Below, in pieces: positions 1 through 64,000 of a DNA stretch of 64,000 nucleotides (within the stretch, counting starts at the first letter, position 1; the number at the start of each line of letters is the position of its first letter). Source of the DNA: a bacterium (GTDB lineage Bacteria; Bacteroidota; Ignavibacteria; Kapaibacteriales; UBA2268). Below the pieces are notes generated by a model, which worked only from the letters and a program-made list of their open reading frames with translations, was not told where the DNA came from and searched no databases. The stretch covers positions 319-64,318 of the forward strand of contig JBAXXL010000023.1 of assembly GCA_037127915.1 (NCBI GenBank), in the 5' to 3' direction. The position numbers and the translations under genes are program-made.

Positions 1-6
1 TAGCTT

Positions 7-1215
7 ATGTTTCCGACTATAAATGAACAGATGGACATCATCCGCCAAGGAATAATGGAATTAATCCCTGAAGATGAATTGGTAAAAAAATTAGAATACT
101 CATTAAAGCATAATAAACCGCTGAATATTAAATTGGGCGCCGATCCTTCGCGTCCGGATTTGCATATCGGCCACGCGGTTGTATTACACAAAATGCGCCA
201 ATTTCAGGATTTGGGACACCACGCCATATTGATTATCGGTGATTTCACCGCTATGATAGGCGACCCTACCGGCAAATCGAAAACACGTCCGCAATTGACA
301 ATCGAAGATACCCGCATTAACGGACAGAGCTATTTGGAACAAGCTACGTTGATATTGTCTAAGGAACGTCTGTCGGTTCGCTATAATTCCGAATGGTTGG
401 GGAAACTTAATTTTAGCGATGTAATTCTCCTTGCGGCGAATTACACCGTTGCTCAGCTTTTGGAACGCGACGATTTCAGCAAACGCTTCAAAGCAGGTAC
501 TCCTATCAGCGTTCACGAATTAATGTATCCATTGGCGCAGGCTTATGATTCATTTGCAATTGATGCCGATGTGGAATTGGGCGGCACGGACCAGAAATTC
601 AATCTTCTTTGCGGCCGCGAAATCCAAAGAGCTTATGGCAAAAATCCGCAATGTATTCTGACTATGCCTATTTTGGAAGGTACAGACGGCGTTCAGAAGA
701 TGAGCAAGTCCTTGGATAATTACATTGCCCTGACCGATACACCACGCGATATATTCGGCAAGGTGATGAGCATTCCCGATGAACTGATTTCGCGTTATAT
801 GCGTTATGGTGCGTTTTTGAGCGACACTGATTGCAATGCAGTGGATGAGGGTTTAAAAGACGGCTCTATGCACCCAAGAACTGCTAAAGTGAATGCGGCG
901 ATGGCTATCGTAGCTTTGTATTATGGTCAGCAAGCCGGCAAAGATGCTTTGGAAGAATTTGAAAGAATTTTCAAGCAAAAAGATATTCCCGACGATGTAC
1001 CGGAAATGAATTTGGCTGTCGATACTATTTCATTGCTCGGCGCTATGTTGGCGACTGACACTGCCCCATCGAAAAACGAAGCCCGCAGATTGATTACTCA
1101 AGGCGGCGTATCGGTCGATTCCGTGAAAATAGACGACCCGTTTTTTGAAATAAAACTTGACGAAAAGCATTTACTTAAAGTAGGCAAACGCAAATTTGTG
1201 TACATTTTGAAGTAA
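7..1215 (+). CDS. tyrS: Tyrosyl-tRNA synthetase
   Basis: 402 aa. Class I aaRS HIGH motif (PDLHIGHAV) and KMSKS motif (KMSKSLDNY). C-terminal S4-like RNA-binding segment (EARRLITQGGVSVD). Size fits TyrRS. Confidence 0.85.
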   Translation: MFPTINEQMDIIRQGIMELIPEDELVKKLEYSLKHNKPLNIKLGADPSRPDLHIGHAVVLHKMRQFQDLGHHAILIIGDFTAMIGDPTGKSKTRPQLTIEDTRINGQSYLEQATLILSKERLSVRYNSEWLGKLNFSDVILLAANYTVAQLLERDDFSKRFKAGTPISVHELMYPLAQAYDSFAIDADVELGGTDQKFNLLCGREIQRAYGKNPQCILTMPILEGTDGVQKMSKSLDNYIALTDTPRDIFGKVMSIPDELISRYMRYGAFLSDTDCNAVDEGLKDGSMHPRTAKVNAAMAIVALYYGQQAGKDALEEFERIFKQKDIPDDVPEMNLAVDTISLLGAMLATDTAPSKNEARRLITQGGVSVDSVKIDDPFFEIKLDEKHLLKVGKRKFVYILK

Positions 1216-1250
1216 GAATATCACCGCGAAGACGCAAAGAAATTCTGTAG

Positions 1251-1276
1251 AGACGACCCACCGGGTCGTCTTTTTT
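1251..1276 (+). terminator. Rho-independent terminator of tyrS (AGACGACCC-acc-GGGTCGTCT plus T6), preceded by CTGTAG
   Basis: Perfect 9-bp stem followed by TTTTTT, 36 nt after the tyrS stop. Forms the 3' module of the family-A repeat (Z motif CACCGCGAAGACGC at 1222-1249). Confidence 0.7.
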
Positions 1277-1367
1277 GTAGGTCCGTGGCTACTCTAAAAG
1301 TTGGCAAATTAGCAATTAGGGTATTTATTCTCTTCACATTTATCATTTATCATTGATAATTAATAAT

Positions 1368-2537
1368 TTATTTTATTCTTTTCGTCAAAAACAGCATTGC
1401 TTTTGCGGCAGCATTTTTTAAACCCCAGATAAAATAATCACCGCCGTCGGAGATACCCATCTTTTTCTTCAGCAGTTCGGCAGTGAGCGGATAATTTCGC
1501 ACGGCAACGTTGGCTTTCATATTCGGTAGATATTTGATAATATCTTTTTTGTCAGGTTTAATATTAGCGATTATTTCAAAAATACGACCCGGAAATTCAT
1601 TCTTCAACACTTCGGATGTGTACAAATGCGTGCTTTGAGCAATTTCATCAATTTCCCATTTCGCGGTGTAAGCTCCAAAAAAACCAAGCTTCATTAACGA
1701 GCTATTCGGTTCATACAAATACAGCTGAGGAGTGCAGAATTTGGTAATTTTTGAGTTCTTAGTGAATTTGTGAGAAACTGTTTCACCCGCGATAATATTA
1801 CTTGCAATATATTCAATTTCACCACGATAATTTTTTTCTATTATTATCAGCAGTTCTTTACACTCGTTATTGACCGATACTATGTGAATGCTTTTTACCG
1901 AATCAAGCTCCGAAATAGCGGATTTAATATCAAGCATTGGGGATAGTTTTATCATCACGAAATTGGCTTTTTTTAGCATTAGGGGCATTAGATTAATTAC
2001 GTGCGGTGTCAAATCGCGAAGGAAATACATTTTTTGTCCAGTTTGGCTTCGGCGGGCAGGGTCAACATAAATAAAATCCACAGGAGTTTCGGAAGTTAAA
2101 AATTCTCGACAATCTTCGGCTATGAATTTTACATTATTAACATCCAGAACTTTAAAATTATTTTCTGCAATTTTACTAAGCTCCACGTTTTTTTCGATAT
2201 GGTAAAATCCCTTAGCAGTTTGAGCAAAGAAATATGTATCTACTCCCCAACCACCGGTCAAATCTGCGCCAATTTTACAATTCACCAAATCGGATTTATA
2301 TTTTGCGGTTAATTCTGAACTGGTTTGCTCCATTTGCAAAGGTTCCGGAAAAATTAAATCAAAATTGGAATAAAATGACGTTAGTTTGTTTTTCGCTTTT
2401 TGTCGCGAAATTATCTGATTAACCGCGAATTTAATATCAATATCTTTGTGTGTTTTCAAGAACAAATCCGCCGCAGAGCTGTGTATATTGCGCTTTATAA
2501 ACTCTTTTGTTAAATCATCCATTGTTCTTTCCGCCAA
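1368..2537 (-). CDS. Class I SAM-dependent methyltransferase (putative RNA methyltransferase)
   Basis: 389 aa. Motif I-like GADLTGGWGVD and post-I acidic residue (FIYVDPARR), typical of Rossmann-fold MTases. Confidence 0.55.
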   Translation of the reverse strand: MAERTMDDLTKEFIKRNIHSSAADLFLKTHKDIDIKFAVNQIISRQKAKNKLTSFYSNFDLIFPEPLQMEQTSSELTAKYKSDLVNCKIGADLTGGWGVDTYFFAQTAKGFYHIEKNVELSKIAENNFKVLDVNNVKFIAEDCREFLTSETPVDFIYVDPARRSQTGQKMYFLRDLTPHVINLMPLMLKKANFVMIKLSPMLDIKSAISELDSVKSIHIVSVNNECKELLIIIEKNYRGEIEYIASNIIAGETVSHKFTKNSKITKFCTPQLYLYEPNSSLMKLGFFGAYTAKWEIDEIAQSTHLYTSEVLKNEFPGRIFEIIANIKPDKKDIIKYLPNMKANVAVRNYPLTAELLKKKMGISDGGDYFIWGLKNAAAKAMLFLTKRIK

Positions 2538-2674
2538 ACTTTTTGTGAAATATTAAATTTATATTATTATATTTATGAAAAAAAATTTATTTTTGTCTAT
2601 ATATAATATGCAATATAGATAAATCGTTTATCAATTGACAAAAATAGTGTAAAAATAAATAGAATGAGGCTGAA

Positions 2675-3289
2675 ATGAAAAATCTTTTCTTAATCGCGTT
2701 AATGATAATATTAATTAGTCCGCTGATGAAATTAGCGGCTCAGGAAGAAATACCTGCCGATTCAACGGTTGCTGATACAACTGCTGGAGATACTTATGAA
2801 ATGGAAACTGCTCTTAAGTTTTGGCAACCAAAATATGAAGTTACAATAACCGGAGCAATTTTTGAAGACGTAGCACAAGCTATTAAAGAAATTGTTGAAG
2901 GTAATTCCTGCGCTGTAATTCAATTTACAATGAAGACTTCCGATGCCGGTTTGGGAAAAGCTGTTATTGAGTCTGACTTTTGTATAATTGCCATTGGTGA
3001 TTCATCTTATAAAATAGCATCACAATTCAGTTTGCTAAAAGGTCAAGAAACTATGGGCCATATTACAATGCCTTTTATTCCCGGTGGCAATTGGAAAAAT
3101 ATGCGTATAAAATATAAGCTTATCATTAAAGAAAATGAAGATGAGACCATCGGTGTGATGATGAAGCTTTGTGAAATAAGTGGTGAAGAATCTTATGTAA
3201 CACGTAAGTTCTATTTTTGGGAATCAAATGGCGTTTTGGAAACTGCATTTATGAATAAAATCAAAGCTAAGTTTCCTCCGAAAGAATAA
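2675..3289 (+). CDS. Secreted hypothetical protein (signal peptide)
   Basis: 204 aa. N-terminal hydrophobic signal ending AAQ. No recognisable catalytic motif. 12 nt upstream of the HD-domain gene, so probably co-transcribed. Confidence 0.5.
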   Translation: MKNLFLIALMIILISPLMKLAAQEEIPADSTVADTTAGDTYEMETALKFWQPKYEVTITGAIFEDVAQAIKEIVEGNSCAVIQFTMKTSDAGLGKAVIESDFCIIAIGDSSYKIASQFSLLKGQETMGHITMPFIPGGNWKNMRIKYKLIIKENEDETIGVMMKLCEISGEESYVTRKFYFWESNGVLETAFMNKIKAKFPPKE

Positions 3290-3300
3290 ATTGGAATAAA

Positions 3301-4509
3301 ATGAGTGTAAGCATTTCTTTATTGACAGAGTTAAACAAAGGATTTCATATCCAACGCTGGAACGAGCGGATTCGTCCTATGGACCTTATCGAAATAGATA
3401 AGCACGCCCATAAGATGATGATTGCTTATTGCTTGGGTAAATACGAAGAAGATAAGGGCAACGTTATTGATTGGCATTATATGATTCGTGACGGTATCTG
3501 TGAGCTACTTCGTAGAATTATTATTTCCGATATTAAATCACCTATCTACAATAAAATCAAAGAGCGGGCTGATGTGTTTATGGCTTTGAACAAATTTGTT
3601 TTCGACAAATTAGAGCCAAAATTTTCTAATAATACTTTGAAAGAAGAACTTCGTGAATTCCTTTTGGAACCTGTTGATAGAACAACACTCACTATGCGTG
3701 TAATTGACGCCGCTCATATTTATGCAAGCTATTGGGAATTCCAAATAATAAAACATTCCAATCCGTTTGGCTACGAGAATACTAAAATCCAAACTGAAAT
3801 GCTGAATAAATTAAACGATTATCGCGATATAGAAGGATTGGATAAATTAATAAATAAGCATACTGTATCTAACTTTGTTGATAAATGCGGACAATTACGT
3901 TTTCAATATAGGTGGGCGCAAATTTCGCGCATTACCAAAACTTCTGTCTTAGGTCATGGAATGATTGTAGCATTACTGAGCTATTTGTTTGTACGCGAAA
4001 ATGACGCTTGCGATAAACGTATTTATAATGCGTTCTTCGGCGGATTATTCCACGATTTACCTGAAATAGTTACACGTGATATCATTTCTCCGGTAAAACG
4101 AAGTTCTACAGAGTTGGATAATCTGATAAAAGAATTGGAAGAAGAGCTGACGGAAAAAGAAATTATGCCGCTGATAGAAAACTCCTGGCATAAGGAAATG
4201 AAGTATTTCATTTATGATGAATTTTCAAACAAAATCATAAAAGATGGCGAAGTCGTTACCGAAATAAGTACCGACGAAATCAACGAAAAGTATAATACAA
4301 ATGAATTTTGTGCTTATGACGGTGCCTTAATACGCGCCGCGGATTTGCTTTCAGCATTTATGGAAGCTTGGTATTCGATAGAAACAGGAATCAAGAATGT
4401 GGATATGCGCAATGCCGCAACAAAAATAAAAGAAACCTATACCACAAAATTAAAACACATTGGCAAGGTAAATCTGAACGAAATATATGATAACTTTGAA
4501 CTAAAATAA
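3301..4509 (+). CDS. HD-domain phosphohydrolase, YfbR-like (5'-deoxynucleotidase family) with a C-terminal extension
   Basis: 402 aa. HD motif FHDLPEIVTRDIISPVKR resembles YfbR HDASEVLTGDLPTPVKY. Upstream His (KHAHKMMIAY). Roughly twice the length of YfbR. Confidence 0.5.
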   Translation: MSVSISLLTELNKGFHIQRWNERIRPMDLIEIDKHAHKMMIAYCLGKYEEDKGNVIDWHYMIRDGICELLRRIIISDIKSPIYNKIKERADVFMALNKFVFDKLEPKFSNNTLKEELREFLLEPVDRTTLTMRVIDAAHIYASYWEFQIIKHSNPFGYENTKIQTEMLNKLNDYRDIEGLDKLINKHTVSNFVDKCGQLRFQYRWAQISRITKTSVLGHGMIVALLSYLFVRENDACDKRIYNAFFGGLFHDLPEIVTRDIISPVKRSSTELDNLIKELEEELTEKEIMPLIENSWHKEMKYFIYDEFSNKIIKDGEVVTEISTDEINEKYNTNEFCAYDGALIRAADLLSAFMEAWYSIETGIKNVDMRNAATKIKETYTTKLKHIGKVNLNEIYDNFELK

Positions 4510-4541
4510 ACACTATATATATAATAAATTATGGAGTATTT

Positions 4542-6476
4542 ATGAAAAAAGTACTGTTAATACTTACTTTATTTTTCATATCATTTATTGCAATAAATGC
4601 ACAAGATAAACACGTAAAATTAGAAGTATCGGCTGAAAAAACCGTTATCAAAAGCGGCGAAGAAACGAGACTTTTGGTTAATATGACGATTGACGAACAT
4701 TGGTACACTTATGCTATTAGCGCGCAATTGAACAAAGAAGGTATCGGTCCGCAAGCGACTGAATTTTCGATTAAACCAGACGGCGCCTTCGACAAAATAT
4801 CAAAAATCTACGCTCAGAAACCTAAATCCAAAAAAGATGAAGGTTTCCAAATGGATATACTGCATTATAAAGGAAAAGCGTATTTCATTATCAAAGTTAA
4901 AGCTCTGAAAGATATTGATTTCGGCAAAGACAAAATTGATTTGGTTGCATATTTACAACAATGTGACCCAACAAAATGCTTACCTGGTGAAGAATTCACA
5001 GCTACAATATCGAAACAACCTGCAACAATAAGCGATGATCTGCTGAAATCTGCAGTTGAATACGATATAACCTATGATGAATCGGGTTATCCGGTAGCAA
5101 CTTCAAAAACAGAAATCAAAACAGAAAAAGAAACCAAAACAAGTGAAAAAGCAGAAATAAAGGAAGAAAAAAGCGGCGGTTCTATTTGGAGTATGATAGC
5201 TCGCGCTTTAGTTAACGGTATTCTTTCTATATTTATGCCTTGTGTATTCCCGATGATTCCTATTACCGTTTCGTTCTTTACCAAGCGTTCGGAATCAGCT
5301 AAAGGTAAAGGTAGAGGAATGCGCGACGCCATCGCTTATGCATTGGGAATAGTTGGTTCGTTTACTATATTCGGATTACTTGTTTCCGGTATATTCGGTG
5401 CGGCAGGAATGCAGGATTTAGTATCGAGCCCTTGGTTTAACTTCTTTGTAGTTGGTATATTTTTATTCTTTGGATTATCCCTGCTTGGCGCTTATGAAAT
5501 TCAAGTACCAACGAAATTGACCAATAAAATAGACACCAAAAGCAGAAACACAAGCGGACTGACGAGCGTTTTCCTAATGAGTGCCACATTCGCATTAGCA
5601 TCATTTTCGTGTACAGGTCCTTTTATAGCGGATTCATTGGTTGCCGCCGCAAATGGAAGCTGGTTTTACCCAATGATTGCAATGATGTGTTTTTCAGCGG
5701 CTTTAGCATTCCCGTTTTTCTTCCTCGCGCTATTCCCTGCGGCATTAAACAAAATGCCAAGTGCCGGTGCTTGGATGAACAATATCAAAATCGTTTTGGG
5801 ATTTGTTGTTTTAGCTATTGCGACTAAATATTTAAATAACGCTTTGCAAGTTTGGGGAATGGATTTGTCGCGCGGATTCGTCCTTTCGATTTATTCCGCT
5901 TGCGCTTTATTAATCACATTGTACATACTCGGTGTATTCAAAACCAAAATGGATGCTCCTGTAGAACGCGTAGGCACGTTAAGATTATTATTCGCTGTAA
6001 CATTTGCTACAGTTACATTCTACATTTTCTCGGGTTTTTTCGGCGGTTCATTGGGCTTTTTAGAAGGTATGCTACCTGCACGCGTAATCACCGAAACAAC
6101 TACAGCCGGTGGCCAGAACGTTGTATGGCTACATAACTACGACGAAGCTATTGCAAAAGCTAAAGAAGAAGGTAAAAATGTATTTTTGGATTTTACAGGT
6201 ATGAATTGCACAAATTGCAAAAAAATGGATGGCGATATGTTCCCGCGTCCTGCTGTGCAGGAAGGTTTGAGCAAAATGGTAACTGTGAAATTATATACTG
6301 ACAAACGCAACGACCCTGAATCGGAGCGTTACAAAAAAATGCAGATTGATGTTTACGGTACTGTCGCTTTACCAACTTATATAATAATTACACCTGAAGG
6401 AAAAGAATTGGGCAGAATATCATATACAAACAGCGAAAGCGAATTCTTAGAATTTTTGGCTAAAGGTTCGAAATAG
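4542..6476 (+). CDS. dsbD: Thiol:disulfide interchange protein DsbD-like (N-terminal DsbD-alpha-like domain, CcdA-like TM core, C-terminal thioredoxin)
   Basis: 644 aa. Signal peptide, multi-TM central region with conserved Cys (FMPCVFPM; SFSCTGPF). C-terminal thioredoxin-like CxxC (GMNCTNCKKM). Confidence 0.7.
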   Translation: MKKVLLILTLFFISFIAINAQDKHVKLEVSAEKTVIKSGEETRLLVNMTIDEHWYTYAISAQLNKEGIGPQATEFSIKPDGAFDKISKIYAQKPKSKKDEGFQMDILHYKGKAYFIIKVKALKDIDFGKDKIDLVAYLQQCDPTKCLPGEEFTATISKQPATISDDLLKSAVEYDITYDESGYPVATSKTEIKTEKETKTSEKAEIKEEKSGGSIWSMIARALVNGILSIFMPCVFPMIPITVSFFTKRSESAKGKGRGMRDAIAYALGIVGSFTIFGLLVSGIFGAAGMQDLVSSPWFNFFVVGIFLFFGLSLLGAYEIQVPTKLTNKIDTKSRNTSGLTSVFLMSATFALASFSCTGPFIADSLVAAANGSWFYPMIAMMCFSAALAFPFFFLALFPAALNKMPSAGAWMNNIKIVLGFVVLAIATKYLNNALQVWGMDLSRGFVLSIYSACALLITLYILGVFKTKMDAPVERVGTLRLLFAVTFATVTFYIFSGFFGGSLGFLEGMLPARVITETTTAGGQNVVWLHNYDEAIAKAKEEGKNVFLDFTGMNCTNCKKMDGDMFPRPAVQEGLSKMVTVKLYTDKRNDPESERYKKMQIDVYGTVALPTYIIITPEGKELGRISYTNSESEFLEFLAKGSK

Positions 6477-6552
6477 TTATTTAACTTTACAATAATCTCC
6501 TAAAATATACTTCAAATATAATTTTAAATTGTATAATATAAAGAGTAATAAA

Positions 6553-6726
6553 ATGAGTAAAGAAAAAGTATTAGCCACATTAAAAAGCAACGGCGAACCA
6601 ATGAAAGCCGGCGAAATAGCAGAAGTTTCGGGTGTGGACAAAAAAGAAGTTGACAAAGCATTGAAAACATTGATGGCAGAAGATTTTGTTCAATCTCCAA
6701 AAAGATGTTTTTACGAAGCAAAATAA
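6553..6726 (+). CDS. Small winged-helix-like protein (57 aa), hypothetical
   Basis: Start adjusted to the in-frame ATG at 6553 (MSKEKVLATLK...). Followed by a bidirectional terminator. Confidence 0.35.
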   Translation: MSKEKVLATLKSNGEPMKAGEIAEVSGVDKKEVDKALKTLMAEDFVQSPKRCFYEAK

Positions 6727-6743
6727 TTATCATCAGTTAAACA

Positions 6744-6776
6744 AAAAGGCGGTTTTTTTTAACCGCCTTTATTTTA
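6744..6776. terminator. Bidirectional rho-independent terminator (AAAAGGCGGTT-tttttt-AACCGCCTTTT) between convergent genes
   Basis: Perfect 11-bp stem, T-runs on both strands. Lies between the stop of 6553..6726 (+) and the stop of 6780..7529 (-). Confidence 0.75.
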
Positions 6777-6779
6777 TTA

Positions 6780-7529
6780 TTAGTATCCGAAAAAAGTTGG
6801 ATATTCAGAATTCGGTATAATAGTAATGTTCCCATACGAATCTCGATGCGCTGAAAATTCCGGTTCCAATTTACCCAATTTTCTAATTTGAATTTTTGAC
6901 CAATCATCAGGCGGTACCATAACGTGGAAGCAAAATCGTATTTCGTATTTTGTACTAATTAATGTCCAATGTTCCACAATCATAATTTCGGGATAAGTCA
7001 TATAAATACGTGCAGGTGTGTCGAAAATAGACGCAAATTCAGGTTTTTCGGATTGAATCCAGTTTTTGAACAAATTTAGCTTTTCCAAGCAAGGCTCGTA
7101 GTTGGTATTTTGTAAGTCATAAACAGCCGCTTTAAACTGATACCTCTTCTCCGAATTTGCGTGAGAACAAACAAGATTGAATGTATATGCTTTGATTTCG
7201 ATAGCAGAACTTGGTTTAATGACAATTTCAGCAATGGTATCGTTCTTTGTCAATGTAGTTTTCATAAGTAAAGCATTTAACTTCGGGTCTGCTTCTAATT
7301 TAAGTTTAACCGTTCCTTCAAATCCCGCTGAAGGAGAAATTCTTACAACGTAAATACCGCCGCCGCCGGCATAAGTTCTAACAGAATCATATTTCGGAAT
7401 TATTTGATAATTACCTGCATCATTCGGATCCGGTTCGGTGCCCTTATCTCTGCAAGATGTAATTGATAATACAGTAATTGTGATAATGAACAACATTATT
7501 AAATTCAATTTTATATTTAATGTTTTCAT
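6780..7529 (-). CDS. Hypothetical lipoprotein
   Basis: 249 aa. Lipobox-like LSITSCRD after a hydrophobic N-terminus. Confidence 0.5.
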   Translation of the reverse strand: MKTLNIKLNLIMLFIITITVLSITSCRDKGTEPDPNDAGNYQIIPKYDSVRTYAGGGGIYVVRISPSAGFEGTVKLKLEADPKLNALLMKTTLTKNDTIAEIVIKPSSAIEIKAYTFNLVCSHANSEKRYQFKAAVYDLQNTNYEPCLEKLNLFKNWIQSEKPEFASIFDTPARIYMTYPEIMIVEHWTLISTKYEIRFCFHVMVPPDDWSKIQIRKLGKLEPEFSAHRDSYGNITIIPNSEYPTFFGY

Positions 7530-7568
7530 CTCATCACCTCATTTTATAGAATAATATTAAAAAAAAGC

Positions 7569-8447
7569 CTACCTAAGCACAACAAAACTTTTTACGATAT
7601 TCTTAGTTTCGTTAACTACAATACAATAATATAAACCTGCCGGTAATTCCGAAATATCAATCAATTTTGTACTTAAAGCTTTTACATCTGTACCTGAAAT
7701 TGACACACATTCGCCAATTGAATTGAATATGCGAATCTCAGAATCGTCGGTTGGTTTTCGGATTTCGATATAGTTATTCGCCGGATTGGGGTATATCAGA
7801 ATGGAGTTATTTTCTTCATCGTTGATTCCGTTCCCGCTTATAATCTCAGCATCTGCCCAAGTGGATGGTTTATTCATAGTTGCCGTCGCAGGGTAAAAAA
7901 CCCAAAAGGTCTGTGTATCGGTAACATCGAATGCTATACCGAAAATTTTATTTTGCTCAGGGTTTATTCCTAATTTCGTAAATGGGATGCTGATTTCCAC
8001 GGTATCATTAAAGTTTGCATCCATAAAGTTTTTCTCTGCTAACCAATCAGGTTGTACTAAAAGACAGTTCGTATAATCTTTTGGTTTCCCTTTCGAATTA
8101 CAGTCGGTGGCGGATACATGAAACCAATGATCTTCTGTATCCCAAGTTGTGGTTTTAGTATTATTAATATCAAACAATACTTCTGGAAAACGGAATTGGT
8201 ATTGAGCTATTTTCAGATTATCACAAAACGCAAACAATAAATTTGCACCATCATGTTTATAGAAGATTCTAACATAATAATTCCCACCGAGCAATAAATC
8301 AACACTATCCGCATCGGACCATTCTCCTTTAGAAAAACATCCATCGATAGTTACGGATTTTCCTTCATAAAAATTTATTTTCTCTAAAGCAGATAAATTG
8401 AATACCATAATAAAGAATATGATATTGGATATAACAAGTTTTCTCAT
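7569..8447 (-). CDS. Secreted protein with T9SS C-terminal sorting domain
   Basis: Start adjusted to MRKLV. C-terminus (IYPNPANNYIEI...LPAGLYYCIVV) fits the type-A T9SS sorting-domain pattern. Confidence 0.55.
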   Translation of the reverse strand: MRKLVISNIIFFIMVFNLSALEKINFYEGKSVTIDGCFSKGEWSDADSVDLLLGGNYYVRIFYKHDGANLLFAFCDNLKIAQYQFRFPEVLFDINNTKTTTWDTEDHWFHVSATDCNSKGKPKDYTNCLLVQPDWLAEKNFMDANFNDTVEISIPFTKLGINPEQNKIFGIAFDVTDTQTFWVFYPATATMNKPSTWADAEIISGNGINDEENNSILIYPNPANNYIEIRKPTDDSEIRIFNSIGECVSISGTDVKALSTKLIDISELPAGLYYCIVVNETKNIVKSFVVLR

Positions 8448-8791
8448 AATATTTACCTCAAAAAAAATCATTTAAAATCTCTTAATAATTTGCACATATA
8501 ACTAAAATCTTAGTTATATTATACATAAAATATCACAAGGTTACATTACATTATAAAAAAATAACCATTTTTTATTTTAATTTAACAAACAACGAAATAA
8601 TATCATTGAAGTAAGCAATCTGAATTTCTTACTAAATTTTTATAGTAATAACACAAAAATTATCAAAATGTTACAAATTAAAAAAATATTTTCAAATCTA
8701 ATAATAAATTTAGAAAAAAATTCTTAATTTTGAAACACTTATCTTACGAATAATTCTAGGATGATTAATTAAAATATTTATAGGAGATTCG

Positions 8792-11620
8792 ATGAAAATT
8801 TTCACATTAATAGCATTGTGCTTAATGCTTGTATTATCTTCGGTTAATCTATCTGCTCAAGATCCTTTAGCCGGTAAAAAAATGTCCGATGTAATCCCTA
8901 ACGACCCGACCGTACTTTATGGTAAGTTAGAAAACGGTATTACATATTACATTAAAGAAAACAAAAAGCCTGAAAAAAGAGCTGATTTACAAATTTTAGT
9001 TAAAGCCGGTTCACTAGATGAAGCAGACGACCAAGAAGGTTTAGCACATTTTGTAGAACACATGGCGTTTAACGGAACTAAAACATATCCAAAAAACGAA
9101 TTGGTTAGCTTTTTTGAAAAAATAGGTATGAGCTTTGGCGGAGATTTAAACGCAAGTACTGATTTCGACAGAACATATTATGTATTTAAAGTACCAACAA
9201 ATGATAAAAAAACAGTTGAACAAGGTTTTCAAGTTCTGGAAGATTGGCTGCATAATATGACATTCGATTCCACAGAATTGGAAAAAGAACGCGGAGTAAT
9301 TCACGAAGAATGGCGCGTTTACCGCGGTGCTCAAGACCGTGCCGACAGAAAGCACTATCCAATAATGCTCTACAATTCGAAATGGGCTAAACGTTTACCA
9401 ATTGGTGATACAACAGATATTTTGCACACTCCACGCCAACGTTTCTTGGATTTCTACAACACTTGGTACCGCCCAAATCAAACCGCAATTATTGCTGTAG
9501 GAGATTTCAAAAAAGATGATATACTAAAATTAATAAAGAAGAAGTTCGGTAAATTACAAAATCCGGCTAACTTTGTTGAAAGACCAACATTCCCTATTCC
9601 GTTGGACCACCAATTATTGACATCGGTATTTGTCGATAAAGAATGGTCCATGCCGCCATATTTCCAAATATATTATAAATTACCGGAAAGAGGCGAGCAA
9701 ACTTACGGCGATTATAAACGCCAATTATCGGAAAGATTGATTAGTGCAATGCTAACCCAACGTCTAAATGAATATATGCAAAAACCTGACGGTCCTTTTG
9801 CTTTCTATGCCGGTGGTGACGCCGGTAGCTTCTACGGAAATGTCTTTACTTTTACATTGTCCTGCTTAGCGAAACAAGACAAGATTTTAGAGGCTTATAC
9901 TACTTTATTAGCAGAAGGTTTCCGTGCTCAGCAACACGGATTTACAGAAGGTGAATTAAAACGCGCAAAAGCAGATATTGTAGCAGGTTTTGATGAAATG
10001 TACAATGAACGCGACAAAATCGAATCGGAAAGGTTTGCTGATGAATATTATACAAACTATATGAAAGGTACTTCATTTCCTGGTATAATTGCCGAAAAAA
10101 CCATTTATGATAAATATGTACCTGAAATTACATTACCAGAACTAAATTCGATGATGAAAGATTTGGTAAATACTAATTCAGTAGTTGTTACTTTTTCCGC
10201 ATTGGATAGCCCTGATTTGAAGGTTCCTACAGAAAGCGAATTAAAACTTATCTACAATATGGCAAAACAAATAGATTATACCCCTTACGTTGATAAAACG
10301 GTTGACAAACCATTAATGGCAAAAATACCAACACCTGGTAAAGTTGTTAAAGAAGAGTTAATTAAGGAAATAGATGCTGTAAAATGGACTCTATCAAACG
10401 GTGCTGAAGTGTATTTGAAAAAAACAGACTTCAAAAACGATGAGATAATGATGAATGCTTATGCGCCCGGTGGATTATCAGTTTTAAATTCTGCTGATTA
10501 CCGCAATGCTTCGCATTCAACTTCTATTATAAACGAATCCGGAATAGCTGAATTTGATAATGTTGAATTGCAAAAACTTTTGACCGGTAAACGCGTTGGT
10601 GTATCTCCAAGTATAAGCGAATTAACTCGCGGATTCAATGGCACGACTGTTCCAAAAGATTTGGAAACATTTATGCAATTAGTAAATCTATATATTACTA
10701 ATCCTCGTAAAGATGCTGAAGCATTCGAAATTTACAAGAAAAATGCAATTGATATGAATGAAAGTCAGCAAAAAGAACCACAAACAGCTCTAATGGATAC
10801 ATTTAGTGTTACATTATATAAAAACAATCCATTTAGAATGCCTGAAACTAAAAAAGAATTAGAAAATTTGAATTTGGATAAAGCATTCAATTTCTATAAA
10901 TCACAATTCGATGGTGTTGGTCAATTCAAGTTCTTTTTCGTTGGTGCAATAGATTTTACCGAAATGAAGAAAATGGTAGAAACTTATATTGCTTCTTTAC
11001 CTGCCGGAACTCCGAAAGTGTACAAAGATAATAATATCCGTATGGCAAAAGGCGAAATTTTCAAAAAAGTATATAAAGGTGTTGATCCTAAAGCTACATT
11101 CTATTTAGCAATGCCGGGCGAATTAGAATATACTTACGAAAACGTTTTTGCTATGAATGCACTCAGTGAATTATTGGATATTCGTTTGCGTGAAGAAGTA
11201 CGTGAAGAGAAAGGTGGAACTTATGGGATTAGTGTTTGGTCAACTCCTAACCATTTCCCTTTCCAGGATTACAAATATAATGTTTACTTTACAACCGCTC
11301 CGGAAAAATTGGAAGATTTGATACTAACAATTAAAAAAGTATTTACCGATATCAAATCCGGTAATTTTAAAGCCGATAATGTAGATAAAATTAAAGAATT
11401 ATTAACCCGTAAGAGAGAAACCGACAAAAAAGAAAATTCCTTCTGGTTAGGTACTATGTATTCGAGAATTTACAACGAGCAACCGTTTACAGTGGTAAAT
11501 GATTACGACAAATATGTCAAAGCCATTACAAAAGAATCTTTAGTAAAAACAGCTAATACATTCTTGAATGAGAAAAACTGGATTCAAGTTGTGCTATATC
11601 CAGAAGCTATGAAAAAATAA
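8792..11620 (+). CDS. M16 family zinc metallopeptidase (pitrilysin/insulinase-like, two-half architecture)
   Basis: 942 aa. Signal peptide. Inverted zinc-binding HxxEH motif HFVEHMAF with downstream Glu (EKERGVIHEE). Second inactive M16 half. Confidence 0.85.
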   Translation: MKIFTLIALCLMLVLSSVNLSAQDPLAGKKMSDVIPNDPTVLYGKLENGITYYIKENKKPEKRADLQILVKAGSLDEADDQEGLAHFVEHMAFNGTKTYPKNELVSFFEKIGMSFGGDLNASTDFDRTYYVFKVPTNDKKTVEQGFQVLEDWLHNMTFDSTELEKERGVIHEEWRVYRGAQDRADRKHYPIMLYNSKWAKRLPIGDTTDILHTPRQRFLDFYNTWYRPNQTAIIAVGDFKKDDILKLIKKKFGKLQNPANFVERPTFPIPLDHQLLTSVFVDKEWSMPPYFQIYYKLPERGEQTYGDYKRQLSERLISAMLTQRLNEYMQKPDGPFAFYAGGDAGSFYGNVFTFTLSCLAKQDKILEAYTTLLAEGFRAQQHGFTEGELKRAKADIVAGFDEMYNERDKIESERFADEYYTNYMKGTSFPGIIAEKTIYDKYVPEITLPELNSMMKDLVNTNSVVVTFSALDSPDLKVPTESELKLIYNMAKQIDYTPYVDKTVDKPLMAKIPTPGKVVKEELIKEIDAVKWTLSNGAEVYLKKTDFKNDEIMMNAYAPGGLSVLNSADYRNASHSTSIINESGIAEFDNVELQKLLTGKRVGVSPSISELTRGFNGTTVPKDLETFMQLVNLYITNPRKDAEAFEIYKKNAIDMNESQQKEPQTALMDTFSVTLYKNNPFRMPETKKELENLNLDKAFNFYKSQFDGVGQFKFFFVGAIDFTEMKKMVETYIASLPAGTPKVYKDNNIRMAKGEIFKKVYKGVDPKATFYLAMPGELEYTYENVFAMNALSELLDIRLREEVREEKGGTYGISVWSTPNHFPFQDYKYNVYFTTAPEKLEDLILTIKKVFTDIKSGNFKADNVDKIKELLTRKRETDKKENSFWLGTMYSRIYNEQPFTVVNDYDKYVKAITKESLVKTANTFLNEKNWIQVVLYPEAMKK

Positions 11621-11648
11621 GCTTTCGATGCAATTTATATTTTTTTTA

Positions 11649-11679
11649 AGGGGTGCAAATTTTGCGCTCCTTTTTTTTA
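11649..11679 (+). terminator. Rho-independent terminator after the M16 peptidase gene
   Basis: GGGGTGCAAA-tt-TTGCGCTCC stem followed by T8. Confidence 0.6.
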
Positions 11680-11689
11680 TGCATTCAAT

Positions 11690-11870
11690 TAATCGAAGAT
11701 GGATTCTTCACTCCGCTCAGAAAGACGAACTTCTTATATATCAAGCAGATACCTGTTTTCGCAGGTATGACGGCTTGCAATACCCCATTTTTCAAAGGGG
11801 GCTTGGGGGTTTTCTTCTCTTCTCATTTTCAACTTTCAATTTTCAATTTTCAATTAATTTTCACTAAGTT
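11690..11870 (-). repeat. Family-A modular intergenic repeat copy (inverted orientation; X and Y modules)
   Basis: The reverse complement contains GAGTGAAGAATCCATCTTCGATTAATTGAAT and AATTGAAAATTGAAAATTGAAAGTTGAAAATGAGAAGA, matching copies at 28540, 30300 and 57727. The two short ORFs called here (11628.., 11653..) are spurious. Confidence 0.6.
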
Positions 11871-11907
11871 TGTATTAGAAAATTAATAAAAATCCGAGAG
11901 AATTATT

Positions 11908-14634
11908 ATGAAAAGTTTTTTGATTATTTTGTGTTGTCTATTTGTCAACATAACTTTATATTCTCAAGGCTCTTCGCTTGATGATATAGTACCGAAACCA
12001 AAATTAGCTTATTACAAAACTTACAGTGCTATGTTTGGTATAAATAATAATACTGTCATTGTATTGAATAGCGAGAATCCTCAGTATTCAGCGGCTTATT
12101 TTCTTAACAAAAAGTTGAAAGAACGATACGTTATCGATACCAGTAAAATTTATCTCGACATGCCACCTGATAATTATGCAAATGTGATATATTTGGGTGT
12201 ATGCGATAGTAAAATAAACGATATGCTATCAAATGACTACGACCAGCCTTATAAAGTTAATAAAGATACACCGGGAAAAGAAGGTTATATTTTAGATGTA
12301 ATACCGGTGCGAATACTGATAAACGCAAGTGACGGCGAAGGTCTAATTAACGCGATTAGAACATTCACGCAAACACTTCTTCCCGGCGATGCTACGACAT
12401 TTGTTCGAGCATATCGCATAATAGATGTCCCGGATTACTCAAGACGCTGGGTTTACTTCCCTACAAATTTCTTAGTAGGTGCTAATACCACTGCCGCTAA
12501 ATCACAATGGAAACAATGGGCGGATTGGAAAATAAATGCCGTAAACCTGACCGATTATAAATTTGATTTTATTAGTACTCAACCGAAACGATACTTCGAT
12601 TCGCTAAGTTCTACTAATAAATTCGCAAAAGCGAACTTTTTGAATATAATTCCATCGACTATGTCTTGGGGATATTCGAACGGCATGATGTTTTTCGATC
12701 CGAATTTTGCAACCGGTTTGCCGGTAAATTTACAGAAATTTGTTATCAAAGCCGATACTGCTGAAATGGTTCCAACAGTAAAAACAACTTTGCCAAACGG
12801 CGATTTTGAAAATTATACAGGAAATAATTTCCCGGGATTTTTGTTTATTGATGGAGCTGGAACGCAAAGCTTTGCAGACAATTCAATCTTTAAGACCGGT
12901 AAAACTTCAATAAGGTTTGAGAATTTTGATGGTTCAAACGCGCGGGTTTGCTATCGTACTAAAGTCAGTCCTTTCAAAGAATATCTAATTTCCGGTTGGG
13001 TAAAAACCGAAAATGCTTCACCGGCTGGCGATATACGGCTAACAGTATTGAATAATAAAGGACAAACGTTGAATTATGCCAATTTGAATGTACCCACCAC
13101 AACTGACGGTTGGAAAAAAATTGATCTCATAGTAAATTCCTTATTAGGAGATACGATGACCGTTTATTTGGGCTTATGGGGAGCTGAGTCAGGTAAAATT
13201 TGGTGGGATGACCTGAAGGTAGAAGAAGCCGCTTTTGTGAATTTGATAAGACGTGAGGGAACACCTTTGAATGTAAACCATCAATATTTGGATGTTGTGA
13301 TTCGCGAAGGAATAGATTATGATACACTTGTGGATAAAAAACTCGGTGCCGCGGCGGGTTGGTTTGGTGAATTTGACACATATCACAAACCGCCGACATT
13401 GAAAATAAAAAATGATGGTATGCTGAAAAATGGCGATACTGTTTTAGCATCGTATTATCACGCTATCACGGTTTATGATGGACAGGTTATGGTTACTATG
13501 TCTGACGATAATCTTTATAAACAAGTGGATAGGGAGTTTCGGCTTTTAGATAGCGTATTGAAGGCAGAAACGTATTTTATGAATCACGACGAATTGCGGG
13601 TAATGAATTGGGATTACGGTGACCAAAGCCGAGGAATATCAGCAAAAGAAATATTAGCGGATAATGTGCACAAATCAATAGATATAATACACAAATACAA
13701 TCCCGAAGCCGATGTATGGGATTGGTCCGATATGTTCGATAATTTTCACAACGCGACTAAGAATTACTATTTAGTAAATGGTGATTTAACTGGTGTAGCG
13801 GATTTGATTCCGAATTCAATGGGCATAGTTAATTGGAATTCAGGTAAGTTATCGAACAGCACTGATTTCTTTGCCGGAAAAGGTTTTAGGCAAATATCTG
13901 CGCCATATTACGATACAGACCAAAATGATATAAGGATATGGAAAGAAAAAACTCAAGGCATTGCCAATTTCGAAGGAATGATGTACACTACTTGGTCACG
14001 AAATTACAATTATGTGAAACATTTTGCCGAATATGGATGGAACCACGCGCCTTATATAACGCATATTCCTCTTTGGGGGATTGAACCCAATAGAAAGCTG
14101 AGCTTCGATGTGCAGATTATCGGTGATGATATGGACAACGGTTGGAAACTTGCAACTGCTAAATTATACTACAGAACCGATGCGAAAGGAAACTTCGTCG
14201 CTAAGAATTTGCATCTTGTTAATAACGCGGCAAATTTAGAAATTGATTTAACAAATGACAATGCATATTTAGAATATTATATCGAAGCTACTGACAATCG
14301 CGGGTGGACTAAGCGCAATCCATTGGAAGCGGATAGATATTACACCCTTGGGACAACGACAAGTGTAAAAGAAGACAATATGAGCCAAGAGTTGCTTATA
14401 TCACCAAATCCGGCAGGAGATTATATTGATATAGAGTTATCAGCAATCAACCCCAAGCTTAAACGTGGGGTTGATGAAACACAAAAAATCTATATTTATA
14501 ATGTTTTAGGAGAAATGGTCTTATCTGTAGGGACAGATCGCGACCTGTCCGCTCGGATAGATATTTCATCATTGTCTAAAGGGCTATATATGGTAAAATA
14601 TGGTCAAAATACTGCTAGGTTTCTGAAAATATAG
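11908..14634 (+). CDS. Large secreted protein with T9SS C-terminal sorting domain (function unknown)
   Basis: 908 aa. Signal peptide. The sorting domain (SPNPAGDYIDIELSAINPKLKRGVDE...LSVGTDRDLSARIDISSLSKGLYMV) is paralogous to that of 49900..51294. Confidence 0.65.
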   Translation: MKSFLIILCCLFVNITLYSQGSSLDDIVPKPKLAYYKTYSAMFGINNNTVIVLNSENPQYSAAYFLNKKLKERYVIDTSKIYLDMPPDNYANVIYLGVCDSKINDMLSNDYDQPYKVNKDTPGKEGYILDVIPVRILINASDGEGLINAIRTFTQTLLPGDATTFVRAYRIIDVPDYSRRWVYFPTNFLVGANTTAAKSQWKQWADWKINAVNLTDYKFDFISTQPKRYFDSLSSTNKFAKANFLNIIPSTMSWGYSNGMMFFDPNFATGLPVNLQKFVIKADTAEMVPTVKTTLPNGDFENYTGNNFPGFLFIDGAGTQSFADNSIFKTGKTSIRFENFDGSNARVCYRTKVSPFKEYLISGWVKTENASPAGDIRLTVLNNKGQTLNYANLNVPTTTDGWKKIDLIVNSLLGDTMTVYLGLWGAESGKIWWDDLKVEEAAFVNLIRREGTPLNVNHQYLDVVIREGIDYDTLVDKKLGAAAGWFGEFDTYHKPPTLKIKNDGMLKNGDTVLASYYHAITVYDGQVMVTMSDDNLYKQVDREFRLLDSVLKAETYFMNHDELRVMNWDYGDQSRGISAKEILADNVHKSIDIIHKYNPEADVWDWSDMFDNFHNATKNYYLVNGDLTGVADLIPNSMGIVNWNSGKLSNSTDFFAGKGFRQISAPYYDTDQNDIRIWKEKTQGIANFEGMMYTTWSRNYNYVKHFAEYGWNHAPYITHIPLWGIEPNRKLSFDVQIIGDDMDNGWKLATAKLYYRTDAKGNFVAKNLHLVNNAANLEIDLTNDNAYLEYYIEATDNRGWTKRNPLEADRYYTLGTTTSVKEDNMSQELLISPNPAGDYIDIELSAINPKLKRGVDETQKIYIYNVLGEMVLSVGTDRDLSARIDISSLSKGLYMVKYGQNTARFLKI

Positions 14635-14643
14635 GCATAAGTA

Positions 14644-14676
14644 AACCTTCCGCAGGTTTGAAACCTGCGGAAGGTT
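14644..14676 (+). terminator. Perfect 15-bp stem hairpin (AACCTTCCGCAGGTT-tga-AACCTGCGGAAGGTT) just after the stop of 11908..14634
   Basis: Seen directly. Starts 10 nt after the stop codon. The following tract is A-rich rather than T-rich, so it could act for either strand or as a structural element. Confidence 0.5.
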
Positions 14677-14788
14677 ATAAAAAACAAAATAATTATCAAT
14701 GATAAATTATTAATTAATAATGCGAAGAGAAGAAGAATTCACCGCAAAGACGCAGAGATGCTAAGAATCATTAGAGGATTAAAAGAAT

Positions 14789-14840
14789 GCCGGTCATCTC
14801 GACTTCGCTAGATGACCGGCTCTTTTCTTCTCATTTTTAT
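14789..14840 (+). terminator. GCCGGTCATCT hairpin plus T-rich tract (terminator-like)
   Basis: Perfect 11-bp stem (GCCGGTCATCT / AGATGACCGGC), 10-nt loop, followed by TCTTTTCTTCTCATTTTT. Shares the GCCGGTCA stem core with the hairpin at 36219. Confidence 0.5.
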
Positions 14841-14867
14841 TTTTCAAATTGTTTATATTTTTCTTAA

Positions 14868-15058
14868 AAACCTTATTTCCAGTACAACCTTAGTAGAAAA
14901 ATATTATTTCGGTGTATCTTCCTAACCTTATTACCTTATCTAGAATTTATCTTTTTCTGATAAAATTTTAAAACAATTCCAATTATATTTTTATAAGGTT
15001 GTAAAATCTGACTTTACATTGCTTTTTGCTACTAAGGTTATATGTTAAATAAGGTTAT
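14868..15058. repeat. AACCTTA-heptamer cluster element with 11-bp terminal inverted repeats (AACCTTAGTAG / CTACTAAGGTT)
   Basis: Six AACCTTA/TAAGGTT heptamers. Outer inverted repeats at 14886-14896 and 15029-15039. Copies at 29398-29530 and 30478-30611. Confidence 0.55.
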
Positions 15059-15122
15059 TTTATTGTTTGTCAATTATAATTTCCAATTGCTAAAGGTGGA
15101 TTCTTCGCTTTTCAACTATCAA

Positions 15123-18100
15123 CTATTTAATAACCACCAGCTCCCTAGTTATAAATCCCGAAGGTGTGATAATCGTAATGTAATATGTTCCGCTTGTTAA
15201 ATGCTCCGCATTTATCTCATATCTCGTTTCGCCTTGTGATAAACGAATAGGATCTGTCTTAATTATTTTCCCTTCAGCAGTAGTGATTTGTATTTTCGCA
15301 TCGCACGTTTCAGCATAGTTTATAATTAGTTCAGCATTATTGCCCGTTGGATTCGGATAAAGTTTGATTGAGCTGAAGAGTTCGCATTCTTTAACAGATG
15401 TTGCGGCTGTTGTGTAATGCCAAGTTTCACTCCAAGGCGTTGTGTATTGTTTGCTCACACCTTTGACACGCCAGAAATAATCTGTACTTACTTCTAAATC
15501 TGCTTTCGAAAGTGTCCATTTGGTGTCAACAATTGAATCTTTATCGAATATCACATTCACAAAGTCTTCATCTGTTGCAACTTGCAGATTATAATATTCG
15601 GCTGTAGTTGCCGGGAACCACAATAAAAGCGTCGGAATATTCACACCGGTACTGCCGGTTTTAGGATTCCGTAGTACAAGTGTTACCTTACCCGTTGTAA
15701 AAGTCCAAACATTTGACCATTGCGAAGTGCCGAATGATTCTTCATTCCAAGCTCTAACACGCCAATAATATAGTATTTCCGGTTCCAATTCTTCAACGTA
15801 TTGTTCAGTTTTGGTCAACGAGTCCATAGAGTAAACCATATCGGTAAATAATTCATTTTTTGATATTTGCAATTGATAGAATTTAGAACCAATGACCTCA
15901 TACCATCTGAATTTTATCGTTGTGGATTGATCTTTAGATTTATCGGGTGGATTGAGTAAATTTGCTGATTGGATACCGGATTTAAATGACCGTATTTCCG
16001 ACCATAGCCCAAAACGCTGACCAACTACCAATCTAACTCGCCAAAAATAGTTTTTGTAATATTCCAATTTATTGGTCTGGAATTCGAGTATGTTTTTTAC
16101 TATTTGATCGTCAACAGTTGTTTTAAAATCCACTTCTTTGGAGATTTGAATTTGAAATTCGCTTCCCGCAACGTGTTCCATCCATGTAAATTTGGCATCT
16201 ATAGGCACATTAACTTTTTGGTTTTCTGGATAAATCAATTCAACCGCTTTTAATGAAGTGCTGAATGTCCATATATCGGAGTAATCGCTTGTCCCTTCAC
16301 TGTTAACTGAGCTAACATGCCAATAATATTCAGTCTCAGCGAGCATATTGTCAATAATTTTAAATGTATCCGCACCAGTACTACCTTCGAAAAATAAATC
16401 CGTGAACGCAGAATCCTTAGCAACTTGAATGAAATATGTTAGAGCTTCAGCGGATTTGTGCCAATTGAATTGCTCCGAAAGCTGTTTATCAATCGAATTA
16501 TTTTCGGGATATATTAATTTAGGAGGCCCCATTACGGTACGGAAGTTCCAAACTTCGGACCAGCGGCTTACATTATCTTTAGTGAATGCTTTAACCCTCC
16601 AATAATACTTAGTTAATCCATTTAATTTACTTGTGGTTATTGTAGTGTCGGGGTAGTTGTTTTGTTCAAACACTAATTTATCAAAGTTTTCATCTTCAGC
16701 TACTTGAATTTGGTAATTGGTTGAACCTACTATTTTATGCCATACTAATTCAGCGGACCGCGGAACTGACACTTTACCTTTTTCAGGACTTATCAAAATT
16801 GGCGGCTCCAAACCGATTGTAAATGTTTGTTTTTCTGTCCATTTGCTTCGAGCAGAATGAGTTTTACTGCGTATCCGCCAATAAAAATCGCTACCGTAAA
16901 ACAAATTTAGTACGACTTTACAAACACTGTCACCCGTTACATTTATTTCGAATGGATCAGGAAATTCTTCAATTTGGTCGAATTGTAACTCATATTCTTC
17001 GGCTAATGGAACAGTTTTCCAGGACATTATAGGATTTATTTCCTCGCCTTTTTGGCCATCTTTTGGTGCTATTATAACTGGCGGTTGGAGAGCTTTGCGA
17101 TTAAGAACCTTATACAAAGCATTTGTCCAAATGTAAGTATAGCCACTATAATCGGTACATATTCCACGGACTCGATCCATATTATAGCATCCCTTCATAG
17201 CCTGCCAACTCATTCCATTATTAGAAGCTGTGTATAGTTCATACAGAATTCCTTGATTTGATGTGCTGATTTGGATTGAAACAAAGAAGTCGCCATATAA
17301 ATCCACTTCAATATTTTTGATACTCCAACCATAGTTTGGAACCAAAATATCCGGTTTGAAATTGATCTGCTTCCAAGTCGAACTGAAATTCTGTGTGTAA
17401 TAGATTTTATTATCGCTAGTATTATAATAATATTGATTCCCGTCTTTTCCATAAACTAATTTCACTGAAGGTTTTATAAATACATGTTGATATGAAAGGC
17501 CGTGGTCTATGGATTTAACAAAATTTTCATTCTGGTTCATATACCAATTAGATTCTTTGTCAATAAATAAATTATCTAAAGCCGTTATTCCATAATCAGT
17601 AACGACCCACGATGCTCCAAAGTCATTTGATACATATAAACGATTATCAAATTCCAAGTATGGTTTTGGTATGCCAGGTGGCTGAGTGATGGTATCAGGA
17701 ACAAGATATGTAAATGTAGCAACTAATTTTTTTGCCAAAGTATCATATTCGATAAAATTAAATTCCCAGTATTTTTCTTTTTTCTCCGGTACCGTTAGCA
17801 ATTTATTGAAAGTTTTACCTCCGTCAATTGAACCATATAAACCTTCATCAGCGGCAATAAACATATTCCCTTCCGGAGTGATTTCTACATCATTTATTTT
17901 ACGACATCTAAAGGTACTTAAATAAGTCCAGTCATTTCCATGATTAATTGACTTATAAACTTTTCGTGAATCATAACCGGTTTTAGTAAATAAAATCAAA
18001 GAGTTGTCGTAATCACTTGTGTATAAATTGAGTTGATCTTCATATCCGGGAAAAACATTTTTGTCTTCCTCTGTGATTTTTTTGGCACATATTGTCCAAT

Positions 18101-19088
18101 GTTCTCCGTTATCTGTGCTTCGAGTAACATCACCTAAAGTGCGAGTTGCTAAAATAGTCCCGTTTGGAGAAACAGCGCAGGCTGTTATTCCAAGAGCAAA
18201 TTCTCCTGTATTTTGCCAGCAATTCCATATATCGTCCCAAAAATACATTCCCGCAGAACGTGTACCCATCAGCATTTGATATCGATTTACACCAACTGCC
18301 ACAACTGCAGTATCTAACAAAGGTCCAATGTCATTTAATTGATAGTGATGGTAATTATTAGGATAAGTATTCCAAGTCATACCGTCGCCCGAAAACATTA
18401 CTCCTCCACCATTTGTAGCGGCATAAATTTTTCCGGATTCGTCTTCGGCAAAATCGTTCAAGAAATAATTTTTCAATTCAGTATTTGACAAAACCCAACT
18501 TTTACAAGTGTCCCGTGAGGCATAGACTCCCCCGCCCGCAGTACCGGCAAGAATTCTGCCGTTTCGCATATATAGCAAGCAGGTAACGTTATCATTCCTC
18601 AGACCTTTGTCGGTTCTTGTCCAATTATCACCATTATCATCGGAATAATAAATTCCACCACCATAAGTTCCGCAAATCACTTTACCTTTATTAGTAACTG
18701 TCAAAGCCTGAACATACAAATTTTTCAAACCGTTGTTTTTTTGAGCCCACGTTGCGGCATTATCTTTTGAATAGTATATTCCTTCACCAAAAGTTGCAAC
18801 ATACAAATCCTTATTGGGTGCAATAATTATATCTTTTATACAAGGATTTTCAATTGGAAAAGTAGTCAATTTAACCCATTTTGTACCGCCATCATACGAT
18901 ACATATAGACCGGCACCATTGGTGCCGGCATATACAATTTGGTCGGTTTTGAACTTAAGCACTTCAACTTCGACACCAGTAGGAATAGTGACACGACCCA
19001 TAAAATCTTCCGGTGCACGGGGTATTGCACGTAGATTAAGATTAGTTGATAGGAGCAATAAAAATAAAATAATAGATAAATTCTTCAT
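15123..19088 (-). CDS. Giant T9SS cargo protein: BNR/Asp-box beta-propeller region, six tandem ~95-aa Fn3-like repeats (YYWRV motif) and a sorting domain
   Basis: 1321 aa. Asp-box motifs (SYDGGTKW, SKDNAATW, SDDNGDNW, STDNGEHW, SIDGGKTF). Six repeats, each ending ...YYW(R/H)V...W.F.T. Sorting domain KLYPNPTGNNAEL...GTYYITIITPSG. Inverted paralog of 32238..36194. Confidence 0.7.
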   Translation of the reverse strand: MKNLSIILFLLLLSTNLNLRAIPRAPEDFMGRVTIPTGVEVEVLKFKTDQIVYAGTNGAGLYVSYDGGTKWVKLTTFPIENPCIKDIIIAPNKDLYVATFGEGIYYSKDNAATWAQKNNGLKNLYVQALTVTNKGKVICGTYGGGIYYSDDNGDNWTRTDKGLRNDNVTCLLYMRNGRILAGTAGGGVYASRDTCKSWVLSNTELKNYFLNDFAEDESGKIYAATNGGGVMFSGDGMTWNTYPNNYHHYQLNDIGPLLDTAVVAVGVNRYQMLMGTRSAGMYFWDDIWNCWQNTGEFALGITACAVSPNGTILATRTLGDVTRSTDNGEHWTICAKKITEEDKNVFPGYEDQLNLYTSDYDNSLILFTKTGYDSRKVYKSINHGNDWTYLSTFRCRKINDVEITPEGNMFIAADEGLYGSIDGGKTFNKLLTVPEKKEKYWEFNFIEYDTLAKKLVATFTYLVPDTITQPPGIPKPYLEFDNRLYVSNDFGASWVVTDYGITALDNLFIDKESNWYMNQNENFVKSIDHGLSYQHVFIKPSVKLVYGKDGNQYYYNTSDNKIYYTQNFSSTWKQINFKPDILVPNYGWSIKNIEVDLYGDFFVSIQISTSNQGILYELYTASNNGMSWQAMKGCYNMDRVRGICTDYSGYTYIWTNALYKVLNRKALQPPVIIAPKDGQKGEEINPIMSWKTVPLAEEYELQFDQIEEFPDPFEINVTGDSVCKVVLNLFYGSDFYWRIRSKTHSARSKWTEKQTFTIGLEPPILISPEKGKVSVPRSAELVWHKIVGSTNYQIQVAEDENFDKLVFEQNNYPDTTITTSKLNGLTKYYWRVKAFTKDNVSRWSEVWNFRTVMGPPKLIYPENNSIDKQLSEQFNWHKSAEALTYFIQVAKDSAFTDLFFEGSTGADTFKIIDNMLAETEYYWHVSSVNSEGTSDYSDIWTFSTSLKAVELIYPENQKVNVPIDAKFTWMEHVAGSEFQIQISKEVDFKTTVDDQIVKNILEFQTNKLEYYKNYFWRVRLVVGQRFGLWSEIRSFKSGIQSANLLNPPDKSKDQSTTIKFRWYEVIGSKFYQLQISKNELFTDMVYSMDSLTKTEQYVEELEPEILYYWRVRAWNEESFGTSQWSNVWTFTTGKVTLVLRNPKTGSTGVNIPTLLLWFPATTAEYYNLQVATDEDFVNVIFDKDSIVDTKWTLSKADLEVSTDYFWRVKGVSKQYTTPWSETWHYTTAATSVKECELFSSIKLYPNPTGNNAELIINYAETCDAKIQITTAEGKIIKTDPIRLSQGETRYEINAEHLTSGTYYITIITPSGFITRELVVIK

Positions 19089-19168
19089 ATATTCACCAAA
19101 AATATAATTATAAACGCACTATACCTTGATTAACACATATTTTGAAATTTTGTTACATTATTTTACAA

Positions 19169-20260
19169 TTAAATTTCATTAATTGGGAAAATAAATCTAT
19201 AATACGTGCCTTGATTCTTAACAGAACCGAATTCTAATTTCCCTTTGAGCATAGATTCTGCAAGGTATTTAGCCCCTTGGAACATAAGGTCTTCTGTTTG
19301 AGCATTGTTTGTTATTTTCTTTAAAATCATATCGAAGCCATAATTGTCGGATAACAAAATATTGCGCGATATTTTTATTACTAAATAAATTTGCTCTTTT
19401 TGGATATCTATTGTTAGTTCGCAATCGTTATCATCCATTCTAATTAGATTTATGCACAAATATCTTATTAATCTCATTAGTAATTGGTACGGTGCTTCAA
19501 AGTTTTTATTCGCTGCATTTTCAGTCACATCAATTTTTATAATTTTCTTTGGATAAAGACTATGAATATGGTCCTTTATATTCTCAAATAATTCTATTGT
19601 ATTAATTATCTGCTTTTGAACTTCAGCATTATTCTTTTCTAAGCAAAGCTGATTTTGGAAAGCAGTTAGATCTTTGATATTGTCTAAACTTGTTTCTGTA
19701 AATGACATTAGTTCATCGAACTCTTCTTGCGGCATTGAAGAATCATTTTGAGCAAGGATATCAAAAACGTTTTTAATCACACTAATATCATTGGCTAAAT
19801 CAAAACCGATTAAATCAAAAAATACTTTCATGAAGGTTTCGTTACTGATATCTTTCAATACAACAATCAAATATTCATCGTAATCGTCTGCATTAAAGAC
19901 AGTAACATCGTATTCAACGTTTAAATCATTAATATTTTCATGATTATATATGGTAGCTTTTGTGCGAACAAGTGAATGATTGATTTGAGCCGATTTCAAT
20001 GAAACTAATACTTTGCAATATTTACAATAGTCCGAATGCCCACATCCTAATTCATTTAAAGAAGAAAATACACAATGGAATAATTCTCCGGGTCTTTTGC
20101 CGAAAAATTCGGAGTATTCCTCGCAATTACTTGCTTTTTTATATACCTCATTAGCTAAAACAACCCTAAAGTCACTATCTATTACTATAGCTATATCAGT
20201 AATGGCATCTATGCTGGATTGTACTTTCCCCAGCCGTTCATCAATTTCAGTATTTTTCAT
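19169..20260 (-). CDS. PAS-like sensor domain protein with degenerate histidine-kinase-like C-terminus (no obvious phospho-accepting His)
   Basis: 363 aa. N-terminal PAS-like region with Cys/His cluster CGHSDYCKYCKV. C-terminal N-box-like (LIRYLCINLIRM) and G-box-like segments. The expected H-box position reads FFDLIGFDLANDISVI. Confidence 0.35.
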   Translation of the reverse strand: MKNTEIDERLGKVQSSIDAITDIAIVIDSDFRVVLANEVYKKASNCEEYSEFFGKRPGELFHCVFSSLNELGCGHSDYCKYCKVLVSLKSAQINHSLVRTKATIYNHENINDLNVEYDVTVFNADDYDEYLIVVLKDISNETFMKVFFDLIGFDLANDISVIKNVFDILAQNDSSMPQEEFDELMSFTETSLDNIKDLTAFQNQLCLEKNNAEVQKQIINTIELFENIKDHIHSLYPKKIIKIDVTENAANKNFEAPYQLLMRLIRYLCINLIRMDDNDCELTIDIQKEQIYLVIKISRNILLSDNYGFDMILKKITNNAQTEDLMFQGAKYLAESMLKGKLEFGSVKNQGTYYRFIFPINEI

Positions 20261-20384
20261 ATTTGAATTTTATAAAATAATGGAACATAATATTTTTAAA
20301 AATAGCATTTTTTTTTTACATTATTATAAATCATAAAAATATTTATATTTTTGTTATGGTAAAAAAAACATAAATGAGATAAAA

Positions 20385-20711
20385 ATGAAAAAACTTCAAA
20401 TTTTACTTGCAACAATTTTGTCATTAACGCTATTTTCTTGTTCGGGATGCGGAGATAATGAACCAAAAGATAAGGCTCCCGTAGAAGATACAACCCTTTT
20501 CAAAGGTAATATTAAAGCAGTTAGCATAGAGCTTGCTAAAGTACCTAAAGAAGTTGTTGATGGAATTAAAGCGCAATATCCTGATGCAAAAATAATGACC
20601 GCAAAGGTATTGGATAACGAATTGGATAAAACTTATTCGCTCGAATTGGATAATAATGGCGAGCAATTGAAAGTAGAAATTACTGAATCCGGTCAAATAT
20701 TAATAAAATAA
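20385..20711 (+). CDS. Small lipoprotein (possibly PepSY-like)
   Basis: 108 aa. Lipobox LTLFSCSG. Confidence 0.45.
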   Translation: MKKLQILLATILSLTLFSCSGCGDNEPKDKAPVEDTTLFKGNIKAVSIELAKVPKEVVDGIKAQYPDAKIMTAKVLDNELDKTYSLELDNNGEQLKVEITESGQILIK

Positions 20712-20713
20712 AA

Positions 20714-22933
20714 GTGAATAACCCAATACAATATCTAAAAGGTGTCGGTCCCAGCCGTGCGGAAGGATTGATAGAATCCGGAATAAAATCCAGTTTAGAC
20801 GCTCTATTCTATTTCCCAACAGCATATATCGATAGAGAAGCAATGCTTAGTATCGAAGCAGCGTATAGAAATATTTACCGCAGACAGTTTTTTACTTCTG
20901 TTGATCCTTACAAAGATGCCGATTTCAAGCACGAAATAACAATTGTTGGCGAGGTCGTCGGAAAAGAAATGCATCGGGGAAAACGTGCTTTTCAATCATT
21001 ATCATTAAAAATCAAAGATGAAACCGGCACCGCAAAAATTAATTTTTGGAGCATGGTTAATATATTTGACAAATTATACGAAAAAGGTATTACTATTGCC
21101 GTTTTTGGTAAAGCATCAATCGACAAATATAATAATTTAGCATTTGACCATCCGGAAATAGAAATCATTCAAGCGGATGATGCCGAAAAGTTCGCATTGG
21201 GTGGAATAATTCCCAAATATCGCTTAACTGACAAAATGAAAAAAGTCCGAATTGGACAAAAAGTTTTGCGGACTATAATCGAACACGCATTAGCAGAACA
21301 TTTGCCTCACCTCGAAGAAACATTGCCGGGTGCGGTCATAAAACATTATCATTTCCCAAAAATTTTAGATACTATAAAAACTCTGCATTCTCCCCAGAGC
21401 CGTGAAGATTTGGATAAGGCACGAAAACGTATTAAGTTTGAAGAACTGTTTTACTATTTCATTCGATTAGCTATTCGTAAGAAAAATTATCAGCGTCCGG
21501 GAACGGGAATTGTGATTCAGCCAAAAAGTAGTTCTGCGCGTTTGCTTTATGATAATTTACCTTTCAGATTAACTGCCGACCAAAAAACCGTGCTTAACGA
21601 AATCGCCAAAGATTTTACAAGCGGCGTGCCTATGCACAGATTGTTGCAGGGCGACGTGGGAAGCGGAAAAACTATTGTTGCATTATTAGCAATGCTTATG
21701 GTGATTGATAAAGGTTATCAAGCTGTTTTAATTGCTCCTACGGAAATTTTGGCGGAACAGCACTATAAAACCATTTCAAAATTACTCGAAATGGTAGATT
21801 TACACGAAATTAAAATAACGTGCATTACCGGCGGCGCTTTAACAAAATCAAAGAAAGGTCATTTATCGTCAATATCCTGCGGCGATTCCAATATCGTTAT
21901 CGGTACTCACGCCTTGTTTCAAAATAGCGTTAGTTATAACAAATTAGCGTTTATAGTGATTGATGAACAGCAAAGGTTTGGCGTGGTTCAAAAAGCAAAG
22001 CTGGTAGAATTGGCAGAAGCTTCCTTCCACGGCGAATTGCGCGATATTAAACCGCATATTTTAGTTACAACCGCCACACCTATTCCTCGTAGTATTATGA
22101 TGACTGTTTCAGGCGATTTGGATGTTTCGGTTATTAAAACTAAACCGCGGAATCGAAAACCGATAATAACAAAAATTAAATTTGATAGTCAGCGGGACGA
22201 AGTGTATAGTTTCATTAGAACATCTGTAAAAGATGGTCGTCAGGTATATTTGGTTTATGCTCTTGTTGATGAAAGCGAAAAAATCGAATCAAAAGCCGCC
22301 ACCACAATGCACGAGCATTTGGCAACGGACATTTTCCCGGATTTAAGATGCGGATTATTACACGGTCAAATGTCAGGCGATGAGAAAGATAAGGTAATGA
22401 GTTCATTTTTGAATAAAGAATTCGACATTTTGATATCAACGACGGTTATCGAAGTCGGTATTGATGTTCCAAATGCTAATTTGATTATTATTGAGAACGC
22501 TGAACGTTTTGGTCTATCACAGCTTCATCAATTGCGAGGTCGTGTCGGACGCGATGAATACCAATCCTATTGTGTTTTATTAGTTGACGACAAATATCAA
22601 CATTTGGTAAATAAAACTCCAAAAGACAGCTTCGACAACCAAGCGGCTTTAGTAAGATTGAAAGCTATGGAAGATACTAATGACGGGTTCAAAATATCGG
22701 AAATTGATTTAAAATTGCGTGGACCGGGTGATATAATAGGTACTCGTCAAAGCGGTAGTATGGATTTTAAATACGCCGATATAGTTGAAGATATAGAGGT
22801 TTTAACGGAAGCGCGCGACATAGCAAATCAAATAATTTCACTCGATCCGGAATTGCTTTCTCCAAACCATTATGTGATAAAAAAGTACATAACAGAGCAT
22901 TTTGGGGATAATATGACTTATGATGTAGCATAA
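20714..22933 (+). CDS. recG: ATP-dependent DNA helicase RecG
   Basis: 739 aa. N-terminus IQYLKGVGPSRAEGL (RecG helix-hairpin-helix-like), Walker A GDVGSGKT, DExx box VIDEQQRFGV, helicase C-terminal motifs (QLHQLRGRVGR). Confidence 0.9.
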   Translation: MNNPIQYLKGVGPSRAEGLIESGIKSSLDALFYFPTAYIDREAMLSIEAAYRNIYRRQFFTSVDPYKDADFKHEITIVGEVVGKEMHRGKRAFQSLSLKIKDETGTAKINFWSMVNIFDKLYEKGITIAVFGKASIDKYNNLAFDHPEIEIIQADDAEKFALGGIIPKYRLTDKMKKVRIGQKVLRTIIEHALAEHLPHLEETLPGAVIKHYHFPKILDTIKTLHSPQSREDLDKARKRIKFEELFYYFIRLAIRKKNYQRPGTGIVIQPKSSSARLLYDNLPFRLTADQKTVLNEIAKDFTSGVPMHRLLQGDVGSGKTIVALLAMLMVIDKGYQAVLIAPTEILAEQHYKTISKLLEMVDLHEIKITCITGGALTKSKKGHLSSISCGDSNIVIGTHALFQNSVSYNKLAFIVIDEQQRFGVVQKAKLVELAEASFHGELRDIKPHILVTTATPIPRSIMMTVSGDLDVSVIKTKPRNRKPIITKIKFDSQRDEVYSFIRTSVKDGRQVYLVYALVDESEKIESKAATTMHEHLATDIFPDLRCGLLHGQMSGDEKDKVMSSFLNKEFDILISTTVIEVGIDVPNANLIIIENAERFGLSQLHQLRGRVGRDEYQSYCVLLVDDKYQHLVNKTPKDSFDNQAALVRLKAMEDTNDGFKISEIDLKLRGPGDIIGTRQSGSMDFKYADIVEDIEVLTEARDIANQIISLDPELLSPNHYVIKKYITEHFGDNMTYDVA

Positions 22934-23013
22934 TAATCAATAATTTATTTGGTCATTAAGCGAAGTATTCATATTTTTGTTATTTATAATATAGACTAAT
23001 TAAGTAAATTACA

Positions 23014-24639
23014 ATGCAAAAATATATATCTCTTTTATTTCTGTTATTAGTGGTTATGGGTTATAGGCTTAGCACACAAGAGCCTGACCTGAGCCAATTA
23101 CCGCCGCAAATACCCAAAGACCAGCAAGATGAATTTTTTATATGCGATGCCGATTCCCAGCGGTGTATCAAAAATATTGCCGGTCAAATAGACCAACTTT
23201 TATCGAGAGTGAAAAGTTCACGTTTATCTGTTTCGGTTTATTCTATTAATCAGGGTAAATATATATACAGGAAGAACAGTGATTTACCTTTGACACCGGC
23301 ATCAAATACAAAGCTAATGACCACTTTCTGTGCTTTTGAGGCATTTGGAAGTTCGTATCCTGTAAAAACAGAAATCCTTACCGATGACGATAATCTTCGT
23401 GATTCTATTATAAATGGGAATTTGTTTATTATCGGGTATGGGGATGCCCTCCTTAAAGTGTCCGATATCGAATATATGGCAGATAAAATTCGCCAAATGG
23501 GGATTAAAGAAATAAAAGGCAATATATATTGCGATTCTAAATTTTATGATACACTAAACAACCGGTTTTACTACAGCGGTGACCACGATGAAGTAGAACG
23601 CTTGCCATTAATTTCCGCTTTAACTGTTGAACGTAATGTGGCAACGGTAATCGCAACTTCAGGGAACCAATCCGGAAAACCTGTAAATGTGAACATAATC
23701 CCGCAATCAGAATCATTCCAAATAAACGTTACTGCTACTGTACGTGGTGGTGTTAAGAAAGCCAAATCCGAACTGCCAAATACAACAAAAGCGGGCGAAA
23801 CCAAATCTCGTGCAGGCGATGAACTTTATGCCAAATCACGAAAGAGAAGTTCGATTACAATCCAATCCAGATTGGACAAAAAGATTAATAAGCAAAATTT
23901 TTATATCAATGGTTCATTAGCCGCGAATAAAACCTATTCGATGCAACATTTTATTCAACAGCCGCAATTAGCTGTCGGCGGTGCTATGAAAAGCAGGCTC
24001 ATATCCGGTGGAGTTCGCGTGTCGGGCTATGTAAAAGATATTTCTGAATATCCAAAGAAGGACTACGATCTGAATACATTAAATGTATTTTCCCGCTCAA
24101 TTTTGGAAATATTGAAACCTATTAACCGCGATAGTGATAACTTTTTAGCAGAAAATATATTCAAAATGTTGGGTGCTTATGCAGGGGTTAGTAATGATTG
24201 CGCAAAAGGTGCAAGAAAATATGAAAAAGAAACGATGGCGCACTATCAAATACCATTCGACAAATGCAGTATTAATGACGGCTCGGGTTTATCGAGACGC
24301 AATTTGCTGACCACAACAGTATTGACACAAATTTTAATAAAAGCATATTATTCCGATTTTTACAAAGAGTTTTGTGAAACTCTTTCGCTTGCAGGCAAAT
24401 ACGGAACATTGAGAAATCGGATGAAAATGACAGCCGCATATAACAACTTGCAAGCTAAAACCGGAACTTTGGGATCCGCCAGTGCTCTATCGGGTTATGT
24501 AAGGTCACTAGATGGTGAAGTATTCGTGTTTTCCTGCATTTTTAATGGTTCCGATGTTGGAACTTACAAAATGACGGAAGATAGAATAGGTTCTTTATTA
24601 GCATCATTTTTCTATGATTCAAAAGATTTAACAAAATAG
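23014..24639 (+). CDS. dacB: D-alanyl-D-alanine carboxypeptidase/endopeptidase, PBP4 family (peptidase S13)
   Basis: 541 aa. Signal peptide. SxxK motif PASNTKLMT, NDGSGLSRRN, KTG motif (KTGTL). Confidence 0.75.
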   Translation: MQKYISLLFLLLVVMGYRLSTQEPDLSQLPPQIPKDQQDEFFICDADSQRCIKNIAGQIDQLLSRVKSSRLSVSVYSINQGKYIYRKNSDLPLTPASNTKLMTTFCAFEAFGSSYPVKTEILTDDDNLRDSIINGNLFIIGYGDALLKVSDIEYMADKIRQMGIKEIKGNIYCDSKFYDTLNNRFYYSGDHDEVERLPLISALTVERNVATVIATSGNQSGKPVNVNIIPQSESFQINVTATVRGGVKKAKSELPNTTKAGETKSRAGDELYAKSRKRSSITIQSRLDKKINKQNFYINGSLAANKTYSMQHFIQQPQLAVGGAMKSRLISGGVRVSGYVKDISEYPKKDYDLNTLNVFSRSILEILKPINRDSDNFLAENIFKMLGAYAGVSNDCAKGARKYEKETMAHYQIPFDKCSINDGSGLSRRNLLTTTVLTQILIKAYYSDFYKEFCETLSLAGKYGTLRNRMKMTAAYNNLQAKTGTLGSASALSGYVRSLDGEVFVFSCIFNGSDVGTYKMTEDRIGSLLASFFYDSKDLTK

Positions 24640-24646
24640 GGGTTCT

Positions 24647-27600
24647 ATGAAAAATTATATAATACTTACGATATTAGCTTTGTTTTCGTTGACTACAGTC
24701 TCCGCGCAGAACTACTTTATTGAAAACAAGGGACAATGGACGGACGAGGTTTTATTTAAAAACCAATCCGCCGGAAATACTACGTGGATAACGAAAAGTT
24801 CGGTAGTATTCGATTATGCGCAATATTCAGAGATTTCAGAAAATGAATTTTCAGCCACGGGGCAGGTAATTAAAATGGAATTTTTGAATTCTAATTTAAA
24901 TACCGAATATTCTGGGAAAAAAAAATTGAGCGCTTACCATAATTATTTTATCGGTAACAATCAAAATAAATGGAAATCCAAAGTCGCGCTTTATGAAGAT
25001 GCCGTTCTGACAAATGTTTATGAAGGGATTGATTTGAAATTTTACTGGGATGAAGGAACTATTAGATATGATTTCATCGTTGGTCCAAAGTCCAACCCCA
25101 ATCAAATCAAACTGAAATTCAGCGGACAAGATGATATAAGCATCAGCAAAGATAGCGAATTATGCTTAACAACCCGATTCGGTGAAATAAAGCATACGAA
25201 GCTATTGGTTTATCAGATGGTTAATGGTCAGAAGACAGCAATAAAATCCGCTTTTGTTTCCCTTGCCGATAATACATTCAAATTTGAAATTGGCGCTTAT
25301 GATAAATCCCGAGAGTTGGTTATAGATCCCTTAATATATTCTACTTACATTGGTACATCCGATAACGACCGCGCATTCGAAATGACGTTGGCTCCTGACG
25401 GTAAACCAATTATTGTTGGTCTGTCTTGGAATTCATCCTATCCTACCAGTAGCGGTGCATATCAAAAAACGGTAAAAGGTAATTCCGACGGAATTTTGAC
25501 CAAAATGAATGATGATTGTACTGCCGTCTTATTTTCCACGTTTTATGGCGGTTCCCAATGGGAAGAGCCGCGTGGTATCGATTATGACACCGAAGGGAAC
25601 ATTTATATCGCCGGTGAAACTATGTCAACAGATTTTCCGGTTTCATCTATGGCTTATCAAAAAACTGCCGGTGGTAACAACCAATCCGATGCCTTTGTTT
25701 TAAAATTTTCGTCTGATGGCAGTCAACTTATTTTTTCCACTTATTTAGGAACCGCTCAAGCTGACCAAGCCAAAGATTTAAAAATTGACCCAAACGGTTT
25801 TGTATTTGTAATTGGTGAAGCACGGTCTTCGGCTTTTCCAATAACGGCTAATGCCGTTCAAAAAACTTATAGCGGCGGTCCGGTTGACGGATTCTTGACA
25901 GTTTTTTCACCTGATGGAAAGGACTTAGTGTATTCCACTTTCATAGGCGGAACGGGTGACGACTTTCCGCGTAAAATACTGTTAGACGGCGATTTCCTAT
26001 ATATTGTTGGACATACACGATCAACAGATTTTCCGGTTACTGCAAATGCTTATCAAAAAACTATAGGCGGTAATCGTGACGCTTTTTTGATTAAGTACCG
26101 AGGTCAAGGGACAGAGACTTTATTTTCAACTTTTATAGGCGGTAGTTTGGATGATAGTGGAATTGGAATGTGTTTTGATGCCAATAAAAATATAATTTTC
26201 ACAGGTAATACATTTTCTACAAATTATCCGGTCACTAACGATGCTGTTCAAAAAACTCTCGCCGGTGATGATGATGTGATGGTAACAAAGTTCAATCCGG
26301 CAGGAAATCTGATATATTCTACTTTTATAGGTGGTAAAGCAAGCGATAGAGCTAACGATATTCGGTGCGACGAATTTGGTAATTATTACCTGACCGGTAT
26401 GACTAAATCAAATAATTACCCTACAACTTTGAAAGCATTACAAAAAACTTATATAAGCAAAGAAGATGTATTGGTTACTAAGCTCAATCCTAATAATCCG
26501 AGTTTACTTTATTCAACTTATTTAGCAGGGAATAACGAAGATTGGGGACGTAGTATTGCTTGTTATGGAAATACAGTAATTGTTACGGGATATACAAGCA
26601 GTAGTGATTTTTTGATAAGTGATAATGCTTATAAGAAGACATTCAGCGGTAATAGAGACATTTTTCTCACGAAATTCTCGCCCGACGAAGGAACATTGGA
26701 TAAACCTATATTAGTTAATCCAGTAAAAGGCGCGGTTGATGTTATTATTCAGCCAACGCTGATTTGGGAAAAAGTAGATTACGCTGACGCTTATACTGTA
26801 ATAGTTGCCAAAGACATTGATTTGACAAATAAGGTATTTTCTCAAACCGGTATTACAACCCTACAGAAAAAAATAGATACTGAATTGGAATCGAATAAAA
26901 AATATTATTGGGCGGTTACAGCAAAAGCTGGAGCTGTGGTTGGTCCACAGTCCGATGTTTATTCATTTACAACTGAAGTAAATCTATCCGTGCCGACTTT
27001 AATCTCACCTCCAGATAAAGCGGATGATGTTGTATTAACACCAAAATTTACTTGGTCTCAAGAACCCAATACCGATAATTATCATTTACGTCTGCTTAAT
27101 TCAAATAATCCGGATGATATTATTTTCGAAAAACTATTTCCTACCGAAACAGAGTACGTTTCTCCTATTACATTAGAAGAAGGTAAAGAATATTTCTGGA
27201 CAGTCAGAACAATTTATAATGGTGAAATAGGACCTTGGGCTTCGATTTCTTCATTCACAACCAAATCAACCATCAAAGCACCAATTTTGGTCTATCCGGC
27301 GGATAAAGATAAATATGTTCAGTCAAAAAACACTCTATTTTATTGGAAAAAAGAAAAAACAGCAACGCAATACGAAATTTATATTTATGAAGAAGCTGAT
27401 TTAAAATCTCCGATTAAAACCGCTCTAATAAGCGATACATTTTATATTAACAATTCTGATTTGGAATACGGAAAGATTTATTATTGGACAGTTCGCTCGA
27501 AATCGTCCAACCAGACCAGCTCTTGGACAGAAATGTTTAGCTTCCAAACTGAAGTAGTTATGGAAAAACCTATTTTAATTTCTCCCGAAAATTTCACTAA

Positions 27601-28396
27601 AGATTTGACTATTTATCCAAAATTTGTTTGGCACAGGGTTAATTACGCAGTTAAATACAAGCTCGAGATTATGATTCCCGATGCTTTAGTTTATCAAGCA
27701 GAAACAAGCGATACAAGTTTTCAAATGCTCGAGCCGTTGGAAAACGGTGCGGGATTATATTGGCAAGTGAGAGCTATCGGTGTTGATGAAACAGAACAAT
27801 TGTCCGATACTTGGGAATTTAGTACAATCGATGCCTTAATTGCACCAACATTGGTCAGCCCAGACGAAATGGCTCAAATTGACCCCGCAACAGCAACATT
27901 CGTTTGGAATAAAGTTCCACATTATGATGGATTATACAATATTCAGATTTACAAAAGACCCGGCTCTGTCTTGGTTATTGACGAGATTGTAGAAGATACG
28001 GTTTATACTGTTGATGAGCCTCTGCTGTACAACCAAGGTTATTATTGGCAGGTGTCTTATTTCCGTGGTGACGAAACGAGTCCTTGGTCAATAGTCAGAC
28101 GTTTCACAACTTATCCGACTTCAGTAAAAGAAAGCCCACTCTTCAGCTCAATCAAACTTTATCCTAATCCAACGGGCAGTAAAGCTGAACTAAGTATAAA
28201 CTATTCTGAAACCTGCGACGCGAAAATCTTTATCAGCACAGTGGGTGGAAAAATCATTAAAACGGATGTTATCAGATTATTAATTGGCGAAACGCGATAT
28301 GAAATTGACACGGAACACTTAACTTCGGGATCATATTATATTACAATTACCACACCTGCGGGGTATATTACAAGGGAATTAGTAGTTGTTAAATAG
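24647..28396 (+). CDS. Giant T9SS cargo protein: SBBP beta-propeller repeats, Fn3-like YYW repeats and a sorting domain
   Basis: 1249 aa. Repeats of the YSTY.GG..D...DxxGNxYxxGxTxSxDFPxTxxAYQ type (SBBP/PF06739-like). C-terminal half has the same ~95-aa YYW repeats as 15123 and 32238. Sorting domain about 88% identical to that of 32238..36194. Confidence 0.7.
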   Translation: MKNYIILTILALFSLTTVSAQNYFIENKGQWTDEVLFKNQSAGNTTWITKSSVVFDYAQYSEISENEFSATGQVIKMEFLNSNLNTEYSGKKKLSAYHNYFIGNNQNKWKSKVALYEDAVLTNVYEGIDLKFYWDEGTIRYDFIVGPKSNPNQIKLKFSGQDDISISKDSELCLTTRFGEIKHTKLLVYQMVNGQKTAIKSAFVSLADNTFKFEIGAYDKSRELVIDPLIYSTYIGTSDNDRAFEMTLAPDGKPIIVGLSWNSSYPTSSGAYQKTVKGNSDGILTKMNDDCTAVLFSTFYGGSQWEEPRGIDYDTEGNIYIAGETMSTDFPVSSMAYQKTAGGNNQSDAFVLKFSSDGSQLIFSTYLGTAQADQAKDLKIDPNGFVFVIGEARSSAFPITANAVQKTYSGGPVDGFLTVFSPDGKDLVYSTFIGGTGDDFPRKILLDGDFLYIVGHTRSTDFPVTANAYQKTIGGNRDAFLIKYRGQGTETLFSTFIGGSLDDSGIGMCFDANKNIIFTGNTFSTNYPVTNDAVQKTLAGDDDVMVTKFNPAGNLIYSTFIGGKASDRANDIRCDEFGNYYLTGMTKSNNYPTTLKALQKTYISKEDVLVTKLNPNNPSLLYSTYLAGNNEDWGRSIACYGNTVIVTGYTSSSDFLISDNAYKKTFSGNRDIFLTKFSPDEGTLDKPILVNPVKGAVDVIIQPTLIWEKVDYADAYTVIVAKDIDLTNKVFSQTGITTLQKKIDTELESNKKYYWAVTAKAGAVVGPQSDVYSFTTEVNLSVPTLISPPDKADDVVLTPKFTWSQEPNTDNYHLRLLNSNNPDDIIFEKLFPTETEYVSPITLEEGKEYFWTVRTIYNGEIGPWASISSFTTKSTIKAPILVYPADKDKYVQSKNTLFYWKKEKTATQYEIYIYEEADLKSPIKTALISDTFYINNSDLEYGKIYYWTVRSKSSNQTSSWTEMFSFQTEVVMEKPILISPENFTKDLTIYPKFVWHRVNYAVKYKLEIMIPDALVYQAETSDTSFQMLEPLENGAGLYWQVRAIGVDETEQLSDTWEFSTIDALIAPTLVSPDEMAQIDPATATFVWNKVPHYDGLYNIQIYKRPGSVLVIDEIVEDTVYTVDEPLLYNQGYYWQVSYFRGDETSPWSIVRRFTTYPTSVKESPLFSSIKLYPNPTGSKAELSINYSETCDAKIFISTVGGKIIKTDVIRLLIGETRYEIDTEHLTSGSYYITITTPAGYITRELVVVK

Positions 28397-28434
28397 TTTT
28401 AAATTTTGAATGTTGAGTTTTGAATGTAGGGGCA

Positions 28435-28465
28435 GAAAATTTTCTGCCCTTTCTTTATCAGAATT
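28435..28465 (+). terminator. GTAG-preceded hairpin terminator (TGTAG GGGCAGAAAA|TTTTCTGCCC plus T-rich)
   Basis: Perfect 20-nt palindrome immediately after the 24647..28396 stop. The 5' TGTAG flank is the one seen on the other family-A hairpins. Confidence 0.7.
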
Positions 28466-28519
28466 AGAATGAAGGGATTAGAAGATTATAGGATAGATTG
28501 TCATACCCGAGGGATCGGG

Positions 28520-28640
28520 AATCCATCTTCGAATAATTGAAAATAGTAAGTTGAAAATGAGGAGAAAGAGAAGATAAACCCCGTAATTCGTAATTTGAAA
28601 TTCGTAATTGTTGGTCAAAAAGGCTATCCTTTTTTGGGAT
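28520..28640. repeat. Family-A repeat copy (W-X-Y modules) ending in GGCTATCC...GGATAGCC hairpin
   Basis: GGGAATCCATCTTCGAATAATTGAAAAT...GTTGAAAATGAGGAGAAAGAGAAGATAAA...CGTAATTCGTAATT. The hairpin at 28611-28640 reads as a T-tailed terminator on the minus strand for the DUF4160/DUF2442 operon. Confidence 0.6.
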
Positions 28641-28651
28641 AGCCATATAGG

Positions 28652-28894
28652 TTAACTGTTTACTATTGTGCTGTTTTCATAAATTTCGTTTGGGCAAATA
28701 TCCTCTCCGGTAATCCATTCCAAAGTAATATCTCTTACCGTGACAGTTTTAAAAATTGAGGGATTTATAAGATTTTTATATGCCGGATGTGTTAACCACT
28801 TATTCATATCATAAATGCGTTTCTCACCATTCTGAAATACTATTTCAAGAAGGAAATCATCTAATGCTTTAACAGTTTTAGGACGCGGTACCAT
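28652..28894 (-). CDS. DUF2442 family protein
   Basis: 80 aa. Pattern VKALDDFLLEIVFQNGEKRIYDM...TVRDITLEWITGEDICPNEIYE matches the DUF2442 profile known to me. Confidence 0.65.
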   Translation of the reverse strand: MVPRPKTVKALDDFLLEIVFQNGEKRIYDMNKWLTHPAYKNLINPSIFKTVTVRDITLEWITGEDICPNEIYENSTIVNS

Positions 28895-28897
28895 AAT

Positions 28898-29164
28898 CTA
28901 TTCCAAACCTTTAATTGTGAAATATGAGCCTTCTTCTTGAGTTAGTTTCCATAGAGCGCATAGTTCGTCATAGTGCAACACGGCCCAAGCGGCTACTAAT
29001 TTATTTTGTTTATTAGGAAGCGAACCTATAATAATTTCGCCATCCAAAGTATAAGTAGCCGAAAACTCTCCATAGACTGCGTGGAAGTGAGGAATATGAT
29101 GGCTTTCACTATCCTTGAAGAACATTCTTATCAATATTCCATAAAATTGTGAAATCAAAGGCAT
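28898..29164 (-). CDS. DUF4160 family protein
   Basis: 88 aa. Conserved HHIPHFHAVYGE motif. The canonical DUF4160-then-DUF2442 gene order is preserved, with a 3-nt gap. Confidence 0.7.
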   Translation of the reverse strand: MPLISQFYGILIRMFFKDSESHHIPHFHAVYGEFSATYTLDGEIIIGSLPNKQNKLVAAWAVLHYDELCALWKLTQEEGSYFTIKGLE

Positions 29165-29324
29165 ACTATTTTCCTATTATTATTAACTTTGGCAATATTG
29201 CAAATAAATTACTAATTTTATATATGATTAAACGAATAATCGTAATTCATATTTTGATTATGGATATCATAGTCCAAATTGGATAAATGTTTTTGTTTTG
29301 AAAATAAAAAAGGCTAAACTTATT

Positions 29325-29640
29325 GGGGATGTGCTGTAAGCTTGCTCCGAAAGAGCTAAATCTCAATAACCGCGGGCAAAACCTGTGGGAAGTCCTAAAA
29401 CCTTATTCCCTTAATTAACCTTAGTAGAAAAATGACCGATTTGTCCGCAAACCTTATTACCTTATTGGAAAACGAAAATAAGCGAATAAGGTTAGATGAG
29501 TATATATTTCAGCTTTCCTACTAAGGTTTGAATAGAAAATAATGAACAAAATATTTTTTGTAGAGACGTTGCATGCAACGTCCCTACAAACAGTATTTTA
29601 ATAAAATCAAAAAGGCTATCCTTTTTGGGGGATAGCCTAA
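29325..29640. repeat. ~300-bp repeat B1 (includes AACCTTA cluster, GTAG hairpin 29559-29588 and GGCTATCC terminator hairpin 29613-29637)
   Basis: About 85-90% identical to 30413-30720 by eye. Internal perfect palindrome GACGTTGCATGCAACGTC preceded by TTTGTAGA. Confidence 0.65.
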
Positions 29641-29663
29641 AACAATTAATAATAATTATAACG

Positions 29664-29897
29664 TTATCCAAACATCGGCTGATTAATAAAGCTAATATCT
29701 TTAGTAGGGATATGGTTGAATATCATTTGAGTAAAATCAACTTTTCCCTTGACGTTCAACACTTCAATACCAATAACATTACCTTGGTCATCAACATCTA
29801 CTATATAATCAGGAGATATTTCGAATGAATCCACCCCCGGAATATCTACAAAATTTATATATAACGCATCTGTTTCATTATCATAATTGAATTTCAT
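29664..29897 (-). CDS. DUF2283 family protein
   Basis: Start adjusted to MKFNYDNETDALYINF..., the hallmark DUF2283 N-terminus. The longer ORF call to 30023 overlaps the upstream gene. Confidence 0.6.
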   Translation of the reverse strand: MKFNYDNETDALYINFVDIPGVDSFEISPDYIVDVDDQGNVIGIEVLNVKGKVDFTQMIFNHIPTKDISFINQPMFG

Positions 29898-29907
29898 TTC
29901 AATCCTC

Positions 29908-30135
29908 TTATTTAAAATTTCTATCAAAAAATGCTGTATGAATTGTTTCTTCGTCTTCAAGTAAAATAATTCTAACAAATTTATTATAATCTGACGAAAA
30001 ACCCCAGACTTTAATTTTTCCATCTTCCTGAATTTCTTTTTTGAGCGGATGCAGGATAATCTCTGCTAGAAGTTCAGGGGTCAAATATGGACGCTTCGGA
30101 AATACATCAACAATAAAATGATTTGTGAATTTCAT
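29908..30135 (-). CDS. DUF4258-like protein (partner of DUF2283)
   Basis: 75 aa. Family assignment rests on gene pairing and size plus the C-terminal ...IHTAFFDRNFK. Confidence 0.45.
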   Translation of the reverse strand: MKFTNHFIVDVFPKRPYLTPELLAEIILHPLKKEIQEDGKIKVWGFSSDYNKFVRIILLEDEETIHTAFFDRNFK

Positions 30136-30224
30136 AACTTTTTGTTAGATAAAACTATTTATAATATCAAAATTACTAAATTTGTTTGAATTAATACCAA
30201 TATATTTTCAGCATGGTGCGGGTT

Positions 30225-30410
30225 GCTTCATTTTCTGAATTAGGGTTCAAAGATTAAAAGATGATAGGAGGGTTTATCATTCCCTAGGCAACGTGAAACC
30301 ATCTTCGAATTATTGAAAATGGGAAATGGAAAGTTGAAAATGAGAAGAAAGAGAAGATAAATCCCGTAATTCGTAATTGATTGGTCAAAAAGGCTATCCT
30401 TTTTTTGAGG
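30225..30410. repeat. Family-A repeat copy (W-X-Y, then GTAATTCGTAATTGATTGG and a partial GGCTATCC hairpin)
   Basis: TTTTCTGAATTAGGGTTCAAAGATTAAAAGATGATAGG...GTGAAACCATCTTCGAATTATTGAAAAT...GAAAGTTGAAAATGAGAAGAAAGAGAAGATAAATCCCGTAATTCGTAATTGATTGG. Confidence 0.6.
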
Positions 30411-30412
30411 AT

Positions 30413-30720
30413 TTGCTCTAAGTTTTTTCTGAAAGAGCTAAATCTCAATGACTGCGGGTGAAACCGAAGAAAATCCTAAAACCTTATTTCCTTTATTAAC
30501 CTTAGTAGAAATATGACCGCTTTATCCGCAAACCTTATTACCTTATTGGAAAACGAAAATAAGCTAATTAGGTTTAAGGCAAAAAAAAATCACCTTTCAT
30601 ACTAAGGTTTGAATAGAAAATAATGAGAAAAATATTTTTGTAGAGAAATAACATGCTACGTCTCTATTTGCCGAATTTACAATAAAATCAAAAAGGGCTA
30701 TCCTTTGTGGGGATAGCCTG
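30413..30720. repeat. ~300-bp repeat B2 (AACCTTA cluster 30478-30611, degenerate GTAG hairpin, GGCTATCC terminator hairpin 30691-30719)
   Basis: Direct repeat of 29325-29640. The hairpin reads as a T-tailed terminator on the minus strand for the lipoprotein operon 30746..32067. Confidence 0.65.
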
Positions 30721-30745
30721 AGCTTTAGGTTAATAATGAGTTTTT

Positions 30746-31396
30746 TTATTTCTTCCTGTTTATATATTCTTCATAACCTTTTCGCATTTGCCATTGAAGA
30801 AATGTATCTTTCATCAATTCGTTGGTTGAGTCGGGTTTGTGTTTTAATGGACGAAAACGCCAGATGGAGTCAGTCAAATGGATTATTCTTTTACCATTTT
30901 CAATATAAGAACCAACATGATAAAGCCCGTGATTATCTAATATTTTGAAAATGTTTTTGGTAGCTTTCCCTTTTTGTAATAAATACTTTAGGTTATAAAG
31001 AAATAGGCTATCATTTGAAATTTGATAAGAACCATAAGTAAATTTCTCATACAATGATGCCCCATTATAACAAAAGTTATGTTCTATCTTATAATCTAAT
31101 AAATTTAAGGAATCAGCTTCACATCTTGATTCTTCGTAAATACCATTAGTAAAAAATATATAAACAAAATATCGATTAGGAGAATCTTCATTATCTATCA
31201 TATCCGTCGGGATGTTTTTTTTGTTTAAATAGTAATAACCATTAATAGGAAAATTTGTATGCTCTTGATACATACCCCAACCGGGCAGAGATTTCTTTGG
31301 ATCGTATCTGTAATCGTGAGCCGAATGGCAACCTGAGATTACTATTAGTGGCAAAATCATAACCCAAAAAAGTCGATTTGTTTTTAGTTTTTTCAT
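30746..31396 (-). CDS. Lipoprotein, tandem paralog 1
   Basis: 216 aa. Lipobox VISGCHS. N-terminal ~50 aa and C-terminal ~35 aa nearly identical to 31399..32067. Central region divergent. Confidence 0.55.
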   Translation of the reverse strand: MKKLKTNRLFWVMILPLIVISGCHSAHDYRYDPKKSLPGWGMYQEHTNFPINGYYYLNKKNIPTDMIDNEDSPNRYFVYIFFTNGIYEESRCEADSLNLLDYKIEHNFCYNGASLYEKFTYGSYQISNDSLFLYNLKYLLQKGKATKNIFKILDNHGLYHVGSYIENGKRIIHLTDSIWRFRPLKHKPDSTNELMKDTFLQWQMRKGYEEYINRKK

Positions 31397-31398
31397 TT

Positions 31399-32067
31399 TT
31401 ATTTCTTCCTGTTTATATACTCTTCATAACCTTTACGCATTTGCCCTTGGAGAAATGTATCTTGCATCAGCTCGTTAGTTGAATCCGGTTTGTGTTTTAA
31501 TGGACGAAACCTTAAAAAAACCGAATCTGTAAAAAGCTGAATTGGTACATTGTCCATTCCAAAATAATATCCAACTGGATGAAGTTCTTTATTATTTAGT
31601 ATTTGAAAAATAGATTTTGGCGGTTTGCCATTTTTCGGAATATAAACATCAATTGAATAAAGAAAAAGGCTATCGTTAGATATTTGATAAGAGCCAAAGT
31701 CATGTGTATTATCAAAAATTTTTTCACCTATATTAATGTTGTTTTCAATATTATAATCCAATTGATTTAATGATTCAGCTTTACATAAGAAATCTTTGTA
31801 AATTCCATTGATATAATAAATATTTATATTGTAAATCGGAATACTATCATTAGTTTCTAAATTAGATTTAAATTCATGGGGTATATGTGTAGCATCATTA
31901 TAATAATATCCATTTATAGGAAAATTTGGATGCTCTTGATAGACACCCCAGCCGGGCAGAGATCTCTTTGGATCATATCCGTTATCGTCAATCGAATGAC
32001 ATCCGGGGATTACTATTAATGGCAAAATCATAACCCAAAAAAGTAGATTTGTTTTTAATTTTTTCAT
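31399..32067 (-). CDS. Lipoprotein, tandem paralog 2
   Basis: 222 aa. Lipobox VIPGCHS. Shares termini RFRPLKHKPDSTNELM.DTFLQ.QMRKGYEEYINRKK with paralog 1. Confidence 0.55.
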   Translation of the reverse strand: MKKLKTNLLFWVMILPLIVIPGCHSIDDNGYDPKRSLPGWGVYQEHPNFPINGYYYNDATHIPHEFKSNLETNDSIPIYNINIYYINGIYKDFLCKAESLNQLDYNIENNINIGEKIFDNTHDFGSYQISNDSLFLYSIDVYIPKNGKPPKSIFQILNNKELHPVGYYFGMDNVPIQLFTDSVFLRFRPLKHKPDSTNELMQDTFLQGQMRKGYEEYINRKK

Positions 32068-32237
32068 ATCCTAAGCCTCTCAAAATAAAAATCCAGATAA
32101 TCAATCAATAAAATTTATCGAAATTACGATATTTTGAATAAATGACAAATTATTTATCAAAGAGAATGTAACAAAATCCCAAAATATGTGTTATTTTGTA
32201 TATAGTGTGTTTATAATAATTATACTTTGGTGAATAT

Positions 32238-35200
32238 ATGAAGAATTTATCGATTATTTTATTTTTATTACTCTTATTAACCACTCTTGCACAAGGTTCG
32301 CTTACACGTGCACCGGAAGATTTCATGGGTCGCGTTACTTTACCTACAGGTGTAGAAGTGGAAGTACTTAAGTTCAAATCAGATCAAATTGTTTACGCAG
32401 GTACAAATGGTGCCGGCTTATATGTATCCTACGATGGTGGATCAAATTGGGGTAAACTAACCGCTTTTCCAGAGGAATTTCCCTGCATAAAAGATATTCT
32501 TATCACAAAGAACAAGGATTTATATGTTGCCACTTATGGTGGTGGTGTTTACTATTCGAATGATAATGGTGCTACTTTTATCCCTAAAAATAATGGGATC
32601 AAAAATTTATTGATTCAAGCATTGGCTGTTACACAGAGCGGCAAATTACTTTGCGGTACTTACGGCGGCGGAATTTACTATTCCGATAATGATGGAGATT
32701 ATTGGACGAGAACCGATGCAGGATTGCGTTATGACAACGTAACCTGTATAACCGAAATGAATAATGGTTTTATTTTAGCCGGTACTTGGGGTGGTGGATT
32801 TTACGTATCCCGAGATACTTGTAAAACATGGCTTGTATCTAATACCCAATTAACGAACATATTTATTAATGACTTAGTCAAAGATGAATCAGGTAAAGTG
32901 TTTGCTGCTACAAACGGAACCGGAGTTATGTTTACCGGTGATGGTATTACATGGCACAACTATAGTAATAAATATCATCACTACCAAGTAAACGACATAA
33001 GCCCGTTATTGGATACCGCTGTTGTCTCTGTTGGAGTAAATAAATATCAGTTGCTTATGGGTACCAGATCGGCAGGAATGTATTTTTGGGATGATATATG
33101 GAATTGCTGGCAAAATACCGGAGAATTTGCTCTTGGCATAACAGCTTGCGCTGTGTCACCAAACGGGACTATTTTAGCAACTCGAACTTTAGGTGATGTT
33201 ACTAGAAGTACCGATAATGGTGAACATTGGACTATTTGCGCAACAAAAATTATTGAATATGATTTAGCTGAGTTCACAGGATTTGAAGACCAATTAAATC
33301 TTTTTACTAGTAAATTCGATAATTCATTGGTATTGTTTTCAAAGTCAAATACCATCAGGAAAGTCTATAAATCTGAAAATCACGGTTATGATTGGAGATA
33401 TTTAGGATCATTGACCGTTAGGAAAATCAATGATGTTGAAATCACCCCTGAAGGGAACATATTTGTTACCGCTGATGAAGGTGTATATGGTTCGATAGAT
33501 GGAGGTAAAACTTTTAATTCGATATTAACGGTACCTGATAAAAAGGAAAAATACTGGGAATTTTACGATATCGAATATGATGCTGTTACTAAAACTATTG
33601 CAACTACATTTGTATATTTTGTTCCCGATACTATCACTCAGCCGCCAAATAAGCCTAAGCCATTTTTAGAGTGTATAAATCGGATATACAAATCAACAAA
33701 TAATGGTACTTCATGGACGAATGCTGATTATGATACAACAGGTATTGATTTTTTCCATATTGATAAACAATCTAATTGGTATATGAGAAAAGGTATTAGT
33801 TTTGTTAAATCGGTAGACCATGGATTATCTTTTAATGCGTTATTTCCACATAAAGTCAAAAGATTAATTTATGGAAAAGATGGTAATCAATATACTTTTG
33901 ACGATCAGAATCAATTGTTTTATTCTTCGAAATTCAGTTCAACTTTTAATCAAATTCCATTTAAACCGGAAATATTGGTTCCAAGTAATGATTGGAGTAT
34001 TAAGAATATATCTATTGACTCAAATAGTAGAATATATGTTTCGATATGGATTAGCACTCCCTCGCAAGGAGTTATTTACGAACTATATAAGACAGATGAT
34101 TTTGGAAATAACTGGCAAACATTAAAAGGATGTTATAACATGGATAGAATCCGTGGAATATGTTCTGATTATAGCGGATATACATATATATGGACGAATG
34201 CTTTATATAAAGTACTAAATCCTATATCGTTAGATGCGCCATTTACTATAACACCGAAAGATGGTCAAAAGGGCGAAGAAATTAATCCTGATTTTGCTTG
34301 GGAGCGCGCAAAATTTGCTGAAGAATACGAACTTCAAATTGACCAGACCGATTTATTCTATTCACCATTTGAAACTAATGCTACTGGTGATACAACTCTT
34401 AAGGCGGTCATAGAATTGAAATATAACCAAGAGTACTATTGGCGGATAAGGAGCAAAACGCACTCGGCGCGTAGTGCTTGGACAATTAATTCATTTACAA
34501 CGGGAATGGAACCTCCGTTTTTGATTAGCCCTGAGAAAGACGAACTTGGTGTTCCGCTGAATGCCGGTTTAAAATGGCATAAAAAAGAAGAGGCAACGCA
34601 TTATTCAATTCAAGTGGCTGAAGATGAGAATTTTGATAAAATTGTTTATTCGCAAGATAATCATCCCGATACAACTATTACAACTAATAAATTAATCGGA
34701 TTAAAAACTTATTACTGGCGCGTGAAAGCATTTACTTCAAACAATGCCAGCAGTTGGTCCGAAGTTTGGAACTTCCAAACTGTTTTGGGACCGCCGAAAT
34801 TAGTCTATCCTGAAAATAATTCTCTTGATAAATTGCTTTCGGAGCAGTTCAAATGGCATAAATCCGCTGAAGCTCAGACTTATTTTATTCAAGTCGCAAA
34901 AGATTCAGCATTCACGGATTTATTTTTTGAAGGTTCATCAGGTGTGGATACATTTAAAATTATCGATAATATGCTACCCGAGACTGATTACTTTTGGCAT
35001 GTAGCATCGGTAAATACTGAAGGAATCAGTGAATATTCAGAAATATGGACGTTCAGAACATCATTTAAACCTTTAGAATTGCAGACCCCAGCTAACGAAA
35101 AGGTTAATGTCCCTCTTGATACTAAATTTACTTGGTTGGAACACAACGGCGGTAGTCAATATCAAATTCAAATATCAAAAGTTAACGATTTCAAAACAAC

Positions 35201-36194
35201 TGTGGTTGATGAGAAAGTTAATAATTTGCTCGAATACCAAACAAATAAATTGGAATACTACAAAGAGTATTTCTGGCGTGTAAGATTAATTGTCGGTACT
35301 CGTGTTGGTCTATGGTCAGAGGTTTGGGCGTTTAAAACAGGTATTCAAAGTGCAGGACTACTGAATCCGCCGGACAAATCTATCGACCAGCCGACCACAA
35401 TTAAATTCAAATGGTCTGAGATAATAGGTGCGAAATACTATCAATTGCAGATTTCGAAAAACGATAATTTCACGGATTTGGTTTATTCTATGGATTCGCT
35501 GGATAAAGCAGAACAATATGTTGAAGACCTTGAACCAGAATTACTTTATTATTGGCGGGTACGTGCTTGGAATGATGAATCTTATGGAACATCCCAGTGG
35601 TCACAAGTGTGGACATTCACAACCGGCAAGGTTACGCTGATACTCCGCAATCCGAAAACAGGAGCAACAGGAGTTGTTATTCCAACACTTTTAACTTGGT
35701 TTACAGCAACAACTGCGGAATATTATCATCTGCAAGTTGCAAAAGATGCCAATTTTACGAATGTTATTTTTGATAAAGATTCGATTTATGATACCAAATG
35801 TACGCTGTCGAAAACAGATGTCGAAACAAACACAAATTACTTTTGGCATGTAAAAGGCGTAAGCAAAAAATATACAACTCCTTGGAGCGATACGTGGCAA
35901 TTCTCAACCGGAGAAGTATCGGTTAAAGAAAGCCCACTATTCAGCTCAATAAAACTTTATCCAAATCCAACGGGCAGTAAAGCAGAGCTAAGTATCAACG
36001 ATGCTGAAACCTGCGACGCGAAAATATTAATCAGCACAGTGGATGGGAAAATCATTAAAACGGATGTTATCCGATTATTAATTGGCGAAACACGTTATGA
36101 AATTGACACGGAAAAGTTATCTTCCGGATCATACTATATTACGATTATCACACCGTCGGGGTATGTGACGCGGGAATTGATAGTAGTGAAATAA
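32238..36194 (+). CDS. Giant T9SS cargo protein (BNR/Asp-box region, six Fn3-like YYW repeats, sorting domain); inverted paralog of 15123..19088
   Basis: 1318 aa. The first ~70 aa and a 66-aa internal block (LLMGTRSAGMYFWDDIWNCWQNTGEFALGITACAVSPNGTILATRTLGDVTRSTDNGEHWTICA) are near-identical to the minus-strand paralog. Sorting domain about 88% identical to that of 24647..28396. Confidence 0.7.
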   Translation: MKNLSIILFLLLLLTTLAQGSLTRAPEDFMGRVTLPTGVEVEVLKFKSDQIVYAGTNGAGLYVSYDGGSNWGKLTAFPEEFPCIKDILITKNKDLYVATYGGGVYYSNDNGATFIPKNNGIKNLLIQALAVTQSGKLLCGTYGGGIYYSDNDGDYWTRTDAGLRYDNVTCITEMNNGFILAGTWGGGFYVSRDTCKTWLVSNTQLTNIFINDLVKDESGKVFAATNGTGVMFTGDGITWHNYSNKYHHYQVNDISPLLDTAVVSVGVNKYQLLMGTRSAGMYFWDDIWNCWQNTGEFALGITACAVSPNGTILATRTLGDVTRSTDNGEHWTICATKIIEYDLAEFTGFEDQLNLFTSKFDNSLVLFSKSNTIRKVYKSENHGYDWRYLGSLTVRKINDVEITPEGNIFVTADEGVYGSIDGGKTFNSILTVPDKKEKYWEFYDIEYDAVTKTIATTFVYFVPDTITQPPNKPKPFLECINRIYKSTNNGTSWTNADYDTTGIDFFHIDKQSNWYMRKGISFVKSVDHGLSFNALFPHKVKRLIYGKDGNQYTFDDQNQLFYSSKFSSTFNQIPFKPEILVPSNDWSIKNISIDSNSRIYVSIWISTPSQGVIYELYKTDDFGNNWQTLKGCYNMDRIRGICSDYSGYTYIWTNALYKVLNPISLDAPFTITPKDGQKGEEINPDFAWERAKFAEEYELQIDQTDLFYSPFETNATGDTTLKAVIELKYNQEYYWRIRSKTHSARSAWTINSFTTGMEPPFLISPEKDELGVPLNAGLKWHKKEEATHYSIQVAEDENFDKIVYSQDNHPDTTITTNKLIGLKTYYWRVKAFTSNNASSWSEVWNFQTVLGPPKLVYPENNSLDKLLSEQFKWHKSAEAQTYFIQVAKDSAFTDLFFEGSSGVDTFKIIDNMLPETDYFWHVASVNTEGISEYSEIWTFRTSFKPLELQTPANEKVNVPLDTKFTWLEHNGGSQYQIQISKVNDFKTTVVDEKVNNLLEYQTNKLEYYKEYFWRVRLIVGTRVGLWSEVWAFKTGIQSAGLLNPPDKSIDQPTTIKFKWSEIIGAKYYQLQISKNDNFTDLVYSMDSLDKAEQYVEDLEPELLYYWRVRAWNDESYGTSQWSQVWTFTTGKVTLILRNPKTGATGVVIPTLLTWFTATTAEYYHLQVAKDANFTNVIFDKDSIYDTKCTLSKTDVETNTNYFWHVKGVSKKYTTPWSDTWQFSTGEVSVKESPLFSSIKLYPNPTGSKAELSINDAETCDAKILISTVDGKIIKTDVIRLLIGETRYEIDTEKLSSGSYYITIITPSGYVTRELIVVK

Positions 36195-36218
36195 TGAGTT
36201 TATAAAGAAAGAAGAAAG

Positions 36219-36260
36219 AGCCGGTCAAAGAGCGTAATTGCATTGACCGGCTTTTTTTCT
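36219..36260 (+). terminator. Hairpin terminator (AGCCGGTCAA ... TTGACCGGCT plus T7) after 32238..36194
   Basis: Perfect 10-bp stem with 15-nt loop, then TTTTTTT. Followed by a W-module (CTGAATTAGGATTGAATGATTAGAATATT) homologous to 28462-28500 and 30243-30280. Confidence 0.65.
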
Positions 36261-36418
36261 GAATTAGGATTGAATGATTAGAATATTGGTTGTAGACAAC
36301 AGAATGGGTTGTCACGCTTTTGGTGATTTTTAATATAGCAGTCTGAAACTAAATTAGATTTGTCTAACTCAATTAAAAATTGTAATTTTACTTTTTTAAT
36401 AAATCTACAACTTAACTA

Positions 36419-39400
36419 ATGAAAATTATCTTTATAATATATCTAGTAACTCTATTTAATATAGTAAACTGCCAAGCGCAATTACCATCAGGAACAATAT
36501 TACACTTGAAAGCGGACGCGGGATTAGTTCTCAATGGCGATAAAGTAGTCGAATGGCAGGACCAAACTAATTCAGAAATTAAAGCTTTTCAAACTGATGG
36601 CAGTTTGCAGCCGGTTTATGTTAGTGATGGAATCAATGGCAAACCAACTGTCCGGTTCGATGGCACAAAGTTCCTTGAAGCAAGTGCTGTTTTTCCGGTT
36701 TTTGAAGATTATTCGCTTTTTTTTGTAGTTAGTATTTCGAGTTTCAATTATTATAATATGATGGTTTCCGGAAATGGTCATGGAGTATTTTACAATCCGC
36801 CACGAGCTTTTCATACCAATACATCGGTACAAGCAATTTCCAACAAAACATTATCCTTGAACAAACCTGCCCTTATGAGTGTGATTTATACGGAAAGCAC
36901 ACAAACAGTAAAGTTATATATGGATGGAGTTTTGGTAGCTGAAGCTCAAGTGGGTTCGAACTACGATCCTATAATATTTTTAGGAGCATATTATCAAAAT
37001 TATTTCTTATGCGGTGATATTCCCGAAGTTATACTTTACGAACGGGCTATGGACAATGCTGAACAAAAATCTGCTGAGTCATACCTATTTGATAAATATC
37101 TAATCGAACGTCCGGAGGACGGTTTACCAGATAAAACGTTTACCGCTATTCCTGCAAATTATCAATTATTTCCTCGTGATAAAGATAATTATACCAATGT
37201 AAAAATTGCCGGAAATTTTAAACAAACAAAATTCAATAAAATATCGGTTAAAGTTTATAAAAATAATAAAATCACAGAAACTATATCGCAGAACTTAGAT
37301 TTTGTAAATGGTTCTGCGGCTTTTAATTTTGATTGTAAGATCCATGCTGAATTAAGTAATTATAAATTTTTAATTTCCGCAGTGAACTCATCTCGTGATT
37401 CCATAATGAAAGTTAGACACAATATAGTTGCCGGAGATGTGATATTATTGGACGGACAGTCAAATACTCAAGCCAACAACAATTATTATGATATAAACGA
37501 TTTTATTAGAACATTTGGTGGAAATTTTTCAAATTCTGCGGCAGATACACTTTGGGCATTGGGAGATGATTGGTCCACCGGTTTGTTAACCAACATAGGT
37601 GCTTGGGGAATGACATTAGCTCAACGGATTTTGGAAAACCAGAAAGTTCCGGTTTGTGTTATTAACGGTGCAGTTGGCGGAACAATTATCGAATCACATT
37701 TACCCGTCCCCGGTGATAGATATAATTTATCTTCTATCTATGGCAGTATGCTTTATAGAGTAGAAAAAGCCAAACTAAAGAATGCCGCAAGAGCATTATT
37801 TTGGTATCAAGGTGAATCGAACGGAGTTTGGGATTACGAAAACAATTTTATAACGCTTACTAATGAATGGCTAAAAGATTATCCGAATATTCAAAAAATT
37901 TATACTGTCCAAATACATACCGGCTGTGGTGGAGGATATACCCATAGCCAATTGCGCGAGGTTGAACGCCGGATGCCGGAAATAATTAAAAATGTAAAAG
38001 TTGAAACAATTGCGGCTTCGGGATTGCCCGGACACGATGGTTGTCATTATGAATTAATAGGATATCAGACTTTGGGAGAACAGTTGTACCGGCAGTATAA
38101 TAGAGATTTCTTTGGTTCGAAAGATACCGTGGCTATAAGTTCTCCAAACATTAGCGAAGCATTTTTTACAAGCCCGAGTAAAGAGCAAATTGCTTTGGTT
38201 TTCAAACCAAAGCTTACCAAAATGCGTGCTCAAGCCGATACAGTTGTCAGCGGAATTGAAGCCTCATTAAAAGATTATATATATCTGAGCGATGGAGCGA
38301 AAATCATGTCTATAAATTGCGTAAATGATACCGTATTTTTAAATTTGGATAGAGGCTCAAAATCTCAGACAATAACTTATGTTCCTGAATTATATTACCA
38401 TGATTCTTACATAATTTATGAGGGACCATGGTTTTTCAACCAACGAAATATGGGAGCCTTGACATTTGATCAATTCCCAATTGTAGAAAAGAAAGCAATT
38501 ATTATAGATAATTTTACAAAAGAACTGATAGCATGCGCAAACACAGAGAATAACTTCATTATTTGCGCGGCTTCGGAAAGCGGTGGAGCAGTTGCTCAAT
38601 ACCAATGGTATAAAGATGGCGTTGAGCTTTCGGGCGAAACAAATCCTAAACTTGATTTTCCTAATTTTGATTATCCAATTAGCGGCATATACCAATGTAA
38701 GGTTTCAGCCAAAGGAGATTCTAAAGCACTATTGTCGGGAGATATTCCTGTTTATGCTTTAAGTTTACCTGAAATTACAGACCAACCGAAAGAGATCATA
38801 AATGCTCAAATCGGCGGGATATATTCGTTTGAAGTTAAAGCTCATTACCGCGGAAAAGTTCCTCCTTATTACAAGCAATTCTTCCAATGGTATAAATATA
38901 CAGCCGCAACAAATGAGTTTACACCTTTGCCGAATGGTGGTAAATTCGCAGGAGCTACTTCATCAATATTAATTGTAACAGGATTAAGCGATGAAGACTT
39001 TTGCCGAAACGGTGATTATTATTTTGTCGAGATAGTTTCACAATGCGGTTCCGTTCGTTCCAATCCATTTATAATTTCACAAAAACCTGAGATTGTATTC
39101 CGCGATAACCCTAAGGATTTTAATGTTTGTGCAAATACGGATGTCGTTTTTGAAGCTTTTGCTATAGCACCGGTTGGTTATGCGATTGATTATTCTTGGC
39201 AAAAAGACGGCGTTGATTTAATAAACAATGCACAGTACAATGGAGTGAATACTACAAAACTTCAGATATTTAATGTGGATATTACCCAAATGGGTTCCTA
39301 TAAATGTATTGCAAAAATAGTTTCTGAAAATATTTCTGTGGAAAGTACCGCCGGTACCCTGACATTCAAATCAGAACCTATTGCCGCCGCTCTCAGCGAT

Positions 39401-39958
39401 GCTAATCCTACTGTCAAGCGTGGAAACGATGTTGCCTTCAAAGTTGAACTATTGGCAGGAGCGGAGCCTTTAACCGTGGGTTGGAAATTCAATGGCGAAA
39501 TCATCAAAGAAAGTGTTTGGGATGAATTTAATAGCGATAAATTGCTGACCTTATTGCTTGAATCAGTAAACGAAAATCAAGCCGGAGAATATATCTGCTA
39601 CTTGGAAAATGAATGTGCTTTGAAAGAAGTAAATTTCCACTTAAATGTAACGAAATGGGATGAGGCAAACAGTGTAGAAGAAATTTCTGAAAATGGGTAC
39701 TCACTATATACAGCAATTCCTAATCCGACAAACGAAACTGCGACCATAAAATATATAATGCCGCGCTCAGGATTGGTAAAATTTACTTTATCCGATATTA
39801 GCGGTCGAACAATAAGAAATCTGTTTGAAGGATATGCAGTTGAAGGAATGAATACTTTGCTGATCAATGTAAAGCAACTCCATTTATCTACGGGAGTATA
39901 TTTCTATACTATGACAAGTGAAAATTTCTCCGGAGTACGTTCGATTATAGTAGAATAG
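36419..39958 (+). CDS. T9SS cargo protein: N-terminal LamG-like lectin domain, sialate O-acetylesterase-like (SASA/DUF303) domain, Ig-like repeats and a sorting domain
   Basis: 1179 aa. LamG_3-like N-terminus. SASA block I LLDGQSNTQ, block III WYQGESN, D..H (HDGCHY). Ig-like repeats (YQWYKDGVEL, YSWQKDGVDL). C-terminal sorting domain (IPNPTNETATIKY...GVYFYTMTS). Confidence 0.65.
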   Translation: MKIIFIIYLVTLFNIVNCQAQLPSGTILHLKADAGLVLNGDKVVEWQDQTNSEIKAFQTDGSLQPVYVSDGINGKPTVRFDGTKFLEASAVFPVFEDYSLFFVVSISSFNYYNMMVSGNGHGVFYNPPRAFHTNTSVQAISNKTLSLNKPALMSVIYTESTQTVKLYMDGVLVAEAQVGSNYDPIIFLGAYYQNYFLCGDIPEVILYERAMDNAEQKSAESYLFDKYLIERPEDGLPDKTFTAIPANYQLFPRDKDNYTNVKIAGNFKQTKFNKISVKVYKNNKITETISQNLDFVNGSAAFNFDCKIHAELSNYKFLISAVNSSRDSIMKVRHNIVAGDVILLDGQSNTQANNNYYDINDFIRTFGGNFSNSAADTLWALGDDWSTGLLTNIGAWGMTLAQRILENQKVPVCVINGAVGGTIIESHLPVPGDRYNLSSIYGSMLYRVEKAKLKNAARALFWYQGESNGVWDYENNFITLTNEWLKDYPNIQKIYTVQIHTGCGGGYTHSQLREVERRMPEIIKNVKVETIAASGLPGHDGCHYELIGYQTLGEQLYRQYNRDFFGSKDTVAISSPNISEAFFTSPSKEQIALVFKPKLTKMRAQADTVVSGIEASLKDYIYLSDGAKIMSINCVNDTVFLNLDRGSKSQTITYVPELYYHDSYIIYEGPWFFNQRNMGALTFDQFPIVEKKAIIIDNFTKELIACANTENNFIICAASESGGAVAQYQWYKDGVELSGETNPKLDFPNFDYPISGIYQCKVSAKGDSKALLSGDIPVYALSLPEITDQPKEIINAQIGGIYSFEVKAHYRGKVPPYYKQFFQWYKYTAATNEFTPLPNGGKFAGATSSILIVTGLSDEDFCRNGDYYFVEIVSQCGSVRSNPFIISQKPEIVFRDNPKDFNVCANTDVVFEAFAIAPVGYAIDYSWQKDGVDLINNAQYNGVNTTKLQIFNVDITQMGSYKCIAKIVSENISVESTAGTLTFKSEPIAAALSDANPTVKRGNDVAFKVELLAGAEPLTVGWKFNGEIIKESVWDEFNSDKLLTLLLESVNENQAGEYICYLENECALKEVNFHLNVTKWDEANSVEEISENGYSLYTAIPNPTNETATIKYIMPRSGLVKFTLSDISGRTIRNLFEGYAVEGMNTLLINVKQLHLSTGVYFYTMTSENFSGVRSIIVE

Positions 39959-40202
39959 AATGGAAAATTTTGTGAAATAAGTTTGAAGTATTAATAAGTA
40001 TTATGTAAACTTGAATGGTAGTTTATTGGAATAAGACATTATTAAGAAAAATTAATTATTTATAAACTACAGATACAAAAGGATTTGCAACGACCTAAAA
40101 AATATTTTTAATTTTCCTGTAACTTTTTTTGTTTTCATGTGTCTTATAACATACGTTTTGTACAATAATTAGAATTTTATTAATTACTAATGGAGAACAA
40201 AG

Positions 40203-41507
40203 ATGATTTACAAACGAGATTTTCATTTCTTGATTATCTTCCTGTTAAGTTTACTTTTCTTAAATTCGTGCGATACCGCAAATGTTACTGCCCCAGTGAA
40301 AAAAGCTAATTTGGAAGGTTATGTTATTGATTACATAACATACGAAAAAATGTCCGGAGCATTTGTAAAAACAGAACCTGCAACAACGGTGGTTATTACG
40401 GACAATACAGGAAAATTTGTTTTCGAGAATATTGAAGTCAAAGAGTACGTTGTTACAGCACAAAAAAATGGTTATTTCGATGGCAATATAAAAATTGTAT
40501 TAGATGCCGATAATACTAACTCTGTGATCATTCCTATGCGCGACCTGAAAAGTAATTTCGGCAATCTGCACGGATATCTTTACAGCAACCAAACAAAGAG
40601 ACCTATTGCGAATATCGATATCGAAACGATTCCTTTCAATGCAACTGCAAAAACCGACGATAAAGGATATTTTAGTATCGATTTACCACAAGAAAAATTT
40701 ACCTTAGTGTTTAAATCGGCAAATTATAAAACTTACTATCTCAACGACATTCAGGTAACCGGTAAGGTGACAGATGATTATAAATTATATTTGGAACCAT
40801 CTATTCCTGATGGAAATTCATCTTTAGCAAACTACGAAAAAGTATATTATAATTTTGAAAATGGTTATCCTTATGACTTGAGCGGTAATGGTAATCACGG
40901 CTCTTATGTTGGTGAGATTAATTATTCGTCCGGCCGATTCGGTGACGCTGTACATTTAACCGCCGGTAGTGAAAAATATATTTCATTTATTACTGTACCC
41001 TTTATAGATTACGCTAAATTAATGAAGTATTCTGTTGTTATTTGGGCAAAAGAAGAAAATCCAATAGTTAATAATAAAAGTATCTATTATTTCTTTACAG
41101 GTGACGAAAGTATGGGATTTGCTGGAATCGGCCGCAGTAGCTTATGGAATGATAGCACGGATTCTCAAAAGTATTTATGTTTTAGCACCGGAGCCGATAA
41201 GAGTACTATTTATTCACCATATATTCATCATTTTACTATTGATTACAATTCTTGGAATATGTACACTATCGTTAAAGACGGTGATATGATGACTGTTTAT
41301 ATCAATAAAGATAAGGTTGCAACTCTTCAGCAGAATAAAGCCATTAAACCAACTGTTCATTACATAGGCAAATATATTAATACAGAAAATTTAGTTAGCA
41401 CTTTCAACAATTTTGGCGGATACATTGACGAATTCAGAGTGTTTAATACTACTTTAACAGAAGAACAAGTGGCTAATCTATTTTACAATAATTCATTAGG
41501 TAAATAA
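40203..41507 (+). CDS. Lipoprotein with two CarbopepD_reg-like domains and a C-terminal LamG (Laminin_G_3) lectin-like domain; tandem paralog 1 of 4
   Basis: 434 aa. Lipobox LFLNSCDT. CarbopepD_reg-like segments (GYVIDY...VITDNTGKFVFENI). LamG_3 ending YIDEFRVFNTTLTEEQVANLF. Confidence 0.6.
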   Translation: MIYKRDFHFLIIFLLSLLFLNSCDTANVTAPVKKANLEGYVIDYITYEKMSGAFVKTEPATTVVITDNTGKFVFENIEVKEYVVTAQKNGYFDGNIKIVLDADNTNSVIIPMRDLKSNFGNLHGYLYSNQTKRPIANIDIETIPFNATAKTDDKGYFSIDLPQEKFTLVFKSANYKTYYLNDIQVTGKVTDDYKLYLEPSIPDGNSSLANYEKVYYNFENGYPYDLSGNGNHGSYVGEINYSSGRFGDAVHLTAGSEKYISFITVPFIDYAKLMKYSVVIWAKEENPIVNNKSIYYFFTGDESMGFAGIGRSSLWNDSTDSQKYLCFSTGADKSTIYSPYIHHFTIDYNSWNMYTIVKDGDMMTVYINKDKVATLQQNKAIKPTVHYIGKYINTENLVSTFNNFGGYIDEFRVFNTTLTEEQVANLFYNNSLGK

Positions 41508-41534
41508 CCTTATCAATATCGAAAGGAATGAAAA

Positions 41535-42836
41535 ATGAAAAAGTTTATTATTGTGGTTACGCTTTTTGCATTAATTATTATGCTGGATGCATGCACAGAT
41601 AAGAACGTTGTGAAACCATTAGCAAAAGGCTCTGTTAACGGGGTTGTAGTGGATTATGTTACAGGTACACCGCTTGGAAATGTATTTATCTCCTCGGAAC
41701 CGGCTTTCACAACCAAAAAAACAGATAACACCGGTTCGTTTACATTGGATAATCTCGAACCTAATGAATATCAAATAATAGCAGAAAAATCCGATTACGA
41801 GGTGGCAAAAGTTTTAGTACATATAACTGAAGGGAAGACAACTAGTGTTAATATTCCTATGATGAAGAAAAATTTGCAGTATGCGAGATTAAGCGGTACA
41901 ATATTAGGAAGTATCGATACATTACCGCTGAAAGATGTTGAGTTAACTATTAATCCTGAAATCGATGCTTTAAAGGATCTTAAAACCGATGCCGATGGAA
42001 AATTCGATTTGTCATTGCCGCCTGGAGTTTATTCTATTACGTTTATCAAAAAAGATTATTTAACATTGGTTAAGACATTTTCATTCAATCCGTTTCAAAC
42101 TATCTCCAAAGATTTCATTATGGAATTCACTGAAGAATATGTAAATCCGACCAACGTAGTAGATCATTTGGTATATTATAGCTTTGATGAGACCGACAAT
42201 TATTTACAAGATTTTTCCGGTAACAATTTCAACGGAGTTAAATCGGGGACTATTACAACTGAAACCGGTAAATTTGGCAATTGCATCAGGACAACAGGTA
42301 CAACTGATGCCTCAGGCGGCTGGATTAGTATTCCTATGATCCTTAATGAAACAACATTCAGCATAAACTTTTGGGTAAAAGAAATTAGTTTAGCTTATTC
42401 AGGGGGGCAATCATATTTCCAAATCGGCTTGCAAAATACAGGAACTTGTTTTATTGGTAGGTCGGTTCCATGGAGTATATCAGGAGGCGGAACTGATTTG
42501 TTTTATCAATTTGCGGTTGGCGGTAACAATACTCAAACTACTAAACAACCCTTGTATGTTAACGATAATTCCTATACCCCTGCAAATTGGAATATGTTTA
42601 CTTTGGTTTATAAGACGGGGACTATGACAGCTTATATTAATGGCCAAAATGTAGGTTCCCAACAACAAAATTTTGAAATAGGTACAAGCAATAAAATAGG
42701 TATAGGTATCCAATGGTGGTCGTCTAATGCGTCAACAAGACTAAGTGCTTATTATGATGAGTTTAGAATTTTGAATGTTGGTCTTACTGCTCAACAAGTA
42801 TCACTATTGTATCAAAATAATATTTATTCCAGATAA
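41535..42836 (+). CDS. CarbopepD_reg-LamG lipoprotein, tandem paralog 2
   Basis: 433 aa. Lipobox IMLDACTD. ~45-50% identity to paralogs 3 and 4. LamG_3 ending YYDEFRILNVGLTAQQVSLLY. Confidence 0.6.
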   Translation: MKKFIIVVTLFALIIMLDACTDKNVVKPLAKGSVNGVVVDYVTGTPLGNVFISSEPAFTTKKTDNTGSFTLDNLEPNEYQIIAEKSDYEVAKVLVHITEGKTTSVNIPMMKKNLQYARLSGTILGSIDTLPLKDVELTINPEIDALKDLKTDADGKFDLSLPPGVYSITFIKKDYLTLVKTFSFNPFQTISKDFIMEFTEEYVNPTNVVDHLVYYSFDETDNYLQDFSGNNFNGVKSGTITTETGKFGNCIRTTGTTDASGGWISIPMILNETTFSINFWVKEISLAYSGGQSYFQIGLQNTGTCFIGRSVPWSISGGGTDLFYQFAVGGNNTQTTKQPLYVNDNSYTPANWNMFTLVYKTGTMTAYINGQNVGSQQQNFEIGTSNKIGIGIQWWSSNASTRLSAYYDEFRILNVGLTAQQVSLLYQNNIYSR

Positions 42837-42866
42837 ATTAAATTATCGAAAATTGAAGGTAAAAAA

Positions 42867-44171
42867 ATGAAAAGAACAATTTTGATTTTAGGGCTGATTT
42901 GTTTATTTATCATTTCTGCATGTAATGAAAATAATCCTGTTAGCCCAATCCAGAAAGGCTTTATCAGTGGTCAAGTAACTGATTATACTACCGGCCAGCC
43001 TATAGCTAACGTATTGGTAACAACTTGTCCTTCTTCTCGAACCGCGCTGACAGATAATAATGGTAGATTCATTTTAGAAAATATTACTACTGGTGAATAT
43101 AGATTAATTGCGGAAAAAAACGAATTTTCGCCGTCATCTTCCAAAGTGAGCGTTTTATCAAACGATACTACCGATATTGCTGTACCTATGAAATTATCGT
43201 TGAATAAATACGGTTTATTGTATGGTTTATTAACCGACGAGAAGAGTTCACCCCTTGATAGTGTTGAAGTGATTATTAGTGATGGAGCAGAAACAATAGC
43301 TGATACGATTACCGATAGTAAAGGATTTTATAGCATAGCTCTTCCATTCGGCAAATATTATGTGACTTTAAGTAAATCAAATTACCAACCTGTGGATAAG
43401 GATGTTGAAGTTTTAAAAAATCAAGCGATTAATTTGAATGTTGTGTTAATCAAGACTGAAATAGAGATTCCTATCCCAAGTAAATCAGAATTATATGTTT
43501 ACTATAGTTTTAACGTTGATCCAGGAACGACTAATGTAACAGACAATTCAGCAAATGGTTTTAATGGTACGTTGATGAACAAAGACTGTGTATATGAAAC
43601 CGGCAAGTTTGGCAATTGCATAAGATTGATAGGTAAACCCGGTATCACCGGTTGTTGGATTAAACTTCCATGTGCAATGAACCTGCCGGAGTTTACTGTT
43701 AACATGTGGGTTAAAGAGATAAGCTCTAATTGGGGGTCAGGACAAGCATATTTCCAAGCAGGGAATAATTCCAATTCTGTGTGTTTGATCGCCCGTAACG
43801 CTTTTTTCAGTATAGTATCTAACACTTCTGAACTTGATTACAATTTTGCCGTGGGAGCAATAAATACTAGCGGTGCTTCTAATACTCCAATTACTTTAGC
43901 TGACAATGGGTATGATCCTTATGCTTGGAATATGTTTACATTGGTATATAAGAAAGAGGGTTTAATGGACGCATATATTAATGCTAAATTAGTTGGATCA
44001 AAAAATCAGGCGTTCAACATAAACCCAAGTGGTAATATAGGAATAAATGTGCAATGGTGGTCTGGTGATGGTGCTACCAGATTGACAGCTTGCTACGATG
44101 AGTTTAGAATTGATAAATCAGCTTTGTCCACAACAAAAATAGAAAGACTTTATAAAGAAAATAAATATTAA
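42867..44171 (+). CDS. CarbopepD_reg-LamG lipoprotein, tandem paralog 3
   Basis: 434 aa. Lipobox IISACNEN. Shared core motifs ETGKFGNCIR...WVKEIS...GQAYFQAGNN...AWNMFTLVYK...CYDEFRI. Confidence 0.6.
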   Translation: MKRTILILGLICLFIISACNENNPVSPIQKGFISGQVTDYTTGQPIANVLVTTCPSSRTALTDNNGRFILENITTGEYRLIAEKNEFSPSSSKVSVLSNDTTDIAVPMKLSLNKYGLLYGLLTDEKSSPLDSVEVIISDGAETIADTITDSKGFYSIALPFGKYYVTLSKSNYQPVDKDVEVLKNQAINLNVVLIKTEIEIPIPSKSELYVYYSFNVDPGTTNVTDNSANGFNGTLMNKDCVYETGKFGNCIRLIGKPGITGCWIKLPCAMNLPEFTVNMWVKEISSNWGSGQAYFQAGNNSNSVCLIARNAFFSIVSNTSELDYNFAVGAINTSGASNTPITLADNGYDPYAWNMFTLVYKKEGLMDAYINAKLVGSKNQAFNINPSGNIGINVQWWSGDGATRLTACYDEFRIDKSALSTTKIERLYKENKY

Positions 44172-44320
44172 CTTTTTTTAGAGAAAAAATTAAATTTAAG
44201 GAATAATTGACGGAGATTTCTTATATTTGCATATTGGTTTTAAAATAAAGTATTTTTTCAAAAAATAATAGGTTTTTTTCAGAAAAAAAAATGTGTTTTT
44301 AGAATATATTAGGTGTCTTT

Positions 44321-45625
44321 ATGTTAAAAAAATTATTAATCCTCGTGGTACTTCTATCGCCGATTCTTTTCGGCTGTAAGGAAGATACCCCTGTAACTCC
44401 GAGTACAAACGGAAATATTGCCGGCGTTGTACTTGATTTCGATTCTGCTTTGCCATTGGAAAATGTATTTGTTTCAACAATTCCAATCACAACAACAGTA
44501 AAAACAGATGCTCAAGGAAGGTTTACCTTAGAAAATCTGGAAGCTCAAGTTTACAAATTAGTTGTCGAAAAATCAGGGTATGATTCTTACACTACCTCGA
44601 TTTCAGTGCTCGCGACAAAAACTACTCAAATCACTGTTCCGCTCAAATCAAAAACTTCCGGTTACGGAACAATTAGCGGATTTGTTACCAACAAAAAAGA
44701 TTTGAAACCAATCAGCAATGTGATTATTTCAATTTCGCCTGCACCGGATGGATGGACCGATATTAGTACCGACGATACAGGTTATTACACAATTCAATTA
44801 CCGGCAGGTGTTTACACCATGCATTTAACTAAAACTGATTTTAAATCTATAAGCAAAGTATTTACTTTAACCAAAAGCGAATCCGCAAATTTAGATATCG
44901 TTATGGAAGAAGGAACTACTGATCCGCCTATTGATGAAAATTTATATGTTTATTACAGTTTTGATACTCAATTAGGCGGTTCTGCTGTAAAAGATAATTC
45001 CGGCAATGGTTATAACGCCCAAATCGTAAATAATTGTCAATATGAAACAGGTAAGTTTGGAAGTGCAATTAAAACAATAGAAGGTTCAGGTTATTCAGGT
45101 GGATGGATTAAAATGGATTTCCCCTTCAATTTATCTGAATTCACTATAAGTTTTTGGGTTAAAGAAGTATCCGCAGAGTTTGGTGGAGGTCAAGCATACT
45201 TCCAAGCAGGGAACAATGATGATGGTGTATGCCTTATGGGAAGGAATGGAGCTTGGTCTAATATGAATTCAATAGGCGATGGGATAAATTATCATTTTGC
45301 TGTAGGAGCCAACAGTAACGATTATAATGGCTCTAAAGTTCCTTTAGCAGTTAATGACGTAAACTACAATCCTGAATCATGGAATATGTTAACCATGACT
45401 TATAAAAATGGGAAATTTTATGCATATATAAATGGAAATTTAGTTGGTTCAAAGAACCAACCTTTTTCCGTTGTTCAATCTGATTTGATGGGCCTTGGAA
45501 TACAATGGTGGGAAAGTAGTGCTTCAACAAGGCTTACTGCCTATTATGATGAGTTTAGAATATATACAGTATCGTTAACTCAATCCCAAATCACGAATTT
45601 ATACGAAACGAATTCCTTGAATTAA
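44321..45625 (+). CDS. CarbopepD_reg-LamG lipoprotein, tandem paralog 4
   Basis: 434 aa. Lipobox ILFGCKED. Same core motifs. Terminator hairpin at 45654-45685. Confidence 0.6.
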   Translation: MLKKLLILVVLLSPILFGCKEDTPVTPSTNGNIAGVVLDFDSALPLENVFVSTIPITTTVKTDAQGRFTLENLEAQVYKLVVEKSGYDSYTTSISVLATKTTQITVPLKSKTSGYGTISGFVTNKKDLKPISNVIISISPAPDGWTDISTDDTGYYTIQLPAGVYTMHLTKTDFKSISKVFTLTKSESANLDIVMEEGTTDPPIDENLYVYYSFDTQLGGSAVKDNSGNGYNAQIVNNCQYETGKFGSAIKTIEGSGYSGGWIKMDFPFNLSEFTISFWVKEVSAEFGGGQAYFQAGNNDDGVCLMGRNGAWSNMNSIGDGINYHFAVGANSNDYNGSKVPLAVNDVNYNPESWNMLTMTYKNGKFYAYINGNLVGSKNQPFSVVQSDLMGLGIQWWESSASTRLTAYYDEFRIYTVSLTQSQITNLYETNSLN

Positions 45626-45653
45626 TTCCAAAATAAAAAAAATAATTCTTAAA

Positions 45654-45685
45654 GGCAGTTCCATAAACTGCCTTTTTCTTTTGAT
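45654..45685 (+). terminator. Rho-independent terminator (AAGGCAGTT-ccataa-AACTGCCTT plus T-run)
   Basis: Perfect 9-bp stem then TTTTCTTTTG, 28 nt after the stop of 44321..45625. Confidence 0.7.
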
Positions 45686-45780
45686 TGAAATTTAAAAAAA
45701 GTAAGTAAAAAGCAAATTGGGAACAGTTTTTGCTGATATTTTGTTAATTTTGTACTATTAAAAATAGATATATAAAGAAA

Positions 45781-47832
45781 ATGAAGCAAATACTTATACT
45801 CTCTGCATTTTTACTGATTTACTGCAATAGCTTACTGATTTCGCAAGATAATACTGAATATTCTCTTGAAGATTCATTACAAGTTTATGAAAACAAACCG
45901 CGATATGGAGGCTTTTTTCATTTAGGATATGATATTCATCTGGGAGACTTTTCGGGTATTCCGGGTATCCCGAGCTGTTGTCCATCTTATAATTTTGGAA
46001 TGGCACCGGGTATATCGGTTGGAGCACTATACGAAAGACATATTACGGATACTATAGGCTTAAGTTTTCGTTTGGGTTATAATACGATGAATGGAAAATT
46101 CCAATCCGTTGAGCCTACATGGGTAATTCTGGATGGTAAACAAGCTGATGGAGAGTTTACGCATTATTTCAATACCAATATGGGTGTTATATCGTTGGAA
46201 GCATTAGGAAGCTATAAGGTTTGGCGCGATATGGATGTGTATGCGGGTTTGAACTTTGGGCTTATAACTAATGCTGAATACAGCCAATATGAACTAATTA
46301 CTAAACCAGCGGACCGAGCAACATTTCTAAACGGTAAGCAAATAAGAAATGATACATCCGGTCCGATAGATGCTGTACGTCGTTTTCAATGCGGTTTGAC
46401 TTTGGGAGCGGGTTATCCCCTGCCGCTCAATGCGATAAGATCGCTATTTATTGTTCCCGAGGTATTTTATAGTTTTTATTTTACTCCTCCTGTAAAAGAA
46501 ACAACTTGGTTTGCGCAAAGTATAAAAGTAGGTGTGTCGATTAAATACAAACAACCGCCGCCACCACCAAAAGCTCCCGATCCTCCAATGGAGCCGGCAT
46601 CACCGCGTTGGTTGCCTGATCCGCCGGCATTACCTGCAATAACAGCTGATATTTCCGCACAACTATTAGATTCCGCCGGTAATGTCAAGGAAAACGAAAA
46701 TTTGGTTATCGAAGATTTCGTTTCACTAAATTTGAGACCGCTTTTAAATTATATTTTCTTTGAAGAAAACTCTGCTCAATTGCAGAATAAATATATAAAA
46801 CTTTCAAATCAAGAAACGAATAATTTTTCTGATAAAGATTTAGTTCAACTCGATGTATTAGAAACGTATTATCAAGCGTTAAATATTTTCGGAATGCGTC
46901 TGCGGAACAATCCTGATGTTACTATTACGCTTTTGGGTACGAATTCAAATTTGGGCGATGAAAAAGGGAATTTAACACTGTCAGAACAAAGAGCGCAAGC
47001 TGTTAAGGATTATTTCACCCAAGTCTGGGGTATTGATCCGGAAAGAATTAAGATTAAAGCCGTAAATTTACCACCTAAAAAATCGGACGATAGCGATTCT
47101 CCCGAATATGCTTCACAAGAAAACAGACGTGTAGAAATACTTTCGTCGTCTGACATTCTAAGCGAACCAGTAATAACAACCGATACAAAGCGCACTATAT
47201 CTGCCGATAAGATTCAGTTTTTGCCTAAAGTAAATTCGAATATCGATTTAGAATCTTGGAAAGTTGAAGCAAAGCAAGGCGATAAAGTTTTATCCAGTTT
47301 TTCAGCTCAAGGCACACCCCCGGAAGTTTTGGATTGGGATATTGATGCTAATAGCAAGAATGCTCCAACTACCTCAGGTGATATAACTTATTGCTTGGAT
47401 GTAAAAGATAAATTGGGACGTACGACACGTTCAAAATGCTTTAATTTACCTGTTGAGCAGATTACTATAAATAGAAAACGTAGTGAGAATATCAAAGATA
47501 AAGAATTTGAATATTACAGTTTGATATTATTTGATTATGGTAAATCAAATCTTTTAAAAGAACATTCAAAAGTTTTGGATTTTATAAAAGGTAGAATCAC
47601 TCCGAATGCTGTTGTTTATGTAAAAGGTTACACTGACCAAATGGGCGACGAAGAAACAAACGATAGAATAGCTGACAAACGCGCAAATTCCGTCGGTAAC
47701 AGCTTGAGAATAAATAAAGCCAATGTTATAGGATTGGGTGAAAAAGACGCCTTGTTCGATAACAGCACCCCTGAAGGACGCTTCTATTGCCGTACGGTAA
47801 GAATTGAAATTGAAACTCCGGTGGAAAAATAA
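45781..47832 (+). CDS. OmpA-family outer-membrane protein with N-terminal beta-barrel, Pro-rich linker and two OmpA-like peptidoglycan-binding domains
   Basis: 683 aa. Signal peptide. PPPPPKAPDPP linker. Two OmpA_C-like segments (TLLGTNSNLGDEKGNLTLSEQRAQAV; YVKGYTDQMGDEETNDRIADKRANSV). Confidence 0.6.
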   Translation: MKQILILSAFLLIYCNSLLISQDNTEYSLEDSLQVYENKPRYGGFFHLGYDIHLGDFSGIPGIPSCCPSYNFGMAPGISVGALYERHITDTIGLSFRLGYNTMNGKFQSVEPTWVILDGKQADGEFTHYFNTNMGVISLEALGSYKVWRDMDVYAGLNFGLITNAEYSQYELITKPADRATFLNGKQIRNDTSGPIDAVRRFQCGLTLGAGYPLPLNAIRSLFIVPEVFYSFYFTPPVKETTWFAQSIKVGVSIKYKQPPPPPKAPDPPMEPASPRWLPDPPALPAITADISAQLLDSAGNVKENENLVIEDFVSLNLRPLLNYIFFEENSAQLQNKYIKLSNQETNNFSDKDLVQLDVLETYYQALNIFGMRLRNNPDVTITLLGTNSNLGDEKGNLTLSEQRAQAVKDYFTQVWGIDPERIKIKAVNLPPKKSDDSDSPEYASQENRRVEILSSSDILSEPVITTDTKRTISADKIQFLPKVNSNIDLESWKVEAKQGDKVLSSFSAQGTPPEVLDWDIDANSKNAPTTSGDITYCLDVKDKLGRTTRSKCFNLPVEQITINRKRSENIKDKEFEYYSLILFDYGKSNLLKEHSKVLDFIKGRITPNAVVYVKGYTDQMGDEETNDRIADKRANSVGNSLRINKANVIGLGEKDALFDNSTPEGRFYCRTVRIEIETPVEK

Positions 47833-48938
47833 TGAGGGCTACACGAGCTTACATAAATTTGAAAAATTTAGAAGACAATATTGAGGCAATAAGAAAAGAA
47901 ATTCCCGAGTCTGAGATATTAACAGTTATAAAGGCTAATGCCTACGGTCATGGCGCGGTTGAAATCGCACGCGCTTTGCGCCGAATAAATATAAATTATA
48001 TTGGCGTAGCATTTCCTGAAGAAGGTGCCGCTCTAAGAGAGTCAGGGGATTTGGGTGAAATTGTTTGTATTGTCCCTTGTCGAAAAGATGATGTCTCAAT
48101 TTTACTGAATTATAATATTCAAACGGCGATATTCGATATTGATATTTTAAAATACTACTCCAATTATGCTATTGCAAACGGCAAGGTCATAACTGCGCAT
48201 TTGTTTATTAATACCGGTATGAACCGCGATGGTATCCGTTGGGACAAAGCTGTTGAGTTTATGGAGTTGGCAAAAAGCCACAAGGGTGTCAAAATTATCG
48301 GTTTAATGACTCATTATGCTACGTCGGATTTTAGAGAACGTAGTTTTGCTTTGGGGCAACTGAAAGATTTTAATACCGCTTATGAAGAATTAAAGAAAGC
48401 CGGTTTTAGGTTTCAATTTGTCCACTCCGCGAATAGCGGTGCTATTGCCAATCTGCCGGAATCCTACTACAATATGATACGCATGGGAATCAGCGTTTAT
48501 GGACTAATGCCTGAAGAAGAACTTTTAGACCAAATACCGCTTAAACCTGTATTGGAATTAAAAAGCGAAGTACTGGCTATTCAAGAGGTGAAATCGGGGG
48601 AAACGGTAGGGTATTCGTTTCAGTATTTTGCCCGGAATGATACTCGCATTGCAATCGTTCCAATCGGCTATGGTGATGGATATAGACGTTCACTTGGTAA
48701 CAAAGCGCAATGCTTAATTAACGGTAAACGATATTCGGTCGTAGGGTCAGTATGTATGGACCAAATATTTGTTGAAATCTTCCAAGATAAAATTAAAGTT
48801 GGTGATGAAGTTGTTTTAATCGGCAAACAAGGAAATGAATTTATTAGTGTATATGAATTAGCCAATTTTGCCGGGACAATTCCTTATGAAATAACCACCG
48901 GAATTTCGTCAAGAGTACCAAGAATTATAGTGGACTAA
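47832..48938 (+). CDS. alr: Alanine racemase
   Basis: 368 aa. PLP-lysine motif VIKANAYGHGAVE. C-terminal Alr beta-domain (YGDGYRR, SVCMDQIFV). The start codon overlaps the stop of the OmpA-family gene (ATGA). Confidence 0.9.
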   Translation: MRATRAYINLKNLEDNIEAIRKEIPESEILTVIKANAYGHGAVEIARALRRININYIGVAFPEEGAALRESGDLGEIVCIVPCRKDDVSILLNYNIQTAIFDIDILKYYSNYAIANGKVITAHLFINTGMNRDGIRWDKAVEFMELAKSHKGVKIIGLMTHYATSDFRERSFALGQLKDFNTAYEELKKAGFRFQFVHSANSGAIANLPESYYNMIRMGISVYGLMPEEELLDQIPLKPVLELKSEVLAIQEVKSGETVGYSFQYFARNDTRIAIVPIGYGDGYRRSLGNKAQCLINGKRYSVVGSVCMDQIFVEIFQDKIKVGDEVVLIGKQGNEFISVYELANFAGTIPYEITTGISSRVPRIIVD

Positions 48939-48946
48939 GCTGAATA

Positions 48947-49744
48947 ATGAAAATAAATGACGATAAATATTATAAGCAATACCAAGATTTGATCGGTGTA
49001 AATATTGATAATCTTATCAAGTCATTTGATTTTAACGAAGCAGAGACCGATTTAGGATATAAAACTCAGGCAAGTGCTGTATTTTCTTCGAATATCGAAG
49101 GAAATACCATTGATTTGAATTCATTTATGAATTATAAATTATCGCAGGAAAAATTTAAATCCCACAAAGAAATTCGGGAAATCGAAGATTTAGTTTCCGC
49201 TTATGAATTTGCTCAATCCAACCAACTTAATGAAAAGACATTTTTGCATTGTCATAAAATTTTCTCAAAAAATTTAGTTATCGAAAGCAAGCAAGGAAAG
49301 TATCGCACTGAGAAAGTCGGAGTTTTTGGTCAATCAGGACTTGTTTATTTAGCAGTGGAACCGGAATTTGTTCAAGAAGAAATGAAAGAGTTTTTCAAAG
49401 GTATAGCCGATTTACTAAAAATGAATTTATCAAATTCCGAAGTATTTTATTATGCCTCTCTGATTCATCTTAAATTTGTTCATATACATCCTTTTATGGA
49501 TGGGAATGGACGCGCCGCCCGATTAATTGAAAAATGGTTCATCTCTGAAAAGTTGGGTGAAAGATTTTGGAAACTTTTATCCGAAAAATATTATAAAGAG
49601 CATCAGGCGAAATATTATAATAATATCAATTTAGGTGTGAATTATTATGAGTTGAATTACGACAGATGCCTTCCCTTTTTGATGATGCTACCGCAAGCGA
49701 TGGATAATAGTTCGAAAAATACCAATAACTACTTAACAACCTAA
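48947..49744 (+). CDS. fic: Fic-family protein (class II, cis inhibitory motif)
   Basis: 265 aa. Fic active-site motif HPFMDGNGRAARL. N-terminal [ST]xxxE[GN] inhibitory motif SSNIEGN. Confidence 0.85.
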   Translation: MKINDDKYYKQYQDLIGVNIDNLIKSFDFNEAETDLGYKTQASAVFSSNIEGNTIDLNSFMNYKLSQEKFKSHKEIREIEDLVSAYEFAQSNQLNEKTFLHCHKIFSKNLVIESKQGKYRTEKVGVFGQSGLVYLAVEPEFVQEEMKEFFKGIADLLKMNLSNSEVFYYASLIHLKFVHIHPFMDGNGRAARLIEKWFISEKLGERFWKLLSEKYYKEHQAKYYNNINLGVNYYELNYDRCLPFLMMLPQAMDNSSKNTNNYLTT

Positions 49745-49899
49745 TGCTTAAGCGTAAGGTTGAAAAACATTATTCCTATTTAAATCTCAAATTATTCTTA
49801 TTAATAAAAAAAATCTTTGTGTAACGAAATTACAAAAAATGTGTATATAGACTAATACTTTATGAAAAAATAATTTTTTTATATTTTATTGGAGTATAT

Positions 49900-51294
49900 A
49901 TGAGATATTTATGGTCAATTTTGTTATTATTATGTCTTTCTCTGATAACTGTTGTAGCAAAAGAGAATGATAATCGGAATAAAACAAATCCCTTATTACA
50001 AGGGAATAAGGAATTACTGGACCAAGTCGTACTTTATTCAGCTAACGGTGATTCAACCAAAAGCATTTACGAATATGATGCTAATGGAAATTTAGCAACC
50101 ACTTTAACAAAAAAATGGCAAACAGAAAAGTGGGAAGATTCAAAAAAATATTCTTATACTTACAATCAAGACAATAAGCAGATATTACAGCTTGATGAAG
50201 AATTTAAAAATGATGCTTGGCAAAGTACACAACGTTCTACTATGACTTACGACGCTTATGGATTTTTATCACAAAATTTGATCGAAGTTTTCAAAAATGA
50301 TCAATGGATTAATCAAAGCCTCACCTCTTATGCAAACACTGAAAATGGAGATGTATTGTCTTACAGATTTGAAGTATGGTTGAATGATAAATGGGAACTC
50401 GCGCGGGCTCAAGATTATACTTATAATGAAAATGGTAAAAAGTCCAATTATACTGATGAGAGCTGGGAAGCGGGTCATTTGACAAGAAAGATGCGTACAA
50501 ATTACGGTTATGATGTAAAGGGAAATCAAATTACTGAAAGTCTTGAGATGTACGAAAATGAAGTGTGGACTGAAGTTTACCGTGCTAATTATACTTATGA
50601 TTCTGAAGGGAATAACACTCTGTATGTTTCCGAAAACCAGCAGGATGGCGAGTGGTCTTTTACAGAACGTAGAACTAGCGAATACGATTCCAAAGGTAAT
50701 ATGTTGTCGGAAAGAGATGAATGGTTTGATGGAACAAAATGGTTTTATTTTGCAAAATATACGTATACATTCAGTGAAAATAATCATGAACTTACATTTT
50801 TACAACAAAGTTATGACACAATTAATTTAGTTTGGGAAGATCATTATAGGAGAACTACTACCGAGAATGAGAAAGGCAATATTTCTTCTATTGTTTCTGA
50901 AGCTTGGGTAAGCGATAAATGGGTAAAAGACAATAATATGCTAGTTATTTTTGATAAAACGGGCAAAATGTTTACATATATTGGATGTAAAATTGAAGTT
51001 TCATATAAAGAGGTAAATGATGTTAAAGAAGAACCTGAACATCAAATAATACTTAGTTGTTCGCCTAATCCGGCAGGTGATTTTATAACGATAAGCGCGG
51101 GAGCAATCAACCCCATGCTTAAGCATGGGGTTGATGCCGCTACTGAAATCATTATCTATAATACTCTCGGCGAAAAAGTATTATCTGTAGGAACAGGTCG
51201 TGACCTGTCCGCACCGATTAATATTTCCGATTTACCAAAAGGTATGTATTTTATAAAGGTTGGAACTGAAACAACGAAATTTGTAAAGATGTAA
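49900..51294 (+). CDS. T9SS cargo protein with tandem YD/RHS-like repeats
   Basis: 464 aa. Signal peptide. ~25-aa periodic W.....Y.YD..GN units (YEYDANGN, YTYNENGK, YTYDSEGN, SEYDSKGN). Sorting domain SPNPAGDFITISAGAINPMLKHGVD...LSVGTGRDLSAPINISDLPKGMYFI. Confidence 0.65.
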   Translation: MRYLWSILLLLCLSLITVVAKENDNRNKTNPLLQGNKELLDQVVLYSANGDSTKSIYEYDANGNLATTLTKKWQTEKWEDSKKYSYTYNQDNKQILQLDEEFKNDAWQSTQRSTMTYDAYGFLSQNLIEVFKNDQWINQSLTSYANTENGDVLSYRFEVWLNDKWELARAQDYTYNENGKKSNYTDESWEAGHLTRKMRTNYGYDVKGNQITESLEMYENEVWTEVYRANYTYDSEGNNTLYVSENQQDGEWSFTERRTSEYDSKGNMLSERDEWFDGTKWFYFAKYTYTFSENNHELTFLQQSYDTINLVWEDHYRRTTTENEKGNISSIVSEAWVSDKWVKDNNMLVIFDKTGKMFTYIGCKIEVSYKEVNDVKEEPEHQIILSCSPNPAGDFITISAGAINPMLKHGVDAATEIIIYNTLGEKVLSVGTGRDLSAPINISDLPKGMYFIKVGTETTKFVKM

Positions 51295-51334
51295 ATGAGT
51301 TAGTAAAGATTTTTTTTTATAAAGTTAAAAGAAG

Positions 51335-51375
51335 AAAACGTCCGACACGTGAAACAGGTGCCGGACGTTTTGATT
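51335..51375 (+). terminator. Hairpin terminator (AAAACGTCCG ... CGGACGTTTT) after 49900..51294
   Basis: 10-bp stem with 17-nt loop, followed by TTTTGATT. Confidence 0.5.
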
Positions 51376-51387
51376 ATACATTCTGAA

Positions 51388-51480
51388 CGCAGTGAAGAAT
51401 CCATCTTCTTGAATAGCCACGACTTTTTTTCCTCGGGTCAAGAGTTCCTCTTGACGCGGCGTAATTCGTAATTGATTGAT
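51388..51480. repeat. Family-A repeat copy (X module plus CGTAATTCGTAATTGATTGAT)
   Basis: CATTCTGAACGCAGTGAAGAATCCATCTTC and GCGTAATTCGTAATTGATTGATAATG. Direct repeat of 57716-57890, flanking the three-gene operon. Confidence 0.6.
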
Positions 51481-51486
51481 AATGTA

Positions 51487-54171
51487 TTAATTTTCCAGTT
51501 TAATTATTCTCAAAAAACTTGGTGTTTTGTTTTCAATTAGTTTATTTTTTATACGATGAAAACTTTGTGTTACCACATCGAGATTTCTATATTTTTCTAC
51601 AGAGCGGACCGAATAAATCTTTCCCGTTATCTCAACGATTTCAACATCCATTCCCGGAATTTGGTTTAGTCTTTCTTTATATTTGCTAGCATTTTCGAGA
51701 TTTTGATAAACACCAAAGCTTACAACAAACTGGTTGCACTCTTTAATAAGCGGCATTGCAAACTCTTTTATAGCTAGTGGAAAACGTTTTATCGCTGTTT
51801 GAATGGAATCGGTAAACACATTTGCTTCCGCTTCGGATTGGAAACTATTGGAGAATAATCTATGCGCTCCTGTACCCGATCCATCGTCAGCAATATTCAA
51901 ATTGTTTTCGAAATATCCAAAAGAATAATCGATGAGGATTTTTTGAATGTCTTCCGCCTCTTTTCTATTATCAAATTTTAGTTCTACCGTATAGTAACAA
52001 TTCTCTTTAACCGGTTGCTGTTTTTCGAAATCGAAATCCCGCGGCACAGCATCAAGTGAAATCTCAATCCTCCGCATCAAAGCATCGGTTTGAACGATAG
52101 AATCTTTTTGTCTATAGATACCTTTGCCGTTTATTTCGTATTTTACACGTTTGCTATCATAAGCCGATCTATACACTTGGCTGGTTGACATAAGATGATT
52201 GTGGATAGTTTCATAAGTATAGTATGCCCGCAACATAGAGAGCATCACATTACCATTCTGGCCGCCGGTAACTCCATCGATATTAAATTTGACCATTTTG
52301 TTATTAGTATCAATTAATGAAGCTATTTGGAAAGCTTGTCTATGAGAAATTTTTAAATCATTTACTATTAAATCCTTACCTGTATATACCCCATCCAAGC
52401 CGTGCGCATCGGTATAGCCATTAATAGTAATTCTTAGTACCAGCGAGTCGCCGCAAGTTATTTCTTTCAATTGTAATATAGGCAGTTTGCTGTTAATATC
52501 GTCATAAATTTTAGATTCGAAATACGCGTCAATGTGTCTTGGAACGGTATCGTACTTCCAATCATTATCCTTATAATTTGCTCCTTTCAATTGTCCTGTA
52601 CGCTTCTCATTTTGGAAAATATCCCAATTCTCTTTAGTCAGCGGTCGCCAATATCCGGTAATGAAGTAAGGTACTCCGCTCTGGTCGGAGAAAATAATTG
52701 TACCTAAATCGCTACCCACTATATCCACAACTAAATCTTGTATAATTAATTTGTCATAATCCGGTGTTTCAAATTTAACTGGATCGCATTTATATATCGG
52801 GTTATCAACTTTCAAAATATAAGTTGAATTTTTCTTTAGATTTGAAAATTCTTCGCCGTTTTTCACTTTACCGACTATATTACCTGCTTCATCTTCGATT
52901 ATCACGGTAACCAATCCAAGAAAATCGTTACTTGTAGTATCTTTATCAATAGATGTACAACGATCTCTAAGTTGAATATTAATTAACACACTAATTGTTA
53001 GCGATGTACCAGGATTTATGTCCTCATTCTCAACACCACAAGCATATATATCATATTTCCCTTGATTGTCTTTTCTGGAGAAGTAGAGGCTTGTACCATT
53101 GTCACTCAAAAAAGGAGATATTTCGTCGTTACTTGTATTGATAATTCCCGGAAAAGTTAATCGCAATTTGCTCTTTGATATTTTGGCATTGTTTATATTT
53201 CTTACGTTTTTCCAAGTATCATTAAGATCGCTTTCTGCAATATAGATATCGAAACCGCCTTTACCATTTGGCCTGTTAGATGAAAAGTAGAAATTACCAT
53301 CGTTGCCTATATGAGGGAATGTTTCGTCATATTGGGTGTTTATCGAATTCAGGGGCAGAGGGGTATCCCAATTACCGGAAACTTTTTTAGAATACCAAAT
53401 ATCCAATCCGCCTTTACCGCCGGGGCTGTTTGAAACGAAATATAGAACCTTTCCGTTAGGAGATAGCATAGGCTGTGATTCCCAGTAATCGTCAGTGTTA
53501 ACAGCATCTATAGGTGTAGGTTTAGTGTAACCGTTTGTCGTTTTTTTAAACTCGTATAAATCCCAGTTTTTACTTGTTCCTACGGTATCGAATTGTCTAT
53601 CAGCCGCAATTATGAAGTTAGAGCCGTCTAATGATGTAATCGGTCCCCGGATAAGGTTATCGTTTTGCGATCCTGTTACTAAAATTTTCGGTTTGCCCCA
53701 CCCTGTCCATGGATCCAATTTACCACCGGTATTGACTCTCGTTGAATAAAATACATCACCAAAGTTCTTCTCATCTGTAATTAAAGAATAATATTTTGAA
53801 TGTTTTTTCGGCTTTTTAATAACAGCTTTGGGAGAATTACCAACCAACCAGCCAAACGGAAAATAATTCCAAAATCCGTATCGTTGCGGTTTATCATATA
53901 TTCTGGACGAAGTAAACCAAAGGATTTCACTATTTCCATTACGTGTTATTACAGGTGCATACTCGTCGGTTATATACTTGTCATAATACAATGCGTGTTT
54001 CTTGGAACTAAAAATCGATGTACTCCCGATTGTATCTGATGTTACGTTAATAATAGCGGGAAGTATCTTGCAATCTAAATCTTGCGCCTTCAAACCCAAA
54101 CAGTTAGAAGACAATCCTATAGCACAAAAAACTAAAACTTTTTTTATATTCATACTGTTAAATAAATTCAT
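51487..54171 (-). CDS. Envelope protein: TolB-like WD40/PD40 beta-propeller repeats, OmpA-like domain and C-terminal SPOR-like domain
   Basis: 894 aa. Signal peptide. PD40-like repeats (PMLSPNGKVLYFVSNSPGGKGGLDIWYS; PHIGNDGNFYFSSNRPNGKGGFDIYIA; PFLSDNGTSLYFSRKDNQGKYDIYA). GYTDAHG OmpA-like segment. SPOR-like tail. Confidence 0.55.
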   Translation of the reverse strand: MNLFNSMNIKKVLVFCAIGLSSNCLGLKAQDLDCKILPAIINVTSDTIGSTSIFSSKKHALYYDKYITDEYAPVITRNGNSEILWFTSSRIYDKPQRYGFWNYFPFGWLVGNSPKAVIKKPKKHSKYYSLITDEKNFGDVFYSTRVNTGGKLDPWTGWGKPKILVTGSQNDNLIRGPITSLDGSNFIIAADRQFDTVGTSKNWDLYEFKKTTNGYTKPTPIDAVNTDDYWESQPMLSPNGKVLYFVSNSPGGKGGLDIWYSKKVSGNWDTPLPLNSINTQYDETFPHIGNDGNFYFSSNRPNGKGGFDIYIAESDLNDTWKNVRNINNAKISKSKLRLTFPGIINTSNDEISPFLSDNGTSLYFSRKDNQGKYDIYACGVENEDINPGTSLTISVLINIQLRDRCTSIDKDTTSNDFLGLVTVIIEDEAGNIVGKVKNGEEFSNLKKNSTYILKVDNPIYKCDPVKFETPDYDKLIIQDLVVDIVGSDLGTIIFSDQSGVPYFITGYWRPLTKENWDIFQNEKRTGQLKGANYKDNDWKYDTVPRHIDAYFESKIYDDINSKLPILQLKEITCGDSLVLRITINGYTDAHGLDGVYTGKDLIVNDLKISHRQAFQIASLIDTNNKMVKFNIDGVTGGQNGNVMLSMLRAYYTYETIHNHLMSTSQVYRSAYDSKRVKYEINGKGIYRQKDSIVQTDALMRRIEISLDAVPRDFDFEKQQPVKENCYYTVELKFDNRKEAEDIQKILIDYSFGYFENNLNIADDGSGTGAHRLFSNSFQSEAEANVFTDSIQTAIKRFPLAIKEFAMPLIKECNQFVVSFGVYQNLENASKYKERLNQIPGMDVEIVEITGKIYSVRSVEKYRNLDVVTQSFHRIKNKLIENKTPSFLRIIKLEN

Positions 54172-54200
54172 TGCTCAACTCCTAATGATATAGTAATTAT

Positions 54201-56393
54201 CTAAAACAAAATTGGATAAATAGCTCTGAAATCAATACCTGAAAGATGGAAAATATTGGTGTCCACTTCGCGGCCCAAATATCTGCCTTCTATGTGTAAA
54301 ATTCCAATTTCGCATGGAATACCTGTATTCGAATCATCTTTATTACTCCATAAAACATATACAGCTTTAAGAAGTAATTTTTCATTAGGGTCTGCACTGA
54401 CAGGATTCCCGCCAACAGATGTGAAGCCGTTAGTAAATGTAAAAGTGCCATTTTGATATTCATTTCTTATTTGATTTACAACGTCTTTAGTGTTTTTAAT
54501 CTCATTGACTGTCATATATTTCCAAAACTTAACATTTTTCATTATACCGCTAGGTGCTAATTTGAGAATAGGCTCCCTATCGGTTGTCACCGTCGCTGAA
54601 TTATCGTAAACATCAATATAAAAATCACCTTGATCGGGAGGATAAGGGGCGAGTTTACCATCTATACCGCGAATACTGCGAACCAAATCCGATGTGTTGC
54701 CTTCGCTTAGGCCATTGAACCAAAACACTTGTTGTTCTTGAATGTCTACCACATCCGAAAGCTGGTTATAACCAGATATTTTTTGTAGTTCCGAAGTCTG
54801 TGGAGCTGTTGTTACTATAGCCACTACTTTAATTGTTTGAGCGGCGCATCCCGGAATATTTGAAGATAATGTAAGATAAATAGTAAACGTGCTATCTTCT
54901 GTTTTTTGGTTATTACCTCTTTTGCTTAGAACTCTATTTTGGAATTCTTCGATTGTCGGCGCGGTAAAGGTAACACCTAAGCTAAATGAATAACCAGACT
55001 TTAATGAGAATCCCGTTGAATTGGTAAAGGTAAAATACTTCAAGGATAATTGATTTTGTTCTTTATCCTCGACCGAGATTCTGATATCAACAGGATCGAA
55101 ACACGCGTCAATCGGGTAAGAAATAGTAAAACTCTCAACTTTTTTACTTGGTTCATTGGTACAAGTGTTTGCTTTTGAAAATAGGAATCGACTGCATACG
55201 CCGGTAACAAATTGATAATTTCTTTCTGTATTGCTAAATTCCAGATCAACGCCGGTTATCATTAGTTTCGGACATACATCCACGCAAGCTTTAGCTTTCA
55301 AAATTAAAAGTGTTGTACAAGTTTTATCACCGGTTTTGTAGGTAACTAAAAAAGTATCAGGTTTCATTTGGGTATCTTTTGCAGTAAACTTCAAATCAAC
55401 TTTTAATGCTTTGTTATAATTAACAGTTGCATTATATTTAGTTATTTGCCACTCCCCTATTTTGCTCAGTGATTCTATACTAATGATTTCATCCACGCAG
55501 TTTACCTTAGTATTGATAAACACTTCTTCGTTCTTATATTCTTTTGGAGTACCAAGCGTATTTCTATCATCTTCCTTATTAATAATTGTCGGTTCAAGAT
55601 CAAGACATTCGCATTTCGCTTCTACTATTTCAGCCGCTAAATTGACGGTTAATACAGCAGATTTGTCTGTACATTCAGCTTGAATCAGCAGATTTTTTGC
55701 ATATTTATTAATATTATTGATTGCATTTAACTGTACTGTAATTGTTATAGATTGACCGGTTACAAGAGTTACCGAAGAACCCGCCGCAGGGCTGACCAAT
55801 TCAAATGGCGCTATACTTGCGGCAGACGGCATTTTTAATGTAATAGGTTCGGCACCATTATTTACGAAAAGCGTTGCGCTTTTGTAATAATATTTGTCGA
55901 TTTCCGAACGGCTTATCTGAGTTGAGCCGTTTTCATCTAATATAGTTAATTTGTATGTATCATCTTTCAAATCATCACATTTCAGCGGTGGTGGCGGCTC
56001 TGGATTGAAGTACAACACCACGGTTGTGTCTTTGCAACAAGGGTAAATTGGTTCAACTTGAGTCTGCCCTTTATAACTACCTATTATTTGATACTGCTTG
56101 CCCATCGTCGGGGCTTCGAACACTAATTCCGCAAAGCCTGAATTGTCGGTAATATCTTGTGCTACATAAGTGTTGGCTAACGGGTCGAACGCCTTTATTT
56201 GTGCATTAACAGCCGGTACATTAGTTGCTTTACCGGAAGTATCGCGTAAGAAAGCATAAGCCGAGATTTTTCTTTGCGAACTATCGTTTGGCATAATTGT
56301 ATTTTGAACACATCCGCCAGCGACCATTAAAAGCAATAGCGAAACTATCAAATACCGGCTTTTAATTAAATTTATATGAATTCTTGTTTGCAT
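54201..56393 (-). CDS. Large Cys-rich lipoprotein, function unknown
   Basis: 730 aa. Lipobox MVAGGCVQN. Numerous paired Cys (PCCKD, CEC, CVDVCP). No recognisable enzymatic motif. Confidence 0.5.
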   Translation of the reverse strand: MQTRIHINLIKSRYLIVSLLLLMVAGGCVQNTIMPNDSSQRKISAYAFLRDTSGKATNVPAVNAQIKAFDPLANTYVAQDITDNSGFAELVFEAPTMGKQYQIIGSYKGQTQVEPIYPCCKDTTVVLYFNPEPPPPLKCDDLKDDTYKLTILDENGSTQISRSEIDKYYYKSATLFVNNGAEPITLKMPSAASIAPFELVSPAAGSSVTLVTGQSITITVQLNAINNINKYAKNLLIQAECTDKSAVLTVNLAAEIVEAKCECLDLEPTIINKEDDRNTLGTPKEYKNEEVFINTKVNCVDEIISIESLSKIGEWQITKYNATVNYNKALKVDLKFTAKDTQMKPDTFLVTYKTGDKTCTTLLILKAKACVDVCPKLMITGVDLEFSNTERNYQFVTGVCSRFLFSKANTCTNEPSKKVESFTISYPIDACFDPVDIRISVEDKEQNQLSLKYFTFTNSTGFSLKSGYSFSLGVTFTAPTIEEFQNRVLSKRGNNQKTEDSTFTIYLTLSSNIPGCAAQTIKVVAIVTTAPQTSELQKISGYNQLSDVVDIQEQQVFWFNGLSEGNTSDLVRSIRGIDGKLAPYPPDQGDFYIDVYDNSATVTTDREPILKLAPSGIMKNVKFWKYMTVNEIKNTKDVVNQIRNEYQNGTFTFTNGFTSVGGNPVSADPNEKLLLKAVYVLWSNKDDSNTGIPCEIGILHIEGRYLGREVDTNIFHLSGIDFRAIYPILF

Positions 56394-56427
56394 TTATTTA
56401 TTCCTTATAGTAATCTTTTTATTTAAT

Positions 56428-57444
56428 TTAAAAACTAAGACCTAATCTTAAAAAAACGGCGTTTGACAATCGGTATGGATTTAAATCCTGATTTTGCACA
56501 CATTCCGGCGGAGCAATCAACTCCGGTAGGGGCGTGTATATCCATCTGTATCCTAAATCGACACTTAAATCTATATGTTTTGTGATTGCAAATTCTTTAC
56601 CCAAACCCAGGTCCGCAAATGCACCTAACGGTTTGATATTTTTATCTTTATCCTTTTTTATGGTAATCAATCCGCCAAAGTCGGTGAAGAAAAACCAGGT
56701 GTTGCAACTTCTCATCGCACTACAACAATCCACAAAGGCATTTACATTGCTTGTGTAGCGCAAACGAATGGCGGCAGGTACAAAATACGAACCGTCCATG
56801 GGCCACAAACCGGTTAAAATACCAATTTTTGTTGACGAAGGAGTTTTGTCAAGCCAATAAAACAATTTGTCGAGAAATTTAAATCCCGTTATAGCCGATA
56901 TTTCTCCGCCTACAAGAATTTTGGAACCGCCATAGCCAAATCCAAAATCATCTTGAATATAAGTTGTGTCGGGATAGACGGTTTGATCAATCGCGTTCCA
57001 TTTTAAAGGATTTCTTCTAATACCGCCCATAGCTTTGATTTCCCATATTAATCCGCTTCTATCGCGAGAGCAGGAAAAGCAATCGGTTTGTCCGCGAATA
57101 GGTTCAATTACACTTGGTGTATTAATCCCATTTGCCATTGTAGTTATAACTTTAGTATTTATAGAATCAATTCTATAAATATTCATTTTAACATCGTAGA
57201 AAGCAAGAATTGGTTTATGACAGCTATCATAAACGACAGGTATGTAATTTGTCATAATTGAACTTAAAAATTCACCCTTATTACCTTGATTTTCCACCTT
57301 TTTTACAAATTCTATATTATATAAAGTATTTGATTTTACCTTTATATAATTTTTGTCCGGATATTCCTCTATTACCGTCTTACAAGAAGAAAGCACCAAT
57401 AATAGTGAAGTGAAACAAATAGAGACTTTTATGAAATTTACCAT
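56428..57444 (-). CDS. Lipoprotein / putative outer-membrane beta-barrel protein
   Basis: Start adjusted to MVNFIKVSICFTSLLLVLSSCKT (lipobox). C-terminal ...LRLGLSF ends in Phe, typical of outer-membrane beta-barrels. First gene of a three-gene minus-strand operon. Confidence 0.45.
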   Translation of the reverse strand: MVNFIKVSICFTSLLLVLSSCKTVIEEYPDKNYIKVKSNTLYNIEFVKKVENQGNKGEFLSSIMTNYIPVVYDSCHKPILAFYDVKMNIYRIDSINTKVITTMANGINTPSVIEPIRGQTDCFSCSRDRSGLIWEIKAMGGIRRNPLKWNAIDQTVYPDTTYIQDDFGFGYGGSKILVGGEISAITGFKFLDKLFYWLDKTPSSTKIGILTGLWPMDGSYFVPAAIRLRYTSNVNAFVDCCSAMRSCNTWFFFTDFGGLITIKKDKDKNIKPLGAFADLGLGKEFAITKHIDLSVDLGYRWIYTPLPELIAPPECVQNQDLNPYRLSNAVFLRLGLSF

Positions 57445-57707
57445 ACTTTTTTTGGGATAAAACATATTTTGAAAAATTATGATTCTCATATAATACACCT
57501 TTTTGTGATAAAAGAAACTCTGTGAGATGGGTTTTGTAAATAAATAATTGGCTCTGCACGATTTTTTAATTACTTACAAATCATCTAATATTTTCAACCC
57601 AAAAATAATTATATTTTTTGGAATAACAATTAGATTTTTAGTTATTATCTAAAATATTTTCGCTATTTATGACAAAGAGCCTAAAAAAATGGTAATTGTC
57701 AATAAAT

Positions 57708-57890
57708 GGGATCCGTCATTCTGAACGAAGTGAAGAATCCATCTTCAATTAATTAAAAATTGAAAGTTGAAAGTTGAAAATAAGAAGAAGAATTCACCGC
57801 AAAGACGCGGAGACGCGAAGAAATTGTTTTATCTGTAGGGACAGGTCGCGACCTGTCCACCTTTGCAACTCGTAATTCGTAATTGATTGA
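57708..57890. repeat. Family-A repeat, most complete copy (W-X-Y-Z, GTAG hairpin GGACAGGTCGCGACCTGTCC, CGTAATTCGTAATTGATTGAT)
   Basis: Perfect 20-nt palindrome at 57839-57858 with 5' flank GAAGAAATTGTTTTATCTGTAGG, shared with sorting-domain coding sequence at 51170-51210 and 14510-14550. Confidence 0.65.
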
Positions 57891-58017
57891 TGATTTTCTT
57901 CAATCCTGAAAGGATGGAAATATTGTAGAAAATGGAAATATACGGTGGCACTAACCCTGGAAAGGTGGTATAATAAAAATGACCTCTTTAGAGGTCATAT
58001 ATTTGTAGATATAGAAC

Positions 58018-58278
58018 TTATTTATAAGCATCTTTTCTATGTTTTACAGCAATAATATCTAAAATCATCTCAATATCCGATATTGAATACAATACTCTAT
58101 AATCGCCCACGCGTATTCTCCAGATATTATTCGTTCCTTGAAGCTTTTTGCATCCGTTAGGTCTTGGATTATGAATTAAAAGTTCAATTCTTTTCCAAAG
58201 CCTTTCGACAATTTGATTATCAAGAGATTCTATTTCACTAACAGCCGATTTTGAAAAGTTTATATTATAGCTTTTCAT
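58018..58278 (-). CDS. relE: Type II toxin, RelE/ParE family
   Basis: 86 aa. C-terminal WRIRVGDYRVLYSISDIEMILDIIAVKHRKDAYK matches the RelE/ParE core. Confidence 0.75.
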   Translation of the reverse strand: MKSYNINFSKSAVSEIESLDNQIVERLWKRIELLIHNPRPNGCKKLQGTNNIWRIRVGDYRVLYSISDIEMILDIIAVKHRKDAYK

Positions 58279-58462
58279 CCAATTTGCCTTGTTTTATCAA
58301 TTTATCTTTGACATCCTTAAGGCTTGTACGGGGCTCATTTTCACGCGATTTAGCAACTAATAAATCGTAGAAATCTTCCCAAATGCCCTTGTACTTTTTC
58401 AAATCAATAAGCACAGCTGTTTTATCGCCTTGTTCTGTTACAATATATTGAATGCCGTCCAT
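58265..58462 (-). CDS. Antitoxin (Phd/RelB-like) of the RelE module
   Basis: Start adjusted to MDGIQYIV. 14-nt overlap with the toxin gene. Small acidic protein upstream of relE. Confidence 0.55.
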   Translation of the reverse strand: MDGIQYIVTEQGDKTAVLIDLKKYKGIWEDFYDLLVAKSRENEPRTSLKDVKDKLIKQGKLDEKL

Positions 58463-58790
58463 TATATACCTTTTAAGCAAATTTATTATATGATTTTATA
58501 TATTTACAACGAATAAAAATAACGAATATTTGAAGATAATATAACGGCTAATTATAAATTATAAATGAGAAGAAGAAAAAACAATAAAAAGACCTAGGTT
58601 GAGGTCGAATGTTTGTAGAAAAATGCACCCCGTTTTTGAAAAACGACCCCAGCGTGGTCGTGTCTTTTTCTTTCTTGATTATTCCCGATTTTTCAAAGGA
58701 GTTTAGGGGCTTTCTCTTCTAGGGCGTATGCAATACGCCCCTACATTAACAATTTACAATTAACCATTATTGCTTCATACCCCACACCCC

Positions 58791-58819
58791 AAAAAAAAAG
58801 GCTGACAAATTGCCAGCCC
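58791..58819 (-). terminator. Rho-independent terminator of 58849..60189 (GGGCTGGCAATTTGTCAGCC plus T9 on minus strand)
   Basis: Plus-strand A9 followed by GGCTGACAAATTGCCAGCC. Confidence 0.65.
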
Positions 58820-58848
58820 TTATGGAATATTTGATTATTTTTATGTAT

Positions 58849-60189
58849 TTACATAATAACTATTTTACCACCGTAAAGCGTTTTGCCGGCTGTTTTAAAT
58901 TTGTACATATAGACACCGGAACGTAAGTCCGCAACATATACAGGTTCGCCTTTCGTGACTGTTTCATTAATTAATTCTTGACCGGTCAAATCGTAAATAA
59001 TTATATCAAGTGTAAGTTCACTACCGACCCAATTGAAAGTTATGTATTCTGTGCTCGGATTTGGAGAAACCTGAGCGGAAGATAATTTGTTGTCAAAAAC
59101 AGACGAACCTTCAAAGTTTGAATAGTAATATATAGATTTTGAACTGTCGGTGAGTGTTCCTGAATCATAGGCATAAGACATATTCGAAACAACCTGATGG
59201 CTGAAGAAATCCTTCATATCAGCGTCACTTGGTGTAAAAGGCAAAACTAAGTCATTCGACGAATAATCATTGTTGTATGAATAAACATCCTTATCTGTTG
59301 TTACTAATTCGTCGCTACCTGGGTTTTTTATATAATCTGTTTCCATATACCTATTGTTGAATCCATCATATTTATAGGCTATTTCGTTGCTGAAAATCAG
59401 CAATTCATTTCCATTATCATCAAATTCTACAGTCCAGGCAGTTATCTTATCAAGATTATTATTTCGATATGCATATTTATCTACTCCTGTTTTTAACCAA
59501 TCTTCATTCCAAGAGTATCTGGTACATTCGGTTAGTTTTTGATTATTATCATAAGTATATTCATCTTTTCCGATTAAACCAATTTCACTACTCATTGTAT
59601 AACCGTAATTCAATGTAGTAATCAATAGTTTATTGGAGTTGTATGTGTATTCATATCTGCCGCTGACCGCCCAAGAACTTGTAGCATCATCCCAATATAA
59701 CTCCGCTTCCGTTGCAAGTGTGCCATTATCATTATATGTATAATCAGTTTTAGTTATGTTAATACCATTAGTTATTTTTTGAATACTTGAAATCATATTA
59801 CCCTTTTGGTCATACTCATAGTCGGTACTGAAATTATAAACCAAATTCGAAGTTCCGGTATTATAAATTTTCATTGTCCCTTTTGTTACCTGACCTATTT
59901 GGTTATAGGAAAAAGTCATTTTTGCGTCAACTTTTATTCCTTCTTCGAATGGCTCACCATAAGAAACTGCACTATCCAATTTTTGTTTGGTCGTGTTTAG
60001 ATCGTTTATAGTGTTTAGCTTATCTTGAGTATTAGCCGCTAAATGAACTCTCCCTGCGAATTGATTTGGTAAAAACGCATTCACTAAGCTATGGTTTGAT
60101 AACTTATCGCCCGGTGTTGCGAACGTTAATGTACTAATGGTTATAAACGCCATTAATAATGTTGCTAATTTTTTCATAATTTTCCTCAT
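58849..60189 (-). CDS. T9SS cargo protein with YD/RHS-like repeats
   Basis: 446 aa. Signal peptide. Repeats (DYTYNDNGT, YEYTYNSNK, DEYTYDNNQK, EFDDNGNE). Sorting domain VSPNPSTEYITFNW...GVYMYKFKTAGK. Confidence 0.6.
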   Translation of the reverse strand: MRKIMKKLATLLMAFITISTLTFATPGDKLSNHSLVNAFLPNQFAGRVHLAANTQDKLNTINDLNTTKQKLDSAVSYGEPFEEGIKVDAKMTFSYNQIGQVTKGTMKIYNTGTSNLVYNFSTDYEYDQKGNMISSIQKITNGINITKTDYTYNDNGTLATEAELYWDDATSSWAVSGRYEYTYNSNKLLITTLNYGYTMSSEIGLIGKDEYTYDNNQKLTECTRYSWNEDWLKTGVDKYAYRNNNLDKITAWTVEFDDNGNELLIFSNEIAYKYDGFNNRYMETDYIKNPGSDELVTTDKDVYSYNNDYSSNDLVLPFTPSDADMKDFFSHQVVSNMSYAYDSGTLTDSSKSIYYYSNFEGSSVFDNKLSSAQVSPNPSTEYITFNWVGSELTLDIIIYDLTGQELINETVTKGEPVYVADLRSGVYMYKFKTAGKTLYGGKIVIM

Positions 60190-60304
60190 GAATAAGATTA
60201 TTGATACGTTTTATAATTTTTAAATCATAACATAATTACGAGGGAAATTTCTAATTGTTTCAATTTCTTCATACCCTATGTCCTAAACCCTAACCCCAAT
60301 ACCC

Positions 60305-60334
60305 TAAAAAAAGGGTTCGGCAAGCCGAACCCTT
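60305..60334 (-). terminator. Rho-independent terminator of the M24 peptidase gene (AAGGGTTCGGC..GCCGAACCCTT plus T7 on minus strand)
   Basis: Perfect 11-nt arms. The A-run on the plus strand precedes the hairpin. Confidence 0.7.
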
Positions 60335-60368
60335 TAATAGAATTTGTATTTATTTTAATACATATACT

Positions 60369-61595
60369 TTATCCTTCAATCGTAGGTAGTTCTTTCGGTG
60401 GATGAGTCAATCTAACTCCGCCTTGACTGGTTACGATGAATGGATCTTGGATACGCATACCGAATTTTTCGGTATAAACACCGGGAGCAACCATGATAAC
60501 GCATTTTTCGGGTATCAGGTCTATTTCATTTGCAAAATTAATAAATGGGTGTTCTTTGGAACTCAAACCAATGCCATAACCCAATCCGTGTTTAAAATAA
60601 TCGTTGCAACCTTTCGATTTCATAAACTCTCGTACAATAGCATCATAATGCAAACCTGACATCCCAGGTAATACTGCTTTCATTGCAACTTCTTGAGCTT
60701 CATAAAGAATGTCATACATTTCTTTTTGCTGTTTCGTAGCTTTGCCTATTGCTATAGTTCTCGAAATCTCAGCTTGGAAACCTTTGTATTGCGTCGAAAA
60801 GTTAATCATCAGCAATTCATTCTTTTTTAATTTTTTATCAGTTGGTTTACCATTTATTATATTACCACGTTCGCCTGAAGTAACCAACACTTGTGTTGGA
60901 ATATGCTCAGAACCTAAACGGCGGCTGATATAACCAATCTCGTTTGCCAATTCGTCTTCCGACATCTTAACTTTGATTATTTTGAGTACTTCGCTGTAAG
61001 TTTCCTCGGCTATTTCACACGCTTTTTTGATAAATTCTAATTCTTCTACACCTTTCGGCTGAGTGAACGGTTCGAAGAAATAAGGCGCAGGTTTAAATTT
61101 TACCGGGCGAATTTTATTACGAATATCAATTGCAAGGGAATATGGTATCTTATCTGCTTCAAAACCAAGAGTGACAAACTCGTTGAATATCTTAGTCTTT
61201 CGGCAGTAATCCCAAATATTACTTGTTATGTGGATTTTCAATCCGGGCAAATCGTAAAGTTCTTCTTGAATTTGCCTTTCATAGCGATAATCCGTAAAGA
61301 AATGGATATTATCACCGTGAACTATAACTTCTGCAAATGAACCGGAGAAGTTGGTTAAGTATCTAATGTTTGGCAAATATGAAATATATGCGGCTTGTAC
61401 TTTATATTCATCCATTGCGTATTTGAGTTGATTTAATCTCAAATCAACAATACTTGGATATTTATGTGCCGCACTTCCTTTACCGGAAGATGGATTCTTT
61501 TTTATCTCTTTTTCAACCGAAGGTGGTTTTACAGTCGGTTTCGGAGTATTTTTTATACTTTTTTTTGTTTCTTTTTTAGCCATAATAACAAACAC
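60369..61595 (-). CDS. pepP: M24 family Xaa-Pro aminopeptidase (creatinase/prolidase N-domain plus M24 catalytic domain) with a Lys/Pro-rich N-terminal tail
   Basis: 408 aa. M24 metal-ligand context (HGLGYGIGLSSKEHP; VIMVAPGVY). Basic N-terminal 45 aa (KKETKKSIKNTPKPTVKPP). Confidence 0.7.
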   Translation of the reverse strand: MFVIMAKKETKKSIKNTPKPTVKPPSVEKEIKKNPSSGKGSAAHKYPSIVDLRLNQLKYAMDEYKVQAAYISYLPNIRYLTNFSGSFAEVIVHGDNIHFFTDYRYERQIQEELYDLPGLKIHITSNIWDYCRKTKIFNEFVTLGFEADKIPYSLAIDIRNKIRPVKFKPAPYFFEPFTQPKGVEELEFIKKACEIAEETYSEVLKIIKVKMSEDELANEIGYISRRLGSEHIPTQVLVTSGERGNIINGKPTDKKLKKNELLMINFSTQYKGFQAEISRTIAIGKATKQQKEMYDILYEAQEVAMKAVLPGMSGLHYDAIVREFMKSKGCNDYFKHGLGYGIGLSSKEHPFINFANEIDLIPEKCVIMVAPGVYTEKFGMRIQDPFIVTSQGGVRLTHPPKELPTIEG

Positions 61596-61600
61596 TTATA

Positions 61601-63088
61601 TTATATGAAATAATTTGGAGATTCTTTTGTAATACTAACGCTATGTGGATGAGATTCCCTTAAAGAAGCAGAGGAAATCTGTGTAAATCTAGCTTCATTT
61701 TGCATTTGCTTGATATCGGCACAACCGCAATACCCCAATGAGGAGCGTAAACCGCCGATAATCTGGTATATTGTCTCACTTACATTGCCTTTGAAAGGCA
61801 CTCTTCCTTCGATTCCTTCTGGTACATATTTTGCGATATCATCTTCGACATCTTGGAAGTACCTGTCAGCTGAACCTTTTTTCATTGCATCAACAGATCC
61901 CATACCGCGATAAATTTTATAAGCACGGCGTTCGTAAATAATTTTTTCGCCTGGGCTTTCTTCGTGACCGGCTAACATATTCCCTACCATAACTGTATCG
62001 GCGCCACCGGCAATAGCTTTCGCTATATCACCTGTTTGCTTAATACCTCCGTCAGCAATAACCGGAACACCATATTTATGTGCTACTTCCACAGTATTCA
62101 TTATAGCGGATAATTGTGGAACCCCAACACCTGCAATTATGCGGGTTGTACATATAGAACCGGGTCCTATACCGACTTTTACACCGTCAGCACCGTGGTC
62201 TATCAAAGCCTGTGCGGCTTCACCGGTTGCAATATTTCCACCAATAACACCAATATTCGGATAAGCTGTTTTGATTTTCTCAATCATTTTCAATACGCCG
62301 ATTGAATGTCCGTGAGCAGTGTCAACAAATATTGCATCTACACTGACCGCAACTAATGCCGCCACTCTATCCATTGTATCGGATGTTACTCCTACAGCGG
62401 CACCAACACGTAAACGACCTTTGTAGTCTTTGCATGCTGTCGGATGCATTTTCTTTTTTTGTATATCTTTAAATGTAATTAATCCCAATAATTTATTATT
62501 TGCATCAACTACGGGCAATTTTTCTATTCTTTGCTTTTGTAGAATTTCTTCCGCTTCTTCCAATGTTGTACCAATAGGAACAGTAATCAGAGAATCTTTT
62601 GTCATAATAGTGGAGACATCAGCATCCAAGGAAAGTTTAAAGCGCAAATCGCGGTTTGTCACTATGCCAACCAATTTACCGTCACCATCAACAATTGGAA
62701 TACCGGAAATACTGAATTTTGCCATTAGTTCTAAAGCTTTCGATATTTTAGCATCGCATTTTAATGTGATGGGGTCCATTATCATACCGCTTTCGGAGCG
62801 CTTAACTAAATCTACTATATCAGCTTGAGCGGCTATTGAAAGATTTTTATGTATTACACCCATCCCGCCGGCACGTGCCAAAGCTATAGCCATAGCGGAT
62901 TCCGTTATAGTATCCATCGCGGCACTGAGAATTGGGATATTGAGTTTTATATCTTTTGTTATTGACGTTTCTAAACTAACTTCTCGAGGCAATACTTCGG
63001 AGTAGCGGGGTACTAGCAACACATCGTCGTATGTTATTCCTTTGTACAAAATTTTATTTTCTGCCATTTTCCAGCCTGTTTTTTTCAT
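61601..63088 (-). CDS. guaB: Inosine-5'-monophosphate dehydrogenase
   Basis: 495 aa. ...ILYKGITYDDVLLVP... N-terminus. Tandem CBS pair. Catalytic loop GIGPGSICTTR. The likely true start is the internal MAENKIL at 63067. Confidence 0.92.
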   Translation of the reverse strand: MKKTGWKMAENKILYKGITYDDVLLVPRYSEVLPREVSLETSITKDIKLNIPILSAAMDTITESAMAIALARAGGMGVIHKNLSIAAQADIVDLVKRSESGMIMDPITLKCDAKISKALELMAKFSISGIPIVDGDGKLVGIVTNRDLRFKLSLDADVSTIMTKDSLITVPIGTTLEEAEEILQKQRIEKLPVVDANNKLLGLITFKDIQKKKMHPTACKDYKGRLRVGAAVGVTSDTMDRVAALVAVSVDAIFVDTAHGHSIGVLKMIEKIKTAYPNIGVIGGNIATGEAAQALIDHGADGVKVGIGPGSICTTRIIAGVGVPQLSAIMNTVEVAHKYGVPVIADGGIKQTGDIAKAIAGGADTVMVGNMLAGHEESPGEKIIYERRAYKIYRGMGSVDAMKKGSADRYFQDVEDDIAKYVPEGIEGRVPFKGNVSETIYQIIGGLRSSLGYCGCADIKQMQNEARFTQISSASLRESHPHSVSITKESPNYFI

Positions 63089-63247
63089 TTTGTAAATCTT
63101 AATAGTGCTACGACGAAAACTTCGCTATTTTATTATAAATAAATATTTCTTTATTGATTCGGTTTTAAGCCAATAAATATTTTTCTCGATTCTTTATAAT
63201 ATACCTATATTTAATACGTTTAATCATTAAATATTTGGATTTTGATT

Positions 63248-64000
63248 ATGACAGACTTAGAAATTGCTCAATCAGCAGAGATACTGCCAATAGGACTCGT
63301 AGCAGTAAAAATTGGTATAGCACCAGACACATTAGAGTTTTATGGAAAATACAAAGCAAAATTACCCTTATCAATAATTGATGAAAAAAAGATTGCAAAA
63401 AGCAAATTAGTACTTGTAACTGCAATAACACCAACACCTATGGGCGAAGGTAAAACTACGGTTACTATAGGGCTAGTTGATGGTTTAAACAAAATAGGCA
63501 AAAACACAGCCGGTGCTTTGCGCGAACCGTCGTTGGGACCGGTTTTTGGAATGAAGGGAGGTGCGGCAGGTGGTGGACAATCCCAAGTTATACCAATGGA
63601 AGACATCAATCTACATTTTACCGGTGATTTCGCCGCTATTGAAAAAGCAAATAATTTACTTTCCGCCGTTATTGATAACGAACTGTATTTCAGTAGTGCT
63701 TGTGGTTCATCGTTAAACCCTAATGAGATTTATTGGAAAAGGGTTTTCGATATGAACGACCGCGCTTTGCGCAATATAGTTATAGGATTGGGCGGACCCG
63801 GAAACGGATTGCCCCGCCAGGATGGTTTCAATATTACAGCGGCTTCAGAAATAATGGCAATTTTATGTTTATCCAAAGATATAGAAGATTTGAAAAATAG
63901 GTTGGGGAATGTTTTTGTTGGGCTGAATTACGATAAAAAACCAGTCTTTGCTCGTGATCTCAATGCCGAAGGTGCAATGGCGGCTTTGCTGAAAGATGCA
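63248..64000 (+). CDS. fhs: Formate--tetrahydrofolate ligase (5' part; continues beyond the window)
   Basis: Manual translation from ATG 63248. P-loop [14 protein letters not shown] and FTHFS signature [19 protein letters not shown]. No stop before the window end. Confidence 0.85.

What the first reader, a model, noticed from the sequence alone, without database searches (positions are those of the whole stretch)
51100..51215. Two GC-rich palindromes embedded in frame in the T9SS sorting-domain coding sequence of two cargo genes, with an identical copy in intergenic DNA
Gene 49900..51294 carries a perfect 30-nt palindrome ATCAACCCCATGCTTAAGCATGGGGTTGAT (51106-51135, encoding INPMLKHGVD). 85 nt downstream it carries TTATCTGTAG + GAACAGGTCGTGACCTGTCC (51181-51210, encoding VLSVGTGRDLS). 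Gene 11908..14634 has the same two structures at the same 85-nt spacing: ATCAACCCCA-agcttaaacg-TGGGGTTGAT at 14446-14475, and TTATCTGTAG + GGACAGATCGCGACCTGTCC at 14521-14550. Surrounding DNA of the two genes looks only ~65-70% identical by eye, but the palindromes are nearly identical. They use GGG, CGC, CTG and CCC codons that are unusual for this ~35% GC sequence. A perfect copy (GAAGAAATTGTTTTATCTGTAG + GGACAGGTCGCGACCTGTCC) sits in intergenic DNA at 57815-57858. This points to selection on DNA or RNA structure, or to a mobile hairpin module living inside coding sequence. Candidate roles are recombination sites for sorting-domain exchange, RNA stability elements, or REP-like elements.
Basis: seen in the sequence. 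Interest (0 to 1): 0.72.

Follow-up and report, generated by a model that had tools for sequence, protein, structure and literature searches.

The report
Mobile REP palindromes inside secretion-tag genes
The two DNA palindromes read in frame inside the removable secretion tag of two genes are copies of REP-type repeat elements, one being the signature repeat of a transposase family found across many bacterial phyla, and such hairpins repeatedly settle in, get swapped at, and cause breaks at two tolerant loops of this tag.

Summary
Both palindromes occur at the stated coordinates, far above chance, in the Por_Secre_tail (T9SS) domains of genes 11908..14634 and 49900..51294, with a third copy of palindrome 2 in non-coding DNA.

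Palindrome 2 is a slightly decayed copy of the 28-nt "double-foot" REP GTAGGGACAGGTCGCGACCTGTCCCTAC. That REP occurs in at least 118 loci from many phyla with unrelated flanks. It lies inside or next to RAYT-type (TnpA-REP subclass 2.4) genes, and 95 of 120 relatives of one such gene encode it in their variable loop. This is a known kind of element.

What appears new is the host. In one Ignavibacteria-like subfamily of sorting domains, two fixed positions carry in-frame palindromes from several unrelated families. Orthologues of gene A carry different ones, or none. Synonymous divergence is suppressed in palindrome 2 (third-position identity 0.88 vs 0.52), but stem changes are never compensated. 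A close relative has lost the body of gene B by a deletion joining two palindrome-1 copies.

Best reading: tolerated selfish hairpin elements in a disposable tag, with recombinogenic side effects. Palindrome 1's family and mobiliser remain unidentified. I rate this a new variant of a known kind, of moderate interest.

The parts
51064..51285 (+). T9SS type A sorting domain (Por_Secre_tail) of gene B (49900..51294); hosts both palindromes
   Evidence: Pfam PF18962, E 1.1e-10, residues 389-462. AF2 model is a beta-sandwich, mean pLDDT 76.
51106..51135 (+). Palindrome 1, perfect 30-nt copy, read in frame as INPMLKHGVD (sorting-domain position 1)
   Evidence: ssDNA fold -14.2 kcal/mol, z -8.1. The peptide (residues 33-40 of the model) is the only internal segment with pLDDT below 50, between two strands.
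51187..51210 (+). Palindrome 2: GTAG foot plus decayed REP hairpin (GAACAGGTCGTGACCTGTCC), read as VGTGRDLS (position 2)
   Evidence: Two uncompensated stem mismatches. Fold z -2.0.
14398..14619 (+). T9SS type A sorting domain of gene A (11908..14634, GH20-like/CBM cargo)
   Evidence: Pfam PF18962, E 2.1e-10, residues 831-904.
14446..14475 (+). Palindrome 1, imperfect copy (ATCAACCCCAAGCTTAAACGTGGGGTTGAT), read as INPKLKRGVD
   Evidence: Fold -9.5 kcal/mol, z -5.3. Aligns as a 7-residue insertion relative to the four other sorting domains in the window.
14527..14550 (+). Palindrome 2: GTAG foot plus REP hairpin with one mismatch (GGACAGATCGCGACCTGTCC), read as VGTDRDLS
   Evidence: Fold z -1.1.
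57815..57858 (+). Non-coding copy: perfect single-foot REP (GTAG + GGACAGGTCGCGACCTGTCC, 57835-57858) preceded by 20 nt (57815-57834) that match the coding flank of the sorting-domain copies. Probably a sorting-domain-derived fragment ending at the 3' edge of the hairpin.
   Evidence: 19 of the 22 nt up to and including GTAG match gene A (sequence read directly). All other lineage copies share this coding flank. No gene covers it.
49737..49762 (+). Diverged palindrome-1-like hairpin (CAACCTAATGCTTAAGCGTAAGGTTG) overlapping the stop codon of the Fic-like gene 48947..49744. It is the left partner of the deletion seen in relative L124.
   Evidence: (family D16). Fold -5.8 kcal/mol, z -4.1. Junction alignment A2.
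14644..14676 (+). 33-nt palindrome AACCTTCCGCAGGTTTGAAACCTGCGGAAGGTT, 10 nt after the stop of gene A. The same family is read in frame (KPSEGFEPSEGS) at position 1 or 2 of related sorting domains.
   Evidence: About 91% identical to the coding copy in L122. Coding copies in L120-L122, L126, L128, L129, L188 and L206.
28426..28449 (+). Another GTAG-tagged REP (GTAGGGGCAGAAAATTTTCTGCCC), 30 nt downstream of T9SS cargo gene 24647..28396
29560..29587 (.). Double-foot REP GTAGAGACGTTGCATGCAACGTCCCTAC in non-coding DNA
58722..58744 (-). GTAG-tagged REP GTAGGGGCGTATTGCATACGCCC in non-coding DNA
1247..1271 (+). GTAG-tagged hairpin GTAGAGACGACCCACCGGGTCGTCT between genes

Best explanation
The palindromes are short REP-type repeat elements sitting inside coding DNA. 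They are not protein-driven or purpose-built signals.

Palindrome 2 is a decaying copy of the 28-nt double-foot REP GTAGGGACAGGTCGCGACCTGTCCCTAC. This is the cognate repeat of one clade of RAYT / TnpA-REP subclass 2.4 HUH-Y1 enzymes. That REP is carried in frame inside the enzyme's own gene, which would explain why it is identical across phyla.

In an Ignavibacteria-like lineage, REPs of this class and at least three other palindrome families have repeatedly entered, replaced one another at, or been lost from two fixed places in one subfamily of T9SS sorting domains. The other families are palindrome 1 (ATCRAC..TTAA..GTYGAT), the AACCTTCCGAAGGTT class, and the CCCCTC..GAGGGG class. Position 1 is a loop between the first two strands. 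Position 2 is a strand end plus the following loop.

Inferred: they persist there for three reasons. The sites are structurally permissive. One of the open reading frames of GTAG..CTAC palindromes is the one used. And the sorting domain is a 3'-terminal tag that is cleaved off after export, so it sits next to the 3'-of-gene habitat that REPs prefer.

Inferred: the high sequence conservation reflects recent arrival or DNA-level re-templating (RAYT action at the GTAG foot, gene conversion from other copies, or quasi-palindrome template switching), not selection for an RNA or DNA structure.

Shown: the elements act as rearrangement breakpoints.
For: 1. Layout and excess. There are 8 GTAG-tagged GC-rich hairpins in the window against 0.03 expected, most of them intergenic.

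2. Spread. A genome-collection scan that left GTAG out of the pattern found at least 118 loci in Bacteroidota, Patescibacteria, Nitrospinota, Gammaproteobacteria, Omnitrophota, Fibrobacter, Spirochaetia and others. Of 182 oriented hits, 141 have GTA directly 5' and 69 have CTAC directly 3'; flanks are otherwise unrelated.

3. RAYT link. Eight of those loci carry a RAYT-like gene, always with the REP inside it or within about 200 nt. L116 has inverted copies on both sides of the gene.

4. Enzyme identity. These proteins hit NCBIfam REP-associated tyrosine transposase (E 4e-17) and PDB 4ER8. Their motifs NH[IFV]H / WQ / Y..NP are present in 106, 118 and 114 of 120 homologues, and 95 of 120 encode TGRDLS in the variable loop.

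5. Literature match. Quentin 2018 (PMC6006769) describes exactly this: subclass 2.4, double-foot REPs, in-frame insertion in tnpA-REP, Bacteroidetes plus scattered phyla. Di Nocera 2013 (PMC3733652) documents in-frame intragenic GTAG REPs.

6. Different palindromes at the same two sites in related sorting domains. Hairpins with at least 9 paired bases occur in 26 of 80 domains against 2 of 72 upstream control segments. By my count from the listing, 12 of the 13 closest loci (L126-L138) have a GC-rich one.

7. Orthologue turnover. The 85% orthologue of gene A has AAACCTTCCGAAGGTT at position 1. The 75% orthologue has a palindrome-1 variant and no REP at position 2. The 62% orthologues have neither. 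Sister orthologues keep TGTAG followed by unrelated hairpins.

8. Sequence, not structure, is conserved. Third-position identity is 0.88 in palindrome 2 against 0.52 elsewhere, yet there are 0-3 uncompensated stem mismatches per copy and the coding copies fold weakly.

9. Permissive sites. The AF2 model puts the palindrome-1 peptide in the only internal segment with pLDDT below 50, and the palindrome-2 peptide at a strand end plus loop.

10. Breakpoints. Relative L124 (93% identity over 977 nt of the neighbouring gene) lacks window ~49763-51114, with the junction in the shared ATGCTTAAGCG centre of two palindrome-1 copies. The intergenic copy ends exactly at the hairpin's 3' edge.
Against: - No RAYT-like gene is present in the 64-kb window or in 241 kb of related contigs, so activity in this lineage is not shown.
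- Within the lineage, every palindrome-2 copy but one is in a sorting domain, so a genome-wide REP population is not demonstrated here.
- Palindrome 1 has no GTAG foot, no transposase link, and no hits in viral contigs. Its membership in any mobile family is inferred only from palindromy, from one largely non-coding relative, and from turnover among orthologues.
- Suppressed synonymous change, and the two compensated pair changes that keep palindrome 1 perfect in L207, are also what selection on a nucleic-acid structure would give.
- No empty-site/filled-site pair with clean boundaries was obtained. Replacement by gene conversion from paralogous sorting domains cannot be separated from true transposition.
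Confidence: 0.7

Rival explanations
1. The hairpins are functional nucleic-acid structures selected within the 3' part of these mRNAs or genes. They might act as REP-like mRNA stabilisers against 3' exonucleases, as translational pause sites that help co-ordinate export, or as protein-binding DNA sites. On this view any stable palindrome at these two positions will do.
For: Fixed positions with different palindromes look like covariation. Palindrome 1 is very stable and stays perfect in L207 through two compensated changes. Synonymous divergence is suppressed. Di Nocera 2013 argues that many REPs act as RNA elements.
Against: The coding copies of palindrome 2 fold no better than about 1-2 sd above shuffles, and all 12 stem substitutions are uncompensated. 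Orthologues of gene A at 62% identity have no palindrome at either site, and one at 75% lacks the second. Four other sorting domains in the same window have none. The same sequences are ordinary intergenic REPs elsewhere. Rfam finds nothing. Quasi-palindrome template switching can create 'compensated' changes without selection (own knowledge).
Confidence: 0.15
2. The palindromes are sites of a dedicated recombination system that exchanges or deletes sorting-domain cassettes (programmed shuffling or phase variation of T9SS cargo).
For: There is a deletion of the gene B body between two palindrome-1 copies in a close relative. A fragment ends exactly at a hairpin edge. Hairpins are swapped behind a constant GTAG in sister orthologues. 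HUH-Y1 enzymes cut and rejoin at such feet (Quentin 2018; Ton-Hoang 2012, PMC3333891, title and abstract only).
Against: Only one deletion event was seen, and it is explained by ordinary recombination or slippage between repeats sharing an 11-nt core. No recombinase or RAYT lies nearby. The palindromes lie inside the domain, not at its boundary. Elements from unrelated families occupy the sites.
Confidence: 0.1
3. Plain paralogue conservation: the peptides INPMLKHGVD and VGTGRDLS are selected at the protein level, or the two domains were recently homogenised by gene conversion, and the palindromy is incidental.
For: The two genes share a sorting-domain subfamily. All lineage copies of palindrome 2 keep the same frame and distance to the stop.
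Against: A perfect 30-nt and a 28-nt palindrome are not expected by chance. The same 28-mer occurs in at least 118 unrelated loci in other phyla, in non-coding DNA and in RAYT genes. Rare codons are used. Conservation is at synonymous sites. Orthologues replace the peptides with unrelated ones.
Confidence: 0.05

Closest known systems
GTAG-tagged REPs of TnpA-REP subclass 2.4 (RAYT group 4), 'canonical long' and 'double-foot' types (Quentin et al. 2018, PMC6006769; Bertels et al. 2017; Di Nocera et al. 2013, PMC3733652)
   Same: A 5' GTAG foot directly on a GC-rich stem, with a full form GTAG...CTAC. Copies lie inside and beside RAYT genes with NH[IFV]H / WQ / YIxNNP motifs. In-frame insertion between the HUH and Tyr motifs. 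Found in Bacteroidota plus scattered phyla.
   Different: In the window the copies are single-foot and partly decayed. Two of the three are inside a secretion-tag domain rather than extragenic or in the RAYT gene. No RAYT gene is seen in the window or in related contigs. The published surveys I read did not list GTAG REPs in T9SS domains or in Ignavibacteria.
Intragenic in-frame palindromic repeats: Rickettsia palindromic elements (RPE; Ogata et al. 2000, own knowledge) and intragenic GTAG/CGTC REPs of Opitutus terrae and R. conorii (Di Nocera 2013)
   Same: Short palindromic repeats are inserted in frame in real genes, translated, and apparently tolerated in loops. The same REP is also found in frame in UvrC-, MutL-C-terminal- and YchF-like open frames in other phyla, judged by reading the C-terminal peptides only. 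This echoes the repair-gene bias reported in 2013.
   Different: Here one small domain is hit at two fixed positions by several unrelated palindrome families, with turnover between orthologues. RPEs are longer (about 100-150 bp) and specific to Rickettsia. No sequence similarity to RPEs was tested or is expected.
BIMEs / mosaic REP clusters of enterobacteria and pseudomonads
   Same: The intergenic DNA of the window is a patchwork of short repeated modules including REPs, mostly downstream of genes.
   Different: Many different low-copy palindromes, rather than one or two high-copy REP families in regular alternating arrays. The non-REP modules are uncharacterised.
IS200/IS605 single-strand transposition (TnpA-Y1, hairpin ends, insertion 3' of a fixed tetra- or pentanucleotide)
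   Same: A constant short tag (here GTAG) next to a variable hairpin. Sister orthologues keep TGTAG while the hairpin differs. This would fit insertion or exchange 3' of a tag, but that is inference.
   Different: No transposase gene travels with the elements. No insertion event with defined ends was captured. RAYT-driven REP mobility itself is still unproven in the literature I read.

Membership tests
GTAG-tagged REP, TnpA-REP subclass 2.4 type (palindrome 2) | Conserved 5' GT[AG]G tetranucleotide directly at the foot of the hairpin | tested here: met
   GTAG precedes all three window copies. GTA is directly 5' in 141 of 182 oriented hits from a scan whose pattern excluded it.
GTAG-tagged REP, TnpA-REP subclass 2.4 type (palindrome 2) | 'Double foot' (GT[AG]G ... 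C[TC]AC) or 'canonical long' form with three G-C pairs at the base of the stem | tested here: inconclusive
   The consensus in other genomes is the double-foot 28-mer with GGG/CCC at its base (69 of 182 hits have 3' CTAC). The window copies lack CTAC and start G-C, G-C, A-T, so they are single-foot derivatives.
GTAG-tagged REP, TnpA-REP subclass 2.4 type (palindrome 2) | Physical association with a cognate RAYT/TnpA-REP gene (flanking it or inserted in it) | tested here: met
   Met in other genomes. 8 of 118 loci have the gene, always with the REP inside it or within about 200 nt. 95 of 120 homologues encode TGRDLS in the loop. NCBIfam NF047646 E 4e-17, below the equivalog cutoff.
GTAG-tagged REP, TnpA-REP subclass 2.4 type (palindrome 2) | A RAYT gene in the same genome as the copies studied | tested here: not met
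   No tblastn hit in the 64-kb window or in 241 kb of related contigs. The rest of the genome is not available, so absence is not shown.
GTAG-tagged REP, TnpA-REP subclass 2.4 type (palindrome 2) | Multi-copy dispersal in the host genome, mostly extragenic and downstream of genes | not testable with these tools
   Only 64 kb is available: 3 copies, 1 non-coding. Other GTAG REPs in the window are extragenic.
REP or other mobile palindrome family (palindrome 1) | Recognisable tag (GTAG or CGTC) or link to a transposase | tested here: not met
   There is no GTAG or CGTC foot on the consensus ATCAACCCCA..TGGGGTTGAT. Some variants embed GTAG/CTAC internally (L136; L207). No transposase link was found.
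REP or other mobile palindrome family (palindrome 1) | Copies in unrelated, non-homologous contexts | tested here: inconclusive
   There is one diverged relative outside a sorting domain, at 49737-49762, overlapping the stop of the upstream gene. All other copies are at sorting-domain position 1. 0 hits in viral contigs.
In-frame intragenic palindromic repeats (RPE-like) | Insertion keeps the reading frame and is translated as part of a recognisable protein | tested here: met
   The Pfam domain spans both palindromes.
In-frame intragenic palindromic repeats (RPE-like) | Inserted peptide lies in a surface loop, away from the structural core | tested here: met
   AF2 model only. The palindrome-1 peptide has pLDDT below 50 between strands 25-30 and 46-50. 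The palindrome-2 peptide is the end of strand 56-61 plus the following loop, with confidence about 72 against 94 on either side. No experimental structure.
In-frame intragenic palindromic repeats (RPE-like) | Homologues lacking the insert exist (presence/absence polymorphism) | tested here: met
   Orthologues P0008-P0010 lack both. P0007 lacks the second. P0006 has a different first element. L120 and L127 lack palindrome 1.
T9SS type A C-terminal sorting domain | Match to Pfam Por_Secre_tail above the gathering score, at the extreme C-terminus | tested here: met
   41.1 and 42.1 bits against a cutoff of 27; the matches end 4 and 2 residues before the stop.
Intrinsic terminator | GC-rich hairpin followed by a T-run, downstream of a gene | tested here: not met
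   Both elements are inside coding sequence and are followed by GATGCC / GCACCG, not T-runs.
Known structured RNA family (Rfam) | Covariance-model match at the gathering score | tested here: not met
   0 matches in the whole window.

The most novel reading that the evidence does not exclude
The two sorting-domain positions could be true hot spots of an active single-strand DNA process. A RAYT-type enzyme, or template switching, would exchange hairpin cassettes behind a constant GTAG anchor. This would continually rewrite two loops of the T9SS sorting signal and create repeat pairs that delete or reshuffle cargo genes. That would be a natural, site-directed cassette exchange operating inside coding DNA, and the first in-genome record of REP replacement at a fixed site.
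Probability: 0.12. Interest if true: 0.75.

Novelty: new variant of a known kind. Interest (0 to 1): 0.55.

Why it matters
How REPs move is still an open question. Their mobility by RAYTs has never been caught directly. Orthologous genes that keep the same GTAG codon but carry unrelated hairpins behind it, together with presence/absence series at two fixed coding positions, give a compact natural data set for reconstructing insertion, replacement and loss events.

It also shows that the T9SS sorting domain tolerates 8-12 foreign residues at two defined sites. That is useful for engineering secretion tags and for interpreting sorting-domain alignments and HMMs.

Annotators should know that peptide words such as VGTGRDLSL, VGAIHELPL or KPSEGFEPSEG in proteins are translated repeat elements, not conserved protein motifs.

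Finally, carrying the REP inside the RAYT gene offers a simple explanation for why an identical 28-mer is found across phyla.

Tried and rejected
- **Viral-contig scans** for palindrome 1 and for palindrome 2 with its coding flank: 0 hits each. Uninformative.
- **Rfam** on the whole window: nothing.
- **Literature string search** for the 20-mer: no paper. Searches linking T9SS with palindromic or REP elements found nothing relevant.
- **RAYT in the window:** I looked by tblastn with two RAYT-like proteins and found none. Also none in 241 kb of related loci.
- **Terminators:** considered and rejected, because the elements are inside ORFs and have no T-run.
- **Chance or protein-level conservation:** rejected.
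- **Intergenic copy as an ordinary independent REP insertion:** considered, but 19 of 22 nt of shared coding-type 5' flank makes a sorting-domain-derived fragment more likely.
- **Test of the other GTAG...CTAC palindromes:** I hoped the last protein search would show that VGAIHELPL, VGAHCNVPL and similar peptides also occur in RAYT loops. The top 120 hits were all the VGTGRDLSL clade, so that prediction remains untested.
- **Taxonomic placement:** only approximate. Named orthologues of gene A are from Ignavibacteria, Kapabacteria or Bacteroidota MAGs at 46% identity or less.
- **First loop-extraction script** failed on a too-strict pattern and was redone.
Full report
**1. Checking the observation**

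The three sites read exactly as described. ATCAACCCCA-N10-TGGGGTTGAT occurs twice, at 14446 and 51106, with none expected. GGACAGGTCGCGACCTGTCC occurs three times with 1, 2 and 0 mismatches, at 14531, 51191 and 57839, again with none expected.

Genes 11908..14634 (GH20-like/CBM cargo) and 49900..51294 both end in Pfam Por_Secre_tail domains. Both palindromes are read in frame. Gene A encodes VGTDRDLS and gene B encodes VGTGRDLS.

Between the two domains, DNA identity is 0.90 in palindrome 1, 0.88 in palindrome 2 and 0.56 elsewhere. The codons used (GGG, CTG, CCC) are rare in this 35% GC window. As single-stranded DNA, palindrome 1 is a very stable hairpin (-14.2 and -9.5 kcal/mol, z -8 and -5). 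The two coding copies of palindrome 2 are weak (z -2.0 and -1.1), compared with the intergenic copy (z -2.7) and the full 28-mer (z -6.8).

**2. What palindrome 2 is**

The window holds 8 "GTAG + GC-rich hairpin" hits (seven distinct elements, since the double-foot palindrome at 29560 is counted on both strands) against 0.03 expected, most of them intergenic.

I scanned 185,579 species genomes with GGRACAGRTCGYGACCTGTCC, deliberately leaving GTAG out of the pattern. The hits come from Bacteroidota (many Pontibacter), Patescibacteria, Nitrospinota, Gammaproteobacteria, Omnitrophota, Fibrobacter, Spirochaetia, Zixibacteria, Ignavibacteriales and others.

The flanks are unrelated. Even so, GTA lies directly 5' in 141 of 182 oriented hits and CTAC directly 3' in 69. 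The real unit is therefore the perfect 28-nt palindrome GTAGGGACAGGTCGCGACCTGTCCCTAC.

Eight loci carry a small gene with the motifs NHIH ... WQRSFHDHIIR ... YIRDNP. In every one, the palindrome lies inside that gene or within about 200 nt of it. In Pontibacter oryzae (L116), inverted copies flank the gene. These proteins match NCBIfam "REP-associated tyrosine transposase" (E 4e-17, below the equivalog cutoff), weakly match Pfam Y1_Tnp, and match E. coli TnpA-REP, PDB 4ER8.

A database search found 1806 relatives, many named RayT by their sources. Among the best 120, 95 encode TGRDLS in the variable loop after the HUH strand, often several times.

This is the situation published for TnpA-REP subclass 2.4 (RAYT group 4): "double-foot" GT[AG]G...C[TC]AC REPs, REPs inserted in frame in the tnpA-REP gene between the HUH and Tyr motifs, abundance in Bacteroidetes and Cyanobacteria, and scattered occurrence elsewhere (Quentin et al. 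2018, PMC6006769). GTAG-tagged REPs and in-frame intragenic REPs in general are described by Di Nocera et al. 2013 (PMC3733652).

Palindrome 2 is therefore a known kind of element. Because the REP is carried inside the enzyme's own gene, any transfer of the gene would carry the repeat with it. I infer that this explains the cross-phylum identity.

**3. What is special here**

A protein search with the sorting domain found five metagenomic relatives. Their DNA shows different palindromes at the same two places.

| Position | Palindromes found | Where |
|---|---|---|
| 2 | GTAGGGACAGGTCGCGACCTGTCC | L120-L122 |
| 2 | GTAGGGGCAATTCATGAATTGCCCCTAC (perfect 28-mer) | L119 |
| 1 | Palindrome 1 | gene A, gene B, L119, L123 |
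| 1 | AACCTTCCGAAGGTT, single or doubled | L120-L122 |

The AACCTTCCGAAGGTT family also sits in non-coding DNA 10 nt after the stop codon of gene A.

A metagenome scan with the domain alignment returned 80 sorting-domain loci. Hairpins with at least 9 paired bases occur in 26 of the 80 domains, but in only 2 of 72 upstream coding control segments. By my count from the listing, 12 of the 13 closest loci (L126-L138) carry a GC-rich palindrome of 20-35 nt in frame at position 1 and/or position 2.

These palindromes belong to several families:
- GTAG...CTAC REPs with different stems
- the AACCTTCCGAAGGTT class
- a CCCCTC..GAGGGG class
- the palindrome-1 class (ATCRAC..TTAA..GTYGAT)

The same class can sit at either position. 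More distant T9SS domains have only weak AT-rich hairpins.

**4. Turnover among orthologues**

Gene A has full-length orthologues at graded identity. The few that carry names are from Ignavibacteria, Kapabacteria or Bacteroidota MAGs.

| Orthologue | Identity to gene A | Position 1 | Position 2 |
|---|---|---|---|
| P0006 / L206 | 85% | AAACCTTCCGAAGGTT | palindrome 2 |
| P0007 / L207 | 75% | ATCAACCCTACGCTTAAGCGTAGGGTTGAT | no REP |
| P0008-P0010 | ~62% | none | none |

The L207 element is a perfect 30-nt palindrome with two compensated pair changes relative to gene B.

The sister orthologues P0023/L208 and P0024/L209 keep TGTAG at the same codon, but it is followed by AGACAGGTCTCAGACCTGTCT in one and GGGCAATTCATGAATTGCCC in the other. 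The elements are therefore gained, lost and replaced at fixed sites on the timescale of species divergence.

**5. Selection or re-templating?**

Across nine domains that carry palindrome 2, third-codon-position identity is 0.88 inside the element and 0.52 outside. Where the amino acid is the same, the codon is identical in 204 of 239 comparisons inside and 532 of 944 outside.

However, all stem substitutions (0-3 per copy) break pairs and none is compensated. The conserved sequence equals the cross-phylum REP consensus. This fits recent arrival, or copying from other REP copies, better than selection for a hairpin.

For palindrome 1 the question stays open. It is strong and shows compensated changes. 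Quasi-palindrome template switching can produce such changes without selection (own knowledge).

**6. Why these sites**

An AF2 model of the gene B domain (mean pLDDT 76) puts the palindrome-1 peptide in the only internal segment with pLDDT below 50, between strands 25-30 and 46-50. The palindrome-2 peptide falls at the end of strand 56-61 and in the following loop, where confidence drops to about 72 against 94 on either side.

REPs prefer positions just 3' of genes (Di Nocera 2013). The T9SS sorting domain is the 3'-terminal part of the gene and is cleaved off after export (established knowledge of T9SS). I infer that it is the most forgiving coding DNA next to the normal REP habitat. One of the three frames of a GTAG palindrome contains the stop codon TAG, so only in-frame survivors are seen.

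**7. Breakpoints**

L124/L125 come from a close relative (93% identity over 977 nt of the neighbouring alanine-racemase-like gene). They lack window ~49763-51114, which is the whole body of gene B. The junction lies in the ATGCTTAAGCG centre shared by a palindrome-1-like hairpin at the stop of the upstream Fic-like gene (49737-49762) and by palindrome 1 in the sorting domain. A 59-residue stub remains.

The non-coding copy at 57815-57858 matches gene A in 19 of 22 nt of the coding-type 5' flank and ends exactly at the 3' edge of the hairpin. All nine other lineage copies lie at position 2 of a sorting domain. It is most simply a sorting-domain-derived fragment.

**8. Limits**

- No RAYT gene is present in the window or in 241 kb of related contigs.
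- The whole genome is not available.
- Palindrome 1 has no tag and no known mobiliser.
- No clean empty-site/filled-site pair was captured.
- Replacement by gene conversion between paralogous sorting domains cannot be separated from transposition.
- Taxonomy is approximate.

**9. Verdict**

In-frame REPs are known. What I did not find in the literature is the recurrent, multi-family colonisation of two fixed sites of a T9SS sorting domain, with turnover among orthologues. I rate this a new variant of a known kind, interest 0.55.

Noticed in passing
L001-L118 (genome-contig hits): An identical 28-nt palindrome, GTAGGGACAGGTCGCGACCTGTCCCTAC, occurs in genomes of at least eight phyla with unrelated flanks. 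Embedding of the REP inside the RAYT gene may explain this, but the breadth (CPR bacteria, Nitrospinota, sponge symbionts) is striking.
   Followed up: partly
L025:1889-2174; L070:4066-4923; L032:6612-7434: Arrays of the REP. L025 has a 44-nt tandem period with an identical 20-nt linker. L070 has four copies at a 279-nt period inside an open frame. L032 has five copies in and around a RAYT gene.
   Followed up: no
L099, L100, L114, L117 (3' of the REP): Partial tandem duplications of the right arm (GTACGCGACCTGTCC repeated 2-3 times). They are mirrored in RAYT loop peptides such as RDLSVRDLSVRDLS and suggest slippage at the hairpin.
   Followed up: no
L093, L085, L087, L002: The same REP lies in long open frames in other phyla. 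Judging only by reading the C-terminal peptides, these resemble UvrC (Roizmanbacteria), the MutL C-terminus (Gracilibacteria), YchF (Paceibacterota) and an aminoacyl-tRNA synthetase (Flavobacterium restrictum). None was checked against a protein library.
   Followed up: no
Pontibacter loci, e.g. L014, L016, L019, L031, L036, L037, L061, L103; and L001, L028, L035, L052, L056, L069, L076, L077: In Pontibacter the REP is the centre of two larger repeat families with conserved flanks (...TATACTTTGTAG..REP..GCGCGAG...CTATGAAACTTATAC, and ...TTCTCGTGG.TATAGTTCCGTAG..REP..AACTATAGAACTATA). These look like MITE-like composites.
   Followed up: no
window 57715-57739 and 51378-51400: Short repeated module GTCATTCTGAACGAAGTGAAGAATC (ATTCT..AGAAT stem) in non-coding DNA. 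An orthologue of gene A (P0046) has a peptide, VIPAKAGI, at sorting-domain position 1 that could be a translated relative of this module class. Not checked at the DNA level.
   Followed up: no
window 14727-14769 and 57782-57822: Repeated non-coding module AGAAGAAGAATTCACCGCAAAGACGC[AG]GAGA[CT]GC. One copy is downstream of gene A and one directly abuts the intergenic REP fragment.
   Followed up: no
window 28583-28610, 30365-30388, 51460-51483, 57871-57894; also 28519-28573, 30295-30349, 57735-57789: More short repeated intergenic modules (CGTAATTCGTAATTGATTG; GAATCCATCTTC..ATTGAAAAT..GTTGAAAATGAGAAGAA). The intergenic DNA is a mosaic of such pieces (families D4, D14, D17).
   Followed up: no
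window 48947-49744 vs L124:1029-1373: The Fic-like gene (HPFxDGNGR motif) of the window is replaced in the close relative by a 23S_rRNA_IVP-family gene, while about 90 nt of the Fic gene's 3' end is retained. This is a second rearrangement at the same locus.
   Followed up: partly
window 40203-45625: Four tandem paralogous genes of 433-434 residues (40203..41507, 41535..42836, 42867..44171, 44321..45625) with conserved blocks (families D5, D6, D13, D20).
   Followed up: no
window 29320-29640 vs 30402-30720; 30746-31396 vs 31399-32067: Duplicated non-coding segments (72-87% identical), each followed by a GTAG palindrome or a decayed one, next to two tandem paralogous lipoprotein-like genes (216 and 222 residues).
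   Followed up: no
window 38192-38213: A 10-bp perfect-stem hairpin, GCTTTGGTTTTCAAACCAAAGC, inside gene 36419..39958, far from its sorting domain. It may be chance.
   Followed up: no
L136:1501-1746, L137:1435-1698, L207:3233-3262: Palindrome-1-class elements share outer arms ATCRAC/GTYGAT and a central TTAA, but the inner 6-7 nt covary. Some inner parts are themselves GTAG..CTAC or CTAC..GTAG mini-palindromes. This hints at nested or hybrid elements.
   Followed up: partly

Follow-up and report, generated by a model that had tools for sequence, protein, structure and literature searches.

Introduction

Among described systems, the closest to the locus reported here is found in type IX secretion (T9SS). 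[quoted passage not shown] CHU_0125 of Cytophaga hutchinsonii is a Pal homologue and putative peptidoglycan-associated lipoprotein, described as important for outer-membrane function (PMC5891637). TolB and Pal offer a PD40 beta-propeller and an OmpA-type peptidoglycan-binding signature. SPOR domains bind denuded septal glycan.

Our study examined a three-gene operon (A-B-C) in a stretch of 64 000 nt, referred to as the window. The best reading is that the A-B-C module may be analogous to PorP-PorE-PG1035 without belonging to those families.

Operon layout and conservation

The operon and its surroundings comprise the following features.

51327..51371, unstranded: strong hairpin followed by U-runs on both strands (-21.5 kcal/mol, z -6.6)
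51487..54171, minus strand: gene C, 894-aa lipoprotein with PD40, SPOR and OmpA-type motifs
54201..56393, minus strand: gene B, 730-aa lipoprotein, tandem Ig-like rod (AlphaFold2 model, Foldseek, Pfam on the family)
56428..57444, minus strand: gene A, 338-aa lipoprotein, putative small outer-membrane barrel (ORF, orthologues in eight loci)
57445..57713, minus strand: operon 5' leader and putative promoter region, kept in relative L001 by blastn homology
58018..58278: ParE/RelE-superfamily toxin gene (PF05016, E 4e-12)
58265..58480: putative antitoxin gene (weak RelB/Phd-like matches)

The three genes are real, co-directional ORFs, as the preliminary description had proposed, with gaps of 34 and 29 nt between them, and the RelE toxin-antitoxin pair that it placed beyond the block was recovered. 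No minus-strand terminator was found inside the 6.3-kb block; terminators were found before and after it. The operon is predicted to have its own promoter, since the toxin-antitoxin operon upstream of it has a terminator-like hairpin (57979-57998). At the other end, the hairpin at 51327..51371, which none of 200 shuffles equalled in folding energy, is likely a bidirectional terminator that serves both this operon and the gene 49900..51294, which converges on it.

The A-B-C order with short gaps recurs in eight independent metagenomic loci (the window, L001/L002, L003, L004, L005/L006, L019, L020 and L021), and the homology extends to all three products at every locus. These loci span a GC content of 31-53 % and identities of 22-88 %, and the neighbouring genes differ at every one of them. 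A-B-C is a strictly conserved module in widely diverged lineages of a rare group of uncultured bacteria. All three window products have lipoprotein signal peptides, lipoboxes occur in nearly all orthologues of each, and curated families are absent for A and B.

Protein C

The regions of C, all encoded on the minus strand, are as follows.

Residues ~60-380, nt 53032-53994: PD40 beta-propeller (Pfam, E 4e-17, three repeats)
Residues ~385-485: beta-sandwich
Residues ~490-705, nt 52057-52704: OmpA-like region with an insertion of ~45 aa (motif level, sub-threshold)
Residues ~720-894, nt 51490-52014: one or two SPOR domains (23.0 bits on the C-terminal piece)

Cys24 is invariant and the orthologues carry a canonical lipobox (ILAS-C, FPG-C, LTN-C). 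The best NCBIfam matches of window C were PorE (89 bits) and CHU_0125 (83 bits), both over the propeller only; the same two families were the best matches of all five orthologues (E 1e-10 to 1e-27), with CHU_0125 first in three. The scores are roughly sevenfold under the family cutoffs (600 bits for PorE; 57-91 bits against 620 for CHU_0125). The TolB model TIGR02800 did not match window C and reached only E 0.0018 in one orthologue.

SPOR scored 17.1 bits in the whole protein, under the gathering score of 21, and 23.0 bits, above it, when the C-terminal 178 aa were scanned alone. The L005 orthologue gave 25.6 bits, whereas in L003 this part has diverged or is absent. Three of four aligned orthologous lineages conserve the OmpA-type motifs G[YF]TD, GN..LSMLRA and RRIxI; in a fifth orthologue (L019) only GFTD was found. 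With a cutoff of 27.2 bits, Pfam OmpA gave 14.8-15.6, remaining sub-threshold even with the insertion removed (15.6), and hhalign to Pal/OmpA aligned only 17 columns. Of the TolB-like, OmpA and SPOR parts first ascribed to C, the propeller and SPOR stand, OmpA holds at the motif level only, and PorE/CHU_0125-like is a better label than TolB-like, given the best NCBIfam matches.

The order propeller, beta-sandwich, OmpA-like region matches WD40-CRD-OmpA_C of PorE (PMC12773672), but C lacks the TPR domain, has a sub-threshold, insertion-bearing OmpA-like region and ends in additional SPOR sequence. It differs from CHU_0125 in this SPOR C-terminal half and in its dedicated three-gene operon. Compared with TolB and Pal, C shares the propeller and, at motif level, the peptidoglycan-binding signature, but fuses the two in one lipoprotein and has no TolB N-terminal domain.

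Protein B

B was confirmed as a large Cys-rich lipoprotein (730 aa, lipobox VAGG-C, 16 cysteines). Among 31 homologues, five cysteines are invariant, which fits an oxidising extracytoplasmic location, and conservation reaches at least 90 % at another six. An AlphaFold2 model built with the 31-sequence alignment (pLDDT 87) shows four or five tandem Ig-like (HYDIN/ASH-type) beta-sandwiches and a C-terminal alpha/beta domain.

About residues 38-129, 145-257, 269-371 and 376-528: beta-sandwich/Ig-like domains (AlphaFold2 model)
Residues 537-730: C-terminal alpha/beta domain (AlphaFold2 model)

The best Foldseek matches in the PDB were hydin/ASH Ig strings, the S-layer protein SbsB, cadherins and PrgB Ig domains, and the N-terminal domain resembled the SlaB S-layer stalk (8qox_B, E 1.8e-5). 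Pfam detected HYDIN_VesB Ig in 13 of the 31 family members, and also Cep192_D3/D4, bMG3 and ASH. The modelled Ig-like fold supersedes the earlier view that B has no recognisable motif, and the remote homology and structure searches found no enzyme fold. By its predicted beta-sandwich string B resembles Ig-like/ASH surface proteins (HYDIN, VesB, choice-of-anchor D) and S-layer stalks (SbsB, SlaB), but the likeness does not go beyond the fold or domain level (TM 0.15-0.26, about 10 % identity); its conserved cysteine pattern is its own and its C-terminal domain is unmatched. Profile searches detected neither a type A nor a type B T9SS C-terminal domain in B. Among 1.84 billion proteins, 44 cluster representatives belong to the B family.

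Protein A

The length of 338 aa is counted from an ATG; the open frame extends to a GTG at 57498, with alternative upstream starts at 57489 and 57498. The lipobox (LLVLSS-C) and the C-terminal Phe (...LRLGLSF) agree with the preliminary description. An N-terminal domain of ~110 residues containing Cys is followed by ~210 residues with about eight amphipathic beta-strands, ending in that Phe; alternating hydrophobicity was seen at 129-143, 175-183, 205-214, 219-234, 254-267, 284-302 and 329-338. A barrel topology is inferred from these features. Orthologues in the eight loci share 27-88 % identity. Window A had no match in Pfam, NCBIfam or PDB sequences, the L021 orthologue matched OMP_b-brl weakly (E 0.018), and no sequence relation to PorP/SprF or other barrels was detected (PorP_SprF unmatched at E<=0.1).

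A putative envelope complex and its alternatives

We consider it rather probable that the three lipoproteins assemble into one uncharacterised peptidoglycan-anchored outer-membrane complex, because of the strict synteny in eight loci, the lipoprotein nature of all three products, the lack of a curated family for A and B and the peptidoglycan-anchor architecture of C. This favours the uncharacterised cell-envelope complex that the preliminary description had offered as one of two readings. C would be the lipid-tethered anchor, using its PorE/CHU_0125-type propeller for protein contacts, the beta-sandwich that follows as a spacer, and the OmpA-like module together with the SPOR domain(s) to bind peptidoglycan stem peptides and glycan strands. 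A, a small barrel of about eight strands with a lipidated N-terminal domain, would be the membrane-embedded partner. B would form a disulfide-stabilised Ig-like rod of ~700 residues whose C-terminal domain is conserved. A and C would hold B either at the cell surface, as an adhesin or spacer, or in the periplasm. The physical association of the three products, their binding to peptidoglycan and the localisation of B are inferred.

A role in type IX secretion itself, with C as a PorE paralogue, A as a barrel resembling PorP and B as a protein that these two anchor or secrete, appears unlikely. The host lineages do have T9SS cargo genes: many Por_Secre_tail genes lie in the window, L003 and L019 have cargo genes of this type next to the operon, and in L001 a PorZ-like gene lies near it. 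PorE is the closest match of the C propeller, and the grouping of C with a putative outer-membrane barrel (A) and another large protein (B) follows the three-part logic of PorE-PorP-PG1035 (PMC9143113). However, C falls far short of the PorE model and has no TPR domain, A is not detectably related to PorP/SprF, B carries a lipoprotein signal in place of a T9SS C-terminal domain, and its family is very rare whereas T9SS is widespread. Slightly less probable still is that the operon tethers the outer membrane to peptidoglycan in a Tol-Pal-like or division-associated way, with C as a TolB/Pal-type fusion protein that SPOR directs to the septum, and A and B as structural partners. C does unite a PD40 propeller, OmpA-like motifs and SPOR, and the Pal homologue CHU_0125 is its second-best match (PMC5891637), but the TolB model fails on window C, no tolQRA genes adjoin the operon at any locus, SPOR is unconserved in L003, and the rarity of the B family speaks against a core division role.

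Flanking repeats and relocation of the block

The repeats around the block are composed of short modules.

57714..57894, unstranded: upstream mosaic intergenic repeat, with M1 57714-57757, M2 57747-57788, M5 57783-57822, M3 (hairpin) 57838-57858 and M4 57871-57891
51381..51483, unstranded: downstream mosaic intergenic repeat, with M1 51381-51408, an unrelated hairpin 51437-51456 and M4 51460-51483

Exact copies of the 21-mer CGTAATTCGTAATTGATTGAT, where chance would give zero, stand at 51460-51480 and 57871-57891, 1-5 nt from where they were first placed, and a second common module, TCTGAACGMAGTGAAGAATCCATCTTC, lies at 51382-51408 and 57720-57746. Direct repeats do flank the block, but as mosaics rather than a pair of copies of a single element: only a 30-nt and a 21-nt module are common to both flanks, and the sequence between these modules is unrelated. 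The downstream repeat sits in the 3' UTR, between the C stop codon and the terminator.

It was also suggested that the block is a cassette moved or acquired by recombination at these repeats, which our data make doubtful. In its favour, homology to L001 (8660-14914, 80.8 % nucleotide identity) covers exactly 57754, inside the upstream M1, to 51487, the C stop codon, 4 nt from M4. Both flanks are non-homologous in L001, where the operon is bordered on both sides by M1/M4-type modules, and in L007, L011, L014 and L016, whose alr or IMPDH genes are at least 90 % identical, the operon is not beside those genes. From the exact limits of the homologous block and its different flanks, the comparison indicates that the block was relocated in the window lineage. 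The neighbouring blocks were relocated too: in relatives the alr-Fic block, which ends at 49718, and the pepQ-IMPDH block, whose end is at 60367, are no less unlinked, and neither has an M1/M4 module at its end, so operon-scale shuffling is general here. Repeat modules also occur at 11684-11860, 14511-14767, 28451-28620 and 30227-30390; the window has at least five other intergenic sites with them, and L007 and L016 carry them at unrelated sites. The four M1...M4 composites of the window all point one way, so the direct orientation of the flanks is not special, and the flanking M1 copies are inverted in L001. No flanking repeats were found at the distant orthologous operons of L003, L005 and L019. 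Recombinase genes (transposase or integrase) are absent, phage or defence matches were not found, and the GC content of the block (0.35-0.39) is close to that of its surroundings (~0.35).

Both flanking repeats belong to a mosaic intergenic repeat family that is spread genome-wide, and they have no part in operon function; each module of the upstream repeat is copied elsewhere in the window (11687-11859, 14511-14767, 28519-28595, 30295-30385 and 51181-51210). The family resembles REP/BIME-like elements in that many intergenic regions contain its short modules, some hairpin-forming, in differing order and orientation, but its sequence is specific to its own lineage. Module M3 was also seen inside a T9SS CTD coding sequence.

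Gene content and conservation of the operon

Our study found the three genes of the operon, here A, B and C, to be present as in the preliminary description, and the toxin–antitoxin pair that it had placed next to them was borne out by domain searches. The region contains the following features.

51327-51371, strong hairpin with flanking U-runs, downstream of the operon (-21.5 kcal/mol, z -6.6)
51487..54171, minus strand, gene C, 894 aa
54201..56393, minus strand, gene B, 730 aa
56428..57444, minus strand, gene A, 338 aa from its ATG, with the frame open to a GTG at 57498
57998-57979, terminator-like site just upstream of the operon, after the ParE toxin gene
58018..58278, ParE/RelE toxin gene (PF05016, E 4e-12)
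58265..58480, antitoxin candidate gene with weak RelB/Phd matches

The product of gene A is given as 353 aa by NCBI. The three reading frames, all on the minus strand, are separated by gaps of 34 and 29 nt. No terminator-like site was found on the minus strand inside the block and terminators lie before and after it, so that A, B and C are likely to form a single transcription unit.

A word-indexed search of 5.8 billion proteins returned only one or two matches for each protein of the operon, those for B being itself (annotated as a hypothetical protein) and a relative at 81 %, and an exhaustive HMM search was therefore required. Run with a profile against 1.84 billion cluster representatives, it recovered a B family of 44 clusters at E≤1e-3, almost all of them 700–760 aa long. 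Scanning genome contigs with an alignment query and a single-protein query found no relatives. Contigs were examined for seven lineages of the B family (L001/L002, L003, L004, L005/L006, L019, L020 and L021), of which L001 is the closest carrier of the operon. An A-like gene (327–360 aa) was seen immediately upstream of the B-like gene in all seven, and a C-like gene (860–912 aa, PD40) immediately downstream wherever the contig extends that far. Each product was homologous across the loci by BLASTP (A 27–88 %, B 22–81 %, C 24–86 %), the GC content of the loci ranged from 31 to 53 %, and the genes flanking the operon differed in every locus, as in these four:

L001, LolA, a PorZ-like gene and a 23S_rRNA_IVP-family protein
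L003, psd-dnaN-recF-DciA
L005, FeoAB/NMO and GH57
L019, amidohydrolase and histidine kinase

The same gene order and the homology of all three products, in loci with different flanks, indicate that A-B-C is a tightly linked functional module rather than a chance juxtaposition. Only a few uncultured lineages carry it.

Two neighbourhoods deserve mention. In L001 the LolA and PorZ-like genes, the latter a type IX secretion (T9SS) gene, lie approximately 1 kb upstream of the operon with the 23S_rRNA_IVP-family gene between (4809-8665); these neighbours are thematically tied to lipoprotein sorting and the T9SS, although their position may be a coincidence. One distant lineage, L005, carries an extra gene right behind gene C (12789-13442) for a 217-aa OMP_b-brl outer-membrane barrel, which is not homologous to A.

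Predicted architecture of the three proteins

Protein C is predicted to consist, in order, of a lipid anchor, a propeller, a beta-sandwich, an OmpA-like region and SPOR. The anchor was indicated by an invariant Cys24 in lipobox context in an alignment of four orthologues, and the propeller by three PD40 repeats (E 4e-17). The best NCBIfam matches of five C orthologues were to PorE (T9SS) and the Pal-like CHU_0125 (E 1e-10 to 1e-27), both covering the propeller only, with scores of 39–97 bits where the cutoffs are 600 and 620. C of the window itself scored 89 bits against the 600-bit curated cutoff of the PorE model NF052230, with residues 126-323 aligning to model positions 186-374 only. No TPR domain was matched in C at E≤0.1, and only ~35–60 residues precede the propeller in the orthologues. 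Residues ~385-485, where PorE has its CRD (carboxypeptidase-regulatory-like) beta-sandwich between propeller and OmpA_C, form a variable, poorly conserved and beta-rich linker without a Pfam match.

The OmpA-like region belongs to a block conserved in four orthologues, SDxSG[VI]PYFITGYWxPxT ... IT[IV]xG[YF]TD ... GQxGNxxLSMLRAxYT ... GxGI ... RRIxI. Its motifs G[YF]TD, GN..LSMLRA and RRIxI are invariant in four lineages, and motifs of this type typify a strand, a helix and a further strand in OmpA_C/Pal domains, for which a conserved Asp in the TD motif and a conserved Arg in LSxxRA are expected; in C they are interrupted by an insertion of ~45 residues. Against a gathering score of 27.2, Pfam OmpA (PF00691) scored 14.8 bits on the C fragment (E 0.036) and 15.6 bits once the insertion was excised, and it gave no match in the L003 and L005 orthologues. 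Comparison of the region with Escherichia coli Pal and OmpA by hhalign aligned only the GyTD strand (17 columns). The OmpA-like identity is a motif-level assignment that is statistically unproven. SPOR (PF05036, gathering score 21) scored 17.1 bits on the whole protein; the C-terminal 178 aa scanned by themselves reached 23.0 bits over two stretches, which is above the gathering score and marginal; the L005 orthologue scored 25.6 bits and the L003 orthologue gave no match. Searches of PDB sequences with C and A returned designed propellers or nothing.

Protein B, which had been described as having no recognisable motif, was found instead to have a predicted fold of Ig-like domains. Pfam gave only a sub-threshold HYDIN/VesB Ig-like match for B of the window; among 31 family members, HYDIN_VesB Ig was matched in 13, Cep192_D3/D4 in 8–9 and bMG3, ASH or Big_1 in a few. 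AlphaFold2 with the 31-sequence alignment produced a model with a mean pLDDT of 87, compared to 29 with only two sequences. The model comprises a signal/anchor helix, beta-sandwich domains at ~38-129, 145-257, 269-371 and 376-528, and an alpha/beta domain at 537-730. The PDB structures retrieved by Foldseek were strings of ASH domains (hydin/CFAP), the S-layer protein SbsB, cadherins and the Ig domains of PrgB, with E-values down to 1e-15 but low TM-scores, as is expected of beads-on-a-string proteins. In a profile search of PDB sequences, the first domain also matched 8qox_B, the S-layer stalk SlaB, at E 1.8e-5. Five cysteines of B are invariant and six nearly so, a pattern which fits disulfides in a protein predicted to be extracytoplasmic. 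A match of B to a known enzyme family had been named as grounds for giving up the preliminary description; no enzyme fold or catalytic family was detected, and an enzyme function is rejected on the fold seen in the AlphaFold2 model and by Foldseek. B has a lipoprotein signal rather than a T9SS C-terminal sorting domain (CTD), for which neither B nor the 31 family members gave a match (PF18962, TIGR04183 and TIGR04131).

Protein A may reasonably be read as a putative small outer-membrane barrel, for which an even number of amphipathic transmembrane strands and an aromatic C-terminal residue would be expected. The alignment of eight sequences shows a lipobox, an N-terminal region of ~110 residues with a conserved CxxC-like pair, and a C-terminal stretch of ~210 residues with the end motif [LV]R[LFV]G[LIV][ST][FL], the last residue being F or L in all eight orthologues. 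Alternation of column hydrophobicity delineated approximately eight amphipathic segments that lie above the shuffles' 95th percentile. Searches of A and its orthologues against Pfam, NCBIfam and PDB sequences gave no match except for the L021 orthologue, which weakly matched OMP_b-brl (E 0.018). The PorP_SprF models of Pfam and NCBIfam gave no match at E≤0.1–1, and hhalign detected no relation between the A family and two beta-barrels from these data.

A putative envelope complex and its relation to known systems

The best-supported reading of A-B-C is a putative peptidoglycan-anchored outer-membrane lipoprotein complex, and the envelope complex proposed in the preliminary description is supported and sharpened by the linkage of the genes, the lipoboxes and the domains. 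In such a complex A would sit in the outer membrane, C would tie this membrane to the wall and provide a docking surface in its propeller, and B would be a rigid rod of Ig domains attached to both A and C.

The host lineages possess a T9SS and have many Por_Secre_tail genes. A member of the PorE family would be expected to bind PorP and to be required for type IX secretion. TolB (TIGR02800) gave no match in C of the window at E≤0.1, nor does C have the N-terminal domain of TolB, and among the orthologues the model matched L019 only (E 0.0018, 17 bits where the cutoff is 343). That the operon serves as a Tol-Pal-like or septal tether is a weaker alternative to the peptidoglycan-anchored complex. 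The nearest known logic to that complex is PorP-PorE-PG1035, which combines a barrel, a peptidoglycan-binding lipoprotein and an attached protein (PMC9143113). PorE has the domain order TPR-WD40-CRD-OmpA_C (PMC12773672); C, likewise a predicted lipoprotein with a WD40/PD40 beta-propeller, would have the same order minus the TPR and plus SPOR. The family tests placed A-B-C in none of the PorE, PorP, TolB and T9SS-cargo families, so we suggest that it works like such a system and not that it is one.

A-B-C is built from two unannotated families (A and B) and a novel PorE-like/SPOR architecture. It is conceivable, if rather unlikely in so specific a form, that the three proteins make up an undescribed, lineage-restricted envelope machine, in which C as a SPOR/OmpA-anchored strut holds a lipidated eight-strand barrel, A, that displays or positions the disulfide-locked Ig rod B; this would be either a T9SS-independent analogue of the PorP-PorE platform or a new tether between outer membrane and peptidoglycan. 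If the complex is real, it would be a second, independently built case of the T9SS-anchor arrangement of barrel, peptidoglycan-binding lipoprotein and attached protein. A and B would add two unannotated families to the envelope components of the FCB superphylum, and C would be the first PorE-like protein with SPOR domains, joining an outer-membrane platform to glycan-strand recognition. Though unsurprising to a specialist, the operon makes a good target for structural and biochemical work.

Flanking repeats and relocation of the operon

The direct repeats reported beside the operon were confirmed, a 21-mer being shared exactly by both sides. Two modules are concerned:

51460-51480 and 57871-57891, module M4, CGTAATTCGTAATTGATTGAT, exact copies, with a one-mismatch copy at 30365
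51382-51408 and 57720-57746, module M1, TCTGAACGMAGTGAAGAATCCATCTTC, with an opposite-orientation copy at 11695-11721

No copies of the 21-mer CGTAATTCGTAATTGATTGAT are expected by chance. Comparison of both flanks with the window by blastn revealed them to be mosaics. The flank at 57700-57900 is made up of five short modules (M1, M2, M5, M3 and M4), each of which has further copies among 11687-11859, 14511-14550, 14728-14767, 28519-28595, 30329-30383 and 51181-51210. What the two flanks have in common is limited to M1 (30 nt) and M4 (21 nt), and the sequence in between is unrelated. Further M1...M4 composites at 28519-28595 and 30295-30385 have the orientation of the operon-flanking copies, so that the direct orientation of the latter is not distinctive. 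The modules are present in relatives as well, in intergenic regions unrelated to these (behind alr at L007 11196, and at L016 2568). The flanking repeats are generic intergenic mosaics and should not be taken as cassette boundaries in this genome.

The palindromic module M3, GGGACAGGTCGCGACCTGTCC, was found at 14530-14550, 51190-51210 and 57838-57858. It lies within the coding sequence of two T9SS type-A CTDs, reading ...LSVGTGRDLS..., and in the intergenic mosaic upstream of the operon, where the same frame gives EIVLSVGTGRDLSTFATRNS*. The intergenic copy has the appearance either of a CTD fragment left as an orphan or of a hairpin element invading CTD coding regions.

Homology to L001 (80.8 % nucleotide identity) spans 57754..51487, starting within the M1 copy upstream of the operon and reaching the stop codon of C, and neither flank of the operon is homologous to L001. 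Linkage was further assessed in relatives with alr or IMPDH at least 90 % identical, namely L007 and L014 (both GCA_038206725.1) and L011 and L016 (same sample series as L001). In these the alr-Fic and IMPDH-pepQ sides of the window are unlinked to each other and to the operon; the alr-Fic homology stops at 49718 and that of pepQ at 60367, neither end having an M1/M4 module, and further parts of the window are rearranged compared to L011. The suggested comparison of relatives for presence or absence of the block showed it to be relocated with respect to L001 and the operon to be absent beside alr and beside IMPDH, but no empty site could be defined, as these two regions are themselves unlinked there.

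The alternative of a cassette acquired or moved via its flanking repeats, to which the repeats on both sides had given rise, is largely set aside. The modules are dispersed, M1/M4 occurring at at least five other intergenic sites and in relatives, and unit-specific full-length terminal repeats are absent; neighbouring blocks break alike; no recombinase or transposase lies in or beside the block, its neighbours being T9SS cargo genes, the ParE/antitoxin pair and Fic; and the distant operons of L003, L005 and L019 have no flanking repeats. The L001 operon has M1/M4-type modules on both sides, with the M1 copies mutually inverted. No GC anomaly was found for the operon block, and defence-system and prophage readings were rejected as PADLOC and PHROGs searches gave no matches. 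Nothing marks A-B-C as a repeat-bounded mobile cassette, such as a composite transposon or a MITE-flanked unit; the block is one that has been relocated inside a heavily shuffled, repeat-rich genome, and recombination between the dispersed modules is a possible cause of the shuffling.

Across 49744-60369, synteny with L001, L007, L011, L014 and L016 (81–85 % nucleotide identity) is broken at almost every operon boundary, leaving four small blocks without conserved neighbours: a cargo gene, the A-B-C operon, the toxin–antitoxin pair and a second cargo gene. An inverted duplication of the T9SS cargo genes at 49900..51294 and 58849..60189, bounding the region, was considered and rejected, these being only distant paralogues with ~30 % local identity. 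The region holds several toxin-type genes, with the ParE pair joined by a Fic/DOC-family gene (48947-49744) that directly follows alr and is conserved in L011. Upstream of an OmpA-family gene and alr, four tandem paralogues of 433–434 aa with CarboxypepD_reg and Laminin_G_3 domains lie at 40203-45625, for which L011 has a single copy only. Elsewhere in the window, a T9SS cargo gene of ~1320 aa forms an inverted duplication (15101-19164 and 32160-36216, 72–80 % nucleotide identity), and part of its 3' end recurs a third time at 28102-28398.

Follow-up and report, generated by a model that had tools for sequence, protein, structure and literature searches.

Which kind of repeat occupies positions 57708-57890, an interval between a toxin-antitoxin operon and the next gene in the 64,000 nucleotides of Bacteroidota DNA analysed here (the window)? 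The preliminary description treated it as one copy of a single modular, BIME/REP-like intergenic family with a variable 3' hairpin. We consider it probable that a Kapaibacterium-like (Bacteroidota) genome contains eight or more mosaic clusters of very small repeats, this interval among them, that independent repeat classes lie side by side or nested in these clusters, that the GTAG-tagged hairpins are REP sequences, and that an enzyme of the RAYT type acts on them in trans. All the modules named earlier were recovered at or near their reported positions and each recurs above chance. They are, however, separate repeat classes instead of parts of one family, and the variable stem resolves into at least five discrete REP families.

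Composition of the cluster

The interval is composed of a CGTC-tagged REP (module X), an A-rich heptamer array (Y), an octamer array (Z), a GTAG-tagged REP and a CGTAATT heptamer array. Module X lies at 57714-57746 on the plus strand, where the tag CGTC (57714-57717) precedes the hairpin ATTCT-GA-AC-GAA-GT-GA-AGAAT (57718-57738), followed by the tail CCA (57739-57741) and then TCTTC. Its sequence, GTGAAGAATCCATCTTC, has five matches in the window against 0.15 expected, with exact copies at 11695 (minus strand), 51392 and 57730 and a copy with three mismatches at 15092 (minus strand). Judged by sequence, the architecture of X fits the CGTC-tagged REP superfamily of Chlorobi and Bacteroidetes, for which no transposase is known (Di Nocera 2013, PMC3733652); CGTC repeats were the only ones that this survey reported from the two groups. 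The features of the superfamily (terminal CGTC, TGTC or CCTC, a stem starting with AT, a 3-nt tail CCA) are found at 57714 (CGTC) and 28499 (TGTC) as well as in L008, L014, L043 and L088 (loci outside the window are numbered with the prefix L), and the total length of about 30 nt is also shared. CGTC REPs normally have a clean stem of 8-9 bp and a loop of 4-5 nt, whereas the commonest form of X has a nine-position stem with two tandem G.A mismatches and a 3-nt GAA loop. A clean version, ATTCCCGA ctcga TCGGGAAT, with an 8-bp stem and a 5-nt loop, is present in L043. In L088, a syntenic relative, gene content diverges right after window position 48938. A scan of 596 Gb of genome sequence with a 17-mer of X gave 94 matches where about 70 were expected, mostly chance matches inside genes, and a match was counted only if the upstream gtcattctga was also present; genuine copies lie in Kapaibacterium, Chlorobiaceae and Desulfovibrio assemblies. 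Exact-sequence searches of the literature for X, Z and four REP cores found no match.

Three of the other components are tandem arrays, which would grow by replication slippage. Module Y (57747-57791, plus strand) is the array (TTGAAAR)n and ends with GAGAAGAAG; it was found at 11818 (minus strand), 28535, 30318 and 57758 with 0 expected, and was seen only in the window and in Kapaibacterium-like loci. Module Z (57794-57822, plus strand) consists of roughly three GCxxAGAC-type octamers (TCACCGCAAAGACGCGGAGACGCGAAG). Its sequence CACCGCAAAGACGCAGAGA occurs at 1222, 14740 and 57795, again with 0 expected, and elsewhere Z forms one arm of a widespread long inverted repeat. Among the hairpins of all Z-bearing metagenome loci GTAG was found in 17 of 458, about the chance level, and the association of GTAG with Z is specific to this genome; an Rfam search of Z hairpins from 17 loci returned no match. 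The last array, (CGTAATT)2 followed by GATTGAT, ends the cluster at 57871-57891 (plus strand), and CGTAATTCGTAATTG was found at 28582, 28596, 30365, 51460 and 57871 against 0.39 expected. A further module, W, is absent from this list of components and occurs at 30233 and 36257 (0 expected), with a diverged copy near 28452.

The other clusters combine these classes in several ways. On the plus strand, 28499-28610 contains X' (TGTC-ATACCCGA-ggga-TCGGGAAT-CCA), Y (28535-28565) and (CGTAATT)3 (28582-28610); 30233-30379 contains W (30233-30259), an X remnant, Y (30318-30348) and (CGTAATT)2 (30365-30379); and 51381-51474 contains X (51381-51408), an unrelated hairpin (51434-51458) and (CGTAATT)2 (51460-51474). 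At 36257-36317 (plus strand) W (36257-36283) is followed by a weak hairpin with GTAG at 36292, whose stem of 5-6 bp fails the REP rule given below. A Z copy (14733-14760, plus strand) is embedded in a convergent intergenic mosaic at 14635-15122, and an inverted cluster on the minus strand (11684-11860) holds X (11684-11727), other hairpins and Y (11818-11860). Outside the window, the syntax of a Z-like array followed by a REP and a heptamer array is repeated in L228 (GC 0.60) and L251, where arrays analogous to CGTAATT (GTAATTx or CGTAAATCCT) lie 3' of the REPs.

Such recurring combinations could also be produced by a single non-autonomous transposon (MITE) with the master order W-X-Y-Z-hairpin-CGTAATT, of which the shorter loci would be deletion derivatives; its imperfect terminal inverted repeats would be formed by Y and the CGTAATT array. 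All plus-strand copies in the window respect this order. When the CGTAATT array is reverse-complemented, about 17 of 23 positions agree with Y, and the two modules pair in predicted folds (z = -3.7 for minus-strand RNA, z = -2.1 for plus-strand DNA), although the pairing is weak in copies C and D. However, the relative L012 has the order (AATTACG)n-Z-X, so the modules have no set order; X, Z and the REPs can each be found on their own, and other phyla have them without the remaining modules; and target-site duplications and consistent ends are absent. A MITE is therefore distinctly unlikely in our view. The minus-strand RNA fold with z = -3.7 and the position next to a toxin-antitoxin operon would also suit a structured small RNA or a cis-regulatory RNA. 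This is extremely improbable: Rfam gave 0 matches in the window at the gathering threshold and, around the clusters at E <= 1, only sub-threshold chance matches, a terminator-like hairpin (57998-57979, minus strand) stands between the cluster and the upstream operon, and module content varies by locus, which leaves no common conserved structure. For the protein of ORF 56428-57498 no database record was found.

GTAG-tagged hairpins and their families

In the structural rule for REPs (Quentin 2018, PMC6006769), a GTAG or GTGG tetranucleotide lies 0-2 nt 5' of the foot of a hairpin that has a fully paired basal stem of 7-20 nt, a loop of 2-5 nt and at least three G/C in the first four stem bases. 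The window contains six matches to this rule at five loci, compared with a mean of 0.07 in 60 dinucleotide shuffles. Their tags are at 1247, 28426, 29560 (also 29587 on the opposite strand), 57835 and 58744 (minus strand), and their stems are 8-9 bp and their loops 2-3 nt, the palindrome centre being counted as loop; the copies at 14527, 51187, 30640 and 36292 are decayed or weak and fall outside the rule. When all 256 tetranucleotides were ranked as tags located 0-2 nt away on the 5' side of perfect hairpins with a GC foot, GTAG came second, outranked by AAAA alone because of terminator tails. The earlier assignment of these hairpins to REPs thus agrees with the published structural definition (PMC6006769, PMC3733652). 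The four hairpins quoted at that time are all real, with TGTAG directly 5' of each, and the one placed at 28440 is actually located at 28430-28449.

In their general build a GTAG guide is followed by a foot, GGRCR, that is conserved, and by an inner stem that is hypervariable yet self-complementary, usually as a perfect 20-nt palindrome. By their sequences the hairpins look like the canonical long or double-foot REP type that accompanies subclass-2.4 RAYTs of Cyanobacteria and Bacteroidetes. Stem variation among copies separates discrete REP families and does not reflect drift within one copy. Family a (AGACGACCC acc GGGTCGTCT, hairpin 1251-1271) belongs to a plus-strand unit at 1222-1271, 32 nt past the tyrS stop codon, in which Z (1222-1240) precedes the tag (1247-1250) and T5 follows the hairpin. 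Family b, the REP of the cluster under study, consists at 57835-57858 (plus strand) of GTAG and the perfect 20-nt palindrome GGACAGGTCG|CGACCTGTCC (57839-57858). Family c (GGGCAGAAAA|TTTTCTGCCC, hairpin 28430-28449) occupies 28426-28449 on the plus strand, 30 nt past the stop codon of ORF 24647-28396, and has a T-rich tail. Family d is a double-foot REP, GTAGAGACGTTGCATGCAACGTCCCTAC, at 29560-29587 (no strand assigned), with the hairpin GACGTTGCA/TGCAACGTC at 29565 and a degenerate copy at 30640-30667. Family e (GTAG GGGCGTAT tgc ATACGCCC) lies at 58722-58744 on the minus strand, and short-read contigs of the same organism terminate at this REP. In the 64 kb of the window there are three copies of family b, two of family d and one of each remaining family; the relatives L096 and L097 have about two REPs per contig. 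The palindrome at 58722-58744, the degenerate copy at 30640 and the coding copies of the 57835 unit at 14527 and 51187 had been overlooked earlier.

Pooling the REPs gave 95% paired cells, with changes on both sides in 8 of 10 pairs, whereas slid controls reached no more than 42% paired; this covariation is partly circular as the sequences were chosen as hairpins. Outside the window, too, the GTAG flank is conserved and the stems are complementary, the opposite of what the preliminary description had named as speaking against its proposal. Its BIME label does not hold in the strict sense: within 150 nt no inverted pair of same-family REPs (BIME/REPIN) was found at any locus of the window, where the sole symmetric units are collapsed double-foot palindromes. 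Double-foot REPs are present at 29560-29587 in the window, in L096 (position 441), L122, L222 and L223, and among the IMG/VR copies of families b, c and d.

Most GTAG hairpins are located shortly downstream of genes, in intergenic regions that are convergent or unidirectional, and they could accordingly be ordinary intrinsic terminators or 3'-UTR stabilisers that evolved in place, with GTAG as a by-product, for example of a TAG stop codon or a promoter-box remnant. T runs follow 28428-28451 and the copy at 5503 in L096, T5 follows the hairpin at 1251, and in L097 GTAG provides the stop codon of the gene. Of the two terminators proposed earlier, the one at 28428 was flagged by a terminator scan, whereas the one at 1251 is plausible by eye, with a 9-bp stem and then T5, but was not flagged. 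There is, however, no T tract at 57839, at 58722 or at any copy in a T9SS domain; ordinary terminators of the window (14644, 28620, 58800, 60310) have no GTAG; and an origin in place cannot account for 24-28-nt sequences that are identical between non-homologous sites and between unrelated genomes. An origin purely as terminators is very unlikely.

This dispersal is extensive. Five families (b, c, d, e and the L096 type) are repeated letter for letter, with unrelated flanks, in IMG/VR contigs of GC 0.34-0.69. Exact copies of family b are found in L097 and six IMG/VR contigs, and an exact copy of family e in 26. Family c is placed after serS in L096 (5503), after another gene in the window (28426) and within a T9SS domain in L223; family d, intergenic in the window, has a perfect copy inside the T9SS domain of L222 and occurs in three IMG/VR contigs as well.

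Comparison with GTAG REPs (PMC3733652, PMC6006769) shows many shared traits: GTAG 0-1 nt 5' of a GC-footed hairpin, a foot with three G-C pairs, GTAG...CTAC double-foot variants, several families per genome, a location 3' of genes, use of the TAG of the tag as a stop codon, in-frame copies in genes and nesting inside other palindromes. REPs that belong to subclass-2.4 RAYTs of Cyanobacteria and Bacteroidetes have been reported with the three-G-C foot, the GTAG...CTAC double foot and in-frame insertions (Quentin 2018, PMC6006769). Unlike those REPs, the present ones are mostly perfect 20-nt palindromes without a designed loop, inverted doublets and, in the sampled DNA, a RAYT gene were not seen, and the in-frame copies are concentrated in one slot of one protein domain. 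Intergenic clusters in which REPs are interleaved with other short motifs resemble E. coli BIMEs and Pseudomonas REPINs, but the partners here are different repeat classes and tandem arrays and not an inverted REP of the same family.

In-frame copies in the T9SS C-terminal sorting domain

The repeats had been described as intergenic, which is not exclusively the case. Two copies of family b lie in frame within T9SS C-terminal domains, at 14527-14550 (plus strand, one arm mismatch, ..SVGTDRDLS..) and at 51187-51210 (plus strand, two arm mismatches, ..SVGTGRDLS..). Two longer palindromes are also in frame in such domains on the plus strand, an untagged one of 30 nt, ATCAACCCCA..TGGGGTTGAT, at 14446-14475 in ORF 11908-14634 (..INPKLKRGVD..), and a perfect 14+2+14 palindrome, ATCAACCCCATGCTTAAGCATGGGGTTGAT, at 51106-51135 in ORF 49900-51294. 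The former is variably present among homologs of the domain and is missing as a 27-nt gap in L097. REP families are found in one fixed in-frame slot of the domain, with confirmation at the DNA level in six genes; at the peptide level 41% of 153 related domains fit the palindrome slot, compared with 0.7% of control sites. An alignment of homologous T9SS domains, which is unbiased, places GGACAGGTCG|CGACCTGTCC and GGGCAATTCA|TGAATTGCCC in identical columns, with four arm changes, all compensated, and no indel. Exaptation at the protein level was considered for the peptide VVAGSNLP of L099 and rejected: it can be back-translated to a perfect palindrome, but its own DNA is not one, and composition-matched shuffles reach 4%.

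We tentatively suggest, as a possibility short of our favoured expectation, that a loop of the T9SS C-terminal domain serves as a dedicated slot for GTAG REPs in Kapaibacterium/Ignavibacteria-like Bacteroidota. More than 25 families, each with GTAG and a palindrome of uniform length (20 nt), would interchange there without indel between conserved flanks, a second loop would take another palindrome family, and the palindromes would be identical to those of intergenic mosaics, phage-like contigs and genomes of GC 0.34-0.69. One of two explanations would then apply: REPs are exchanged for one another at a fixed GTAG site, in a cassette-like swap carried out by a RAYT or through conversion templated by the hairpin, or the perfect palindrome that genes for secreted proteins carry some 90 nt ahead of the stop codon has a function at the DNA or RNA level. 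In either case REP cores would be constrained across phyla and not species-specific.

The GTAG palindromes might instead be native to the domain, the intergenic copies being scraps of gene 3' ends that were spread by duplication, recombination or gene decay among paralogs, with no dedicated transposase. The 16 nt 5' of the GTAG in the cluster (57819-57834, plus strand) are identical at 14 of 16 positions to the coding flank 14511-14526, which encodes ..GEMVLS; altogether, intergenic 57819-57858 and coding 14511-14550 share 37 of 40 nt, including the 16 nt for the canonical strand GE(K/M)VLSV. The 5' flank of intergenic family c is domain-like as well (GTTTTGAATGTAG vs GTTTTGTCTGTAG in L223), and both the 41% of related domains with such a palindrome and the many window-encoded proteins with a T9SS C-terminal domain agree with this origin. 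Yet the similarity breaks off abruptly on both sides, where the palindrome ends 3' and some 16 nt before GTAG, the rest of the domain being absent; phage-like and high-GC contigs that lack a neighbouring domain of this kind contain the same REPs; and what the homologs conserve is palindromy, not the peptide. We judge this origin unlikely.

Rickettsia palindromic elements, of which the RPE-4 and RPE-6 types are CGTC REPs (PMC3733652), are likewise palindromic repeats that are inserted in frame in protein-coding genes and translated. They occupy different sites in many unrelated genes, whereas here different families share one fixed, equal-length slot in one domain family. In the literature no report of REPs in T9SS domains or in Kapabacteria was found.

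Proposed mechanism and significance

In the mechanism that we propose for the mosaic, each palindrome would fold into a hairpin on single-stranded DNA, where a RAYT-class HUH/Y1 nuclease (TnpA_REP, probably of subclass 2.4 or 2.6) encoded elsewhere in the genome would recognise the foot and the 5' GTAG. The nuclease would copy or move the hairpin in trans, with other palindromes and the 3' ends of transcription units as preferred targets. Settled hairpins would be neutral or would serve as 3' hairpins that terminate transcription or stabilise mRNA. Insertions just inside genes would persist only where the protein tolerates them, which would explain a build-up in two loops of the cleaved-off T9SS C-terminal domain.

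The published rule further asks for many REP copies per genome, one or more of them no farther than 1 kb from a tnpA_REP (RAYT) gene (Quentin 2018, PMC6006769). A search for such a gene had been proposed in the preliminary description; in the 64-kb window, neither Pfam applied to 20 ORFs nor a HUH...Y motif scan detected a Y1/HUH transposase, and a motif scan of 408 kb of REP-bearing IMG/VR loci also detected none. Over the window, 221 loci and the 408 kb of IMG/VR sequence, the motif scans found one Y1_Tnp, in the Chlorobiaceae locus L076. It was rejected as a RAYT candidate, as the gene is flanked by unrelated TIRs and has no bearing on the source genome. No RAYT gene was found in the sampled DNA, so that recognition by such an enzyme is inferred, as are the direction of movement and any function; what the sequences show directly is the anatomy, the enrichment, the compensated stems, the spread to non-homologous sites and genomes, and the in-frame copies.

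Some observations run against a transposition model. Identical cores are found in contigs of GC 0.34-0.69, although REPs are usually described as species-specific, and inverted doublets of same-family REPs (REPINs), the proposed mobile unit, are absent. For the intergenic copy at 57835, with its T9SS-domain-like 5' flank of 16 nt, recombination or the copying of gene fragments fits at least as well as transposition.

Cyanobacteria reportedly possess small dispersed repeats and heptamer STRR arrays, said to have been described by Elhai et al. in 2008 and Mazel et al. in 1990. The dispersed repeats are about 21-28 nt long, unrelated sequences occupy the same position within longer conserved contexts, and heptamer arrays adjoin, much as here. 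They belong to another phylum, and the likeness drawn here is one of size and arrangement.

The repeats themselves are of the REP kind already known, and the in-frame slot in the T9SS domain is possibly new. GTAG and CGTC REP superfamilies occur together in Kapaibacteriaceae (Bacteroidota), and we found no earlier report for this lineage. In practice such repeats break short-read assemblies, give rise to spurious small ORFs and, through peptides like VGAIHELPL, VGTGRDLS and VETLHATSL, inflate families of 'hypothetical proteins'. Should the T9SS slot prove real and general, it would constitute a natural system in which dozens of REP families share an isogenic context and REP recognition, exchange and protein tolerance could be tested. 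Such a system could also show whether a palindrome close to the 3' end of secreted-protein mRNAs is functional at all.

The GTAG hairpins of the window

The window, with a GC content of 35%, contains genes for TyrS, for an M16 peptidase and for many proteins that carry the T9SS Por_Secre_tail C-terminal sorting domain (T9SS domain). Over one 1.8-kb stretch it is 82% identical to contig L088 of the Candidatus Kapaibacterium MAG GCA_038206725.1, and the closest homologs of the window's T9SS domain are found in the same MAG. These matches place the DNA in a Kapaibacterium-like bacterium of the Bacteroidota. On the minus strand at 58020-58465, two small overlapping ORFs look, by eye from their translation, like a candidate antitoxin and a RelE/ParE-type toxin; a terminator-like hairpin (57998-57979) follows this putative pair.

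The preliminary description combined the short modules W, X, Y, Z and CGTAATT at 57708-57890 and its sister loci with hairpins preceded by TGTAG. Recurrence of all modules is indeed far above chance: the window holds three exact copies of X, three copies of Z, four of Y, two of W plus a diverged one, and CGTAATT arrays at four loci. The four hairpins quoted were all found, with TGTAG 5′ of each. Several copies had been overlooked: a GTAG palindrome at 58722-58744 (minus strand), a degenerate one at 30640, and two copies of the whole 40-nt unit around 57835 within coding sequence (14511-14550 and 51171-51210).

Prokaryotic REPs form two superfamilies, tagged by GTAG or by CGTC (Di Nocera et al., PMC3733652). 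The rule of Quentin et al. (PMC6006769) describes a GTAG or GTGG tag 0-2 nt 5′ of the hairpin foot, a fully paired basal stem of at least 7 nt, a loop of 2-5 nt, and G or C at three or more of the first four stem bases. In the window it finds six matches at five loci, where 60 dinucleotide-preserving shuffles yield 0.07 on average. The only tag to rank above GTAG is AAAA, which derives from terminator tails. For the subclass-2.4 TnpA_REP of Cyanobacteria and Bacteroidetes, 'canonical long' REPs with a foot of three G-C pairs, 'double-foot' REPs (GTAG...CTAC) and frame-preserving insertions have been described (Quentin et al., PMC6006769), and all three features match the window hairpins.

When the REPs are pooled, GTAG and a GGRCR foot are common to all and five inner stem positions are variable yet complementary. 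Pairing holds in 95% of cells, compared with no more than 42% in slid controls, and eight of ten pairs have changed on both sides; this test is partly circular because the sequences were picked as hairpins. Unbiased evidence of covariation comes from the T9SS domain alignment, whose members were retrieved by protein homology. The same columns read GGACAGGTCG|CGACCTGTCC in the window and GGGCAATTCA|TGAATTGCCC in the comparison contig L096; the four arm differences are all compensated, with no indel, in flanking coding sequence that is about 75% identical. Judged by sequence, the hairpins structurally qualify as GTAG REPs, which agrees with the earlier reading.

A REP slot in the T9SS domain

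A profile built from six of these T9SS domains and searched against 1.84 billion representatives gave 153 relatives. Each was inspected for a V-initial octapeptide in the last 62 residues whose back-translation can give GTAG followed by a perfect 20-nt palindrome. At this peptide level 63 of the 153 domains (41%) reach 10/10 pairs and another 31 reach 9/10, whereas control V[GEADV] sites elsewhere in the same proteins reach 10/10 in only 4 of 599 cases (0.7%). More than 25 families can be inferred in the slot, for example VGAIHELP, VGTGRDLS, VETRHAVS, VGAENFLP, VETLHATS and VGANGRSP. The palindrome was confirmed in the DNA of six genes (two in the window, at 14527 and 51187, and one each in L096, L097, L222 and L223). 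Loop length is equal with and without a recognisable REP; therefore the REPs substitute for the loop and do not lengthen it.

The intergenic copy at 57835 has a 5′ flank of 16 nt that is like the domain-coding sequence, and none of the 3′ flank; its origin is ambiguous between a co-copied flank and a recombined gene fragment. In L097 (271-298) and L098 (251-278) the GTAG of the REP (AAGATGTAGGGGTTGGGtctCCCAACCC) supplies the TAG stop of the T9SS-domain gene, as described for other REPs (Di Nocera et al., PMC3733652).

An untagged palindrome family (ATCAACCCCATGCTTAAGCATGGGGTTGAT) occurs at 14446-14475, 51106-51135 and 49735-49760. Two T9SS domains have it in frame in their first loop (..AINPMLKHGVD..), and the diverged copy at 49735-49760 overlaps the stop codon of a Fic gene. 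Four T9SS domain homologs have this 30-nt first-loop palindrome, and L097 lacks it, with a 27-nt gap in its place; the variant peptides INPTLKRGVD and INPTVNRRVD are common among the 153 relatives.

Other loop variants in the tails of the relatives (P0005-P0153) resemble translations of non-GTAG hairpins that are also found as intergenic terminators. These include ESIHPMTSSHRM (CATCCGATGAC..GTCATCGGATG), whose hairpin also lies 3′ of genes in L096, L222 and L088, LKPSEGFEPSEGS, comparable to the hairpin at window 14644-14676, and TPSLLGNATPPTEGN. Some inferred palindrome pairs differ at the centre only (CATG versus CTAG, CGCG versus CTAG).

Dispersal and arrangement of the repeat classes

The same REP families occupy different contexts. 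Family c lies 30 nt past the ORF 24647-28396 stop in the window, 34 nt past the serS stop in L096 with an identical TTTTGAAT flank, and within a T9SS domain in L223. Family d, located between genes in the window, recurs as a perfect double foot within a T9SS domain of L222. In the window, a double-foot REP forms the end of a non-coding unit of about 300 nt that is duplicated at 87% identity (29320-29640 and 30400-30720), with a third, diverged copy at 14860-15060. The unit contains inverted repeats (ACCTTAGTAGAAA / TACTAAGGT; AACCTTATTACCTTAT / ATAAGGTTA), and GTAG at 30630 has immediately 5′ of it a TAnnTTTG box that resembles the -7 promoter element of Bacteroidetes; the unit may be a regulatory region or encode a small RNA.

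Letter-for-letter copies were found in IMG/VR contigs (family b 6, c 1, d 3, e 26, L096 type 9), with unrelated flanks and GC contents of 0.34-0.69. The phage-like contig L228 (IMGVR_UViG_3300029959_001594, GC 0.60, 14.8 kb) has seven exact copies of GTAGGGGCAATTCATGAATTGCCCCTAC, most of them in short intergenic gaps and embedded in Z-like and heptamer arrays. Such contigs may serve the REPs as vehicles. From the same organism as the window, two independent short-read (Logan) contigs, L001 and L220, both end at window 58712, at the REP e palindrome 58722-58744, consistent with a high-copy repeat breaking assembly.

The preliminary description saw one modular repeat family; the modules instead are separate repeat classes and not pieces of a single element. 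Their order is not fixed, since L012 reads (AATTACG)n-Z-X. On its sequence features module X structurally qualifies as a CGTC REP: it has a CGTC/TGTC tag, AT at the stem start, a CCA tail and the hairpin ATTCT-GA-AC-GAA-GT-GA-AGAAT, with compensated stem variants in L043 (ATTCCCGA...TCGGGAAT) and at 28503 (ACCCGA...TCGGG). X has true copies in assemblies of Kapaibacterium, Chlorobiaceae, Chloroherpetonaceae and Desulfovibrio. Module Z (TCACCGCRAAGACGCNRAGA; window 1222, 14740 and 57795) is not lineage-specific, being present in at least 120 metagenome contigs (L100-L219) with GC contents of 0.32-0.71, usually as one arm of a long inverted repeat with about three GCxxAGAN units; within one element the unit variants (AAAG/GAAG/AGAG/CAAG) change together. 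For Z, neither an Rfam family nor a paper with its sequence was found. Y and the CGTAATT array are heptamer tandem arrays found only in the window and Kapaibacterium-like loci. At its contig end the relative L097 carries a long heptamer tandem array, (CAGCTCA)n (1150-1261), which resembles cyanobacterial STRR arrays and fits the abundance of heptamer arrays in the lineage.

A syntax of octamer/heptamer array, GTAG REP and heptamer array recurs, as in L228 (CACCGCAGAGAACGCGTAGAACGCAGAGAACGC, REP, CGTAAATCCTGTGAATCCTGTC) and L251. REPs are also nested between Z and its reverse complement; nesting within longer palindromes was likewise noted by Di Nocera et al. (PMC3733652). Because an inverted same-family pair is absent, the cluster does not qualify as a strict BIME/REPIN. 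It is not a MITE either, and it matches no Rfam family.

Possible mechanism and significance

The reading best supported by the evidence takes these repeats as REP-class single-strand hairpin elements that a RAYT-type HUH/Y1 nuclease would disperse in trans. The tandem arrays would arise by slippage, and selection would act as a filter on insertions into gene 3′ regions and into the T9SS domain, which is permissive and cleaved off. No Y1 transposase was found in the window or in the REP-bearing loci examined.

A Chlorobiaceae MAG contig (L076, JAFGER010000082) encodes at 6665-7270 a RAYT-like Y1_Tnp protein (YLPHFD...NHVH...YIHENP, Pfam E = 3e-8), and the gene stands between inverted copies of GCCTGGGAGCGCCATGCTCCAGCTTGGCA. 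An inverted pair of X (CGTC-type) and one GTAG REP lie within the same 8 kb.

The function of the hairpins is inferred. Some copies, at 28428 and at L096 5503, are terminator-like; those at 57839, 58722 and in T9SS domains are not.

The kind of element is already known, as GTAG and CGTC REPs. In the literature searched we found no report of REPs in the Kapaibacterium-like lineage, of both REP superfamilies plus tandem arrays in a recurring syntax, of exact REP-core conservation across very different GC contents, or of a fixed in-frame REP slot in the T9SS domain, all of which appear unreported. It is the T9SS domain slot that deserves follow-up.
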